64,000 nt of DNA. Source: Selaginella moellendorffii. Its lineage: Eukaryota; Plantae; Lycopodiophyta. The notes beneath the pieces were generated by a model. It was not told the origin of the DNA and ran no database searches. It saw only the letters and a program-made list of their open reading frames with translations. The position numbers were made by a program, and so were the translations under genes. This document shows, in pieces, positions 1-64,000 of the stretch (positions are counted from its first letter, which is position 1; every line of letters starts with the position of its first letter). The stretch lies in assembly GCF_000143415.4 (NCBI RefSeq), contig NW_003314272.1, positions 291,173 through 355,172 on the forward strand. Direction: 5' to 3'.

Positions 1-769
1 CCTTCTCAAGCTGCTGGAGCTGCTGCTCCACTTCTGCGAGGAGAAACACTATAGTAAAGAAAGGAGCTTTTAAGGCTACGCACGACTTACCGGGGTTGAG
101 CTTCACTGAAGGGCTCCTTTCCTTGACCCATTCGTAGCTTTGAGACAGTCTCCAGCCTTTGTGTCGCATCAAATACGCTATAACAACTGCCGGGGATCTG
201 AAAAGGAAGACGAGAGTCTTATATCCATACTGTTTGATCCAAAAAGGATCACTCCACTATATGACCAACCTGCTTTGTCCGGACATACAATGGACGAGAA
301 CCTTCGCGTTGTTTTGCCGGCTTTTCTCTACACACAATCCATCTTCCGATAGAACCACGCAAACGAAAGAAAAGAAAAGTTACCGATGAAATCCAGGCAC
401 TCTTCCAGCGGTAATCTCTCCTCTTGTATGCAGTGATAAGTGAAAGAATTCTTGTAGAGATTCTGGCATCTCGCTACAGTCTAAGACAAACACCACAGTA
501 TGAGGATACCCTAGAAAGGAGGAGAGGAGAGATCTTACATTCAAGATGTGCGTAATTCCCTGCGCCTTGAGGAGCTCCGCCCTGGAGGCATTGTCGTAGC
601 TGCCGAGAAACAGGAAAGGCAAAATCTCCGCCGAGAAGGCGCTCTGCTGCGAACACTTCTCCTCGCCCGCCGTCCGGCGATGGCCACACACGCCGCAGGG
701 CTCGCCATCCTCGAATTTGTGGTAGTGATTGCAGATGAAGCACGGATTCTCCCTCTCCCGCTTCCTCAT
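1..769 (-). CDS. IBR5: Dual-specificity (MAPK) phosphatase, IBR5-like; 3' end runs off the window
   Basis: ATG at 769 gives MRKRERENPCFICNHYHKFEDGEPCGVCGHR. Exons 769-539, 480-384, 327-270, 197-91 and 33-1 with GT-AG introns give FLGSYDNASR and the catalytic motif VLVHCMSGQSRSPAVVIAYLM. Confidence 0.93.
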
Positions 770-963
770 GGCGCTCGCTCTCGCAAAGACGAGAGAAAGG
801 ACTATAAGAACCCTAATCAAAACCCAGAGCGGTTGGCTTGAAATGAGCCAATAAGTCTTTGCCACATCAGCGGCAAAGTTGAAAGGGCTGCCACGTCGGC
901 GGCCAAAGGGTTTTTACTTGGGCACTTCTTTGGTAGCAAGGCTCTCCCGCGCTGCTTGGGGCG
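770..963. promoter_or_regulatory. Very short bidirectional promoter between IBR5-like and gamma-tubulin
   Basis: Only 194 bp separate the two divergent ATGs. Contains telo-box-like AACCCTAA (~809), CCAAT (~848) and GCCACGTC (~890). Confidence 0.7.
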
Positions 964-3074
<2,111 letters not shown>

Positions 3075-3461
3075 CCAGCGCAGCGGTCGTGTTTGTACAC
3101 TCGCCACTTTCCTGTGCAGTTGAGTTTTCATACGATTTCCAGGTATTCTTCCTTCTCTCGCAGACGAACGCGTCAAAGCATCGCGTTTGTGTTAACTTAA
3201 AACGCGAGTGAGCGGCCAATTGTCCTGTAATCACACTGTGGAGGTGGCGTTTTTTCGTCGCTGTTCTATTCGTTGTCTCGAAAGATGCCAGTGACTCGAA
3301 GCTAACGCGAAAAGAACTCCGGAACTTACAACGTGCGCATTGGCCGCTCGAATATGAAAGAAGAATTCCAACAAACGTGGAACCCAGTTAGACCAAATGC
3401 GCGTATATGCTGACCCGCGGCAATGAATCCGCGCCGTCCGTTGCCGCGTGGCGCGTATATG

Positions 3462-3593
3462 AGCCGTCCGGGGGCCCTTTCTGGCCAAGTCGCGTAGATC
3501 GCAGCCGTCCGGTGGCCCTTTCTGGCCAAGTCGCGTAGATCGCAGCCGTCCGCGCCCGCCTTTTGATCTGGGCCATCGGTGCCTGGTATAAAA
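3462..3593 (+). promoter_or_regulatory. 41-bp tandem duplication with CGCG boxes, followed by a TATA box
   Basis: Unit AGCCGTCCGG(G/T)GGCCCTTTCTGGCCAAGTCGCGTAGATCGC at 3462-3502 and 3503-3543, partial third copy to 3552. TATAAAA at 3587-3593. Confidence 0.8.
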
Positions 3594-3641
3594 GGGCGAG
3601 GGCAATGGCCAATTCATCAGTTCAGCGTCTTCCACTGGTAG

Positions 3642-3824
3642 ATGAGTAAGGAGGCCTGTCGAATGCGATTTGGGATCCGGTGCTCCAGCATCTCTTTGCG
3701 GAGCCTCCAATCCTCGTTCCTCTTCAACGCGTCGCTCAAGCAGCAGATCGGCTTCGCGCATCACCACCTGGCGATCGAGCCCCCTGAAGCGGGGATCTCC
3801 TCGGCGATCTTGGAACCGCACTAG
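3642..3824 (+). CDS. Upstream ORF (60 aa) in the leader of the dicarboxylate carrier gene
   Basis: ATG lies about 50 nt downstream of the TATA box and the ORF stops 87 nt before the main ATG. Peptide MSKEACRMRFGIRCSSISLRSLQSSFLFNASLKQQIGFAHH... Confidence 0.6.
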   Translation: MSKEACRMRFGIRCSSISLRSLQSSFLFNASLKQQIGFAHHHLAIEPPEAGISSAILEPH

Positions 3825-3911
3825 ATCGGCCGATCGATCAGCGTCGAAATATCGCTGATTCTTCTTGATTCTTGGAAGGATCCACGCTCCACATTGAAAT
3901 ATCAGCAAGCG

Positions 3912-4850
3912 ATGGAGTGGAAGTCGTTCTTGGAGGGCGGCGTGGCGTCGATCGTCGCGGGATCGCTGACGCATCCCCTGGATCTCATCAAGGTTCGAAT
4001 GCAACTCCAAGTGGAGCCGATTCCCGTGGCCCAGGTCCATCAATCCCTGGCATTCGCGGGCGGGCACACGGCATCGATCGCGGCGGCGGCGCCAAGAACA
4101 GCGGGGCCGATCGCGGTTGGGATTAGGGTTGTCCAGACGGAGGGCGCGCGAGCTCTCTTTTCGGGCGTCTCGGCGGCGGTTCTTCGACAGACTCTCTACT
4201 CCACCACGCGCCTGGGGCTGTACGATGTGATGAAGAAGAAGTGGCAGGAGCCGGATGGGAGCTTGCCACTGCCCAAGAAGATCGGGGCGGGCCTGGTTGC
4301 TGGGGCGATCGGCGCGGCGGTGGGGAATCCAGCCGACGTCGCCATGGTCCGGATGCAAGCCGATGGGCGATTGCCCCTGGCGCAACGGAGGAACTACGCT
4401 GGCGTCGGCGACGCGCTCTTCCGGATGGCGCGCCAGGAAGGGATCAAGGCGCTGTGGACTGGATCGGGGCCGACTGTGCAGAGGGCGATGATCGTCACGG
4501 CGGCGCAGCTCGCGACTTACGATCAGACCAAGGAGGCGCTCCTCCGCAACCGCGTGACCAGGGATGGGTTTGGCACCCACGTCGCGGCCAGCTTCTCGGC
4601 GGGCTTCGTGGCGTCGGTGGCTTCCAACCCGATCGACGTGATCAAGACGAGGATCATGAATATGAGCGTCCAGGCCGGGGAGGAGGCGCCCTACAAGGGG
4701 ACGCTGGATTGCGCGGTGAAGACGATCAAGGCCGAGGGGCCGATGGCGCTCTACAAGGGATTCGTGCCCACGGTGTCGCGCCAGGGGCCATTTGCGGTGG
4801 TGCTGTTCGTGACGCTGGAGCAAATGCGATCGCTCCTCAAGAACGTTTGA
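3912..4850 (+). CDS. DIC: Mitochondrial dicarboxylate carrier / UCP4-5-like (SLC25), intronless, 312 aa
   Basis: Three carrier signatures PLDLIKVRMQ, PADVAMVRMQ and PIDVIKTRIM; also LRQTLYSTTRLGLY and RQGPF. The likely start is ATG 3912, not the TTG of the ORF track. Confidence 0.93.
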   Translation: MEWKSFLEGGVASIVAGSLTHPLDLIKVRMQLQVEPIPVAQVHQSLAFAGGHTASIAAAAPRTAGPIAVGIRVVQTEGARALFSGVSAAVLRQTLYSTTRLGLYDVMKKKWQEPDGSLPLPKKIGAGLVAGAIGAAVGNPADVAMVRMQADGRLPLAQRRNYAGVGDALFRMARQEGIKALWTGSGPTVQRAMIVTAAQLATYDQTKEALLRNRVTRDGFGTHVAASFSAGFVASVASNPIDVIKTRIMNMSVQAGEEAPYKGTLDCAVKTIKAEGPMALYKGFVPTVSRQGPFAVVLFVTLEQMRSLLKNV

Positions 4851-5539
4851 TCCAGCTCTCGATTCTTGAGATGGATCACTCCTGATTGTTTGGAGTTCCT
4901 TTTGATTATGACGAAGAAAATAAAGAACTAGAAGTGAATCTAACAGTGTTGTTGTATAGCGCTAGGCACCGACAAGCAAAGCTCCTTGGCTTGGAAGCTA
5001 ATTGTCCGAATAGAAAACCTCTATTGATATTTTGAGTGAAATCCCACCGTCCGGAGCGTGGCCGTCCACGTATCGCGGTCGTTGCGAGGTAGATCGCTTT
5101 CACGCAACGACTTTCACATGACTACCTCACAAAGATCGTTAAAAGTATACAGTCGAGCTAATGATTTTTCACTAGGGATGCCACGTGGACTGGTCCTCCA
5201 CCAACCAGGTAAATGCTGGCGGTGCCAGCTCGTCTATCAGGAGGGCCTTGATTACATGGCCAGCTCAGCAACAAGGAATGCTCGCTATGGTGGGTGTTGC
5301 TTTCGTTTTGTTAGGGTTCTTGAGGCCGCGAGGAGGAAGGGCGCAGCTATGGTGCTGCTAGGGTTCCACGATTCCGAGCAAGGTGGGTCTCTGTTCTTGG
5401 AGGGGAGGAGGTAGCGAAGACGGCATTCCAGGCTGCCACATTCGCCGTGGTCTGGAATCGCTAGAAAGATTTCGTGGATTTTGGTGCGCTCTAGCTCCCC
5501 GCTTCTCTCCTCTTGCATTGCGGTGCTGCGCTCGTCACA

Positions 5540-8014
5540 ATGCCGTCGAGCCCGAATTATAGCGTCCGGGCGCGCAAGGTTGAGAAGATTTTCAAGCAGT
5601 TTGATGGCAACGGCGATGGCCGGCTCAATCGCGACGAGATGGCAGCGCTGGTGATTGCTGTGAATCCCCGGGTGAAATTCAGCGATGAGCAGATCAGAGC
5701 TATCCTGGACGAGGTGTTTCGGACCTATGGAGAGTTCATCGATGGCAAGAAGGGGCTCACTTTCGACGGGCTCTTGAGGACTTACGACGATGGCGCCGGC
5801 GACGTGGACAGGGATTTCGATGCGCTGGGCTTGCAGCTGGAGAAAGACGATGGTGCTGGAGCTGGGACGGATGTGGAGAGCGTGGGAGACGAGAGCAGGA
5901 GTAGCGAGCGAACGGGGCTATCAAAGGCTGGTGGCGTGGTCTCGATCATGGACGAGAGACCGGAGGCTGCAAGCACCAAACGCAGGCAGAATGTAGGTGC
6001 TTGGGCGGCTTCACCCAACAATGGGATTGTCTACGACGATACGTGGAGACTCGTGGAGGATCTGGAAATTCTGCTTCGACGAGCCGAGGCCAAGATCGAG
6101 GCACGGAGGAAAGCGAAGCTGAGCAGGAAGAAATCGTCGTCGGCTAATGGTGTGGATGTCTCCGGCCAGCTTGCGGGTGGTGACGAAGTCGTGAGAAGAA
6201 CCATGCACGACCTCGGGACGGAGTCATCGGTTTACCAAAAGGCTCTGGGAGATCTTCGCCAGAAAGCTGATGCTTCGAGAACGCAGGACGAGGCGTTTGA
6301 TGCACATATGGCCATGGGACGCTCGCTCTTTGATCACAAGTTCTACGAGGAAGCTCTGATCTGCTTCAAGAGAGCGACTGAGCTCCGGCCAACCGACGTG
6401 CGACCGCATTTTCGGACGGGCAACACTCTTTACTCGCTCGAGAAGTTTTTGGAAGCACGAGAAGCGTACGAGCTGGCCTTGGATGCTGCAAACACCGGAA
6501 ATCCTCAGTGGACCAATCTTGTTCCGCAGATCCACGTCAACTTGGGAGTTGCTCTGGAAGGCGAAGGCATGCTGCTGAACGCTTGTGAGCACTACAGAGA
6601 AGCAGCGATACTCCATCCTCCTCACTATCGAGCTCTTAAACTTCTGGGAAGCGGCCTGTATGGCGTTGGCGAATACAGAGCGGCAGAAAAGGCTCTCGGC
6701 GAAGCGATCTTTTTGAAGTCGGACTATGCTGATGCTCACTGCGATCTCGGGTCTGTTCTTCATGCTTTGGGGGACGATGAAAGAGCCATAGTGGAGTTCC
6801 AGAAGGCTATTGATATCAAGCCGGATCACATGGACGCACTGTACAACCTTGGAGGACTGTTGCGTGACACAGGGAGGTTTCAGAGAGCAGCAGAGGTTTA
6901 CTCGAGGGTGCTGTCTTTGAATCCTAGTCACTGGCAAGCGCAGCTAAACAGAGCGGTTTCTTTACTCGGTGCCGGTGATACCGAGGAAGCAAGGAAGGCG
7001 CTGAAAGAAGCCTTCAAGATGACAAACCGGGTCGAGCTTTATGATGCTATCGGCCACCTCAAGCACCTCCAGAAGAAACCGAAGGGACTGAATGGAATGA
7101 TCAAAGGTGCCCAGGATGTCGAGCGCAGCGACAGTGGCTTTGTCATCGCAGATCCGTCAACTTTCACAAGAGTTTCCAACAAAACGACACCTCGACCGTG
7201 GATTGCGCACGCTCTTAAGATCCGGGCTTTTCAGAAGCATACCAGGCTCCATCGCTGCAACCTCGCCAGCTTGAGCAAAGAGATGGCAAACAAACCATCG
7301 GCATCTCAAACAGCCGGTACAGCCGGGCACATTTCGGAGGCGCTCATACGCAAGGCAGATCTTGAGAAGTCTCTGAGGAGAATGCTCGGCTTCTTGCCAC
7401 CGACTACTTTCCAGTCGGCGGTGAAGGCAATCAACGAGAAAGTGCTGAGCGTGCTGGACAAAGTAGGCTCTGGTCGAGTGGACCTGGGAATGTTCTTGGC
7501 GACAATAGCACCGCTCTGCGCAGGTCCAGTCGACAAGAGGAAGCGGACGGCTTTCGACTGCCTGGTGCACCGATCGACCAAGGGACTGGGTGCCGAGATC
7601 GTCAAGTCGGACGCTAAAACGTACTTCAAGCACCTGCGAGCCATTTACTTATCCTCCGAGTCGACGAGCGAGCTGTGGGAAGTTCGTGGCGAAGACGAAC
7701 ACGCCAACATCTCGTATCCCGAGTTCGTGGAGATGTTTGACGACCGGGACTGGGCCTTTGGCGTTCTGCACACCGTGGTGAAGCTCGAGGCCGGGGACCG
7801 AGTTCGTCACAACGGGATAGCCTGCGCGGTGTGCTCGTATCCCATAACAGGTCCTCGTTTCAAGGAGACAAACGCCAACTTCAGCCTGTGCTCTACGTGC
7901 TACGGCGATGGAAAAGTCCCGGATCACCCCAAGCAGGAGAGCTACTCCTTCCGGGAGTACAACTCGGAGACGGACGCTGTCAAGGACAAGCTACGATTCC
8001 TCGGAAGGTCATAG
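5540..8014 (+). CDS. EF-hand + TPR + ZZ zinc-finger protein (At1g05150/At2g32450-like), intronless
   Basis: N-terminal EF-hand FDGNGDGRLNRDE, multiple TPRs (YADAHCDLGSVLHALG, HMDALYNLGG), and C-terminal CAVC...CSTC ZZ finger. Confidence 0.9.
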   Translation: MPSSPNYSVRARKVEKIFKQFDGNGDGRLNRDEMAALVIAVNPRVKFSDEQIRAILDEVFRTYGEFIDGKKGLTFDGLLRTYDDGAGDVDRDFDALGLQLEKDDGAGAGTDVESVGDESRSSERTGLSKAGGVVSIMDERPEAASTKRRQNVGAWAASPNNGIVYDDTWRLVEDLEILLRRAEAKIEARRKAKLSRKKSSSANGVDVSGQLAGGDEVVRRTMHDLGTESSVYQKALGDLRQKADASRTQDEAFDAHMAMGRSLFDHKFYEEALICFKRATELRPTDVRPHFRTGNTLYSLEKFLEAREAYELALDAANTGNPQWTNLVPQIHVNLGVALEGEGMLLNACEHYREAAILHPPHYRALKLLGSGLYGVGEYRAAEKALGEAIFLKSDYADAHCDLGSVLHALGDDERAIVEFQKAIDIKPDHMDALYNLGGLLRDTGRFQRAAEVYSRVLSLNPSHWQAQLNRAVSLLGAGDTEEARKALKEAFKMTNRVELYDAIGHLKHLQKKPKGLNGMIKGAQDVERSDSGFVIADPSTFTRVSNKTTPRPWIAHALKIRAFQKHTRLHRCNLASLSKEMANKPSASQTAGTAGHISEALIRKADLEKSLRRMLGFLPPTTFQSAVKAINEKVLSVLDKVGSGRVDLGMFLATIAPLCAGPVDKRKRTAFDCLVHRSTKGLGAEIVKSDAKTYFKHLRAIYLSSESTSELWEVRGEDEHANISYPEFVEMFDDRDWAFGVLHTVVKLEAGDRVRHNGIACAVCSYPITGPRFKETNANFSLCSTCYGDGKVPDHPKQESYSFREYNSETDAVKDKLRFLGRS

Positions 8015-8863
8015 AAAGGGAGTTCTTCTGCTGGTGCTCAGTACCCCTGCCAAATTGGTGGGTACGTATCCTTTTCCTGTTGTTTTCTTCCCGTTACTCG
8101 CTGCTCATCGTCGCTTTCATTCGCAGGTGCTAGCTACCAGCAGAAGCTGTGTGTAGATATACGTCGTGGTTACTGGTTGGAAGATTTTCATGGTCGACGA
8201 GAGAAATAAGCCAGTGTAATGTGAAGAACGAAAGAAAAGTCTGGTGAGCTTTTCTTTGCTTTTTCTTTTTGCTTCTTCTTGTGTGTGTTGAACTTCGAGA
8301 TAATCCAGATATGTTTTGTTTATCCAATCGATGAGGATATCTTGCGTCGGTGGACAAAGAGAATTCCATCACAGGAAATCTTTTAAGCTCGTCACACTGA
8401 GCGGATTGATCGGGACAAAAAAGAAGAACCGATCATCCAGAGCTAAGTTTAATCTCAAGACTTTGACCCTCGAGGAGTACCTGGGTACTTAGTGGAGATT
8501 ACGTCGGGCTCTGCTTATTCTACTAACTTCTCGCCTTTTCGATGCATGTAAGACGTCGCGATCCGGCTGGGACTATGGAAGAAAAGTCAGATCACGGGGC
8601 ACACAAAAAAAAGAGATGGAGAGAGAGAAGTGGAGGAAATTTTCGAGCAAGAGGGCTTGAGAGCTCACATGAAATGAGAGAAGTAAGTAGCGTATAAAAA
8701 TGTCGGTGTTCTAAAGGGAAGAACTCCCGGTTCTACGCGAAAGGCGATGGTGGTATGAGAACGGTGGGTCATATCAATGAAAGTGGGAAAGAAAGGGGGC
8801 AAAAGTTGTCAAGGAAAGAAATAGAGTGATCTCTTCTCTCTCGTCTAGAGCTGGATTTAGGTC

Positions 8864-8918
<55 letters not shown>
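8864..8918. repeat. Compound (GT)n(GA)n microsatellite
   Basis: Directly visible upstream of the hydrolase gene. Confidence 0.95.
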
Positions 8919-9197
8919 CTCTTCTTGTGTAACGCTCTCTTCTTCCTTTCTAGCGATTAGCCTTCGAGGGAAGATTTTAGGGCGCGCTTGTGCTTGTGGA
9001 CGCGGTCACCGGTTCTTCGCAATTTGGGCGCGATTTGTGGCTCTTCTAGGGCGGGCAATGCGGGCGCTGGAATGCAGACTGGACATGGGAGCTGGCGCCG
9101 GGGGATGAGAGCCATGGGGGAAGGATCCAGGGCTTCTTCTTGTTCTTCCTCCTCCCTTCCTTCTCCCTCGTCGCCCTGCTAGGAATCACACTGCAAT

Positions 9198-11597
9198 ATG
9201 ATCGATCAGCTGGTCAACTTCGTAATTCGCCCTCCCAGGTGAGCAAATTCCCCCGCCGCGATTCCACTGCTCATCGAAATTCCTCTTTCTTTTGTCTGGC
9301 ACAGGGCGGATTATATGCCCTCCCATGATCTACTGGAGCGCGAGTTTGTGCTCAAGGGACATAGATACGAGCGTAAAGACTTAGAGGCAAGTTTGTTCGT
9401 TAAAATAGTTCTCGTCTTTATCATCTTTTGGCCGCGTTCTAAAAGCTTCCTTCGTCTCTTCTCTACGAGCAGATTACCAACAGTCGCGGCCACGTACTGC
9501 AATGCAGCCATTACAGACCACGTCCTCTACCGGAAGATGTCTCGCTTCCTTGCGTGATTTATTGCCATGGAAACAGGTTTGTCCAGAGGAATTTACTTCC
9601 ACTTCTTTATTCTTTGGCTGTGGTTTTGGCAGTGGGTGCCGAGCTGATGCAAACGAGGCTGCCATAATTTTGCTCCCCTCGAACATCACCGTCTTCACGC
9701 TTGATTTCTCTGGCTCGGGTCTGTCTGAAGGGAAGTATGTTAGCTTAGGCTGGAATGAGGTATGATCTATCATCTCCTTTGTTTTGTTTTTCCTGACTTT
9801 GATATTTTAGACTGATGATCTCAAGGCTGTTGTAACGCATCTTCGCAAGGACAAACAAGTCAGCCTCGTTGGTTTGTGGGGACGTTCGATGGGAGCTGTG
9901 ACCAGGTTTGTAAAAGCACGGTTTGCTGACAAGTTGGATTGACTTTCTTGGATATTGTTGTGCAGTCTTTTCTATGGAGCACAAGATCCATCCATCGCTG
10001 GGATGGTTCTGGATAGTCCATTTTCCAACTTGTTTGAGCTTATGCTAGAGCTTGTAGACGTGTACAAAATTCGACTTCCTAAGTTTACAGTAAGTGATGG
10101 TTTGCGTTGTGGCGGATGCAAAACTCGGTTTTCTTTGTATAGGTAAAGGTAGCTGTTCAATATATGCGGAGGCTAATCCTTAAGAGAGCTCAATTTGACA
10201 TTATGGACCTCGACGTTATAAAGGTTTGCTGAGCAAAGCAAAGAGTTCTTTAAGCTATGTACAGGAGTATTTTTGTGCTGTCAGGTAGCTCAGAAAAACT
10301 TCGTACCGGTGTTATTTGGTCATGCAACTGAAGACTTGTTTATTCAACCTCACCATTCAGATGCGATATTTAAGGCGTATGGAGTATGTTATCGTTTTCT
10401 CCTCTGAGTTATAACTTGGACTTGCAAAATTACCAGGGAGACAAGAACATCATTAAGTTTGAGGGAGATCACAACTCTGCCAGGCCCCAGTTTTATTACG
10501 ACTCAGTCACCATTTTCTTTTACAATGTGCTGCGTCCACCTAGCGAGACCTACGCGGAATCGGTGCCAGTTCCTGATCCTTTGTATTATGACGTAAACGG
10601 ATATGTCTTTGACGAGGACATTGATGAGGTAGTTTGCGCACGCTTGCCGTTTGAAGTCTGCTGACAAAAGGTTTTCTCGACTTTAGAACATGCTATACGA
10701 GATCATGAAGGGAATGCAAGCTGCAAACCCCAAGCCTGACGAAAATGGTGCAACATCGCAAGCACAACAAAGAGTCGTAGGAGGTACAATATTTTCTCCT
10801 TCACTGGACGAGAAGCATAAAGTTTTTATATTCAGGAGCCGCTGCTAAAACAGACTCCAGTTCTACGGAGGACGCCATCAATCAATCACGCTCTCGGTGG
10901 CAAATGAGTAGGACTGTTGTATGTAGTGTGCTGCTGCTCTTGTCATTTGGTGCTTGCATGATTAATTGTTCCTTTTCGCTTGCGCAGGTTCCTTACGACA
11001 ATACAGAGCAAGTAGAAGACGCTGCGGAGCTAATGAAGAGGATGGACCAATGTGGCGAGTCTGCCTCTTGTTTACATACTACTGAGGTTAGCTGCTCAAT
11101 AACTTAACTCTTCGTTGTCTAAAATCGTTTCTAAATTCTCCAGGCCGAGCAAAACGATGCCTGCTCCCGGTGCGTCTCCAGCTCCGTATCAAATGGCCTC
11201 GATGATTCGTGGCGAGGAGAAACCGGCTCGGATTCATTCCAAGTTTCACCCAGCTCGTCCGATGGCTTTGCCCACTTCCCATCCACGTTTGACGACGAAG
11301 AGAGGGTGAGTAGCGCTTGATCCTCGCGTAGCTAAGTTGGAGGCTCTTCAACTTTGTGTTTAAACGACTTTATACTCGCAGATGGTGATGGAAGCGATTG
11401 CTGCGTCTCTGGAAGAGATGAGCCTCCGATCCAAAGAAGCGGCGTCCAGGTCTCAAGGTGCTGCTGCTCCTGTTGCTGTTACTGCTGCGAGCCCAACAGC
11501 GTCGACGAGCAGTAAGCTCGAAACGTTTGGCCAAAGGCTGCGAAGTGGGCTGTTTAGAGGCATGAACAAACGAAGCAACAGCTCTCACTCCTCCTAA
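9198..11597 (+). CDS. Alpha/beta-hydrolase (YqkD-like plant family), multi-exon
   Basis: MIDQLVNFVIRPPR start, PCVIYCHGNSGCRADA, LDFSGSGLSEG, nucleophile LWGRSMGAVT and EGDHNSARP. C-terminal exons are less certain. Confidence 0.88.
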
Positions 11598-11821
11598 GAT
11601 GCTTGTATTTTTCTGTTGATCTTTTCACATTGATTTGATTTTTCACTGTAAAAATAATATCAGCAACTTTTGTGGAAAAGCTTAACTAAGTGATAATTAA
11701 ATTAGAATTCAATATCTTGCGATGGCGTCTCTGTGGCATGGCTTTGTTACTCTAGAATTATAAACTATGCCTCCGGTGGATCTCTTGCCTCCGGATGCCG
11801 GAGAGGGCCGGATTATGCAGT

Positions 11822-13513
11822 GAGTGAATTCCAGTAATTTCGGAGAGGGAAAAGCTAACTGGAAGTCTTGATTCCAGCCATCCAGTCAAGAACTGCCACT
11901 TTGCATGTCGTTTACTTATCATCGATTCTCTTTGATAGATTTTCTTTGCAAAAGAAGCTTTAGATCATGCCTCGCGCACTAAGTTTGTTCTTCTTCATTC
12001 TCTTGGAGGCTGCTGCGGTGACCTCTCCGCCAGTGAAGAATGAAACAGGTATATAACCATTTTCACAATCCCTTGTGTCCCATCTCAGATTCGCCTGCCT
12101 CCAATCGCAATTGTTTTCTATGATCTCAAGTCTTGATTGATGTTCCTGAAAAGATCGCATTCGCTTGCATGCTTTGGTATGCACATAGTTCTTCAATGTT
12201 TTTCCTTCCACAGTGATGGATACGACTGCTAAGCAACTGGATTCCAATTCCACTGCAAAAATTGCGAGATCTGAGTAAAATAATCCTATTTTGAAGACAA
12301 TATTCTTGACATGATCATGTTGTTATAGCAGCCAACCATCATCTCTGGTTCTGATATATGGATCCCATCTTGACTACATTTACGATTTTAATCCTTGACA
12401 TAGTGATCATAGGAAAAAAATCTAAATATAAATCCATTTGGCTGGGTCTTTAAAAAATGTTGTATAGCATCGAAATTATATTGATATAGGTTAATCATTC
12501 AAACTTAACAGCACTGGAGCACTCCCTCGATGTTCTAGATGCAATCGTCCAAAGTGCTATCTATTGAGACCCGTGATCGCAGCGGGCAGCCACGTTGATC
12601 CCAGGTGATGTTGAAGCATCACAAAACGAAGTTGGATGAGCATTCGAGGGGGACCTAACTCTATATGGATGCATCCTATACACTTATTAGTCCTCCCAGT
12701 CCAATGGTGCTGCCCATGGAATTGCTAACATCGATAGAGGCTTCAAACCGGATGTGCTGCAAAGGACTCTGTACATATCACTGCAAGATCGTTGTGTGAG
12801 AGATCCAAGCCAAATTTAATAAATGTGAGTTTTATGATTCTCGCGAGTGAATTCCAGTAATTTCGGAGAGGGAAAAGCTAACTGGAAGTCTGGTTTCCAG
12901 CCATCCAGTCAAGAACTGCCACTGTGCATGTCGTTTCACTGGTTGACCTTTCCCGGCAGTATATATATACAATCTCCACGCAAAACGCTGATCATATCAT
13001 CCATCTCTTTCTCACTTTGATAGATTTTCTTTGCAAAAGAAGCTCTAGATTATGTCTCGCGCACTAAGTTTGTTCTTCTTCGTTCTCTTGGTGGCTGCTG
13101 CGGTGACCTCTCGGCCAGTGAAGAATGAAACAGGTATATAAATCTCTCCAATCTCGACTGGAATTCGCCTATCTCCAACCGCAATTGTTTTCGATGATCT
13201 CTAATCTCGATTGAAGAACATCAAGTTCCTGAAAAATCCATGCCTACATTCGCTTGCATGATTTGCAGATTGTAGCTATGCAAAGTGTCACCTGGTTCTT
13301 ACGTGTTTACAATCGTTTTTTTCTTCCACAGTGATGGCTACAACTGCTAAGCAACTGGATTCGTCACCATCGTCCACGAGACCTGAGGTAACACAATCCT
13401 GTATTTTTTAAAACAGCATTCTTGACATTATCGTGTTGTTAATATAGCAGCCAATCATCTCTGGTGATCAGGAGCAGCAAGCCCATGTCGACTACATTTA
13501 CGATTTTAATCCT
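11822..13513 (+). repeat. Local direct duplication (~11822-12396 and ~12845-13513)
   Basis: Both copies start GAGTGAATTCCAGTAATTTCGGAGAGGGAAAAGCTAACTGGAAGTC and end GACTACATTTACGATTTTAATCCT. Confidence 0.9.
11967..12398 (+). CDS. Small secreted peptide precursor, phytosulfokine-like, copy 1 (70 aa)
   Basis: Exons 11967-12048, 12214-12274, 12329-12398 (GT-AG) give MPRALSLFFFILLEAAAVTSPPVKNETVMDTTAKQLDSNSTAKIARSDSQPSSLVLIYGSHLDYIYDFNP*. Confidence 0.62.
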
Positions 13514-13519
13514 TCATGA
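13052..13519 (+). CDS. Small secreted peptide precursor, phytosulfokine-like, copy 2 (69 aa)
   Basis: Exons 13052-13133, 13332-13387, 13448-13519 give MSRALSLFFFVLLVAAAVTSRPVKNETVMATTAKQLDSSPSSTRPEQPIISGDQEQQAHVDYIYDFNPS*. TATATATATA box at ~12960. Confidence 0.75.
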
Positions 13520-14228
13520 AACGAGGCATCAATAAGAGAGTGAAAGAAATTCTCATATATTTAATATAAATTTGTAAGGGTACTATCTAAATTTTTTTAA
13601 TTTGTATATATTTTAAAATATTAAAACGAAAATACAGTCTGGGTCTTAGCTAAACAATATGGAATAAATATTACAATAAATCTAATCTTCTTTCTAGATC
13701 AAATCTGATCTCATGAGCACTTTTGCAAGTTCAACTGTAACTATGGACTCCGTGATTTGAAGCTTGGTTCTGTCACAAAAAGATCTCCAAAAGTCAGATG
13801 AACAGCAAACAATATTCTTGAAAGCAAGGTGCCTTTTCCTTTTGCCCGTTTTCTTCTTCTCATCCAGGATTCTTGCCATGCTGAAAGCACGGCACTCTGA
13901 AAAACTTGTCATCTCCTAACATGAAAGTTGGCAAAACTGTACATCTCTCACACATTGGCCATCTTTTCCAGTGGGCAAGTCAGAAACTCCTCTTGGAAAA
14001 ATTTGGGTACTCCCAAAAGTCAATCCTCTCCCGGCTATAAGAATCGATCAATCTCAAAAGCTTTTGAGCAGCAAAGGGATCTTTCAGTGCCAATGGCAGT
14101 GAGTTACAAAGAAAAGCTCTCTAGATGGATTCTTAAGACCTGTCGTGGTATCTTTTGCAGGGATGAATCAGCTGGATCACTTCACACACGGATCGATCTG
14201 ATTTGGCAAAACTATAACAAGCACGAAG

Positions 14229-15945
14229 ATGGCGACCACCACCACCAACAAGAACGACCAGCTCAACGTTCTCGACGCGCTAGACACGGCCAAGACGCAG
14301 TGGTACCATGTCACGGCCGTGATCATCTCGGGGATGGGCTTTTTCACCGATGCCTACGATCTCTTTTGCATCTCTCTCCTCACCAAGCTCCTGGGCCGGA
14401 TCTACTACTACGACCCCTCCACTGGAACCCCGGGCGAGCTCCCAGTGAGCATCAATGCCGCCGTGAGCGGCATCGCGCTGTGCGGCACCTTCACGGGCCA
14501 GCTCTTCTTCGGCTGGCTGGGCGATCGCCTGGGCCGCAAGAGAGTCTACGGCATCACCTCCATGATCATGGTCGTCTTCTCCATCGCCTCGGGCTTCTCG
14601 TTTGGATCCAGCGCGCGTGCAGTCATCGGCACGCTCTGCTTCTTCCGCTTCTGGCTGGGATTCGGAATTGGCGGCGACTACCCGCTGTCCGCGACGATCA
14701 TGTCCGAGTACGCCAACACCAAGACGCGGGGGGCGTTCGTGGCGGCGGTGTTTGCCATGCAAGGCGTGGGGATCTTGGTGGCGGCCGTGGTGACCATGGC
14801 GGTGTCGGGGGTGTTCATGGTGGGATTCAAAGCCCCCAGCTTCGAGGAGAGCCCCGGGCTGTCCACGCCGCACGAGGCCGACTACGTGTGGAGGATCGTC
14901 TTCATGCTGGGCAGCGTCCCGGCGGGGCTCACGTACTACTGGCGGATGAAGATGCCCGAGACCGCGCGGTACACCGCGCTCGTGGCCGGGGACCTTGACC
15001 GGGCAAACGCCGACATGAGCAAAGTCCTCCAGGTCGACCTCACGGACGATCACCATCGTGGCGTTGATCATCAGGTACTTTGGCCTCCATTTTCCTTAAC
15101 GTTTGTTCTTTGGCTTGAAACAGTTCAAGATTGCTAAGAAGGTCCAGGCTCAATCATCCTTCCCGCTCTTTTCATCACGCTTCGCGAGGAGACACGGCCT
15201 CCACCTCTTCGTCACTACCACCACCTGGTTCCTCCAGGCCTTCGCCTTCTACAGCCAACAGCTCTTCCAAAAGGACATTTACACCCAGGTGGGATTCATC
15301 AAGCCCGCCAAGACCATGTCTGCACTCCAAGAGGCGCTGGTCACTGCGAGAGCGCAAGCCCTGGTGGCACTGTGCGGGACGGTCCCGGGCTACTGGGTCA
15401 CCGTTGCGCTCATCGATCGATTGGGCCGCAAGCCCATCCAGCTCCTTGGCTTCCTCATGATGGGCACTTTCATGTATGCTCTGGCCGTCCCCTACGAGAG
15501 CTACTGGCGGGGCAAACACCTGGACGCCGCCACTGGCAAATACCAAGGCGGCCACAACGTTGGCTTCGTGGTGCTCTTCGCGCTAACATTCTTCTTCGCC
15601 AACTTTGGACCCAACAGCACCACCTTCATCGTCCCCGCGGAGGTGTTCCCCGCGCGGCTGCGCTCGACGTGCCACGGCATCTCCGCAGGCGTGGGCAAGC
15701 TTGGGTCCATCCTGGGCGCCTTTGGCTTCGTCTACGTGTCACAGCCCACCAGGAAATCCGAGCTCCCACGGGGATACCACCACCCGGGGATTGGGATGAG
15801 GAACGCGCTGCTGCTGCTGGCCAGCGCCAGCATGCTGGGCTTCTTCATCTCGCTGCTCATGCCGGAGACCAAAGGTAAGAGCCTTGAAGAACTCTCTGGT
15901 GAAAGCGTCATGAATGAAAGCAAAGTTGATGTTCAGAGTGTTTAG
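14229..15945 (+). CDS. PHT1: PHT1-family phosphate:H+ symporter (MFS), one intron starting at 15075
   Basis: [14 protein letters not shown], signature [28 protein letters not shown], and [31 protein letters not shown]. Confidence 0.96.
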
Positions 15946-16965
15946 TCTATATTAATAAATTATGGAATTTTCACTGATGAAAACACGCATGGAAACCTAA
16001 AACGGAAAATGAGAAAGGACAAAGGAGCGTAAACTTATATAAATTTAATTCCAGTTGTAAAGAGTACTTTTCCCTGCTTCTGGGAGCTCCTTTTGACGTG
16101 GCGATCCACCGAGGTGGCAGCGCCATGTGTTTGGCGCCAAAAGCTCAGAAGATTTTTATTGACCTAGCTTTCGATTCGATCGATGCGCCTGGCCGCAGAT
16201 CGCGCGCACACACGGGAGGGCGCTGCCGCGACTGGCAGTGGGCGATCCCGCGCTCCCAGAATCCTTTCTTTTTTCCCCTCTTGCTCCTCCTTTCGCTCTT
16301 TTCTTATTGCGATTCTTTGTCGCGTATGTTGCAAAGGCTACGCAACAGAGGCTGAGTGTAGCTGTAATGATTCCCGAGCCCACAATGTGTCGCATCCATT
16401 GCCGTAGCTTTCCACTCTTCTTTTTCGGCTCCTCTACTGGAGAGCTCCAGGCCATTTGCTGCTCACAGAGCGCACCATCCCACTGCGATTTGTCCTTCTA
16501 CGAATCAGATCTTCTGCGCACTGTCGAATGCGAGTATTTTTTTTTTCCCCTCAATTGACAATTCCACATTGGTTTTGTGTGATTAGTTTAAAGAAATGAA
16601 GATGAGCCAGGGCTATAAAGGGTGGAGGCCTCCTCGTCTCAGGGAAGTGGTGTCTCATTGCAAAGAATTCCACGCTCCTACAGTCCAGAGGTGCCTCTTC
16701 GAAAGCTTGGTGAGTTTTGTCATATTTTTTTTTCTCTCACTCTCTCTCTCTCCCCCCCCTCCCTCGACCTCCTAGATTCTTTCAGGTTGTTTCGGCTTTC
16801 CCGTGTTTTATTTGCTCGCATGCCTCTTCCCCCGGTTCTTCTAGTTCGTGTTTTTGTTTTTAAAATGCACAGTCGATTCGATTTTCATCTAAGCCTACTC
16901 ACTCAGGACTGTGAGATTCTTTCCCTTGCAGGCTAGCGTTTCACAGCTCCCTTTCGACATCAGCT

Positions 16966-18168
16966 ATGGGAGTGGTAGCGCTCGAGAGCTTTGAGCCGGC
17001 TCTGACACCTTCTCTCGATCACAGGGATAGCCACCACTCTGATCAGGAAATACCATCCATTGATCTATTGCCTTTTTTCGAGCCAGATTCATCCCCAGGC
17101 ATCGCAGCGGGCAGGGAACGAATAATTCAGGAGATCGCCAGAGCCTGCGAAGAATGGGGATTCTTCCAGGTTGTCAACCACGGCCTCGACTGCGACTTGA
17201 TAACTCAGTCCCTCCGGGCTTCCAAGGATTTTTTCGATCTCTCTATGGAAGAGAAGATGAAAGTGAGACCCCCTCCAGGAACTTGTCCCGTGCCCATGGG
17301 ATTCTGTCACAACAGTGGAATTGACGGCCTTGTGGAGAGAAAGGAACATCTTTTCTTCTTCGCTGAGGATGGATCACCGACGAAGTCACCTGACAGTTTC
17401 TCGAAGTACAACGTTTGGCCGGGAAAGCCACAAAACTTCTGGTAAGACGTCTACTGTTCTTTCTTTCTTCTTTCTTTCTTAGTCTCTGGGATTGATCGCA
17501 GCTCAATTGTCCGCGAGCGACTTATTGTCGAGGGCCAGAAAACAGCGATTTTCCTGCTGAGTCTTATTTCCCGGAGCTTGGGACTGCCGGATAACTTCCT
17601 GTACGAGCACTACAAGGAGAAGATGAACGCTCTCATCATGCTCTTCTACCCGGTTTCGGACATCCCGGAAGACATCGGCCTCCACAAGCACCAAGATGGG
17701 AACATTCTCAGCGTGGTGGCACAGAACGAGACCGAGGGACTCCAGGTCTTGAAGGACGACAAGTGGATCACAGTCAAGCCACGCACGGGGAGCTTGGTTG
17801 TCAACGTTGGCGACATTGTCCAGGTATGTTTTTCTTCTTCGTGATCTCCATTCTTTCATGCTTAGAAATTCATAGAGCTTTTACTTTGTCTCCCTCAGGT
17901 GTGGAGCAACGACAGATACAAAAGCGTCCAGCACCGAGTCATCAACAACGATCAAAACGTCCGCTACTCGTTCGCCTTCTCCTGTGTTCCTGGAGTGAGC
18001 ACACTGGTAGCTCCGCTCCCGCAGTTCACGAGCGAGATCCAACAGGCCCCGCGCTACCGGGAGTTCCAGTATGGGGAGTACATGATGTACAGATTCGAGA
18101 ACAAGAAGATCGTATCCAAGAACTCGGAGGAGATCACCATCAAGTACTATTCAACCGCAGAGGAGTAA
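16966..18168 (+). CDS. 2-oxoglutarate/Fe(II) dioxygenase (DOXC class), 3 coding exons
   Basis: Exons 16966-17441, 17502-17823, 17899-18168. Motifs IPSIDL, ACEEWGFFQVVNHG, HQD...HRV iron ligands and RYS 2OG site. TATA at ~16614 and a 5' UTR intron at ~16710-16931. Confidence 0.93.
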
Positions 18169-20377
18169 AGATCGCAAGAACAGGAGACACAAGCAGAAGA
18201 AAGAAGAAGAAGAAAATCGATGTTAATTATCTGTCGACAGCAACAGGGATAAATCTAACAAAAAGACACGGGTTATGTTTTTAGGCCGTATTCTTTCTTG
18301 TCCGAAAACTTGGCATGACGTGATCGGTGATGTACGTGTTTCAGGTGTCCAGAGGGACAGGCATTCTTCCCAAAGATGGCGTGACCACCACCGCCACACC
18401 GCTTTGCGGTAGGACAGGAGCTTTTCTATTTTATTTTCTCCCTCTCTCAGGCGCAAACGCGAAAGAAAAAGATGGCAATTTGGAGGAAGCGTCTGCTTGA
18501 GAAATCATGAGTAGCATCTCTCTGATGGGGGAAAAAGGGGGAAGAAAGGAAAAAAAAGAAAGAGCTTTGGTTCAAGAGCTTTGTAGGAGAACCAGCCATT
18601 GAGAATCCAAGTGCCTTCCTTACATGCTCCGAGTAAATGGAAGCTCCTTTTGATTCGCTTTCATGGTATACAAATGAACACGACACGGCACAAACAATAC
18701 ACAACACGAAGACGCACACGAAACATGCACTGACAAGGCTGGCACAATCTTTTTGACGAGACCCACCTTCCTTGCTACAAACTTCCGGGCCAAAAAGAAG
18801 TTACATTATATAGATATGATCAAGTGGCTCACTGGATATCCAGAAACTCGCATCCCTGTTATGCTAATGGAGGACCATGGGAATGATCATCTCCAAAACA
18901 GATTGCATGCACCTCGTTTCCAGAACCAAAGAAAAAATTAGTGGACAAAACCCTCTACCGAAAGACTTTGAAGCATTATTATAGAATTTGTAAAGATGCT
19001 TGTTCCATCCTCAGGGATGAGCCATCTCATTGCCATGTCTTTCCATGTCACTTATCTCAGTAGTGGCAACCACTTTATACATGGAAGCAAGAAAAAATAG
19101 AGTCAAAGTTCTTCAACTTCCTGATGAACAGCAAATGCTTCAATGGTGGTTTTCCATTGACATGACAAGAACAATTTCCAAAGCTCCAAGTGAGGAAAGT
19201 TATGATTCCTGAATAATAGACATTCTCCCTAGATTATTTTTGTTTTTATAAATTAATAATAAATCTCACAAAACTAACTAGTTCTAAAGCTTTCATGATA
19301 AATTGACATTTCAAATTTATATTTATCTATTTTCCCTTTATCCATTTTATCTTTTACTTTTTTTTCATGAAATTGGAATTATAAAATAGATTAATAGAAG
19401 TAGAAAAATTTAAATAAGTACTATTTAGGATTATCCATATCAAACAATTTTTATTCAAATCCTATTCTTAGTTTATTATTATCATGCATTGCATCTAATT
19501 TTTCAAAGGAGAGTCTTGATTTTATTTTCTTTCATCATAGATACATACATTTTTCATTGTACTATAATTTTATTTATTGCTTTATTACTTTACATTGAAC
19601 ATAGCTAAAGGATTTCTAAATTGAAGTTAATTACATTGCTAAATTATAATATTAATCATACTAAGATGCCAAGATAATATATTATATATATATATTAGCT
19701 ATTGGATAAACTCACCACTAAAAAGACTAAAATATTTTAAAAAATTAAATTAAAGAGAATGAAAATTAAATTAATATATTATGGTGAACAAAAACTAAAA
19801 TAGGAAGTGGAAAAGCTTCTTAGACTCATGAATTGCTATTAACAATATGATATAATATAAAGTCCTTTAGAAAAATTGATCACCAAATTCTGCTTCCAGG
19901 GAAATAACAAAAATCTAAAGTATAAACCATTCAAAATAAAGAAATTATGGATAAATCCTCAAAATATGTATGCATATAAATTTTTTTTTGACTTTATCTA
20001 AAACAGAATGAGTATGAGTATTTAGTGACAGCTAATGCAACACTAAAAAGATAGAAATATTTCATATAATAATAAAAAATAAATGAAAAGTTTATATTAT
20101 TCTTTATTTAGTAAAGTATAAATTTATCTTCCTTCATGTTGTGATTCAAAACTATGCTAAAAATTCTGAAATCTCTACACTCTAGAATTTTATCAAACTT
20201 AATACACATTATGAAATTGTACAACTCTTTAAAATTTGCAAAACATGTTTTATGTAATTCAAGAACTTTAAATTAGCTTCTTTATTAGACCTAATAGTTT
20301 ATTTTAAATTTTTATTTTATTTTAGCATAAATTACATACTATTAAGTTTTTATTGAAAATTTTAACTATCATTTTGG

Positions 20378-21040
20378 CTATACCACATTAAGACCAACAA
20401 AGATCATGTTCTTCCTCACAACAATTACATTTGAGTGGAATGTTGGCAGCCACTCATGTTCCTGTGAATCATTAGTTAACTTCCAAGTCTAGTGCCAAGA
20501 ACAAACATTTCTTACCTTGATTGTATTGATGCTCTTGATCTCATGTCCTGGGATACAGTCCTTGAGATAAATGTGCTCTACTGATTTAATATGGGGAATC
20601 TTTGCCCTTGTCAAACTCTCAACACTGTAAGTTACTTTGATGATTGGTACAACCTCTCAATAGTGTGTGTACCTATTGAAGAGTTTTTGGATACCTTCAC
20701 CAAGGTATACCTTGAATAGCTAAGCACTTCTAGTGAGAAAAAGAAGAGATCAGAACGTGTTCTGCAAATGCTTAAAAACACTCACATGGATGCCTTGGAC
20801 ACTGCCATCCATCAGATACAATTAGCAACAGGGATTCTCCACTGATTTATAGCTCCTTGAACAAGTGCTGCAGATTAAACAATTAAGAAAGGAATAAACA
20901 AACTTGAAACCACTCACCAAGTTGAGTGATCTCCTCTTGTTCATCCTTGCACAAGCAAAACCTCTCTCAATATACACTTAAGATCCAAGCCCAATATCAA
21001 GAGGATAAAACCTTGTTATCTGTTGACCCCCTCCTCCCAT
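20378..21040 (-). pseudogene. Decayed intron-containing gene fragment of unknown family
   Basis: ATG at 21040 followed by three ~50-55 nt GTGAG/GTAAG...AG intron-like segments. Exon-like parts contain stops (MGGGGQQITRFYPLDIGLGS*...RAKIPHIKSVEHIYLKDCIPGHEIKSINTIK). Confidence 0.4.
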
Positions 21041-21449
21041 CACATTGCTCCTCCCTAAGAACAATAAATTGAAATAAATGAGTGAACCCTAGGCTAACCT
21101 CCCAACCCTAAAGGCATTCTAGCTTTAAATCCTACAAACCATAGAATATTTTGGAATGTTTTTATGGTTTGTCGCTCCCTCATAACCTAGGCACAGACAG
21201 TAGCCTCAAGAAGCTAAATGAGCCTTACATAAAAGAACTCTAAGGCAATACAGCCATGGGGAAAAAATGTGCAAATGACAATACCAATGTTGCAACAAAT
21301 AGCTATAAAATAAAATAATACAACATTCTTGCATGATAATACGGTCATGAAAACAAGAGAATAAGAATAGAGCAAAAAGCTCAAATTATATAGCAATACA
21401 GCTATAAAACTTAGTTTTCCCCTTCCTCATGAATGTTATCTAAGTCATA

Positions 21450-21922
21450 ACCAAAACTTAAAAATACTCTTTTTATATTATCCTAATTTCCCATATAGCC
21501 TCATCTATTGAATAACCATTCTATTCAAAAGTATCGCAAAACCCTTAATTAAATAGAAAAGAGGGTGCATTCTTTTTCATGGACCCTTTCCCTTTATATC
21601 TGAACCCTTGGAGATTGTCTATTGAGTTATTCTTTTTAACTATTTATAATCCATTATACTTCCTTGTAAGTTCACACCCTCAAGAAACCCCTCTGATACC
21701 AAATATAAACTTCTAAATCTAGACTTCTTAGGAAACCATCCAATCTAATACTATTTAAATCCAACGATGCTTAATTCCAAGTATCTTAAAACCCTTAACT
21801 GATTGAAAAAAGGGGTGCATTCTTTTTCATAGGTTATTTCCCTTTATATCTATACCTATATGAATTATTTCTCGAGTCATTTTCTTTGGTTGCTTACACA
21901 AATCCTGAGTTGTCTTGTAACA
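21450..21922 (-). mobile_element. Degenerate miniature LTR element (TRIM-like)
   Basis: Two diverged ~220-bp direct repeats (cores at 21541-21669 and 21791-21920) flank a ~30-bp spacer containing a tRNA-iMet PBS (CTCTGATACCA, 21691-21701) and a purine-rich tract on the minus strand. Confidence 0.5.
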
Positions 21923-23099
21923 TATTGTGAATATAACTTTGGGTATCAAAAGATACTTGCTAGTTAGTCTTTATAGACACTCTCTCTTTATTACTATGAT
22001 GGTAGGAGGTTGGTACTACTAGTTTCCTTTATGGTCTCCACCTAAGCTAGTTGAGAAATTGATCATCATATATACATTTGACTAGATGGGCATAATGACA
22101 AAATTCTTTTATTCTTTCTTGCTTCAAATGCCACATCCATTATATGTTTTTTTCTCTAAAATCCTTCTTTAGGCCAACTATCAACGTCTTATTTTTCAAT
22201 ATTCAAAATTCACTATTCTGTAATGGCTTACTACAAGGTCTTAGCTTGGACTATAATGTGTTAGCTTGGACTATTGAATTAGTTAAACATACTTGATCTA
22301 GTTAAACAAACTTATTCATTAACTTACACTTGCTAGCATTAAGAACCCTTATGATATTGAGTTTAGTCCCTCAATATTGTTACATGATAGTTTACCATAT
22401 CCACTAGACACCCTTGCTATCACACCCCATATGTTGGTCCTATGGTTCTATATATTATTTAATATAAATGTTTAGATCCACCCAAGAGGTATATCTATGG
22501 AATGTAGAAAGTGTCCTAAACCCATAGTGTTATTCCTACACCCTAATTTGGGATCTAATGCCATTCCATATTTAATAAGTTTTTATGTTTATCCTAGAGA
22601 CTAATTCTTAAGACTGGGTGAAAGCTCAAAGCATATATTTCTCACCGGGGGGTGAGGGTTCCCAAATGTACAGCTGGGATAGTGGATGGATTGCATAGTT
22701 GACCATTTAAGACAATAGTTTGACTTCCATTGGGTTATGTCACTCTTTGTTCTATGTTCAGCTTGGGTTTAAGCCCAACCTCCATGTTGTATTAGTTGGT
22801 AGGATACCCACCTCCTTGTGTTAGGCCACCGGTATGTCAGAATCATGCCAGACACTTCTTGACACCATTTTGCATGTAGGTGCTTGATTTGGGGTAGTGC
22901 TCATAAGATTGAGAGTATACTGAATCTTCATTTCGTAGTGGAGAAATTGTCTTGGCAATTTTTATCCAATTTTTGTTAGAGTTTCTGACTCAAGTTGCAT
23001 ATGTAGAGACTTTTTTAGTAATTCTGAAGTGACTTATGTAGGAATAACTAAATTGCACCATTTGGTAAGAATGTTGTATGCCTGTTCAATTATTGATAA

Positions 23100-24305
23100 A
23101 GGCATACATACAACTAGTGAGATGGTGAAAAGGAGTTATATTGATAATGCTAAAATGTCTAGATAGGTAAATTGGGAGGAGGAAACTCTTATTGGAGATG
23201 TTATAGAAGAGGTTGAGGCTGAGTCAAAAGAGGAAGAGCTTGATGTTGCAACAGTATAATGTATAACTCAAGATATTGAGATTGAGAATTTACAAAAGGA
23301 AATTTACAAATTAAAGAAGGAGAACAAAAGGAGGAAGAAAGAAGTTGAGGTAGCTAAACCAGATTTACCTAAGCAACCAAATTCCTTTTCAAGTTTTGAG
23401 GATGATGAAATTTTGCAACTGCCCCCAGTTGCACAAGTTTCAAAGTTCAAGCCCCTGAAACCACCCACTTTCAAAAGTATGCGGGACTATCAAGATTTGG
23501 AAAACTAGGTCTACAATATGGAAAATTATTTCATAATGGCAGACATAGATGATTGTACAAAGGTTGTATACATACAATCCTTTGTCACTAATCATGCCAA
23601 AACTTGATGGCACCAAGTTTGCACTAAAAAAGGGCAAACTAGAAGTTAGATTTAAATGTGGTCTTGTATCTGTGAGGAATACTTGCTCAAAAAGTAGCTA
23701 AGAAGAGATATTAGACCTTTTGGATTCAAGTGATGGAAGCTAAAGGTGATGGTGACCCAATTTGAATCAATGATAGGGTTGATCTTGTACCAAGGGAAAT
23801 ATTAAAGTTGTTAGTGAGGAATCATAATATATTTCTAAAGGATTTACTATCAAGGCTACCCCATATCTGTGAGGTTGATCATCAAATTGAGATTATTTTG
23901 GGTTCTAAACCATCTATGAAAGCTTTATATTGTTTAAATATCAAGGAGAAAATTGAACTCAAAAAGAAACTCACAAAACTTCTTGACAAAAATCATATCT
24001 AACCAAGCAAGTCATCTTATAGAGTGTTGCTCCTTTTTGTTATGAAAAAGGATGGTACTATGAGGATTTGTATTTATTATCAAGCTCTTAACAAGATCAC
24101 AATCTGGAATTTTATCCTTTGCCTCATATTGATGACTTGTTTGATCAACTCTTAAAGGGTAAGTATTTTATGTAACTTGATTTGCAGTCCATATATTATT
24201 AGATACAGGTGGTAGATTAGGATGTGGAGAAAACAATCTTTAAGATTCGTTATGAGTCCTATAAGCTCCTCATTATGCCATTTGGATTATGTAATGCCCT
24301 GGCTA
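23100..24305 (+). mobile_element. Decayed Ty3/gypsy (chromovirus-type) gag and reverse-transcriptase relic
   Basis: KPLKPPTF gag-like piece, then VDHQIEII...PSKSSY...KKDGTMRICI...LPHIDDLFDQL...MPFGLCNA, with many stops and frameshifts. Confidence 0.85.
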
Positions 24306-24779
24306 TATTATAATGATGGATAGTGAAAACTAGATAGAGTTGCTTACTATTAGACAGATAACTATTTGCAAGCATGAGATAAAATTTGTTGTAGGAAAAG
24401 TAGAGGGTTTTGTTGATGTCGTTTCTTATACTTGTTGCTGTGATTGTGTGCTGTTGCTACTAATTCCTACCCTAGACACAAACTTCCAGACATATGATTA
24501 ATTTAGGAACTAAATTGAGACCTTCAATCCCCAAGAAGGCTCATGTGCATGGTCGTGAGTAAGGATAGGCTTGGCATCACTTGAGAGTACTCTAGATTTT
24601 GGGCATGTGGATGTGCATTGATGATGGAAAGCTGGAATACAAAAGAGATAAGGATAGGGTTTGAGTGCTAACTCACCCTTAACTAGTCCTATATAGTGGC
24701 AATTGCCACTAAATGTGGGTGATATTATTTATTTGGATACCTAACGTGGCCCATCAAAACCTTACTCTAGGTACATAGC

Positions 24780-25753
24780 TAGGGCACCTAAAGGTAGAAG
24801 GTGGGAAGAGTACTCACGAGGCTCATGTAAGGCTATAGTGTTTCGAAATGTCATCCCAAAGTCCTAGACTATGAAAAGGAAGAGGAGCAATCCTTTAATG
24901 TAGTGACCATATAATCATATGGTGAGGAAGTCCTAGAGGATAGTGAGACTTAGTGGTGGGGCTTTCAAGCCCTGACTCAAGGGCAATGTTGGCAAACACG
25001 ATTGTGGTTGGAAAGGGACTTGGTGGGGACCGAAAAAGGGATATTAGGGAAAGTTATTCCCCATATCTGTGGGCATCCTATGGATACTAAGGAGTGGATT
25101 TGGGATGATCACTTATGGACGGATAGCCTAGTCTTTGGGAGATGGGACTATGATGTAGATGGTGTTGGACCACCAGTGTGACAAAGGTGAATGGGCATAG
25201 TCTTAGTGTAATGGACTGATATGTTAGTGGTACCTTTAGGTGTTGATCATGGGATTAGACACGTGGAGCACTTGGACCAAGTGTAAAGGTTGAGTGGTAT
25301 ACATGCCATTTTTGGGGCTAACAAGTCCCTAAATTTGGAATAGGACTTATGGAGGTTGTGAGTGAGGCTCCTAAATATGGTCAAATATGTGGTTAAATGA
25401 CTAAAGTAGAATGGAAAATTTAGTCACTTACATTTGAGTATTGAGACTCAAACCTTAAGATTCAAGAATAGGAAGAAGCATCTTGGGTCCATCTTAGACT
25501 CCATCTTAGGTCCATCTTAACACTTTCACATGTCATGTGTTGGTCCTCTTATGTCCCTTTTCTAGAGACTCACTTACTACTCACTTCATGCTCGTTCCTT
25601 AAGCACTTCATTAAGAGTTTCACTCCCACTCTCAACTTTTCAGGTTGGAACTTTTAGTCCAAACGTGTTACACTCGTTTAATTTCTGCTTCAGCCACTAC
25701 CACATGGCACCCTTTCGGCTCCACTTTTGGGGCTCTGGGATTTGTGTCTCATA
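24780..25753. mobile_element. Old, mutated LTR fragments of the dominant LTR family, in both orientations
   Basis: 24780-25432 matches the LTR end ...AATGGAAAATTTAGTCACTTACA. 25478-25753 matches the other LTR end ...GGGATTTTGTGTCTCA. Confidence 0.8.
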
Positions 25754-25759
25754 TCAGGA

Positions 25760-27600
25760 TAATGTTTCTAATTGCAAGGTTGATTTCCTACACTCCACAA
25801 TTGAGTTGAGCTTTGTCTTGAAGCTCTCATTGCTCCATGGCATCAGGCTGTTTTGTTGCTTCTACAACTCCAGAGAGCTTATTCTTAAACTTGTTAAGCT
25901 TCTGTCAGAACTCATCATCGTAATCACTCTGATTGTCATCATCCATGACAATGGGTGGCTGCATCACTTTGAGCTGTCAGATCTTGCTATGTTCTACATT
26001 CTCTTTCGAGAGTTCCTTGTTTATGTGTTGAGTTTTTGTGCATACAAATCCTTGGAAAGCCATACCTCAAATGCTCCTCTTGAGCTAGAGAATGTCACTC
26101 TGGATCTTTGTGAGCTTCACGTCAAGGGGCTGGTAGACAATGGCATTGATTATAGGCTGGACTCCATCTCGCATGAAAACACTTATCTACTCATCGTGGA
26201 AAAGCGTTGCAAAATCTGCTAGTATCAGCATCTGTGGAGCTGGTTGGAGACGCTGCATTTCGTCCATAAATTGGAGAAATCCAGTGTGGAAGCTTAGGCT
26301 CGTGGCATTGCTCCTGCTTGGGATGCTCTTGACTGTGGTGTTCACAGTGATGCAGGATGTTGTTGGCGTCAGCATCAAGAGCTGGATTTGGTGGTGTTGC
26401 TGCATGCTGTAGAGATGCTAGAGGCTGCTCCTACTAGCTCGAGTTCACGTTATGCTGCTCTAGCTGTGACGACTATGAATTTTGAATGTCCTTCTTGGCA
26501 CTTATCTCATTCTTGGCATCATTTGGCAAGGTGGTTACTCTTTTAGGATCTTGTTCTTGAGTCTTCTCTTGAATTTCCTCTCCTTGAGCTTCGTGATATT
26601 TGTTGTTGGTTACTTCCTTGATAGCTTTTCTGCTCTATAGTTGTTTCTTTAATAGCTTTTCTACTCTTGCGTGTAGATGTTGCCTTGGTGTTGTGCATGG
26701 GTGATGTTGTCTCAACTGATGCTCTTCATCTCTTTGCTGATGAAGTCGGTGTTGGTGATGACTCTTCTTCTTCATTTTCTTCATCATCATCATAGAGCAG
26801 GATGAAATCTTCTCATCTTTTTGAAGTGCATTCCCTTTTTCTTCGTGTTCGTGGTATCTTTATATTCGTGGCTTTGCTTGGTCTTTTATTGCTGTCATCT
26901 ATTGCTGTCTCTTTGATTTGTAGTGGAATGGTAGTGTCGAGCTTTGGGATGAGTGCTGCAATGTAGGGAAGTGTGAGTGTTTTGTATTTGAGGTTGTCTT
27001 GGATCATCATTATTGTGATGTGGAGTTCCTTGATGAACTATCATAGAGGTAGCTTGCAATGTCGACTTGTGCTTTCTGCTATAAATCATTGTAGAGAATC
27101 ATAATTGCTTTGTCTGCGGAAGTCATGGACTTGTGTATCTCTAATGTGGAGATCAAAAACTTGAGTTGCAGCTTGGCTTCATCGATCACATTGCTCATTT
27201 GTAAAGAATTTCCACTATACACTTTGGTGGAATCCCCTTTGTGCATGAAATTGATATCACTCATTCTCCATTAGTGGGAAGTTTGAATGCCCACATGAAG
27301 TACTTGGTGATCAAGATAAACTTGTAGTTGTTGGTGTGCATAAAGTCTTCCTTGTATGCTGGGAGAATCTTTTTGGTGATGTTGATATCATATTGCTTTT
27401 CTATGATCTTGGAGAATTCATAAAGGCCGACTTTGTGTAGCCAATATCAAGCTCTTCAGTCCTCTTCTAAGTAGGATTGCAAGGTGAGAGGAGACTCACT
27501 TTAATCATGCTGATGACCTTGGGATTGAAGATGAACTCCTTGGGATGTTGCACACTTGCGTACCCCACTTTCCCATTTTGTTTTCTTATTCTTGGCACAC
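25760..27600 (-). pseudogene. Decayed coding-like region, probably a retroelement accessory ORF
   Basis: Protein-like fragments on the minus strand (WLHKVGLYEFSKIIEKQYDINITKK, acidic and Gln-rich tracts) next to the integrase relic. Family not recognised. Confidence 0.35.
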
Positions 27601-27869
27601 AGTACTATAACTGGAGGTGCTAGGGTTAGGGATTTCATTCTCTAAATTTGACTAAATGTTGAATGGTTTGAGTTCAATTCTCTAGCTTGAATTTTCTCTT
27701 TCTTGATATTGTTTTTTTGTTGGAGTATGTTTTCTCTTGATCTTGTGCTCATTTATTGTTGAATCTTAGTGGATTGTATGATTGTAAATTGTAGTAGTAT
27801 CTTTTCTTGATTTCTTGAATTTGGAATTTGAAAATTTTCTTTGAGTTCAGTTTTCAATCTTGAGTTTTG

Positions 27870-29040
27870 CATCCACAAGCTTGGTAAACAACATTAACAA
27901 GCTAACGACCTTAGCTGTATTATGACAAATGAACAACCAAAGTACAACATGGATGACTTCCCTGACTCCAACATCTTGCGAGTCCATACTTCACCAATTT
28001 GGATACATGATATCTACCACTACCTGACAACAACAAAGATACCAAACCAATACATTACTTCTGACCAATACAAGCAATTTGTCTTGAGGACAAGACCATA
28101 TATAGTCATGGGAGGAAAATTGTATAAGAAAGGACAAGATAATATACTACAAAGATGTGTATAGCCTAAAGAAACTCAAGATTTACTTGAAGAAGCTCAC
28201 TACGGACAAGAAAGAGGACACTTTGTAAAAGAAATCATAGCTTGGAAGGTTTTACAAGCTAGACTTTTGTGGCCAACACTCTGAAATGATTCAACAAATT
28301 TTGTCAAGAATATGATATTTGTCAAAGAACCAAGTATGTGCTAAAAATGCAGAATCAAGAACTTTATCTTATAACTCCTCTTGGAACTATTTCAATGATG
28401 GGGACTCAATTTATAGGACCACTTACAAGAAGTTCCAAGTGAAACAAATATATCCTCATAGCTATTGGCTATATGACGAAGTGGGTTGAAGCTCAACTAA
28501 TGAAAGCTGTAATAACAAAAAATACAGCAAAGTTCATTTATGAAAACATCATCACAAGTTTACCTCAAGAACTTGTTACAAATCAAGGAACACACTTCAT
28601 CAATAAGACCATCAAGATTCTGATTTAAGAGTTCACAATCAAGCATAAAACTTCAACACCTATTATCCTCAAGGAAATAGTTAAGCCAAATTTACAAACA
28701 AGACTCTCAAGAATATACTCAAGAAGATCACAAAGACAAAAAAAATTGGACAATTACATCCATAATGCCCTATGGGCATATTGAACTACTTATAAAGTTT
28801 CAAAAAACTCGACATCATTCAAGTTTGCCTACATTTTAGATATCTTGACACCACTTGAGTACATTGTTTCTTCATTGCGAATGGCAATACATTACAAGAT
28901 CAACCAAAAAGAATCAGTCAAGAGAAGTTTAGCAATGCTAAAAAAGCTTGATGAAGAATGACTACAAGCAATTTAGACACTCAAAGCCATTCAAGCTAGA
29001 AGAAAAGTCAACCACAACAGAAAAAAAACAACTCAAGAAA
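27870..29040 (+). mobile_element. Decayed Ty3/gypsy (Athila/Tat-type) integrase relic
   Basis: WIHDIYHYL...GGKLYKKGQDNILQRCV...EAHYGQERGHF...WPTL, then IGPL...YMTKWVEA...NQGTHF...YPQGN, interrupted by stops. Confidence 0.85.
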
Positions 29041-29049
29041 AGTGAAGAA

Positions 29050-30135
29050 TTCAAGTGTAAATTACAAATTTTTCCTTTATAATTTGCCAACTTATAGCCT
29101 TAATTAAGTTCTCTCACTAAATTTCCCACCTATTGTACTAGCCCCTACTTAGTCGTACTTAATTTCAGCAACTCACTGCACAAGCAACAGAGTGTTAACC
29201 ATCCATCCACAGATTCCTAAATTCTCTTCCAATCCCCCTCCCCGAGTTAAACTAGACTTAAAGCTCGGCTACACTCCCCACAGGTACAAGCAACCAAGCA
29301 TACTAAGCCTCTAGGTTTTTAACATCCCTTAGTACAACAAGGCTTGATCATAGGATCTTCTAAATCCCAAGTCTTGGGTGCAACACTTGCTTCAGGACAT
29401 TGGGGGGAAACACCATGGCTTAATGGCCTGGTATGGGTACCCTTACTCACTTCCATCTTGAAGGGAAGGCTCAAGCCCCAAAGAAGGGGCAAGGAATGAG
29501 CCATAAGGTATTCAAGTGGGGCACCATTCCATATGAGCCGGGAGCACTGTAATTAGTTTTCCTTCCAAGAGTGGGAGCTGCTTTTGACTATTTCCTTGGG
29601 TGGCCCCTCTGGCCTCACCCGAGTCCATGCTCACTCCCACCTAAGACCTTTAAGTTCCAGTCTCAACCTCAAGTCAATTTGGAATTATCATTAGAGAGTT
29701 CTTTCAAGACTGGTTTCTAGACCTCATTAGTCCTACTATACTTTTGGAACCCCTACAACCCCCCTCCCTCCCCCCTAGGAGACACACACTTTGGGCTTTC
29801 ACCCCATGACTTGTATTAGTATTCAGACTCAGTCTCGAACTTGATCTTGGACTCAATCTTGGACTTGACTTTGGACTCGGTCTCGGACTCAATCTCAGAC
29901 TCGATCTTGGACCTGACCTCAAACTCAGTCTTGGACTCAATCTTGGACTCGGTCTCAGGCACGATCTGGGATCTTAGACTCGGTTTTGAACTCAGTCTCA
30001 GACTCAATCTCGGACTTGGTCTTAAACTCGGTTTCAGACTCGATCTTCAACTTGGTCTCGAACTTAGTCTTGGACTTGGTCTTGGACTTAGTTTCGGACT
30101 TGATCTCAAACTCAGTCTCGAACTTGATCTCATCC
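29050..30135. repeat. Diverged LTR-like segment with a degenerate GACTCG/GTCTCG hexamer array (29820-30130)
   Basis: Preceded by CCTACTATACTTTTGGA...TTGGGCTTTCACCC, the same lead-in as the arrays in the young LTRs. Confidence 0.65.
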
Positions 30136-30684
30136 GATGAACTCTTTATTATTTCAATCGTGCTTTCAAGGATCCTTTAGCGTATGACACCTTAGGGAGT
30201 TGGTTCCTTACATTAAAGTTAAAGATCAAGTTCTATGATTTCGAGGAAATATAAAGAAAATTGGCTCAAAGACAAAATCAAGATAGAAAAGACCATTCCT
30301 TATCCAACAATTCAAAGCTTTAGAAATGGTAGCAATTACAACACTCTAACGAATATTTCCAAATTGTTAACCTTAACAAGCTCAAAAAATACTGATCAAT
30401 CAATATAAATCTTATCAATAATGCTAGGAAGAAGTGAAGAATACAACATTGAAACTCAAGAATCTAATACTAAACAAAATTATGAGCATGATATTTAACA
30501 ATTCAAGAACTCACAACACAAAACTCAAGACTTAAAAAAAAGGGAAATTAACTTAAAGAAATTTTAAGAAATTAAGCTCATGAAATCAAGCTCAAGATCC
30601 AAACTCAAGAAATCAACTCAAATAAAAACTTCAATGATTAAACATAAGAAGACAACTCCAAGAAGACTTAGGATGCCTTGTTTG

Positions 30685-33600
30685 TGTAAGCGACTAATTT
30701 TTCCATTCTACTTTAGTCACTTAACCACACCTCCGACCACTTGGAGAAGTCTCATTCACAACCTCCATAAGTTCAATTCAGGACTTGGGACTTGCTAGCC
30801 CCAAGAATGGCATCCATGCCACTCAACCCTTGCACCTGGTCTAAGTGCTCCACGTGTCCGATCCCATGACCGACACTCAAAGGTACCACCGACATAGCAG
30901 CCTGTTACGCTAAGGCCATGCCCAATCACCTTTGCCGCATTGGTAGTCCAATACCACTTGCAACACAGTCTTGTCTCTCCAAGACTGGGCCAACCATCCA
31001 TGAGTGGTCATCCCAGATCCACTCCTTAGCATCCTTAGGATGCCCACTGACAAGGGGAATAGCCTTCTCCAATATCCCTTTTCTGGTCCCCACCAAGTCC
31101 CTTTCTGCCCACGGCCGTGTTCACTAGCACTACCACTGAATTGAGGCCCACCGGCCCGACCACTAAGTCCCACAGTCCTCTGGGACTTCCTCACCACACG
31201 ACTGTGTCCTTGGTCACTACCCCAGAGGACTACTCCTCTTCCTTTCCACAGTCTGGGCCTTTGGGACAACATTTCGGAACACCGTGGCCTTACGCGAGCC
31301 ACCTGGGTACTCTCCCCGCCTTTCGCCTTTAGGTGCTCTAGCCATGGGCTTAGAGCGAGGTTCCGTTGAGCCACGCCTTTTATCCAAGTAGGTAGTGCCA
31401 CCCACACTTGGACTGGGAGCATCGGCTAGTCGATCTCCCGGGGGAACTAGAGCCGGCTCTTGAACACTTTACCAAGCTACCCCGCTTGTCGGTCCGTATT
31501 CACTCTAGTCTTGGACTTCCCAGTGGTCAGTTCATCACCCAACACTGGGTCTGGCCTTCCTGGGCCAAACTAGGCTTTCCTGGCCAAACTGGCTCCACTG
31601 CAGTCCTCCCCCTTACTATACTTTTGGAGCTCACCAAACCCCCCAGGGTCTGGGAGACGAATGCTTTGGGCTTTCACCCTCTCAGACTCGAACTCGGACT
31701 CGGACTCGGGCTCGGGCTCGGTCTTAGCCTTGGCTTCGGACTCGGTCTCGGTCCCGGTCTCGGTCTCGGTCTCGTTCCCAGTCTCAGTCTCGACCTCGGA
31801 CTCCATCTCGGGTCCTTCTTGGACTCCATCTCGGACTCCATCTCGGACTCTGTCTCGGTCCATCTCAGACTCCATCTCGGACTCCATCTCGGACTCCATC
31901 TCGGTCCATCTCGGACTCCATCTCGGGTCCATCTCGGACTCCGTCTCGGTCCACCTCGGACTCCATCTCGGACTCCATCTTGGGTCCATCTCAGACTCCA
32001 TCTCGGACTCCATCTCGGGTCCATCTCAGACTCCATCTCAGTCCACCTCGGACTCCATCTCGAACTCCATCTCGGGTCCATCTCGGACTCCATCTCGGAC
32101 TCCGTCTTGGGTCCATCTTGGACTCCGTCTCGGACTCCACTTCGGACTCCATATCGGACTCCATTTTGGGTCCATCTCGGACTCCAGCTAGGGTCCGTCT
32201 CGGACTCCATCTCGGACACTTCCACGTGTCATGTGTTGGTCCTTTTTGGGTCCCTTTTTGGAGCCTTGCTTATTGCTCGCTTCGTGCTCGCTCCTTGAGC
32301 ACTTTGTTGGGAGTTCCACTCCCGCTCTCGACCTTCCAAGTCAGAGCTTTTAGTCCATACGTGTTACACTCGTTTGGGCTTTTGCTTCGGCCACTACCAC
32401 ATGGCACCCTTTCCGGCTCCACTTTGGGGCCTAGGGATTTTGTGTCTCACAACTCCACCACCCATAGACAAAGTTCGATGCCCTCATCAAACGGTAAACC
32501 CTTTTATAAAGTAACACCCACAGGTATTACCATTCCCATCCTTGGCACTCGGCCAATATTTGTTTATGGTTTGACCCCGAAGGCTCACCATGCCTTGTCC
32601 ATCCTCTAAGGAGGATAGTCTCTCCAACTTAGAGACTGATTGGACCACTTGTGGTGGTTCTTTCCATTTATTGGTTTAGTTCTCGCTAAACTTGTTAGAG
32701 ACACCGTCTATCTCAATCCCACTACTCCATCTTGAGTAGTCTCAATTTTCATCGATATAACCTTTGCACTTTGGAACGTTTACTTTTGACTTCTTGAAGT
32801 CAATTTTCCTAGGTGTCTTCGACACCTTACATTGCACATATTGTGCAAGTCCACTTCCCTATCCTAGGAAGTTATTTACTTGAGGGCACCATCATCCTCT
32901 TTTCTATTTTGTGCCACCCTTGGCACTACGTTCCAATTATCATCATTTGTGCCAGGGCTGTCCACGGCCCTATCCTTTGGCTATTTTTGCCACTCCTCAC
33001 TTGGAGCTTTTACTTGGGAATCTATCCTTGGAAGTCCACCTCCTTTTCCGCAATTTGTTAGCATCAAACACATTTGTGTTCCTTGGCTAACTTTGCCATT
33101 TGGATTCCTTCCCATGATTGCCATGGCTCTTTTCTTGGCCATTGGTCTTTTGCTCCTATCCTTGATTGTTGCACCCAGCAACATAGGATCGCTACCTCCA
33201 TTTTTGAGGTTTCCTTTCGGTTCCATAGCAAACACTTTGCTTTGCCAAGTCCAGAGGGTGTTCACCCCTAGTACGTCTCTTTAACATTTTCTGTCGTGGG
33301 CCCTATCCACGGCCCAACTTTTTGAGACCCTCCCTTGGATCTCTTATAAAGACTACTTTCCTTGGACTTACTATTGTGAGACACAAAATCCCTAGGCCCC
33401 AAAGTGGAGCCGGAAAGGGTGCCACGTGGTAGTGGCCGAAGCGAGAGCCAAACGAGTGTAACACATTTGGACCAAAAGCTCCGACTTGAAAAGTCAAGAG
33501 CGGGAGTGGAACTCCCAACGAAGTGCTCGAGGAACGAGCACGAAGAGAGCAAAAGGCGAGGCTCCAAAAAGGGGACCCAAAAGGACCAACACATGACACG

Positions 33601-36600
33601 TGGGAGTGTCCGAGATGGACTCGAGTTGGAGTCCGAAGTGGAGTCCGAGATGGACCCGAGTTGGAGTCCGAAATGGAGTCCGAGATGGACCCGAGATGGA
33701 GTCCGAGATGGAGTCCGAAGTGGAGTCGGAGGTGGACCCGAGATGGACCCGAGTTGGAGTCCGAAGTGGAGTCCGAGATAGACCCGAGATGGAGTCCGAG
33801 ATGGAGTCCGAGGTGGACCCGAGATGGACCCGAGTTGGAGTCCGAAGTGGAGTCCGAGATGGACCCGAGATGGAGTCCGAGATGGAGTCCGAGATGGAGT
33901 CCGAGGTGGACCCGAGATGGACCCGAAATGGAGTCCGAGATGGACCCGAGATGGAGTCCGAGATGGAGTCCGAGATGGACCCGAGATGGACCCGAGATGG
34001 AGTCCGAGATGGAGTCCGAGATGGAGTCCGAAGTCGAGACCGAGACTGGGACCGGGACCGGGACCGAGACCGAGACCGAGATCGGGACCGAGACCGAGAC
34101 CGAGGCCGAGGCCAAGACCGAGCCCGAGCCCGAGTCTGAGTCCGAATCCGAGTCCGAGTCTGAGTCCGAGTCCGAGTCCGAGTCCGAGTCCGAGTTCGAG
34201 TCCGGAGCTTGAGAGGGTGAAAGCCCAAAGCATTCGTCTCCCAGACCCTGGGGGGTTTGGTGAGCTCCAAAAGTATAGTAGGGGGAGGACTGCAGTGGAG
34301 CCAGTTTGGCCAGGAAAGGCCAGTTTGGCCAGGAAAGGCCAGTTTGGCCAGGAAAGGCCAGTTTGGCCCAGGAAGGCCGGACCCAGTGTTGGGTGATGAG
34401 CTGCCCACTGGGAAGTCCAAGACTAGAGTGAACATGGACCGACAAGCGGGGTAGCTTGGTGAAGTGTTCAAGAGCCGGCTCTAGTTCCCCCGGGAGATCG
34501 ACTGGCCGATGCTCCCAGTCCAAGTGTGGGTGGCACTACCTACTTGGATACCTGGTGTGGCTCAACGGAACCCGCTCTAAGCCCATGGCTAGAGCACCCA
34601 AGGGCAGAAGGCGAGGAGAGTACCCAGGTGGCTCGCGTAAGGCCACGGTGTTCCGAAATGTTGTCCCAAAGGCCCAGACTGTGGAAAGGAAGAGGAGCAG
34701 TCCTTTGGGGTAGTGACCAAGGACACAGTTGTGTGGTGAGGAAGTCCCAGAGGACTGTGGGACTTAGTGGTCAGGCCTATGGGTCTCGATCCAGTGGCAG
34801 TGTTGGCAAACACGACCAGGGGCAGAAAGGGACTTAGTGGGGACTGACAGAGGGATATTGGGGAAGGCTATTCCCCTTGTCGGTGGGCATCCTAAGGATG
34901 CTAAGGAGTGGATCTGAGATGACCACTCACGGATGGTTTGCCTAGTCTTGGAGAGCCAAGACTGTGATGCAAGTGGTATTGGACTACCAGTGTGGCAAAG
35001 GTGATTGGGCATGGCCTTAGCGTAACAGGCTGCTATGTCGGTGGTACCTTTGAGTGTCGGTCATGGGATCGGACATGTGGAGCACTTGGACCAAGTGCAA
35101 ATGTTGAGTGGCATGGATGCCATTCTCGGGGCTAGCAAGTCCCAAGTCTTGGATTGGACTTATGGAGGTTGTGAATGAGACTTCTCCAAGTGGTCAGAGG
35201 TGTGGTTAAGTGACTAAAGTAGAATGGAAAATTTAGTCGCTTACAATTTGGTATCGGAGCTGTTCCTTAGTCCGACTTTTATTGGTGCTCAAGTATATCA
35301 CCACTAGTGTTGGCATCAGAAGGTCTGAGGAGTGGGCCTATCCTTGAGGAGTAGCAAGTCGGGAAGACATGGCTCTCCATTACAGTTCATGTGTGAACTT
35401 GTAGACGAGGTGGTGGATAGAAAAGGGCCAATAATAGAACGACTTTGGGATCTTGGGAACAGTGGAAGGTTTTCCTCATATAGTTGAGGTTGGTGCTCAT
35501 GAATGTGAGACCAAAGGTAATGACCGTGGAAGGTCAAATATGGAAGAGGACTCAAGTCCTTGAAATGGTAGCCGGGGCTACCTTTAATAAATGCTGGAAC
35601 AACCCAAGGAGTTGGGGAGTGTACTTAGAGATGAGTGGTATTCTCATCGCATGGACAAGTAGTCCTAAGGGGCAAAAGTTGCCCCCAGAGAACAAAATCA
35701 AGTGTCGGAGTAACACTTGTGAAAATAGTTCTTTTGAGTAGGACAGGAATGCAAGAAGTGTATTCCAGTGAGCTAGTGCCTCACAAGTAGGACCTTACGG
35801 GTCTGTGGATTAACCAAGTCCAAAACTGCTGGATGACTCAAGTAGAGTCAAGGGATGGTCCTAAAAGGACTGAGGGAAGCATTTGGACTGAGGTGTGTTG
35901 TACCCCACAAAGGATGGGGGGGGATCATAGGATCCAAGGATGAGAATAGAGGGTATCTCATCGATGGCAAAATGTGCCATGCTAAAGTTATGGGAAAGGT
36001 GTTCCCAGAAGAAAACAACTTTGACATAAAGTTGTGTGTGACCTTTATGGTGCAGTGCTAACGGATGGTTGGCATGAGAAAGAGCGGTGTTGGTCTTGGC
36101 AAAGACTTAGACACGAAGGGGAAATGTCATAGAGGTAGGCTCGTGGAGCTGATGGTGTGAAGACACCAAATGTGCCAAGGTGTGATACCTTGAGGCTATG
36201 TTGGTGGGTTCATGAGAACCCCTTGCCAAAGGAATCCCAATGGAAATGGGAATAGCATAGCCTAAGCTGCAGAGCATGCAGTTGGAGTGTGGTGACCCAG
36301 ATATGATGGAGGTGTGAAAGCACCAAGCAATGAGTTGTAGGACTTGACAACTATGAGGCAACTAAGCAAGAGGTGCAAAATAACTGGTTAAACGGGTAGA
36401 AGGTAGCTACCCAAGACTTCTTAATAGCATAAGGAAGTTGGATATACCCTTAAGGGGGATAAGTTGCTTGTGTTGCGATATAGTAAGTCAATGTCATAAA
36501 AGGAAATACTCATTGTCAAGAAAGCCATCATTGGGACACCCGGACACTCTAGAACACCAGAAGGTGGTGTTTGATGTCGCGAGGGCAATGGATAAAGCCC

Positions 36601-39600
36601 AAGGGACTAAGTCCCTAGCGAATGATGGATAGAAGGTGCTATCCAAATGTCCAAGGTTGCGGAGACAGGAGAGGACTGTCTACCCGAGTTGGACAAAGCC
36701 AAAAATGGAATTTTGGCAAGGCTAGTGATGGGCATGTAAAGGCCCATAAGCAACAATGTAATCCCAGTGTGTGGGATTATAAGGTGAGCATACCCGGATT
36801 GAGGAACCACTCCCTAGGCTATTGGGTAGGTTCATCCCTAAGAATACTTGCTAAAGCGTGATAGAAAGTGCAAAGCTATCCTCCTGGTCTGGAGGAGAAT
36901 GACCAAAGGAAAGGTGTGAAGCCAAAAAGCAAGAAGTAAGGGGATAGAACCGAACCATAGGAATCAAAGGGCATAACCAAGGTTGGTTATGCCAGCTGGG
37001 AGTGGAGAATCAAGTGGGGGCTCGAGGGTGTTGCCGCTAGCAACCGTGATGCCATGGAGAGTCTAAAATATGGAATTGTCCATGTTAGACTATGTGGCAT
37101 TTTGAAAGCTTGCGAAAGGGGAGGCCTTAGCAAGCTGAGGGACAGAGTTCCTTCAAGGTTCCCAAAGACGATTCTAGGTAGCGTAGTACCTAGAAAGGCC
37201 AAGTGTAAATGGTTCATGGAACGCGCGAAATCAGAGTGGCGCAGCAGAAGCGTGGTCTTGAAGCTTGCCATGAGGCAAGGTTATCAAGGTTAGGGAAGTA
37301 GGTCCCGAGTGTTCAAAGAGAGGGCTTTGAACGAAAGTCGATGGTCAAGGACTTTCACGCTTATGCAGGAACCATGTTACAGTGGTCGGAGGACTTGCCA
37401 AGTGAGATTGGCACGTCGGGGGAACAAATACCCTAGTTGAAGGTGATAACTTCAAAAGGGGTGGGCCATGGGGCCGAGCATGGAGGAGTCCATGCATGAT
37501 CACAGACATGTCAAGTGAGAGGACTTGGCAGTGTGGAGGAACTAGGTTCCTAAGCTGTGATCTGTAGCGCGCTTTCAAAATAAGTTGGTGCACCGGCGTG
37601 GGGAGTCACGTCAGGCATCTTGTGTGATGCCATCCGTAGATGCATATACGGAGGTTGGGTTCGAGTCCCGACCCTCTAGTGCTTGGGTTCGAGTCCCAAA
37701 TCACTAGGGCGTGGTGATGGTTTGGAATATGAGGACACTCATATTTCGGTGGTCATGGACTCTCAGTGGGGAGACTGGTTTGGGCACACCGCCAAGCGAG
37801 GGATGCCTCGGAGTCGTGATGCACGGTTAGATTGCTTAGTGTGAAAGCTCGGCATATCTAACTTGAACGCTTTGGTGCAAGTGGCACCAAGGTCATGGTG
37901 AGTGAGATGGGGACATCTAATCTTAGTTGCTAGTTGCTTAGCGGCCATAAGGGCTAGCTTGGGTGCACCGCCAAGTGTGGGGGATGCCCCCGGGGTTATA
38001 GTCAACAACTTGGAGGTCTAGAAAACCAAGTGCCTCTTGGCAACTCTGTTAAGGTGCCAAAGTGAGATCACTAGGTGATCTTATGGCCAGAAAAGGACAA
38101 GGTCCTTGGTTGGCTAAGGAATGAAGTTCCTGGTTCAAAATGTTGAAATTGAACTGTTTAAGGTGGTGTGGCTTGGTCGTGATAACCAAGTGGGAAGAGC
38201 ACCTAAGGGAAATAAACTATGTCCGTGCGATGGCATAGTGAGTCCGAGGAAAGTAGTCTCTATAAAAGACCCATGGGAGGGTCACGAAGTTGGGCCGTGG
38301 ATAGAGCCCATAGCAGAAGATGCTAAAGAGACGTATTAGGGGTGAACATCCTCCGGACTTGGCAAAGAAGAGTTTTTGCTATGGAACCGAAACAATACCT
38401 CAAGGAGGGAGGTAGAGATTCAATGTTGCTTGGTGCAACAATGAACGGATAGGAGCAAAAGATGAGTGGCCAAGATAGGGCCGTGGAATCCCTTGGAAGG
38501 AATCCAAGTGACAAAGTTAGGCGAGGAACACTAATGTGTTGGACGCTAACAAGTTGCGGGAAAGGAAGTGTGTTTCCAAGGAGGGATTCCGAAATGCTCC
38601 GATTTGGCGAAAGTGGAAGCTCCAAGGGAGGGAGCGGTAAGGTAGCCAAATGATAGGGCCATGAACAGCCCTAGCACAAAGTATGATAACTGGAACTTTG
38701 GCACGAAATAGAAGAGAGGATGATGGTGCCCTCGAGTAGAGAACTTCCTAGGATGGGAAGTGGAGTTGCACAAAAGGTGCAAGGCAAGGTGTCGGAGACA
38801 CCTAGGAAATTGACTCCAAGAAGTCAAAATTCAAAGTTCCAAAGTGCAAAGGTTATATCGATGGAAATTGAGACTACTCGAGAAGGAGTAGTGGGATTGA
38901 CTTAGAGAAGGGTCTCTAAGAGGTTTAGCGAGAACTAAACCAATAAAAGGAGAGAACCACTACATGTGGTCCAATCAGTCTCTAAGTTGGGGAGACTACC
39001 CTCCTTAGAGGATAGGCAAGGCATGGTGAGCCTTTGGTGTCAAACCATTGAGGCATATGCAAAAGGCATGGTGAGCCTTCAATGTCAAACCATTGACAAA
39101 TATTGGCTAGGTGCCAAGGATGGAAATGGTAACACATGCGAGTGTTACTTTACAAAATGGTTTACCGTTTGATGAGGACATCGAACTTCGTCTATGGGTG
39201 GTGGAGTTGTGAGACACAAAATCCCTAGGCCCCAAAGTGGAGCCGGAAAGGGTGCCACGTGGTAGTGGCCGAAGCGTGGATACCTGGTGTGGCTCAACGG
39301 AACCCGCTCTAAGCCCATGGCTAGAGCACCCAAGGGCAGAAGGTGAGGAGAGTACCCAGGTGGCTCGCGTAAGGCCACGGTGTTCCGAAATGTTGTCCCA
39401 AAGGCCCAGACTGTGGAAAGGAAGAGGAGCAGTCCTTTGGGGTAGTGACCAAGGACACAGTTGTGTGGTGAGGAAGTCCCAGAGGATTGTGGGACTTAGT
39501 GGTCAGGCCTGTGGGTCTCGATCCAGTGGCAGTGTTGGCAAACACGACCAGGGGCAGAAAGGGACTTAGTGGGGACTGACAGAGGGATATTGGGGAAGGC

Positions 39601-41480
39601 TATTCCCCTTGTCGGTGGGCATCCTATGGATGCTAAGGAGTGGATCTGAGATGACCACTCACGGATGGTTTGCCTAGTCTTGGAGAGCCAAGACTGTGAT
39701 GCAAGTGGTATTGGACTACCAGTGTGGCAAAGGTGATTGGGCATAGCCTTAGCGTAACAAGTTGCTATGTCGGTGGTACCTTTGAGTGTCGGTCATGGGA
39801 TCGGACACGTGGAGCACTTGGACCAAGTGCAAATGTTGAGTGGCATGGATGCCATTCTTGGGGCTAGCAAGTCCCAAGTCTTGGATTGGACTTATGGAGG
39901 TTGTGAATGAGACTTCTCCAAGTGGTCAGAGGTGTGGTTAAGTGACTAAAGTAGAATGGAAAATTTAGTCGCTTACAACTATGCCATAGCATTGACATAG
40001 CTCATTTCCCTTAGGTGTTTTTCCCACTTGGTCACCTTGACCAAGCCACACCTTTATCAATAGTTCAAATTAACACTTTGAACTAGAAATCATATTCCTT
40101 AACCCAAACAAAGACTTTGTCCTTGTTTAGCCACAAGATCACCTAGTGATCTCATCTTGACCCCTTAATAGGTCTATCAAAAGGAACTAGGTCTTCTAGA
40201 CCCTTCTAAGTTGTTGACTATGACATTGGGGGCATCCCCCACACTCGGCGGTGCGCCCAAGCCAGCCCTTTCGGCCAAGGATCCATAGCAACTGAGACTT
40301 GGGTGTCCCCATCTCATTCACCACGTCCTTGGTGCCCTTTGCACCAAAGTGTTCAAGTTAGATATGCCGAGCTTTCACTCTAAGCAATCTAACCGTGCAT
40401 CACGACTCCGAGGCATCCCTCGCTCGGCGGTGTGCCCAAACCAGTCTCCTCATTGAGAGTCCATGACCACCGAAATATGAGTGTCCTCATATTCCAAACC
40501 ATCACCACGCCCTAATGATTTGGGACTCGAACCCAAGCACTAGAGGGTCGGGACTCGAACCCAACCTCCGTATATGCATCTACGGACGGCATCACCCTAG
40601 ATGCCTGGCGTGACTCCCCACGCCGGTGCACCAACTTATACTTAAAGCGTGCTATAGATCACAGCTTAGGAACCTAGTTCCTCCACACTGCCAAGTCCTC
40701 TCACTTGACAAGTCTGTGATCATGTATGGACTCCTCCATGCTTGGCCCCATGGCCCACCCTTTTTGAAGTTATCACCTTCAACTAGGGTATTTGTTCCCC
40801 TGACTTGCCAATCTCGCTTTGGCAAGTCCTCTGACCACTGTAACATGGTTCCTGCACAAGCATGAAAGCCCTTGATCATCGACTTTCGTTCAAAGCCCTC
40901 TCTTTGAACACTTGGGACCTACTTCCCTAACCTTGATAGCCTTGCCTCATGGCAAGCTTCAAGACCATGCTTCTGCTGTGTCACTCTGATTTCGCGCGTT
41001 CTTTGAACCATTTACGCTTGGCCTTTCTAGGTACTAAACTACCTAGAATCATCTTTGGGAACCTTGAAGGAACTCTGTCCCTTAGCTTGCTAAGACCTCC
41101 CTTTTTGCAAGCTTTCCAATTACCATATAGTCTAACATGGACAATTCCATATTTTAGACTCTCCATGGCATCATGGTTGCTAGCAGCAACACCCTCAAGC
41201 CCCCATTTGATTCTCCACTCCCAGCTGGCATAACCAACCTTGGTTATGCCCTTCGATTCCTATGGTTTGGTTCTACCCCAATACTTCTTGCTTTTGGCTT
41301 CACTCCTTTCCTTCGGTCATTCTCCTCCAGACCAGGAGGATAGCTTTGCACTTTCTATCATGCCTTAGCAAGTATTCTTAGGGATGAACCTACCCGATAG
41401 CCTAGGGAGTGGTTCCTCAATCCAGGTATGCTCACCCTATAATCCCACACACCGGGATTATGTTGTTGCTTATGAAGCTC
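30685..41480 (-). mobile_element. Non-autonomous LTR retroelement A (host copy), interrupted twice
   Basis: LTR 30685-32451 (TGTAAGCG...TCTCACA) with adjacent PPT. Internal region 32452-33374 resumes at 39978 and breaks off at ~41480. Confidence 0.88.
33375..39977 (+). mobile_element. Complete non-autonomous LTR retroelement B with TSD ACTAT
   Basis: 5' LTR 33375-35245 (TG..CA), PBS TGGTATCGGAGC 35249-35260, ~4-kb internal region without gag/pol, PPT GGGTGGTGGAG, internally deleted 3' LTR 39208-39977. ACTAT at 33370-33374 and 39978-39982. Confidence 0.95.
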
Positions 41481-42163
41481 TATTTCGTTAAAGTGGGATT
41501 TATTCAGTAAAATGGGACTAGGTACAAATTTTCAAGTATTTGAAAATGACGTGAAATTATATGTTTTTTGTCCAGGGGCTAGACATATCTGGGGCATGGT
41601 GACTAGCGCGGTGACTTTGTGTCCAGACTGAGTCCATCTGGTTGTATAATAAATCTCATTGTCAAGGTGAACAAGCCGAATCTGAAGCTAAAGAAGAGCG
41701 ATGGCATGCGCACACACACTATTTGTTTGTTCATTGAGCGTGTGGTGAGCTTTCCAAGATGAACGTCATTCCTATTAGCCAGACATATAACTTAATGGTG
41801 AGAACATTTAGATATTATTCAATGTTATCTTTTTCTAACGAATCTAATTGTGAAGGTGTAGCAAGAGGCATTGCTAGTCTGGAGAAGTCATTTAACTCAT
41901 TTGACCCTTAGTGTATTTTCATGAAACTAAATAACATTCATATTATTAAGGAATTTCTCTAGTACCTTTTTTTTACGACATAGAGGCTTGCATTTCTTTC
42001 AAAGGTGATTTAGTAAAAGGCCTGAGGGCACATGCCATTCTATTTCTCAGACCGGTATTAAGATATACTAGTGCAAAGGGCCACATGCCATCACGCCTCC
42101 TCTGATTCAGATTCGGATTGTTCACCTTGAAATAAAATACATTAGAAACTTAGTAAAGGAATA

Positions 42164-45100
42164 TTAATGAATCTCACCTTGAACCCGGGTTATGAATGCT
42201 CTTGCTGCATCTCTTGCATGGTCTGGCAAGGTGATGGTGGCACTCTGCTTTCGCATCCAACCATGCACAACATTATCCACCGATATGCTCATGCTGGGAT
42301 CCCTTGGATTCAGCACCCATCTCTTTTCTAGGCAATCCTTCGTATATCCGGAACTTGGCTTGAACCACTCCACAGTTACATTGAAGGAGTTAGTTTCTGC
42401 GTCCTCCTCTGCATCAGTGATGCAGCGCCCCACCCATATCATTTGTTTTTTATTACTGGGTCTGACAAGCACGACCATTCCTTTGCAGACCTGAACTGGA
42501 TTGAATGCTGAATCCGGCTTCTTGTTCCTCGGCCCACAATAGTGATCCTCAACATCGTTATCTGTCATTGCATTTCCAGAGGACATTGTTCCGCTACTAT
42601 CTGGTGCTCTGGGTTCTGGCCAAAAGGACTCTTCCAATTCTTCATATACAACCGGCCCATTTTGGATAGCAGATATAATCTTCTCCCAGTATTCGAGCAA
42701 AGGCTTGCACCTCTTAAAATAGGATTCTCCACCAAACACCAACCCCCTCTTCCAGAAGGCAATATGCTATCTAATCCCGGCCACTATACTTTCCTGGTCT
42801 TTGAGTCCATCCGGGTGCATCGGCCGTGGGGAACCCTGAGGAATCATAGGTTCCCCAGTTATGGGATCTCTCTTGAAGAGTTCAATGCCATCCACTGGCA
42901 GCCACACTGTGTCCCATTCTCTCATCTTGTACCTCATCACTGGAGCACCGTCACGCATGCTGAAATGAAACTGAAGAGGCTTGGAGTGGCCAATCAGCGT
43001 TTCGGATCCATCCCTGATGTAGCCTCTTACAAACCCCTTAAAGTCTGGAACCTCTGTCACAAGTGCAGCTTCAACAGTGCCTTTGATGCAATTTTGGAAT
43101 TCATCGTAGAGTTGTGGGAGGGTGAGGACATTGGATCGCCGGAGGGACTCTGCCAGGTGACTGAACATGGCATCGACGTTTTCATGAGTGTGCCCAACCA
43201 TGAGAAAGCCAAGTGTAACCGTTTCAAATATGCCTTTGGCAACAAGCATCGCCAAGTACGCAAAGACGTACATGTTTTTGTTCTCATTGCCAGCATTGTC
43301 TGTTTGGAGCAGAAGATGGGGTGGAAGGCCACATTGGCTGCAAGAACTTCCTTGAGATTCTACTTCGTTTGGATGAGGCTGTGCATTCACCGGGCGACCA
43401 GCCTCGTCGGAATGGCATGAGGCCTCATGTGATAACCCTACAATCTGACGGCCAACATATTCACTGGGATGGCATGGGGCCCCACGTGATACTGCAAGCC
43501 TTTGCTCCTCCTCCAGCTGAACCCTGTATGGGGTTCGATCGACAAGGGCCTTATGCAAGGGTTGGCCGTTCAGCTCAGTCTGCGCACTTTGCAGAGACCT
43601 TAAGTGTTTTGCTAGGGACGCAATCATCATGTTTGCACCCCCGCCACCCCATAGAGGTACAAAGAAGTTCCCATAGTTCTGGGCACCATGCCCATGAGCG
43701 ATTATGCCAAACAGAGACACAGGCAGCTGCATGGATGAAGAGATTGCCTTGGGGGCAGGATTGAGTCGAGGTAAGCACGTCTTTTTCTGGTCCATTTTGT
43801 CGTGGATGATGCAGAGGTAAGAGTCAGGTCTCTCCATGGAGAGAATCCTGTTATGATAATATGCAGTCCTGCAGCTTCTCTGCTCGATGTTGTGGTCGAG
43901 CCGCCTTCTAACCAACGTCTCTCGCTCTTGAGCGCTACAAGAATTCTTCGACAAAGCCATTTTGATAGCAGTGCACTCGTCACACTTTGAAAAGCTGGAG
44001 TACTTTCCTATACTCACATCCCTAAACCTGTTGCTCCACAATCTACTAAATCTAGATTGGCTCAGCTTCCTGTAGCCATTACTCTGGAGTTCCCGATTCA
44101 CATCTTCCAATATGGCCCCTTTGGTATACATGGAAGGGAGAACTCGTTGGGTGTCTCGTGTTCCATCTTCCAAGAGGCGGGTTTTATGTGGTTGCTGCTC
44201 GCTACATGTGTCGACAAACCTCTTGAAGATTGCCTCTCCATATACAACATGACCCCTGGTTTTGTGCGTACCGTCGTTCCCATGGACTGCCTGTTGAACC
44301 CTTTGTTCCTCGAACTCAGTTTTGATTTTGTAGAATGTGCTTCGAGGGACTCCATAAATGATTCTCCATGCCTTCATGCAGACCAAACCCCTCTGGAAGA
44401 CCATGCCCCCCACCTGATGTTCTGAAGCATCAACAGATGACCGTAATGCCTCATACACAAAATTGCGAGCTGCCTTCCAGGACAATGTCTTGTATCTTGC
44501 TCTCTCCTCTTCAATAGCATCCCAATCAGCATGTTGCCAGCACCTCCTCTTGCAACAAGCAACTGTCGAGACCATTCGAACCTCCATCGCCATTTTCTGC
44601 CTTTTCGGTTCGTTGCTCAGATCCCTTTGGCTGTGCTGTAGGAAGGTGTACTTTCTTTTCCCATGAAGAGATGTTCTGTCATCAGTTGTAGTGGTGTTTG
44701 ATTGTGAATCTTTCACATTCTCAAACACTAAATGCCTCAATTTCCACCGCACAATGCTTCCAATAGTCAGACTGTTTTCTTCTGTGTCAACAACCTCTAA
44801 AATCGCAACTCCAATATCATCCCAGCCCAATTCTTGATTAGCAACCGCATCTCTTGGATCGACAACTGTGGCTAAGCCCTCAGCTACCACCTCCCCCTCG
44901 GGGTTGTTTAGAAACACCTTTGCCTGAATCCGTGTAGCACGGTTCTTAAGATCCACGGAGGGAACATGCGTCGCACTTGCGCTGTCCCCAACATCTGCTT
45001 TCTTCTGCAGATTTTTCAAGGCAACAACAACATTTATCCCGACGACAATCTCGTTCAATAGCGACCACATTCCCATCGAAGACAGTCTCTACTGATACAG

Positions 45101-45227
45101 CAGCATTGCCTTCCCCAAGCCTTTGACAGTGTATAACAAAGTTCCGATCCATAGACACAAGGGTCTCTTTTGCAACTCTCTTCCCACCATTCAAAATGTA
45201 AACCTTTTCCCCAACCCTGAAGGCCAT
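42164..45227 (-). pseudogene. Sola1-like DDD transposase with one frameshift and one premature stop
   Basis: ORF pieces 45227-~45070, 45076-42767 and in-frame continuation to 42164. Motifs CCKRRC, FSKCDEC, IIHDKMDQ, LQTDNAGNENKN and FLMVGHTHENVDAMFS. Confidence 0.8.
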
Positions 45228-45582
45228 TCTGAAAGTGCAGAAAAGAAGTTAAGACCATACAAAAAATGATTGGAGAATGGCCTAAATCATAACATACCAA
45301 ATAGCATGAGGCCACATGCCATTATTCAAACATGCTATTGACACCCACGTGAAATTTCGCATTCACAAAATTGGCATGAGGCCTCATGCCATCTTGATAT
45401 ACACACAGCTGCAGGCAAGTAAAAACATACATGACAATACGCTAGCCATGAAATTGCAAGGGCCCAAGATGGCATATGGCCTCATGCCATTTCTAAATGT
45501 GGTCCTAAACCATTCCATGGTGAACATACCAGGAAGCACAAGTGCCGAATATCAAGAGGAAGCGGTAGCCACACCAAAGACA

Positions 45583-45720
45583 GTGCCGCTCGCAACACCG
45601 CAACTACTCGTAGCGCCGCTCGCAACACCGCAACTGCTCGTAGCGCCGCTCGCACAAACTGCCACTCGCATAAACTGCCGCTCGCAATGGCGCTTGCAAT
45701 GCCGCAACCGCTTGTAGACG
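45583..45720. repeat. 30-bp tandem repeat plus degenerate GCCGCTCGCA units
   Basis: GCCGCTCGCAACACCGCAACT(A/G)CTCGTAGC twice, then shorter variants. Confidence 0.8.
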
Positions 45721-46503
45721 CATAAACCACAGCTCACAATGCCGCTTACACAAGCAGCACTCACTGCGCTCAGCGGAACCAAGAACACGGCGCACAAAAA
45801 TGATAGACCTAGGAATGAGTTCGAGAATTCAAAAATAACACACGCTTGAACGACATATCAAATCCTCTGACAAACCAGATCTTATGATTCCTCTGACAAA
45901 TTTCAAACTGAGTAGCTTCTAGACTTTGCTGTCGGAGGTTGAACTTTGTCACATCATGTCCTTGCCTCGATCCAGCTGTGCCATGTAAGTGATTCGAACT
46001 TTGCCATGCCATGTCAGCGATCTGCGCCAAGATTATTCGCCGTGTAAAGGAATAATTATGCTGTGTGTGTACGTCCATTTATGGCAATATAAGGCCACAC
46101 GCCATTCAAAGAATAATGCTAGTCGAGCATTTTTTGGTGCATTTTTGGGTTCAAAATTGCATGAGCCCACACACTATAAAGTTTACCTGTACCAAAAATA
46201 GAAACAGCTTTATTTACTTGGGAATTTAAGTGGTTGAGGCGTACAAACACATGCCCTACTTACATTCATTTGGTTGCTTAAAATTCAAAAATATTATAAA
46301 CCTTTCTTTTTGCATTTTCAATGTTTTCAATTATGGTTTTTGATTTTCGCAGGACCAGCCTAGTAATCTATTTGCATCCCGTCATGTTTATAGCTAGCTT
46401 TCATTTGTCCCCTTCGCTGGCCTGAGATACATCTGCTCGGAATCTGCCTCTTACAGCATTTGCCCAGAAAGGGCATCTTTCTTCACGCAGCATTTGCCAC
46501 ATG

Positions 46504-46528
46504 TTTAGGGTTAGGGTTTAGGGTTTAG
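46504..46528 (+). repeat. Interstitial telomeric repeat / telo-box cluster
   Basis: TTTAGGG TTAGGG TTTAGGG TTTAG. Confidence 0.85.
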
Positions 46529-47758
46529 CAATTCAGTAGCTTGATAAACATGCAAATACAGAACTTGATGCAAAATCCTTTGATATGTCACAATGCCCCT
46601 AGGACCATAAACACATTTCAATAGAGAGGGTCCTTTCATTTCATAACTCCTTACGTAGATCTTGGTGAAACCAGAGTTAGTGAAGTTGGTTTCTTGTGAT
46701 CCCGCATCTGATTGTGATGTCCCTTTGCAGTGTCAATGGAAAGGTCAATGCACACCAAACTGTAGAATCTTGGAGCAAAATAACAGTCGGATCTATGGCA
46801 AATGCCTCTGAAACATTGTAAGGCTCGTGTGGTCTCATGTGGTGTCCGATCGAGATGCTTCTTTGCAGGGTCATCAAGAAGGACATTGTATACCATTCTG
46901 TAAAATCTAGTTGCGATCTATCAGTTGGATCTCCAGGAAACTCAAAACAATCTCGCGCGTGTCAGAATATTCTAGGAATATACTCCTATGTGCTCCTGAA
47001 AATGGCATGCGGCCCCACGCCATTCAAGAGATAATGCCAGATGACGCCGAGCATTTTTTGGTGCATTTTTTGGGATCAAAATTGCATGAGCCCACACGCT
47101 TGAACGTCACATCAAATCCTCTGACAATTTATTTAGCTGAACATCTGGCATTTTTGGAAATACAAGATGCTTTGGAATATCCAATCATGCATGGTATAAA
47201 TATAGCGAGGGTATTAAATGATATCCCAATCATGATCTTTCTTTTGGATTTCGCGTGCATGCAGTCCGAGGAATGATGACGTTGCGGATTTCTTTTGGAT
47301 TTCACGCATGCGCGCGCCGATCCAGAAATTAATGGTGGCGCCCAAGTCCGAGGAATGACGACGTGGCGGGATTACCAACCGTCGTGACATTTCGCGCGTG
47401 TGAGGTTAGGTTTTGCATTTTGCTTTGTACTCGCGCTCGCACACTCGCGCTCGCATCGCGCTCCCACTTCTCTACAGGTTTCTCGTGTGCATCGGCGTCC
47501 ACTCGCGCTTGCATCACACTCGCGCTCGCATCGCGCTCGTGTGCATTGGCGTCCACTTCAAGACACACCCAGTTTGTAACTTCGCCGCCAACTCCGCCGC
47601 CCACTCCGCCACCCACACGCAGCCCACTTGGCGTCCCGGGAGATTTCAGCGCCACTCTCCAACTATAAGTGGCAGAGTAGCCTTGCTGCTACGATCCGCT
47701 GCACACACAGTGCACATTCGCCAGCGAGTCCGGTTGTCACGCCTCCATTCGGCTTCAA

Positions 47759-50700
47759 ATGGTAAGTCTTTTAGGCCAAGTAGAAAATGGCATGAGGCCA
47801 CTGTAAGCGACTAAATTTTCCATTCTACTTTAGTCACTTAACCACACCTTCGACCCCTTGGAGGAGTCTTATTCACAACCTCCATCAGTCCAATTCAGGA
47901 CTTGGGACTTGCTAGCCCCAAGAATGGCATCCCTGCCACTCAACACTTGCACCTGGTCCAAGTGCTCCACGTGTCCGGTCCCAAGACCGACACCCAAAGG
48001 TACCACTGACATCTCGGCCCATTACGCTAAGGCCAAGCCCATTCACCTTTGCTGCACTAGTGGTCCAACACCACTTGCATCACCACCTCGTCTCTCCAAG
48101 ACTGGGCCATGTGTCCACAAGTGGTCATCCTAGATCCACTCCTTAGCATCCTTAGGATGCCCATAGACCTGGGGAATCGCCTTCCCCAAAGTCCCTTTGT
48201 CAGTTCCTACCAAGTCCCTTTCTGCCCCTGGCCGTGTTTGCCAACACTGCCACTGGATCGAGGCCCACAGGCCCGACCACTAAGTCCCACGGTCCTCTGG
48301 GACTTCCTCACCACACGACTGTGTCCTTGGTCACTACCCCAGAGGACTGCTCCTCTTCCTTTCCACAGTCTGGGCCTTTGGGACGACATTTCGGAACACC
48401 GTGGCCTTACGCGAGCCACCTGGGTACTCTCCCCACCTATCGCCTTTAGGTGCTCTAGCCATGGGCTTAGAGCGAGGTTCCGTTGAGCCACGCCTGGTAT
48501 CCAAGTAGGTAGTGCCACCCACACTTGGACTGGGAGCATCGGCCAGTCGATCTCCCGGGGGAACTAGAGCCGGCTCTTGAACACTTCACCAAGCTACCCC
48601 GCTTGTCGGTCCGTATTCACTCTAGTCTTGGACTTCCCAGTGGTCAGTTCATCACCCAACACTGGGTCTGGCCTTCCTGGGCCAAACTGGCCTTTCCTGG
48701 CCAAACTGGCTCCACTGCAGTCCTCCCCCTACGATACTTTTGGAGCTCACCAAACCCCCCAGGGTCTGGGAGACGAACGCTTTGGGCTTTCACCCTCTCA
48801 GGCTCCGGACTCGGACTTGGACTCGGACTCGGACTCGGACTCGGATTCGGACTCGGACTCGGCCTCGGGCTCGGTCTCGGCCTCGGCCTCGGTCTCGGTC
48901 TCGGTCCCGATCTCGGTCTCGGTCTCGGTCCCGGTCTCGGTCCCGGTCTCGGTCTCGACTTCGGACTCCATCTCGGACTCCATCTCGGACTCCATCTCGG
49001 ACTCCATCTCGGACTCCATCTCGGGTCCATCTCGGACTCCATCTCGGACTCCATCTCGGGTCCATCTCGGACTCCATCTCGGACTCCATTTCGGGTCCAT
49101 CTCGGGTCCACCTCGGACTCCATCTCGGACTCCATCTCGGACTCCATCTCGGGTCCATCTCGGACTCCACTTCGGACTCCAACTCGGGTCCATCTCGGGT
49201 CTACCTCGGACTCCACTTCGGACTCCATCTCGGACTCCATCTCGGGTCCATCTCGGACACTCCCACATGTCATGTGTTGGTCCTTTTGGGTCTCTTTTTG
49301 GAGCCTCGCCTTTTGCTCGCTTCGTGCTTGTTCCTCGAGCACTTCGTTGGGAGTTCCACTCCCGCTCTTGACTTTTCAAGTCGGAGCTTTTGGTCCAAAC
49401 GTGTTACGCTCGTTTGGCTCTCGCTTCGGCCACTACCATGTGGCGCCCTTCCGGCTCCACTTTGGGGCCTAGGGATTTTGTGTCTCACAACTCCACCACC
49501 CATAGACGAAGTTCGATGTCCTCATCGAACGGTAAACCCTTTCATAAAGTAACACCCACACGTGTTACCATTTCCATCCTTGGCACCTAGCCAATCTTTG
49601 TCTATGGTTTGACACCAAAGGCTCACCATGCCTTGTCCATCCTTTAAGGAGCGTAGTCTCGCCAACTTAGAGACTGATTGGACCACATGTAATGGTTCTC
49701 TTCTTTTATAGGTTTAGTTCTCGCTAAACCTCTTAGAGACCCTTCTCTAAGTCAATCCCACTACTCCTCGAGTAGTCTCAATTTCCATCGATATAACCTT
49801 TGCACTTTGGAACTTTGAATTTTGACTTCTTGGAGTCAATTTCCTAGGTGTCTCCGACACCTTGCCTTGCACCTTTTGTGCAACTCCACTTCCCATTCTA
49901 GGAAGTTCTCTACTCGAGGGCACCATCATCCTCTCTTCTATTTCGTGCCAAAGTTCCAGTTATCATACTTTGTGCTAGGGCTGTTCATGGCCCTATCATT
50001 TGGCTACCTTACCGCTCCCTCCCTTGGAGCTTCCACTTTCGCCAAATCGGAGCATTTCGGAATCCATCCTTGGAAACACACTTCCTTTCCCGCAATTTGT
50101 TAGCGTCCAACACATTAGTGTTCCTCGCCTAACTTTGTCACTTGGATTCATTCCAAGGGATTCCACGGCCCTATCTTGGCCACTCATCTTTTGCTCCTAT
50201 CCGTTGATTGTTGCACCAAGCAACATCGAATCTCTACCTCTCTCCTTGAGGTATTCTTTTGATTCCATAGCAAAGGCTCTACTTTGCCAAGACTAGGGTG
50301 TTCATCCCTAGTAAGTCTCTTTTAGCATCTTCTGCTGTGGGCTCTATCCTCGGCCCAACTTTGTGACCCTCTCATGGGTCTCTTTAGAGACTACTTTCCT
50401 TGGACACACTATGCTATCGCAATGACATAGCTCATTTCCCTAAGGTGCTTTTCCCACTTGGTCACCTTGACCAAGCCACACCATCATCAATAGTTCAAAT
50501 CAACACTTTGAACTAGGAACCTTATTCTTTAACCCAAATAAGGACCTTGTCGTTATTTAGCCACAAGATCACCTAGTGATCTCACCTTGGCACCTTAACA
50601 GAGTTGCCAAGAGCTACTTGGTCTTCTAGACCTCCAAGTTGTTGACTATAACCCCGGGGGCATCCCCCACACTTGGCGGTGCACCCAAGCTAGCCCTTAC

Positions 50701-53700
50701 GGCCAAGGGTTCATAGCAACTGAGATTAGATGTCCCCATCTCACTCACCACGACCTTGGTGCCACTTGCACCAAAGCGTTCAAGTTAGATATGCCGAGCT
50801 TTCACACTAAGCAATCTAACCGTGCATCACAACTCCGAGGCATCCCTCGCTTGGTGGTGTGCCCAAACCAGTCTCCTCATTGAGAGTCCATGACCACCGA
50901 AATATGAGTGTCCTCATATTCCAAACCATCACCACGCCCTAATGATTTGGGACTCGAACCCAAGCACTAGAGGGTCGGGACTCGAACCCAACCTCCGTAT
51001 ATGCATTTACGGACGGCATCACACAAGATGCCTGGCGTGACTCCCCACGCCGGTGCACCAACTTATTTTGAAAGTGCGCTACAGATCACAGCTGAGGAAC
51101 CTAGTTCCTCCACACTACCAAGTCCTCTCACTTGACATGTCTGTGATCATGCATGGATTCCTCCATGCTCGGCCCCATGGCCCACCCTTTTTGAAGTTAT
51201 CACCTTCATCTAGGGTATTTGTTCCCCCGACGTGCCAATCTCGCTTGGCAAGTCCTCCGACCACTGTAACATGGTTCCTGCATAAGCGTGAAAGTCCTTG
51301 ACCATCGACTTTCGTTCAAAGCCCTCTCTTTGAACACTTGGGAACTACTTCCCTAACCTTGACAGCTGTGCCTCATGGCAAGCTTCAAGACCACGCTTCT
51401 GCTGTGTCACTCTGATTTCGCGCGTTCTATGAACCATTTACACTTGGCCTTTCTAGGTACTAAGCTACCTAGAATCGTCTTCGGGAACCTTGAAGGGACT
51501 CTGTCCCTTAGCTTGCTAAGCCCTCCCTTTTTGCAAGCTTTCCAATTGCCACATAGTCTAACATGGACAATTCCATATTTTAGACTCTCCATGGCATCAC
51601 AGTTGCTAGCGGCAACACCCTCGAGCCCCCACTTGATTCTCCACTCCCAGCTGGCATAACCAACCTCGGTTATGCCCTTCGATTCCTATGGTTCGGTTCT
51701 ACCCCCTTACTTCTTGCTTTTGGCTTCACACCTTTCCTTCGGTCATTCTCCTCCAGACCAGGAGGATAGCTTTGCACTTTCTATCATGCCTTAGCAAGTA
51801 TTCTTAGGGATGAACCTACCCGATAGCCTAGGGAGTGGTTCCTCAATCCGGGTATGCTCACCTTATAATCCCACACACTGGGATTACATTGTTACTTATG
51901 GGCCTTTACATGCCCATCACTAGCCTTGCCAAAATTCCCTTTTTGGCTTTGTCCAACTCGGGTAGACAGTCCTCTCCTGTCTCCGCAACCTTGGACATTT
52001 GGATAGCACCTTCTATCCATCATTCGCTAGGGACTTAGTCCCTTGGGCTTTATCCATTGCCCTCGCGACATCAAACACCATCTTCTGGTGTTCTAAAGTG
52101 TCCGGGTGTCCCAATGATGGCTTTCTTGACAATGAGTATTTCCTTTTATGACATTGACTTACTATATCACAACACAAGCAACTTATCCCCCTTAAGGGTA
52201 TATCCAACTTCCTTATGCTATTAAGAAGTCTTGGGTAGCTACCTTCTACCCGTTTAACCAGTTATTTTGCACCTCTTGCTTAGTTGCCTCATAGTTGTCA
52301 AGTCCTACAACTCATTGCTTGGTGCTTTCACACCTCCATCATTATCTGGGTCACCACACTCCAACTGCATGCTCTGCAGCTTAGGCTATGCCATTCCCAT
52401 TTCCATTGGGATTCCTTTGGCAAGGGGTTCTCATGAACCCACCAACATAGCCTCAAGGTATCACACCTTGGCACATTTGGTGTCTCCACACCATCGGCTC
52501 CACGAGCCTACCTCTATGACATTTCCCTTTCGTGTCTAAGTCTTTGCCAAGACCAACACTGCTCTTTCTCATGCCAACCATCCGTTAGCACTGCCCCATA
52601 GAGGTCACACACAACTTTATATCAAAGTTGTTTTCTTCTGGGAACACCTCTCCCATAACTTTAGCATGGCACATTTTGCCATCGATGAGATACCCTCTAT
52701 TCTCATCCTTGGATCCTATGATCCCCCCCCATCCTTGGTGGGGCACAACACACCTCAGTCCAAATGCTTCCATCAGTCCTTCTAGGACCATCCCTTGACT
52801 CTACTTGAGTCATCATGCAGTTTTGGACTTGGTTAATCCACAGACCCGTAAGGTCTTACTTGTGAGGCACTAGCTCACTGGAATACACTTCTTGCATTCC
52901 TGTCCTACTCAAAAGGACTATTTTCCCAAGTGTTACTTCGACACTTGATTTTGTTCTCTGGGGGCAACTTTTGCCCCTTAGCACTACTTGTCCATGCGAT
53001 GAGAATACCACTCATCTCTAAGTACACCCCCCAACTCCTTGGGTTGTTCCAGCATTTAGTAAAGGTAGCCCCGGCTACCATTTCAAGGACTTAAGTCCTC
53101 TTCCGTATTTGACCTTCCACGGTCATTACCTTTGGTCTCACATTCATGAGCACCAACCTCAACTATATGAGGAAAACCTTCCACTGTTCCCAAGATCCCA
53201 AAGTCGTTCCATTATTGGCCCTTTTCTATCCACCACCTCCTCTACAAGTTCACACATGAACTGTAATGGAGAGCCATGTCTTCCCGACTTGCTACTCCTC
53301 AAGGATAGGCCCACTCCTCGGACCTTCCGATGCCAACATTAGTGGTGATATACTTGAGCACCAATAAAAGTCGGACTAAGGAACAGCTCTGATACCAAGT
53401 TGTAAGCGACTAAATTTTCCATTCTACTTTAGTCACTTAACCACACCTTCGACCCCTTGGAGGAGTCTTATTCACAACCTCCATCAGTCCAATTCAGGAC
53501 TTGGGACTTGCTAGCCCCAAGAATGGCATCCCTGCCACTCAACACTTGCACCTGGTCCAAGTGCTCCACGTGTCCGGTCCCAAGACCGACACCCAAAGGT
53601 ACCACTGACATCTCGGCCCGTTACGCTAAGGCCAGGCCCATTCACCTTTGCTGCACTAGTGGTCCAACACCACTTGCATCACCACCTCGTCTCTCCAAGA

Positions 53701-56700
53701 CTGGGCCATGTGTCCACGAGTGGTCATCCTAGATCCACTCCTTAGCATCCTTAGGATGCCCACAGACCTGGGGAATCGCCTTCCCTAAAGTCCCTTTGTC
53801 AGTTCCTACCAAGTCCCTTTCTGCCCCTGGCCGTGTTTGCCAACACTGCCACTAGATCGAGGCCCACAGGCCCGACCACTAAGTCCCATGGTCCTCTGGG
53901 ACTTCCTCACCACACGACTGTGCCCTTGGTCACTACCCCAGAGGGCTGCTCCTCTTCCTTTCCACAGTCTGGGCCTTTGGGACGACATTTCGGAACACCG
54001 TGGCCTTACGCGAGCCACCTGGGTACTCTCCCCACCTTTCGCCTTTAGGTGCTCTAGCCATGGGCTTAGAGCGAGGTTCCGTTGAGCCACACCTGGTATC
54101 CAAGTAGGTAGTGCCACCCACACTTGGACTGGGAGAATCGGCCAGTCGATCTCCCGGGGGGACTAGAGCCGGCTCTTGAACACTTCACCAAGCTACCCCG
54201 CTTGTCGGTCCATGTTCACTCTAGTCTTGGACTTCCCAATGGTCAGCTCAGCACCCAACACTGGGTCCGGCCTTCCTGGGCCAAACTGGCCTTTCCTGGC
54301 CAAACTGGCTCCACTGCAGTCCTCCCCCTTACTATACTTTTGGAGCTCACCAAACCCCCCAGGGTCTGGGAGACGAACGCTTTGGGCTTTCACCCTCTCA
54401 GGCTCCGGACTCGGACTCAGACTCGGACTCGGACTCGGACTCGGATTCGGACTCGGACTCGGGCTCGGGCTCGGTCTCGGCCTCGGCCTCGGTCTCGGTC
54501 TCGGTCCCGATCTCGGTCTCGGTCTCGGTCTCGGTCCCGGTCTCGGTCCCGGTCTCGGTCTCGACTTTGGACTCCATCTCGGACTCCATCTCGGGTCCAT
54601 CTCGGGTCCATCTCGGACTCCATCTCGGACTCCATCTCGGACTCCATCTCGGACTCCATCTCGGACTCCATCTCGGACTCCATCTCGGGTCCATCTCGGG
54701 TCCATCTCGGACTCCATCTCGGACTCCATCTCGGGTCCATCTCGGACTCCATCTCGGACTCCATTTCGGGTCCATCTCGGGTCCACCTCGGACTCCATCT
54801 CGGACTCCATCTCGGACTCCATCTCGGGTCCATCTCGGACTCCACCTCGGACTCCATCTCGGGTCCACCTCGGACTCCACTTCGGACTCCATCTCGGGTC
54901 CATCTCGGGTCCACCTCGGACTCCACTTCGGACTCCATCTCGGACTCCACCTCGGACTCCATCTCGGGTCCACCTCGGACTCCACTTCGGACTCCATCTC
55001 GGGTCCATCTCGGGTCCACCTCGGACTCCACTTCGGACTCCATCTCGGACTCCATCTCGGGTCCATCTCGGGTCCACCTCGGACTCCACTTCGGACTCCA
55101 TCTCGGACTCCATCTCGGGTCCATCTCAGACTCCACTTCGGACTCCAACTCGGGTCCATCTCGGACTCCACTTCGGACTCCAACTCGAGTCCATCTCGGA
55201 CACTCCCACGTGTCATGTGTTGGTCCTTTTGGGTCCCTTTTTGGAGCCTTGCTTTTTGCTCGCTTCGTGCTTGTTCCTCGAGCCCTTCTTTGGGAGTTCC
55301 ACTCCCGCTCTTGACTTTTCAAGTCGGAGCTTTTGGTCCAAACGTGTTACGCTCGTTTGGCTCTCGCTTCAGCCACTACCACGTGGCACCCTTTCCGGCT
55401 CCACTTTGGGGCCTAGGGATTTTGTGTCTCACAACTCCACCACCCATAGACGAAGTTCGATGTCCTCATCGAACGGTAAACCCTTTCATAAAGTAACACC
55501 CACACGTGTTACCATTTCCATCCTTGGCACCTAGCCAATCTTTGTCTATGGTTTGACATCAAAGGCTCACCATGCCTTGTCCATCCTTTAAGGGGCGTAG
55601 TCTCTCCAACTTAGAGACTGATTGGACCACATGTAATGGTTCTCCCCTTTTATTGGTTTAGTTCTCGCTAAACCTCTTAGAGACCCTTCTCTAAGTCAAT
55701 CCCACTACTCTTTCTCGAGTAGTCTCAATTTCCATCGATATAACCTTTGCACTTTGGAACTTTGAATTTTTGACTTCTTGGAGTCAATTTCCTAGGTGTC
55801 TCCGACACCTTGCCTTGCACCTTTTGTGCAACTCCACTTCCCATCCTAGGAAGTTCTCTACTCGAGGGCACCATCATCCTCTCTTCTATTTCGTGCCAAA
55901 GTTCCAGTTATCATACTTTGTGCTAGGGCTGTTCATGGCCCTATCATTTGGCTACCTTACCGCTCCCTCCCTTGGAGCTTCCACTTTCGCCAACTTGGAG
56001 CATTTCGGAATCCCTCCTTGGAAACACACTTCCTTTCCCGCAACTTGTTAGCGTCCAACACATTAGTGTTCCTCGCCTAACTTTGTCACTTGGATTCCTT
56101 CCAAGGGATTCCACGGCCCTATCTTGGCCACTCATCTTTTGCTCCTATCCGTTGATTGTTGCACCAAGCAACATCGAATCTCTACCTCCCTCCTTGAGGT
56201 ATTGTTTCGGTTCCATAGCAAAGACTCTTCTTTGCCAAGTCTGGAGGATGTTCACCCCTAGTACGTCTCTTTAGCATCTTCTGCTATGGGCTCTATCCAC
56301 GGCCCAACTTCGTGACCCTCCCATGGGTCTTTTATAGAGACTACTTTCCTCGGACTCACTATGCCATCGCACGGACATAGTTTATTTCCCTTTGGTGCTC
56401 TTCCCACTTGGTTATCACGACCAAGCCACACCACCTTAAACAGTTCAATTTCAACATTTTGAACCAAGAACTTCATTCCTTAGCCAACCAAGGACCTTGT
56501 CCTTATCTGGGCATAAGATCACCTAGTGATCTCACTTTGGCACTTTAACAGAGTTGCCAAGAGGTACTTGGTCTTCTAGACCTCCAAGTTGTTGACTATA
56601 ACCCCGGGGGCATCCCCCACACTTGGCGGTGCACCCAAGCTAGCCCTTACGGCCAAGGGTTCATAGCAACTGAGATTAGGTGTCCCCATCTCACTCACCA

Positions 56701-59700
56701 CGACCTTGGTGCCACTTGCACCAAAGCGTTCAAGTTAGATATGCCGAGCTTTCACACTAAGCAATCTAACCGTGCATCACGACTCCGAGGCATCCCTCGC
56801 TTGGCGGTGTGCCCAAACCAGTCTCCCCACTGAGAGTCCATGACCACCGAAATATGAGTGTCCTCATATTCCAAACCATCACCACGCCCTAGTGATTTGG
56901 GACTCGAACCCAAGCACTAGAGGGTCGGGACTCGAACCCAACCTCCGTATATGCATCTACGGACGGCATCACACTCGATGCCTGGCGTGACTCCCCACGC
57001 CGGTGCACCAACCTATTTTTAAAGCGCGCTACAGATCACAGCTTAGGAACCTAGTTCCTCCACACTGCCAAGTCCTCTCACTTGACATGTCTGTGATCAT
57101 GCATGGACTCCTCCATGCTCGGCCCCATGGCCCACCCTTTTTGAAGTTATCACCTTCAACTAGGGTCTTTGTTCCCCCGACGTGCCAATCTCACTTGGCA
57201 AGTCCTCCGACCATTGTAACATAGTTCCTGCATAAGCGTGAAAGTCCTTGACCATCAACTTTCGTTCAAAGCCCTCTCTTTGAACACTCGGGAACTACTT
57301 CCCTAACCTTGATAACCTTGCCTCATGGCAAGCTTCAAGACCACGCTTCTGCTGCGCCACTCTGATTTCGCGCGTTCCATGAACCATTTACACTTGGCCT
57401 TTCTAGGTACTACGCTACCTAGAATCGTCTTTGGGAACCTTGAAGGAACTCTGTCCCTCAGCTTGCTAAGGCCTCCCCTTTCGCAAGCTTTATAGTTGCC
57501 ATATAGTCTAACATGGACAATTCCATATTTTAGACTCTCCATGGCATCACGGTTGCTAGCAACAACATCCTCGAGCACCCTCTTGATTCTCCACTCCCAA
57601 CTTTCATAACCACTATTGGATATGCCCTTTGATTTCTATGGTTCAATTCCATCCCAATACTACTTGCTTTTGGCTTCACACCTTTCCTTCGGTCATTCTC
57701 CTCCAGACCAGGAGGATAGCTTTGCACTTTCTGTCATGCTTTAGCAAGTATTCTTAGGGATGAACCTACCCAATAGCCCAGGGAGTGGTTCCTCAATCTA
57801 GGTATGCTCACCTTATAATCCCACACACTGGGATTACATTGTTGCTTATGGGCCTTTACATGCCCATCACTAGCCTTGCCAAAATTCCATTTTTGGCTTT
57901 GTCCAATTCGGGTAGACAGTCCTCTCCTGTCTCCGCAACCTTGGACATTTGGATAGCACCTTCTATCCATCATTCGCTAGGGACTTAGTCCCTTGGGCTT
58001 TATCCATTGCCCTCGCGACATCAAACACCACCTTCTGGTGTTCTAGAGTGTCCGGGTGTCCCAATGATGGCTTTCTTGACAATGAGTATTTCCTTTTATG
58101 ACATTGACTTACTATATCGCAACACAAGCAACTTATCCCCCGTAAGGGTATATCCAACTTCCTTATGCTATTAAGAAGTCTTGGGTAGCTACCTTCTACC
58201 CGTTTAACCAGTTATTTTGCACCTCTTGCTTAGTTGCCTCATAGTTGTCAAGTCCTACAACTCATTGCTTGGTGCTTTCACACCTCCATCATTATCTGGG
58301 TCACCACACTCCAACTGCATGCTCTGCAGCTTAGGCTATGCTATTCCCATTTCCATTGGGATTCCTTTGGCAAGGGGTTCTCATGAACCCACCAACATAG
58401 CCTCAAGGTATCACACCTTAGCACATTTGGTGTCTTCACACCATCAGCTCCACGAGCCTACCTCTATGACATTTCCCCTTCGTGTCTAAGTCTTTGCCAA
58501 GACCAACACCGCTCTTTCTCATGCCAACCATCCGTTAGCACTGCACCATAGAGGTCACACACAACTTTATGTCAGAGTTGTTTTCTTCTGGGAACACCTT
58601 TCCCATAACTTTAGCATGGCCTATTTTGCCATTGATGAGATACCCTCTGTTCTCATCCTTGGATCCTATGATCCCCCCCCCATCCTTTGTGGGGTACAAC
58701 ACACCTCAGTCCAAATGCTTCCATCAGTCCTTTTAGGACCATCCGTTGACTCTACTTGAGTCATCCAGCAATTTTGGACTTGGTTAATCCACAGACCCGT
58801 AAGGTCCTACTTGTGAGGCACTAGCTCACTGGAATACACTTCTTGCATTCCTGTCCTACTCAAAAGGACTATTTTCACAAGTGTTACTCCAACACTTGAT
58901 TTTGTTCTCTGGGGGCAACCTTTGCCCCTTAGGACTACTTGTCCATGTGATGAGAATACCAACTCATCCACTCAATACACCCCCAACTCCTTGGGTTGTT
59001 CCAGCATTTATTAGAGGTAGCCCCGGCTACCATTTCAAGGGCTTGAGTCCTCTTCCGTATTTGACTTTCCACGGTCATTACCTTTGGTCTCACATTCATG
59101 AGCACCAACCTCAACTATATGAGGATAATCTTGTGACTCCTTTATTGTTTTGGAGTCTCTATCTTTCCCGTGATCCCAACTTTAGTTGTTTACCACAACA
59201 ACCTTAGCCAATTTGCTGAGACAAATGCTCATCCGGATCACATCCTCAACTCAATGAGGAAAACATTGCACTGTTCCCAAGATCCCAAAGTCGTTCCATT
59301 ATTGGCCCTTTTCTATCCACCACCTTGTCTACAAGTTCACACATGAACTGTAATGGAGAGCTATGTCTTCCCGACTTGCTACTCCTCAAGGATAGGCCCA
59401 CTCCTCGGACCTTCCGATGCCAACACTAGTGGTGATATACTTGAGCACCAATAAAAGTCGGACTAAGGAACAGCTCCGATACCAAATTGTAAGCGACTAA
59501 ATTTTCCATTTTACTTTAGTCACTTAGCCATACCTCCGACCACTTGGAGGAGTCTCATTCACAACCTCCATCAGTCCAATTCAGGACTTGGGACTTGCTA
59601 GCCCCAAGAATGGCATCCACGCCACTCAACACTTGCACCTGGTCCAAGTGCTCCACGTGTCCGGTCCCAAGACCGACACCCAAAGGTACCACTGACATCT

Positions 59701-62700
59701 CGGCCCGTTACGCTAAGGCCATGCCCATTCACCTTTGCTGCACTAGTGGTCCAACCCCACTTGCATCACCACCTCATCTCTCCAAGACTGGGCCATGTGT
59801 CCACGAGTGGTCATCCTAGATCCACTCCTTAGCATCCTTAGGATGCCCACAGACCTGGGAAATTGCCTTCCCCAAAGTCTCTTTGTCAGTTCCTACCAAG
59901 TCCCTTTCTGCCCCTGGCCGTGTTTGCCAACACTGCCACTGGATCGAGGCCCACAGGCCCGACCACTAAGTCCCATGGTCCTCTGGGACTTCCTCACCAC
60001 ACGACTGTGCCCTTGGTCACTACCCCAGAGGGCTGCTCCTCTTCCTTTCCACAGTCTGGGCCTTTGGGACGACATTTCGGAACACCGTGGCCTTACGCGA
60101 GCCACCTGGGTACTCTCCCCACCTATCGCCTTTAGGTGCTCTAGCCATGGGCTTAGAGCGAGGTTCCGTTGAGCCACACCTGGTATCCAAGTAGGTAGTG
60201 CCACCCACACTTGGACTGGGAGAATCGGCCAGTCGATCTCCCGGGGGGACTAGAGCCGGCTCTTGAACACTTCACCAAGCTACCCCGCTTGTCGGTCCAT
60301 GTTCACTCTAGTCTTGGACTTCCCAATGGTCAGCTCAGCACCCAACACTGGGTCCGGCCTTCCTGGGCCAAACTGGCCTTTCCTGGCCAAACTGGCTCCA
60401 CTGCAGTCCTCCCCCTTACTATACTTTTGGAGCTCACCAAACCCCCCAGGGTCTGGGAGACGAACGCTTTGGGCTTTCACCCTCTCAGGCTCCGGACTCG
60501 GACTTGGACTCGGACTCGGACTCGGACTCGGATTCGGACTCGGACTCGGGCTCGGGCTCAGTCTCGGCCTCGGCCTCGGTCTCAGTCTCGGTCCCGATCT
60601 CGGTCTCGGTCTCGGTCTCGGTCCCGGTCTCGGTCCCGGTCTCGGTCTCGACTTCGGACTCCATCTCGGACTCCATCTCGGGTCCATCTCGGGTCCATCT
60701 CGGACTCCATCTCGGACTCCATCTCGGACTCCATCTCGGACTCCATCTCGGACTCCATCTCGGGTCCATCTCGGGTCCATCTCGGACTCCATCTCGGACT
60801 CCATCTCGGGTCCATCTCGGACTCCATCTCGGACTCCATTTCGGGTCCATCTCGGGTCCACCTCGGACTCCATCTCGGACTCCATCTCGGACTCCATCTC
60901 GGGTCCATCTCGGACTCCACCTCGGACTCCATCTCGGGTCCACCTCGGACTCCACTTCGGACTCCATCTCGGGTCCATCTCGGGTCCACCTCGGACTCCA
61001 CTTCGGACTCCATCTCGGACTCCACCTCGGACTCCATCTCGGGTCCACCTCGGACTCCACTTCGGACTCCATCTCGGGTCCATCTCGGGTCCACCTCGGA
61101 CTCCACTTCGGACTCCATCTCGGACTCCATCTCGGGTCCATCTCGGGTCCACCTCGGACTCCACTTCGGACTCCATCTCGGACTCCATCTCGGGTCCATC
61201 TCGGACTCCACTTCGGACTCCAACTCGGGTCCATCTCGGACTCCACTTCGGACTCCAACTCGAGTCCATCTCGGACACTCCCACGTGTCATGTGTTGGTC
61301 CTTTTGGGTCCCTTTTTGGAGCCTCGCTTTTTGCTCGCTTCGTGCTTGTTCCTCGAGCCCTTCTTTGGGAGTTCCACTCCCGCTCTTGACTTTTCAAGTC
61401 GGAGCTTTTGGTCCAAACGTGTTACGCTCGTTTGGCTCTCGCTTCAGCCACTACCACGTGGCACCCTTTCCGGCTCCACTTTGGGGCCTAGGGATTTTGT
61501 GTCTCACACAACACTGCCACTGGATCGAGGCCCACAGGCCCGACCACTAAGTCCCACGGTCCTCTGGGACTTCCTCACCACACGACTGTGTCCTTGGTCA
61601 CTACCCCAGAGGACTACTCCTCCTCCTTTCCACAGTCTGGGCCTTTGGGACGACATTTCGGAACAACGTGGCCTTACGCGAGCCACCTAGGTACTCTCCC
61701 CACCTATCGCCTTTAGGTGATCTAGCCATGGGCTTAGAGCGAGGTTCCGTTGAGCCACGCCTGGTATCCAAGTAGGTAGTGCCACCCACACTTGGACTGG
61801 GAGCATCGGCCAGTCGATCTCCCGGGGGAACTAGAGCCGGCTCTTGAACACTTCACCAAGCTACCCCGCTTGTCAGTCCGTATTCACTCTAGTCTTGGAC
61901 TTCCCAGTGGTCAGTTCATCACCCAACACTGGGTCTGGCCTTCTTGGGCCAAACTGGCCTTTCCTGGCCAAACTGGCCTTTCCTGGCCAAACTGGCTCCA
62001 CTGCAGTCCTCCCCCTACTATACTTTTGGAGCTCACCAAACCCCCCAGGGTCTGGGAGACGAACGCTTTGGGCTTTCACCCTCTCAGGCTCCGGACTCGG
62101 ACTCGGACTCGGACTCGGACTCGGATTCGGACTCGGACTCGGGCTCGGGCTCGGTCTCGGCCTCGGCCTCGGCCTCGGTCTCGGTCCCGATCTCGGTCTC
62201 GGTCTCGGTCTCGGTCCCGGTCTCGGTCCCGGTCTCGGTCTCAACTTCGGACTCCATCTCGGACTCCATCTCGGACTCCATCTCGGGTCCATCTCGGACT
62301 CCATCTCGGACTCCATCTCGGGTCCATGTCGGACTCCAGCTCGGACTCCATTTCGGGTCCATCTTGGGTCCACCTCGGACTCCATCTCGGACTCCATCTC
62401 GGACTCCATCTCGGGTCCATCTCGGACTCCACTTCGGACTCCAACTCGGGTCCATCTCGGGTCCACCTTGGACTCCACTTCGGACTCCAACTCGGGTCGA
62501 TCTCGGGTCCACCTCGGACTCCACTTCGGACTCCATGTCGAACTCCATCTCGGGTCCATCTCGGACACTCCCACGTGTCATGTGTTGGTCCTTTTGGGTC
62601 TCTTTTCGGAGCCTCACCTTTTGCTCGCTTCGTGCTCGTTCCTCGAGCACTTCGTTGGGAGTTCCACTCCCGCTCTTGACTTTTCAAGTCGGAGCTTTTG

Positions 62701-64000
62701 GTCCAATCGTGTTACGCTCATTTGGCTCTTGCTTCGGCCACTACCATGTGGCGCCCTTCCGGCTCCACTTTGGGGCCTAGGGATTTTGTGTCTCACAACC
62801 ACATACCATTCAGTAGCAACATTGGCATGCACCGATTGGGCTCTCGAGTGCAGTCCGGTTACAGATGGCGTGTAGCCTCACGCCATCTTAGGATGCAGCG
62901 TCAAGACATCTGATGCAGTGGTGAATGGCGTGTGGCCTCACGTTATTTCCAGCTACTAGCTTTTCATCTGTCAGCTCTAATTGTTGTGCATTTCTGAACA
63001 GGCGAGGAATTGTGTTCTTCTTCCAGCCACTGTCAATGTGGATGCAGAGAAGGGGGAGGAGCTCACCAGTTGGACTTTTGGGATGGAAGGCGAGGATCTG
63101 AGGCTGTACAACACAGATAGTGGGAGAAAAGAATGCATGGGGATCCTCATCCAAGTGACAGACACTCCATGCAGTTCCATGCAAGAATATAGACTGGCAC
63201 TTGTGGTAGAGACAGCGTCTGCCTTCAAGATCCACCTTGCACATCCTAGCGGCTTCCCGGAGGGGGGCAGCGGCTATGAGGAATTCCTAGAGGGAGCTAG
63301 GGAGAGGTTGTCCAGGAGGCCCACAATTTCAAAGACGCTGCGGGTCTATGAAGATCACATGGAATCCACGGACCTCACCTACGGCGATGTTCAAAAACTA
63401 TATTCCAACATTGAGCCGTTGAGAGTGACTCCAGTTCGCGAAGCAAAGGGGAAGGGCGTCGATCTGGAAACTACCTCGAAGCAGAAAAGGGTGGTCAAGC
63501 TCAAGCCGACGTCCGACTCTCCTGCTCCAAAAAAGAAGCTACTCAGTGATGCCATTGCCTCGGGTTCGAACACTACACCCACCAAAAAGAAGAGCCGCAA
63601 AGAGCAGAAAGAACAAGAAGAGGCAGCAAAAATCGTCGCAGATAATAGTACTTGTTACTATTCCAACAAAGTATATACAATCGACATGAGCCGTATCGAC
63701 ATCCAAAGCAAATACAACCACAGGCTAGTATCTGATGAGTGGGTGGAGAAACTGAAGCAGAAGATGCTGGCAAGTCCAGTAACACCCGACATCACAGACG
63801 TGATCCCCTACTACCGAACAATGAAGGGCGAGACGAGGTTTCCAGACTTGATCAATAGGAAGGTGTTGGACGATCAGAACATCCGGTTCTATGCCGTCTC
63901 CGGGCAGCATTCTAGCTTGGCGATGCAAGAGATAGTTGTGGATATTATGGTGGGCGAGGAGGTGAAGAAAGTCTTCAAGACAAGAGTTGTCCGCCTGATA
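47759..64000 (+). CDS. ParB/Srx-like domain protein; exon 1 coding part is only ATG, exon 2 is 63002 to window end
   Basis: ATG|GTAAGT at 47759-47767 with TATA-like CTATAAG at ~47663. Acceptor TTTCTGAACAG at 63001, then 333 stop-free codons: ARNCVLLP...PAPKKK...YTIDMSRIDIQSKYNHRLVSDEWVEKLKQKML...FYAVSGQHSSLAMQ. Confidence 0.68.
47802..62797 (-). mobile_element. Compound LTR retroelement array: LTR-int-LTR-int-LTR-partial LTR
   Basis: LTRs 47802-49489, 53401-55433, 59488-61508 and partial 61509-62797. tRNA-iMet PBS at 53386-53397 and 59473-59484. Outer flanks GCCAC / ACCAC. Confidence 0.93.

What the first reader, a model, noticed from the sequence alone, without database searches (positions are those of the whole stretch)
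11967..13519. Hidden tandem pair of phytosulfokine-like peptide genes with a non-canonical YIYDF core
Seen: both copies of a local duplication splice (GT-AG, 3 exons) into 69-70 aa proteins with a hydrophobic signal peptide, a variable Ser/Thr-rich middle and a conserved C-terminus, SHLDYIYDFNP* and AHVDYIYDFNPS*. The 24 nt coding DYIYDFNP are identical while the flanks have diverged. Known: PSK precursors end in AHxDYIYTQ, where DY is the tyrosine-sulfation site, and the variants I know are YIYTQ, YVYTQ, YIYTN and YVYTN. Inference: these encode an undescribed or lineage-specific sulfated peptide hormone (sY-I-sY-D-F...), lacking the Cys pair and RR site of seed-plant PSK precursors. The ORF track misses them entirely.
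Basis: partly seen in the sequence, partly recalled or inferred. Interest (0 to 1): 0.92.

Follow-up and report, generated by a model that had tools for sequence, protein, structure and literature searches.

The report
Spikemoss phytosulfokine-like peptide gene pair
Two unannotated neighbouring mini-genes in the spikemoss Selaginella moellendorffii encode small secreted proteins ending in DYIYDFNP, a motif resembling the plant growth hormone phytosulfokine. Comparing gene copies shows the motif is kept by selection, but expression, sulfation and hormone activity are not shown.

Summary
Window 11967-12398 and 13052-13519 (+) each splice, through GT-AG introns, into a 3-exon ORF of 70 and 69 aa. 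Each has a signal-peptide-like N-terminus, a variable Ser/Thr-rich middle, and the ends SHLDYIYDFNP* and AHVDYIYDFNPS*.

The genome is Selaginella moellendorffii. A third copy on another scaffold (L001) ends AHVDYIYDFNP*; its public model, SELMODRAFT_409681, skips that exon.

Across the three copies:
- Introns are 68-79% identical.
- The signal-peptide exon is 91-96% identical, the motif 90-93%, and a 92-nt promoter block 96-97%.
- pN/pS is 0.32 between copy 2 and the paralogue.
- All CDS totals stay in frame despite indels.

These are therefore real genes under selection, not chance ORFs. Copy 1 looks relaxed: it has lost the TATA segment, carries a compensated frameshift, and has pN/pS of 0.79.

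The link to PSK rests only on H-x-D-Y-I-Y. The Pfam PSK model scores 10 bits against a 25-bit cut-off, and there is no Cys pair, dibasic site or TQ. Expression was not shown: two RNA runs gave 0 reads, with no control.

No paper describes YIYDF. This scan had already flagged and followed up the same family on other DNA (s1-351356). Verdict: a new variant of the sulfated-peptide precursor kind, of moderate interest.

The parts
11822..11913 (+). Conserved 92-nt upstream (promoter-proximal) block, copy 1
   Evidence: It is 97% identical to the copy 2 block and 96% identical to the L001 block, against 68-79% in the introns. It has no Rfam hit and no unusual fold.
11967..12048 (+). Copy 1 exon 1: start codon, signal-peptide-like region and conserved NET site (phase 1 donor CAG|GT)
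   Evidence: It is 95% identical to copy 2 exon 1. All 4 differences are non-synonymous, including a Glu in the hydrophobic core.
12214..12274 (+). Copy 1 exon 2 (61 nt, variable pro-region), one base shorter than the paralogue's
   Evidence: The 1-nt loss at the exon end shifts the frame.
12329..12398 (+). Copy 1 exon 3, with SHLDYIYDFNP and stop; the motif codons are 12372-12395
   Evidence: A 2-nt loss relative to copy 2 and L001 restores the frame before the motif.
12475..12548 (+). Degenerate remnant of the sequence that the public model of the paralogue (P0001) uses as its third exon
   Evidence: It is 81% identical to L001 10678-10755. In the window this frame hits a stop after about 19 codons, so the P0001-type structure is not conserved here.
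12845..12936 (+). Conserved 92-nt upstream block, copy 2
   Evidence: The 40-nt core matches exactly twice in the window, with 0 matches expected by chance.
12960..12969 (+). TATA-like run about 85 nt upstream of the copy 2 ATG. It is present in L001 in weaker form and deleted in copy 1 together with about 62 nt.
13052..13133 (+). Copy 2 exon 1 (signal-peptide-like region)
   Evidence: It is 96% identical to L001 exon 1, with 1 non-synonymous and 2 synonymous differences.
13332..13387 (+). Copy 2 exon 2 (56 nt; an in-frame 6-nt deletion relative to the paralogue)
13448..13519 (+). Copy 2 exon 3, with AHVDYIYDFNPS and stop; the motif codons are 13490-13513
   Evidence: The last 57 coding nt differ from L001 at only 2 sites, where 17 would be expected at the intron rate (p = 4e-7).

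Best explanation
The window holds a tandem pair of members of a small Selaginella moellendorffii gene family. There is at least one further copy on scaffold GL377576.1.

Each gene has three short exons and encodes a secreted prepropeptide of about 70 aa. A cleavable signal peptide sends it into the secretory pathway. The middle part is a spacer free to vary. The functional product is the extreme C-terminal H-x-DYIYDFNP.

By analogy with phytosulfokine, I infer three steps:
1. The Golgi enzyme TPST sulfates one or both tyrosines, helped by the Asp-Tyr context with a second Asp after Tyr3.
2. A protease cuts near His/Asp, releasing a 7-8-residue peptide (sY-I-sY-D-F-N-P) that needs little or no C-terminal trimming.
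3. The peptide acts as an extracellular signal on an LRR receptor kinase of the PSKR type.

Copy 2 is the better-preserved gene. Copy 1 has kept the motif in frame but has lost its TATA segment and evolves almost neutrally elsewhere, so it is probably weakly expressed or decaying.

What is shown: the gene structure, the secretory-type N-terminus, purifying selection on the signal peptide, C-terminus and promoter, and the family's unannotated status. What is inferred: expression, sulfation, processing, the receptor and homology to PSK.
For: - Both gene models and all GT-AG sites were verified. The same splice sites are kept in the third copy.
- CDS totals are 213, 210 and 210 nt and free of stops, although exon 2 is 61, 56 and 62 nt and exon 3 is 70, 72 and 66 nt.
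- Copy 1 carries a -1 and a -2 indel that together bring the motif back into frame.
- Identity by segment: introns 68-79%, exon 1 91-96%, motif 90-93%, upstream block 96-97%. Binomial p against the intron rate is 2e-5 to 7e-11.
- pN/pS is 0.32 for copy 2 against L001.
- Within DYIYDFNP the only change in the whole family is synonymous, TAC to TAT.
- The N-terminus has Arg3, a 10-17-residue uncharged hydrophobic run and AAA/VTS cleavage candidates.
- Among 24,736 Pfam models, PSK is the only one that touches either protein, on HxDYIYDF.
- TPST genes are reported in S. moellendorffii (PMC8462819).
- Island-domain LRR-RLK-Xb receptors, the class PSKR belongs to, are reported in land plants generally (PMC10834447).
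- Root-knot nematode genes classed as PSK-like include DYIYDN, with the same Thr-to-Asp change; RNAi against these genes impaired parasitism (PMC13081851). This shows only that a D at this position is tolerated in genes of that class.
Against: - No transcript evidence for these two copies. About 9.2 million reads from each of two S. moellendorffii-labelled RNA runs laid 0 reads on 11750-13750. There was no control stretch, so the tool rates this as no test.
- The contigs that do cover the locus are unspliced, low-depth and DNA-like.
- No spliced product is on record for copy 2 in either acceptor form.
- The Pfam PSK match is far below threshold.
- There is no Cys pair, no dibasic site and no Thr-Gln, and there are three exons.
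- No relative outside this genome was found in 1.84 billion cluster representatives or 5.8 billion proteins. Unannotated mini-genes would be invisible there.
- Copy 1 lacks the TATA segment, has four non-synonymous changes in its signal peptide, and has pN/pS of 0.79.
Confidence: 0.6

Rival explanations
1. These are real secreted-peptide genes, but the resemblance to PSK is convergent. The peptide is a lineage-specific signal, or another kind of secreted product such as a defence peptide. Alternatively the conserved C-terminus is a sorting or retention tag. In any of these cases it is not a PSKR ligand and may not be sulfated.
For: Only six residues (H-x-D-Y-I-Y) are shared with PSK, and the Pfam PSK score is 10 bits against a 25-bit cut-off. 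The Cys pair, dibasic site and TQ are absent. The family-specific conservation extends over DFNP and about 10 residues upstream (ISGD.EQQAHV in copy 2 and L001), which PSK lacks. Surveys did not report PSK in S. moellendorffii (PMC8462819; PMC13091385).
Against: The combination of a conserved His at -3, a variable x, and Asp-Tyr-Ile-Tyr within 8 residues of the C-terminus of a 70-aa secretory precursor is the PSK layout. It is not the layout of PSY, RGF or CIF, whose DY opens a 13-21-residue Pro-rich peptide.
Confidence: 0.25
2. One or both copies are silent relics. Copy 1 in particular would be a decaying duplicate, and the tandem pair would contribute little or nothing to the plant's peptide pool.
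For: Copy 1 has lost about 62 nt containing the TATA-like run. It has a Glu in the signal-peptide core, a frameshifted variable region, and pN/pS of 0.79. There were 0 RNA reads in two runs for both copies.
Against: In copy 1, exon 1 (4 differences in 82 nt) and the motif (0 in 24 nt) are far better kept than its introns (22% divergent). The two indels in copy 1 compensate each other. Copy 2 has an intact promoter block and TATA, and pN/pS of 0.32 against the paralogue. The RNA result had no control.
Confidence: 0.3
3. The true gene structure is that of the public model of the paralogue (SELMODRAFT_409681, P0001). There, exons 1-2 are joined to a downstream exon, and the DYIYDF exon is intronic or only an alternative terminal exon.
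For: P0001 (113 aa) shares exons 1-2 and then continues into a different downstream sequence.
Against: The counterpart of that downstream exon in the window (12475-12548) is only 81% identical, is interrupted by a stop, and was not detected after copy 2. P0001's extra part has no Pfam domain. The DYIYDF exon, by contrast, is conserved in all three copies. An earlier follow-up in this scan (s1-351356, not checked here) reported a mis-annotated three-exon family member to be spliced as predicted. Whether that gene is the L001/P0001 locus was not established.
Confidence: 0.05
4. These are chance ORFs in a non-coding local duplication, with no gene present.
For: The exons are tiny, there is no transcript evidence here, and with free choice of GT/AG pairs many spliced ORFs can be drawn.
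Against: Three copies diverged 22-30% in their introns keep the same splice sites, the same frame, an intact ORF and the same C-terminal 8 residues, with only a synonymous change. The exon and promoter blocks are much more conserved than the introns.
Confidence: 0.03

Closest known systems
Phytosulfokine (PSK) precursors, Pfam PF06404 (PSK-alpha YIYTQ; variants YVYTQ, YIYTN, YVYTN)
   Same: Both are small secretory prepropeptides with a variable middle. Both have the active motif close to the C-terminus, and both have the H-x-D-Y-I-Y string, with His at -3 and Asp before the first Tyr. AtPSK1 is cut as AHTD|YIYTQ|DLNL (PMC13157962). Both occur as multigene families, with tandem copies.
   Different: Positions 4-5 are Asp-Phe instead of Thr-Gln/Asn. 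The motif is followed only by Asn-Pro(-Ser) and the stop. There is no Cys pair or dibasic site. The precursor is 69-70 aa against about 80-120 aa. The Pfam score is 10 bits against a 25-bit cut-off. PSK has so far been treated as 'largely restricted to vascular plants' (PMC13157962) and was not reported for Selaginella in the surveys read.
Root-knot nematode PSK-like peptides, theta class DYIYDN and omega class DYVYDN (bioRxiv preprint PMC13081851)
   Same: They have the same Thr-to-Asp substitution after the second Tyr, the same signal peptide / variable pro-region / C-terminal motif layout, and clustered gene copies.
   Different: They are animal effector genes, their last residue is Asn rather than Phe, and the omega class carries a GGR amidation signal. 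[quoted passage not shown] The Selaginella family would be a plant case if it is accepted as PSK-like.
Putative bryophyte PSK-like sequences (MpPSK YIYTSQ, P. patens) of Furumizu et al. 2021 (PMC8462819)
   Same: They are non-seed-plant candidates recognised only by a YIY-containing core, and they are untested.
   Different: Those lack the Asp before the first Tyr. The Selaginella family keeps His-x-Asp-Tyr but changes the C-terminal half.
Other tyrosine-sulfated plant peptides (PSY, RGF/GLV/CLEL, CIF/TWS1)
   Same: They are secreted precursors with an Asp-Tyr sulfation site and depend on TPST.
   Different: In those families the DY opens a 13-21-residue Pro-rich mature peptide, often ending in HN/N. 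Here only 6 residues follow the DY, with one Pro and a second Tyr at +2.

Membership tests
PSK precursor family (Pfam PF06404) | Scores above the curated Pfam gathering threshold (25 bits) | tested here: not met
   9.9 and 10 bits, E about 2. Only residues HxDYIYDF align, to model positions 75-82 of 88.
PSK precursor family (Pfam PF06404) | N-terminal secretory signal peptide on a short (about 80-120 aa) precursor | tested here: met
   a heuristic and not SignalP: Arg3, a hydrophobic run of 10-17 residues, and AAA|V or VTS|R cleavage candidates. The length of 69-70 aa is slightly shorter than typical.
PSK precursor family (Pfam PF06404) | Core D-Y-[IV]-Y-T-[QN] near the C-terminus, preceded by His at -3 | tested here: inconclusive
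   H-x-D-Y-I-Y is present and conserved in 3 of 3 copies. T-[QN] is replaced by D-F in all three.
PSK precursor family (Pfam PF06404) | Conserved Cys pair and basic/dibasic processing site upstream of the PSK domain (seed-plant precursors) | tested here: not met
   0 Cys and no K/R pairs in any of the three copies.
PSK precursor family (Pfam PF06404) | Both tyrosines sulfated by TPST, and the mature peptide released by subtilases | not testable with these tools
   Only the sequence context (Asp-Tyr, acidic neighbours) is available. TPST is reported in S. moellendorffii (PMC8462819).
PSK precursor family (Pfam PF06404) | Perception by a PSKR-type island-domain LRR receptor kinase | not testable with these tools
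LRR-RLK-Xb with an island domain is reported across land plants (PMC10834447).
Generic post-translationally modified small secreted peptide precursor gene | Conserved signal peptide and conserved short C-terminal motif, with a fast-evolving middle, among paralogues | tested here: met
   exon 1 91-96%, motif 90-93%, variable parts 57-87%, introns 68-79%. pN/pS is 0.32 for copy 2 against L001.
Generic post-translationally modified small secreted peptide precursor gene | Transcribed and spliced as modelled | tested here: inconclusive
   0 reads from two RNA runs, with no control; no product on record. An earlier scan note reports splicing for a paralogue (s1-351356), not checked here.
PSY / RGF / CIF sulfated peptides | DY at the N-terminus of a 13-21-residue Pro-rich mature peptide with family-specific C-terminal residues | tested here: not met
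   Only 6 residues (IYDFNP) follow the DY before the stop. The family motifs are taken from PMC8462819.

The most novel reading that the evidence does not exclude
The YIYDF genes encode the lycophyte form of phytosulfokine: a disulfated sY-I-sY-D-F(-N-P) ligand of a PSKR-clade receptor. PSK signalling would then date back at least to the common ancestor of vascular plants, with the sY-I-sY half fixed and the C-terminal half free to co-evolve with the receptor. The Thr-to-Asp form, thought to be a nematode invention, would also exist in a plant. The family would be co-regulated through a near-invariant 92-nt promoter module.
Probability: 0.3. Interest if true: 0.8.

Novelty: new variant of a known kind. 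Interest (0 to 1): 0.55.

Why it matters
PSK is a central plant growth and immunity peptide whose origin is unsettled. The surveys I read place it in seed or vascular plants and list only doubtful bryophyte candidates, with none for Selaginella.

A conserved, selected H-x-DYIYDFNP family in a lycophyte gives a concrete, testable candidate for an early or alternative PSK-type ligand. It is also a natural experiment on which half of the pentapeptide the receptor needs.

The finding also shows that the public annotation of this model genome misses, or mis-joins, a whole family of three-exon mini-genes. For this window specifically, it adds two further members and the first within-family selection analysis. 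It also adds a candidate shared cis-regulatory block and a copy caught in apparent decay.

Tried and rejected
1. RNA evidence. My single read-laying run used two contig runs and two raw RNA runs. The RNA runs laid nothing, and there was no control, so this is inconclusive. The contigs are unspliced, at depth 2-3, and DNA-like. One contig ends exactly at the copy 2 exon 2 donor (13387); I treat this as coincidence.

2. Exact-product look-ups. Copy 2 in both acceptor forms is not on record. After that I used those two sequences only in local scripts.

3. Homologue searches. The word-indexed search with copy 1 and with copy 2 and the exhaustive phmmer search with copy 2 found only the mis-annotated paralogue P0001. 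The other hit, P0002, is a 1630-aa bacterial-type repeat protein whose APVISGD...SFTP repeats mimic the query. I rejected it as spurious.

4. Upstream block as an RNA gene. It has no Rfam match, and its fold is no better than shuffled sequence (z = -0.03).

5. PHR1 (P1BS) sites. I looked for these because both loci adjoin phosphate genes. None is present in the three promoters.

6. P0001-type exon structure. Rejected for this window.

7. Extra copies in the window. None found by blastn, tblastn or motif scan.

8. Literature. 'YIYDF' appears in one unrelated paper, and no paper links PSK-like genes to Selaginella.

9. Steps not taken. No profile-profile comparison with PSK was run, so the Pfam scan stands in for it.
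Full report
**What is there**

- Copy 1 uses exons 11967-12048, 12214-12274 and 12329-12398. The CDS is 213 nt and 70 aa.
- Copy 2 uses exons 13052-13133, 13332-13387 and 13448-13519. The CDS is 210 nt and 69 aa.

All introns are GT-AG. Intron 1 is 165 and 198 nt; intron 2 is 54 and 60 nt. Both third exons start at a tandem acceptor (tatag|cag), whose second AG would remove one codon in frame.

The products end SHLDYIYDFNP* and AHVDYIYDFNPS*. DY[IV]Y occurs nowhere else in the six-frame translation of the 64 kb. No further copy or fragment is detectable in the window. No mechanical ORF of 40 aa or more covers these exons.

**Organism and family**

The only public protein that matches is P0001, 'hypothetical protein SELMODRAFT_409681 [Selaginella moellendorffii]', of 113 aa. 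The window is therefore from S. moellendorffii.

Its locus (L001, scaffold GL377576.1) has different neighbours and aligns to the window only over the roughly 1 kb gene unit. It holds a third gene of the same build, with exons L001 10001-10082, 10265-10326 and 10385-10450. That product is 69 aa and ends AHVDYIYDFNP*.

The public model P0001 shares exons 1-2, then skips the DYIYDF exon and reads into downstream sequence. That downstream part has no Pfam domain. Its counterpart in the window (12475-12548) is degenerate and interrupted by a stop. The annotated structure is therefore not supported here, and the window's own two genes are absent from the public protein sets.

Earlier notes of this scan list three more YIYDF findings on other pieces of this genome (s1-351356, s1-346994, s1-351449). 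One of them was followed up and described as transcribed and spliced. I did not see those sequences and use them only as leads. The scan has thus found this family before on other DNA.

**Is it more than chance?**

I aligned the three gene units (alignment A1) and scored them by segment.

| Segment | Pairwise identity |
|---|---|
| Introns | 68-79% |
| Signal-peptide exon (exon 1) | 91-96% |
| Last ten codons (H-x-DYIYDFNP) | 90-93% |
| Variable parts of exons 2 and 3 | 57-87% |
| 92-nt block upstream of the TATA region | 96-97% |

Taking the introns as the neutral rate, the excess conservation is significant:
- Exon 1: p = 2e-5 (copy 1 vs copy 2) and 1e-9 (copy 2 vs L001).
- The last 57 coding nt between copy 2 and L001: p = 4e-7.
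- The upstream block: p = 4e-7 to 7e-11.
- Zero differences in the 24 motif nucleotides between copies 1 and 2: p = 0.003.

Within DYIYDFNP the only change in the family is synonymous (TAC to TAT in L001). The x of H-x-D varies (Leu or Val), as it does in PSK.

Exon lengths differ: exon 2 is 61, 56 and 62 nt, and exon 3 is 70, 72 and 66 nt. Every total is nonetheless a multiple of three and free of stops. In copy 1, a 1-nt loss at the end of exon 2 is compensated by a 2-nt loss in exon 3, just before the motif.

Nei-Gojobori pN/pS is 0.32 for copy 2 against L001, and 0.79 for copy 1 against either.

This mosaic of short conserved patches that coincide with functional parts, across a tandem pair and a dispersed copy, fits purifying selection on a coding gene better than chance or gene conversion.

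**Protein features**

A heuristic check finds in all three proteins:
- Met-x-Arg at the start.
- An uncharged hydrophobic run: 17 residues in copy 2 and L001, and 10 in copy 1, where a Glu interrupts it.
- Small residues (AAA|V, VTS|R) suitable for signal-peptidase cleavage.

All three also share a conserved N-glycosylation sequon (NET) across the exon 1/2 junction, no Cys, no dibasic pair and a net acidic pro-region. SignalP was not available.

**Copy 1 versus copy 2**

Copy 2 and L001 have a TATA-like run about 85 nt upstream of the ATG (12960-12969 in the window). Copy 1 lacks about 62 nt including it. Copy 1 also differs from copy 2 at four exon 1 sites, all non-synonymous, and has the frameshifted variable region.

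Its motif and exon 1 are still much better kept than its introns. I therefore read copy 1 as long constrained, and now relaxed or differently regulated, rather than an old pseudogene.

**Expression**

This is the weak point. Without a control stretch, the tool itself rates this as no test.

Contigs from two other runs cover the locus unspliced at depth 2-3, which looks like DNA. Exact-product look-ups for copy 2 in both acceptor forms found nothing.

The protein collections also lack the spliced product of the paralogue, so absence from them says nothing about expression.

**Comparison with what is known**

Pfam's PSK model (PF06404) is the only one of 24,736 models that touches the proteins. 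It scores only 10 bits (E about 2) against a 25-bit cut-off, over HxDYIYDF alone.

What is shared with PSK:
- The secretory mini-precursor layout.
- The position of the motif at the C-terminus.
- His-x-Asp-Tyr-Ile-Tyr. AtPSK1 is processed as AHTD|YIYTQ|DLNL (PMC13157962).

What differs:
- Asp-Phe replaces Thr-Gln/Asn.
- Only Asn-Pro(-Ser) follows the motif.
- There is no Cys pair or dibasic site.
- The precursor is shorter.

PSY, RGF and CIF peptides do not fit, because their DY opens a long Pro-rich peptide (PMC8462819).

On the literature:
- Furumizu et al. 2021 report TPST in S. moellendorffii and PSK-like candidates only in P. patens, M. polymorpha and P. abies, the bryophyte ones lacking the Asp.
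- A 2026 survey calls PSK a vascular-plant innovation (PMC13091385).
- 'YIYDF' occurs in no relevant paper.

The family therefore appears undescribed. It works-like-PSK only by inference, and it fails formal PSK membership on the tested criteria.

**Likely mechanism**

The steps I infer are:
1. Co-translational entry into the ER and signal-peptide removal.
2. Tyrosine O-sulfation by TPST in the Golgi, at Tyr after Asp and probably at the second Tyr, which is flanked by Asp.
3. Endoproteolytic release around His/Asp.
4. Secretion of a 7-8-residue, C-terminally unprocessed peptide that acts on an island-domain LRR receptor kinase.

My confidence that these are genuine selected secreted-peptide genes is about 0.75. 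My confidence that the product is a sulfated PSK-type ligand is about 0.3-0.4. Overall confidence for the stated explanation is 0.6.

**Surroundings**

The pair lies between a TPR/EF-hand gene (5513-8014, +) and a PHT1-type phosphate transporter (14229-15945, +). The transporter matches PDB 9kmq with E = 2.8e-109. Tubulin and 2OG-dioxygenase genes lie further out.

The paralogue sits 275 nt downstream of a purple acid phosphatase gene. This shared phosphate theme is post hoc, and no P1BS site was found.

**Verdict**

This is a new variant of a known kind, already met elsewhere in this scan, and of moderate interest until transcripts, sulfation and a receptor are shown.

Noticed in passing
window 11822-11913 and 12845-12936; L001 9781-9866: A 92-nt block just upstream of the TATA region is 96-97% identical in all three family members. 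That is more conserved than the coding sequence, and the introns are only 68-79% identical. It contains three TTCCAG/CTGGAA units. It has no Rfam match and no special fold. It is probably a shared cis-regulatory module.
   Followed up: partly
window 14229-15945 (+); L001 7713-9726 (+): Both loci of the peptide family adjoin phosphate-economy genes. In the window, a PHT1-type inorganic phosphate transporter lies about 700 nt downstream. At the paralogue, a purple acid phosphatase lies 275 nt upstream. The flanks are otherwise unrelated, and no P1BS (GNATATNC) site is present in the three promoters. This may be coincidence.
   Followed up: partly
L001 10001-10968 (public model SELMODRAFT_409681 / P0001): The public gene model of the paralogue joins exons 1-2 to a downstream, domain-less exon and skips the conserved DYIYDF exon. 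One source labels it 'Pectinesterase inhib...', which no Pfam hit supports.
   Followed up: yes
window 48500-62900: There are several similar blocks with overlapping long ORFs on both strands (about 48.5-49.5, 54.1-55.5, 60.2-61.7 and 61.8-62.9 kb). They show strong negative GC skew and only weak Pro-rich (PARP-like) Pfam matches. They look like a repeated low-complexity or repeat-element array.
   Followed up: no
window 42767-45076 (-): A 769-aa ORF with Pfam DUF7869 (E = 4e-42). From memory, this domain is associated with transposon-derived proteins; I did not check this here.
   Followed up: no
window 10904-11107 (+): A 67-aa ORF with a signal-peptide-like start and several Cys, about 860 nt upstream of copy 1. 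It has no Pfam match. It could be an exon of another small secreted protein gene.
   Followed up: no
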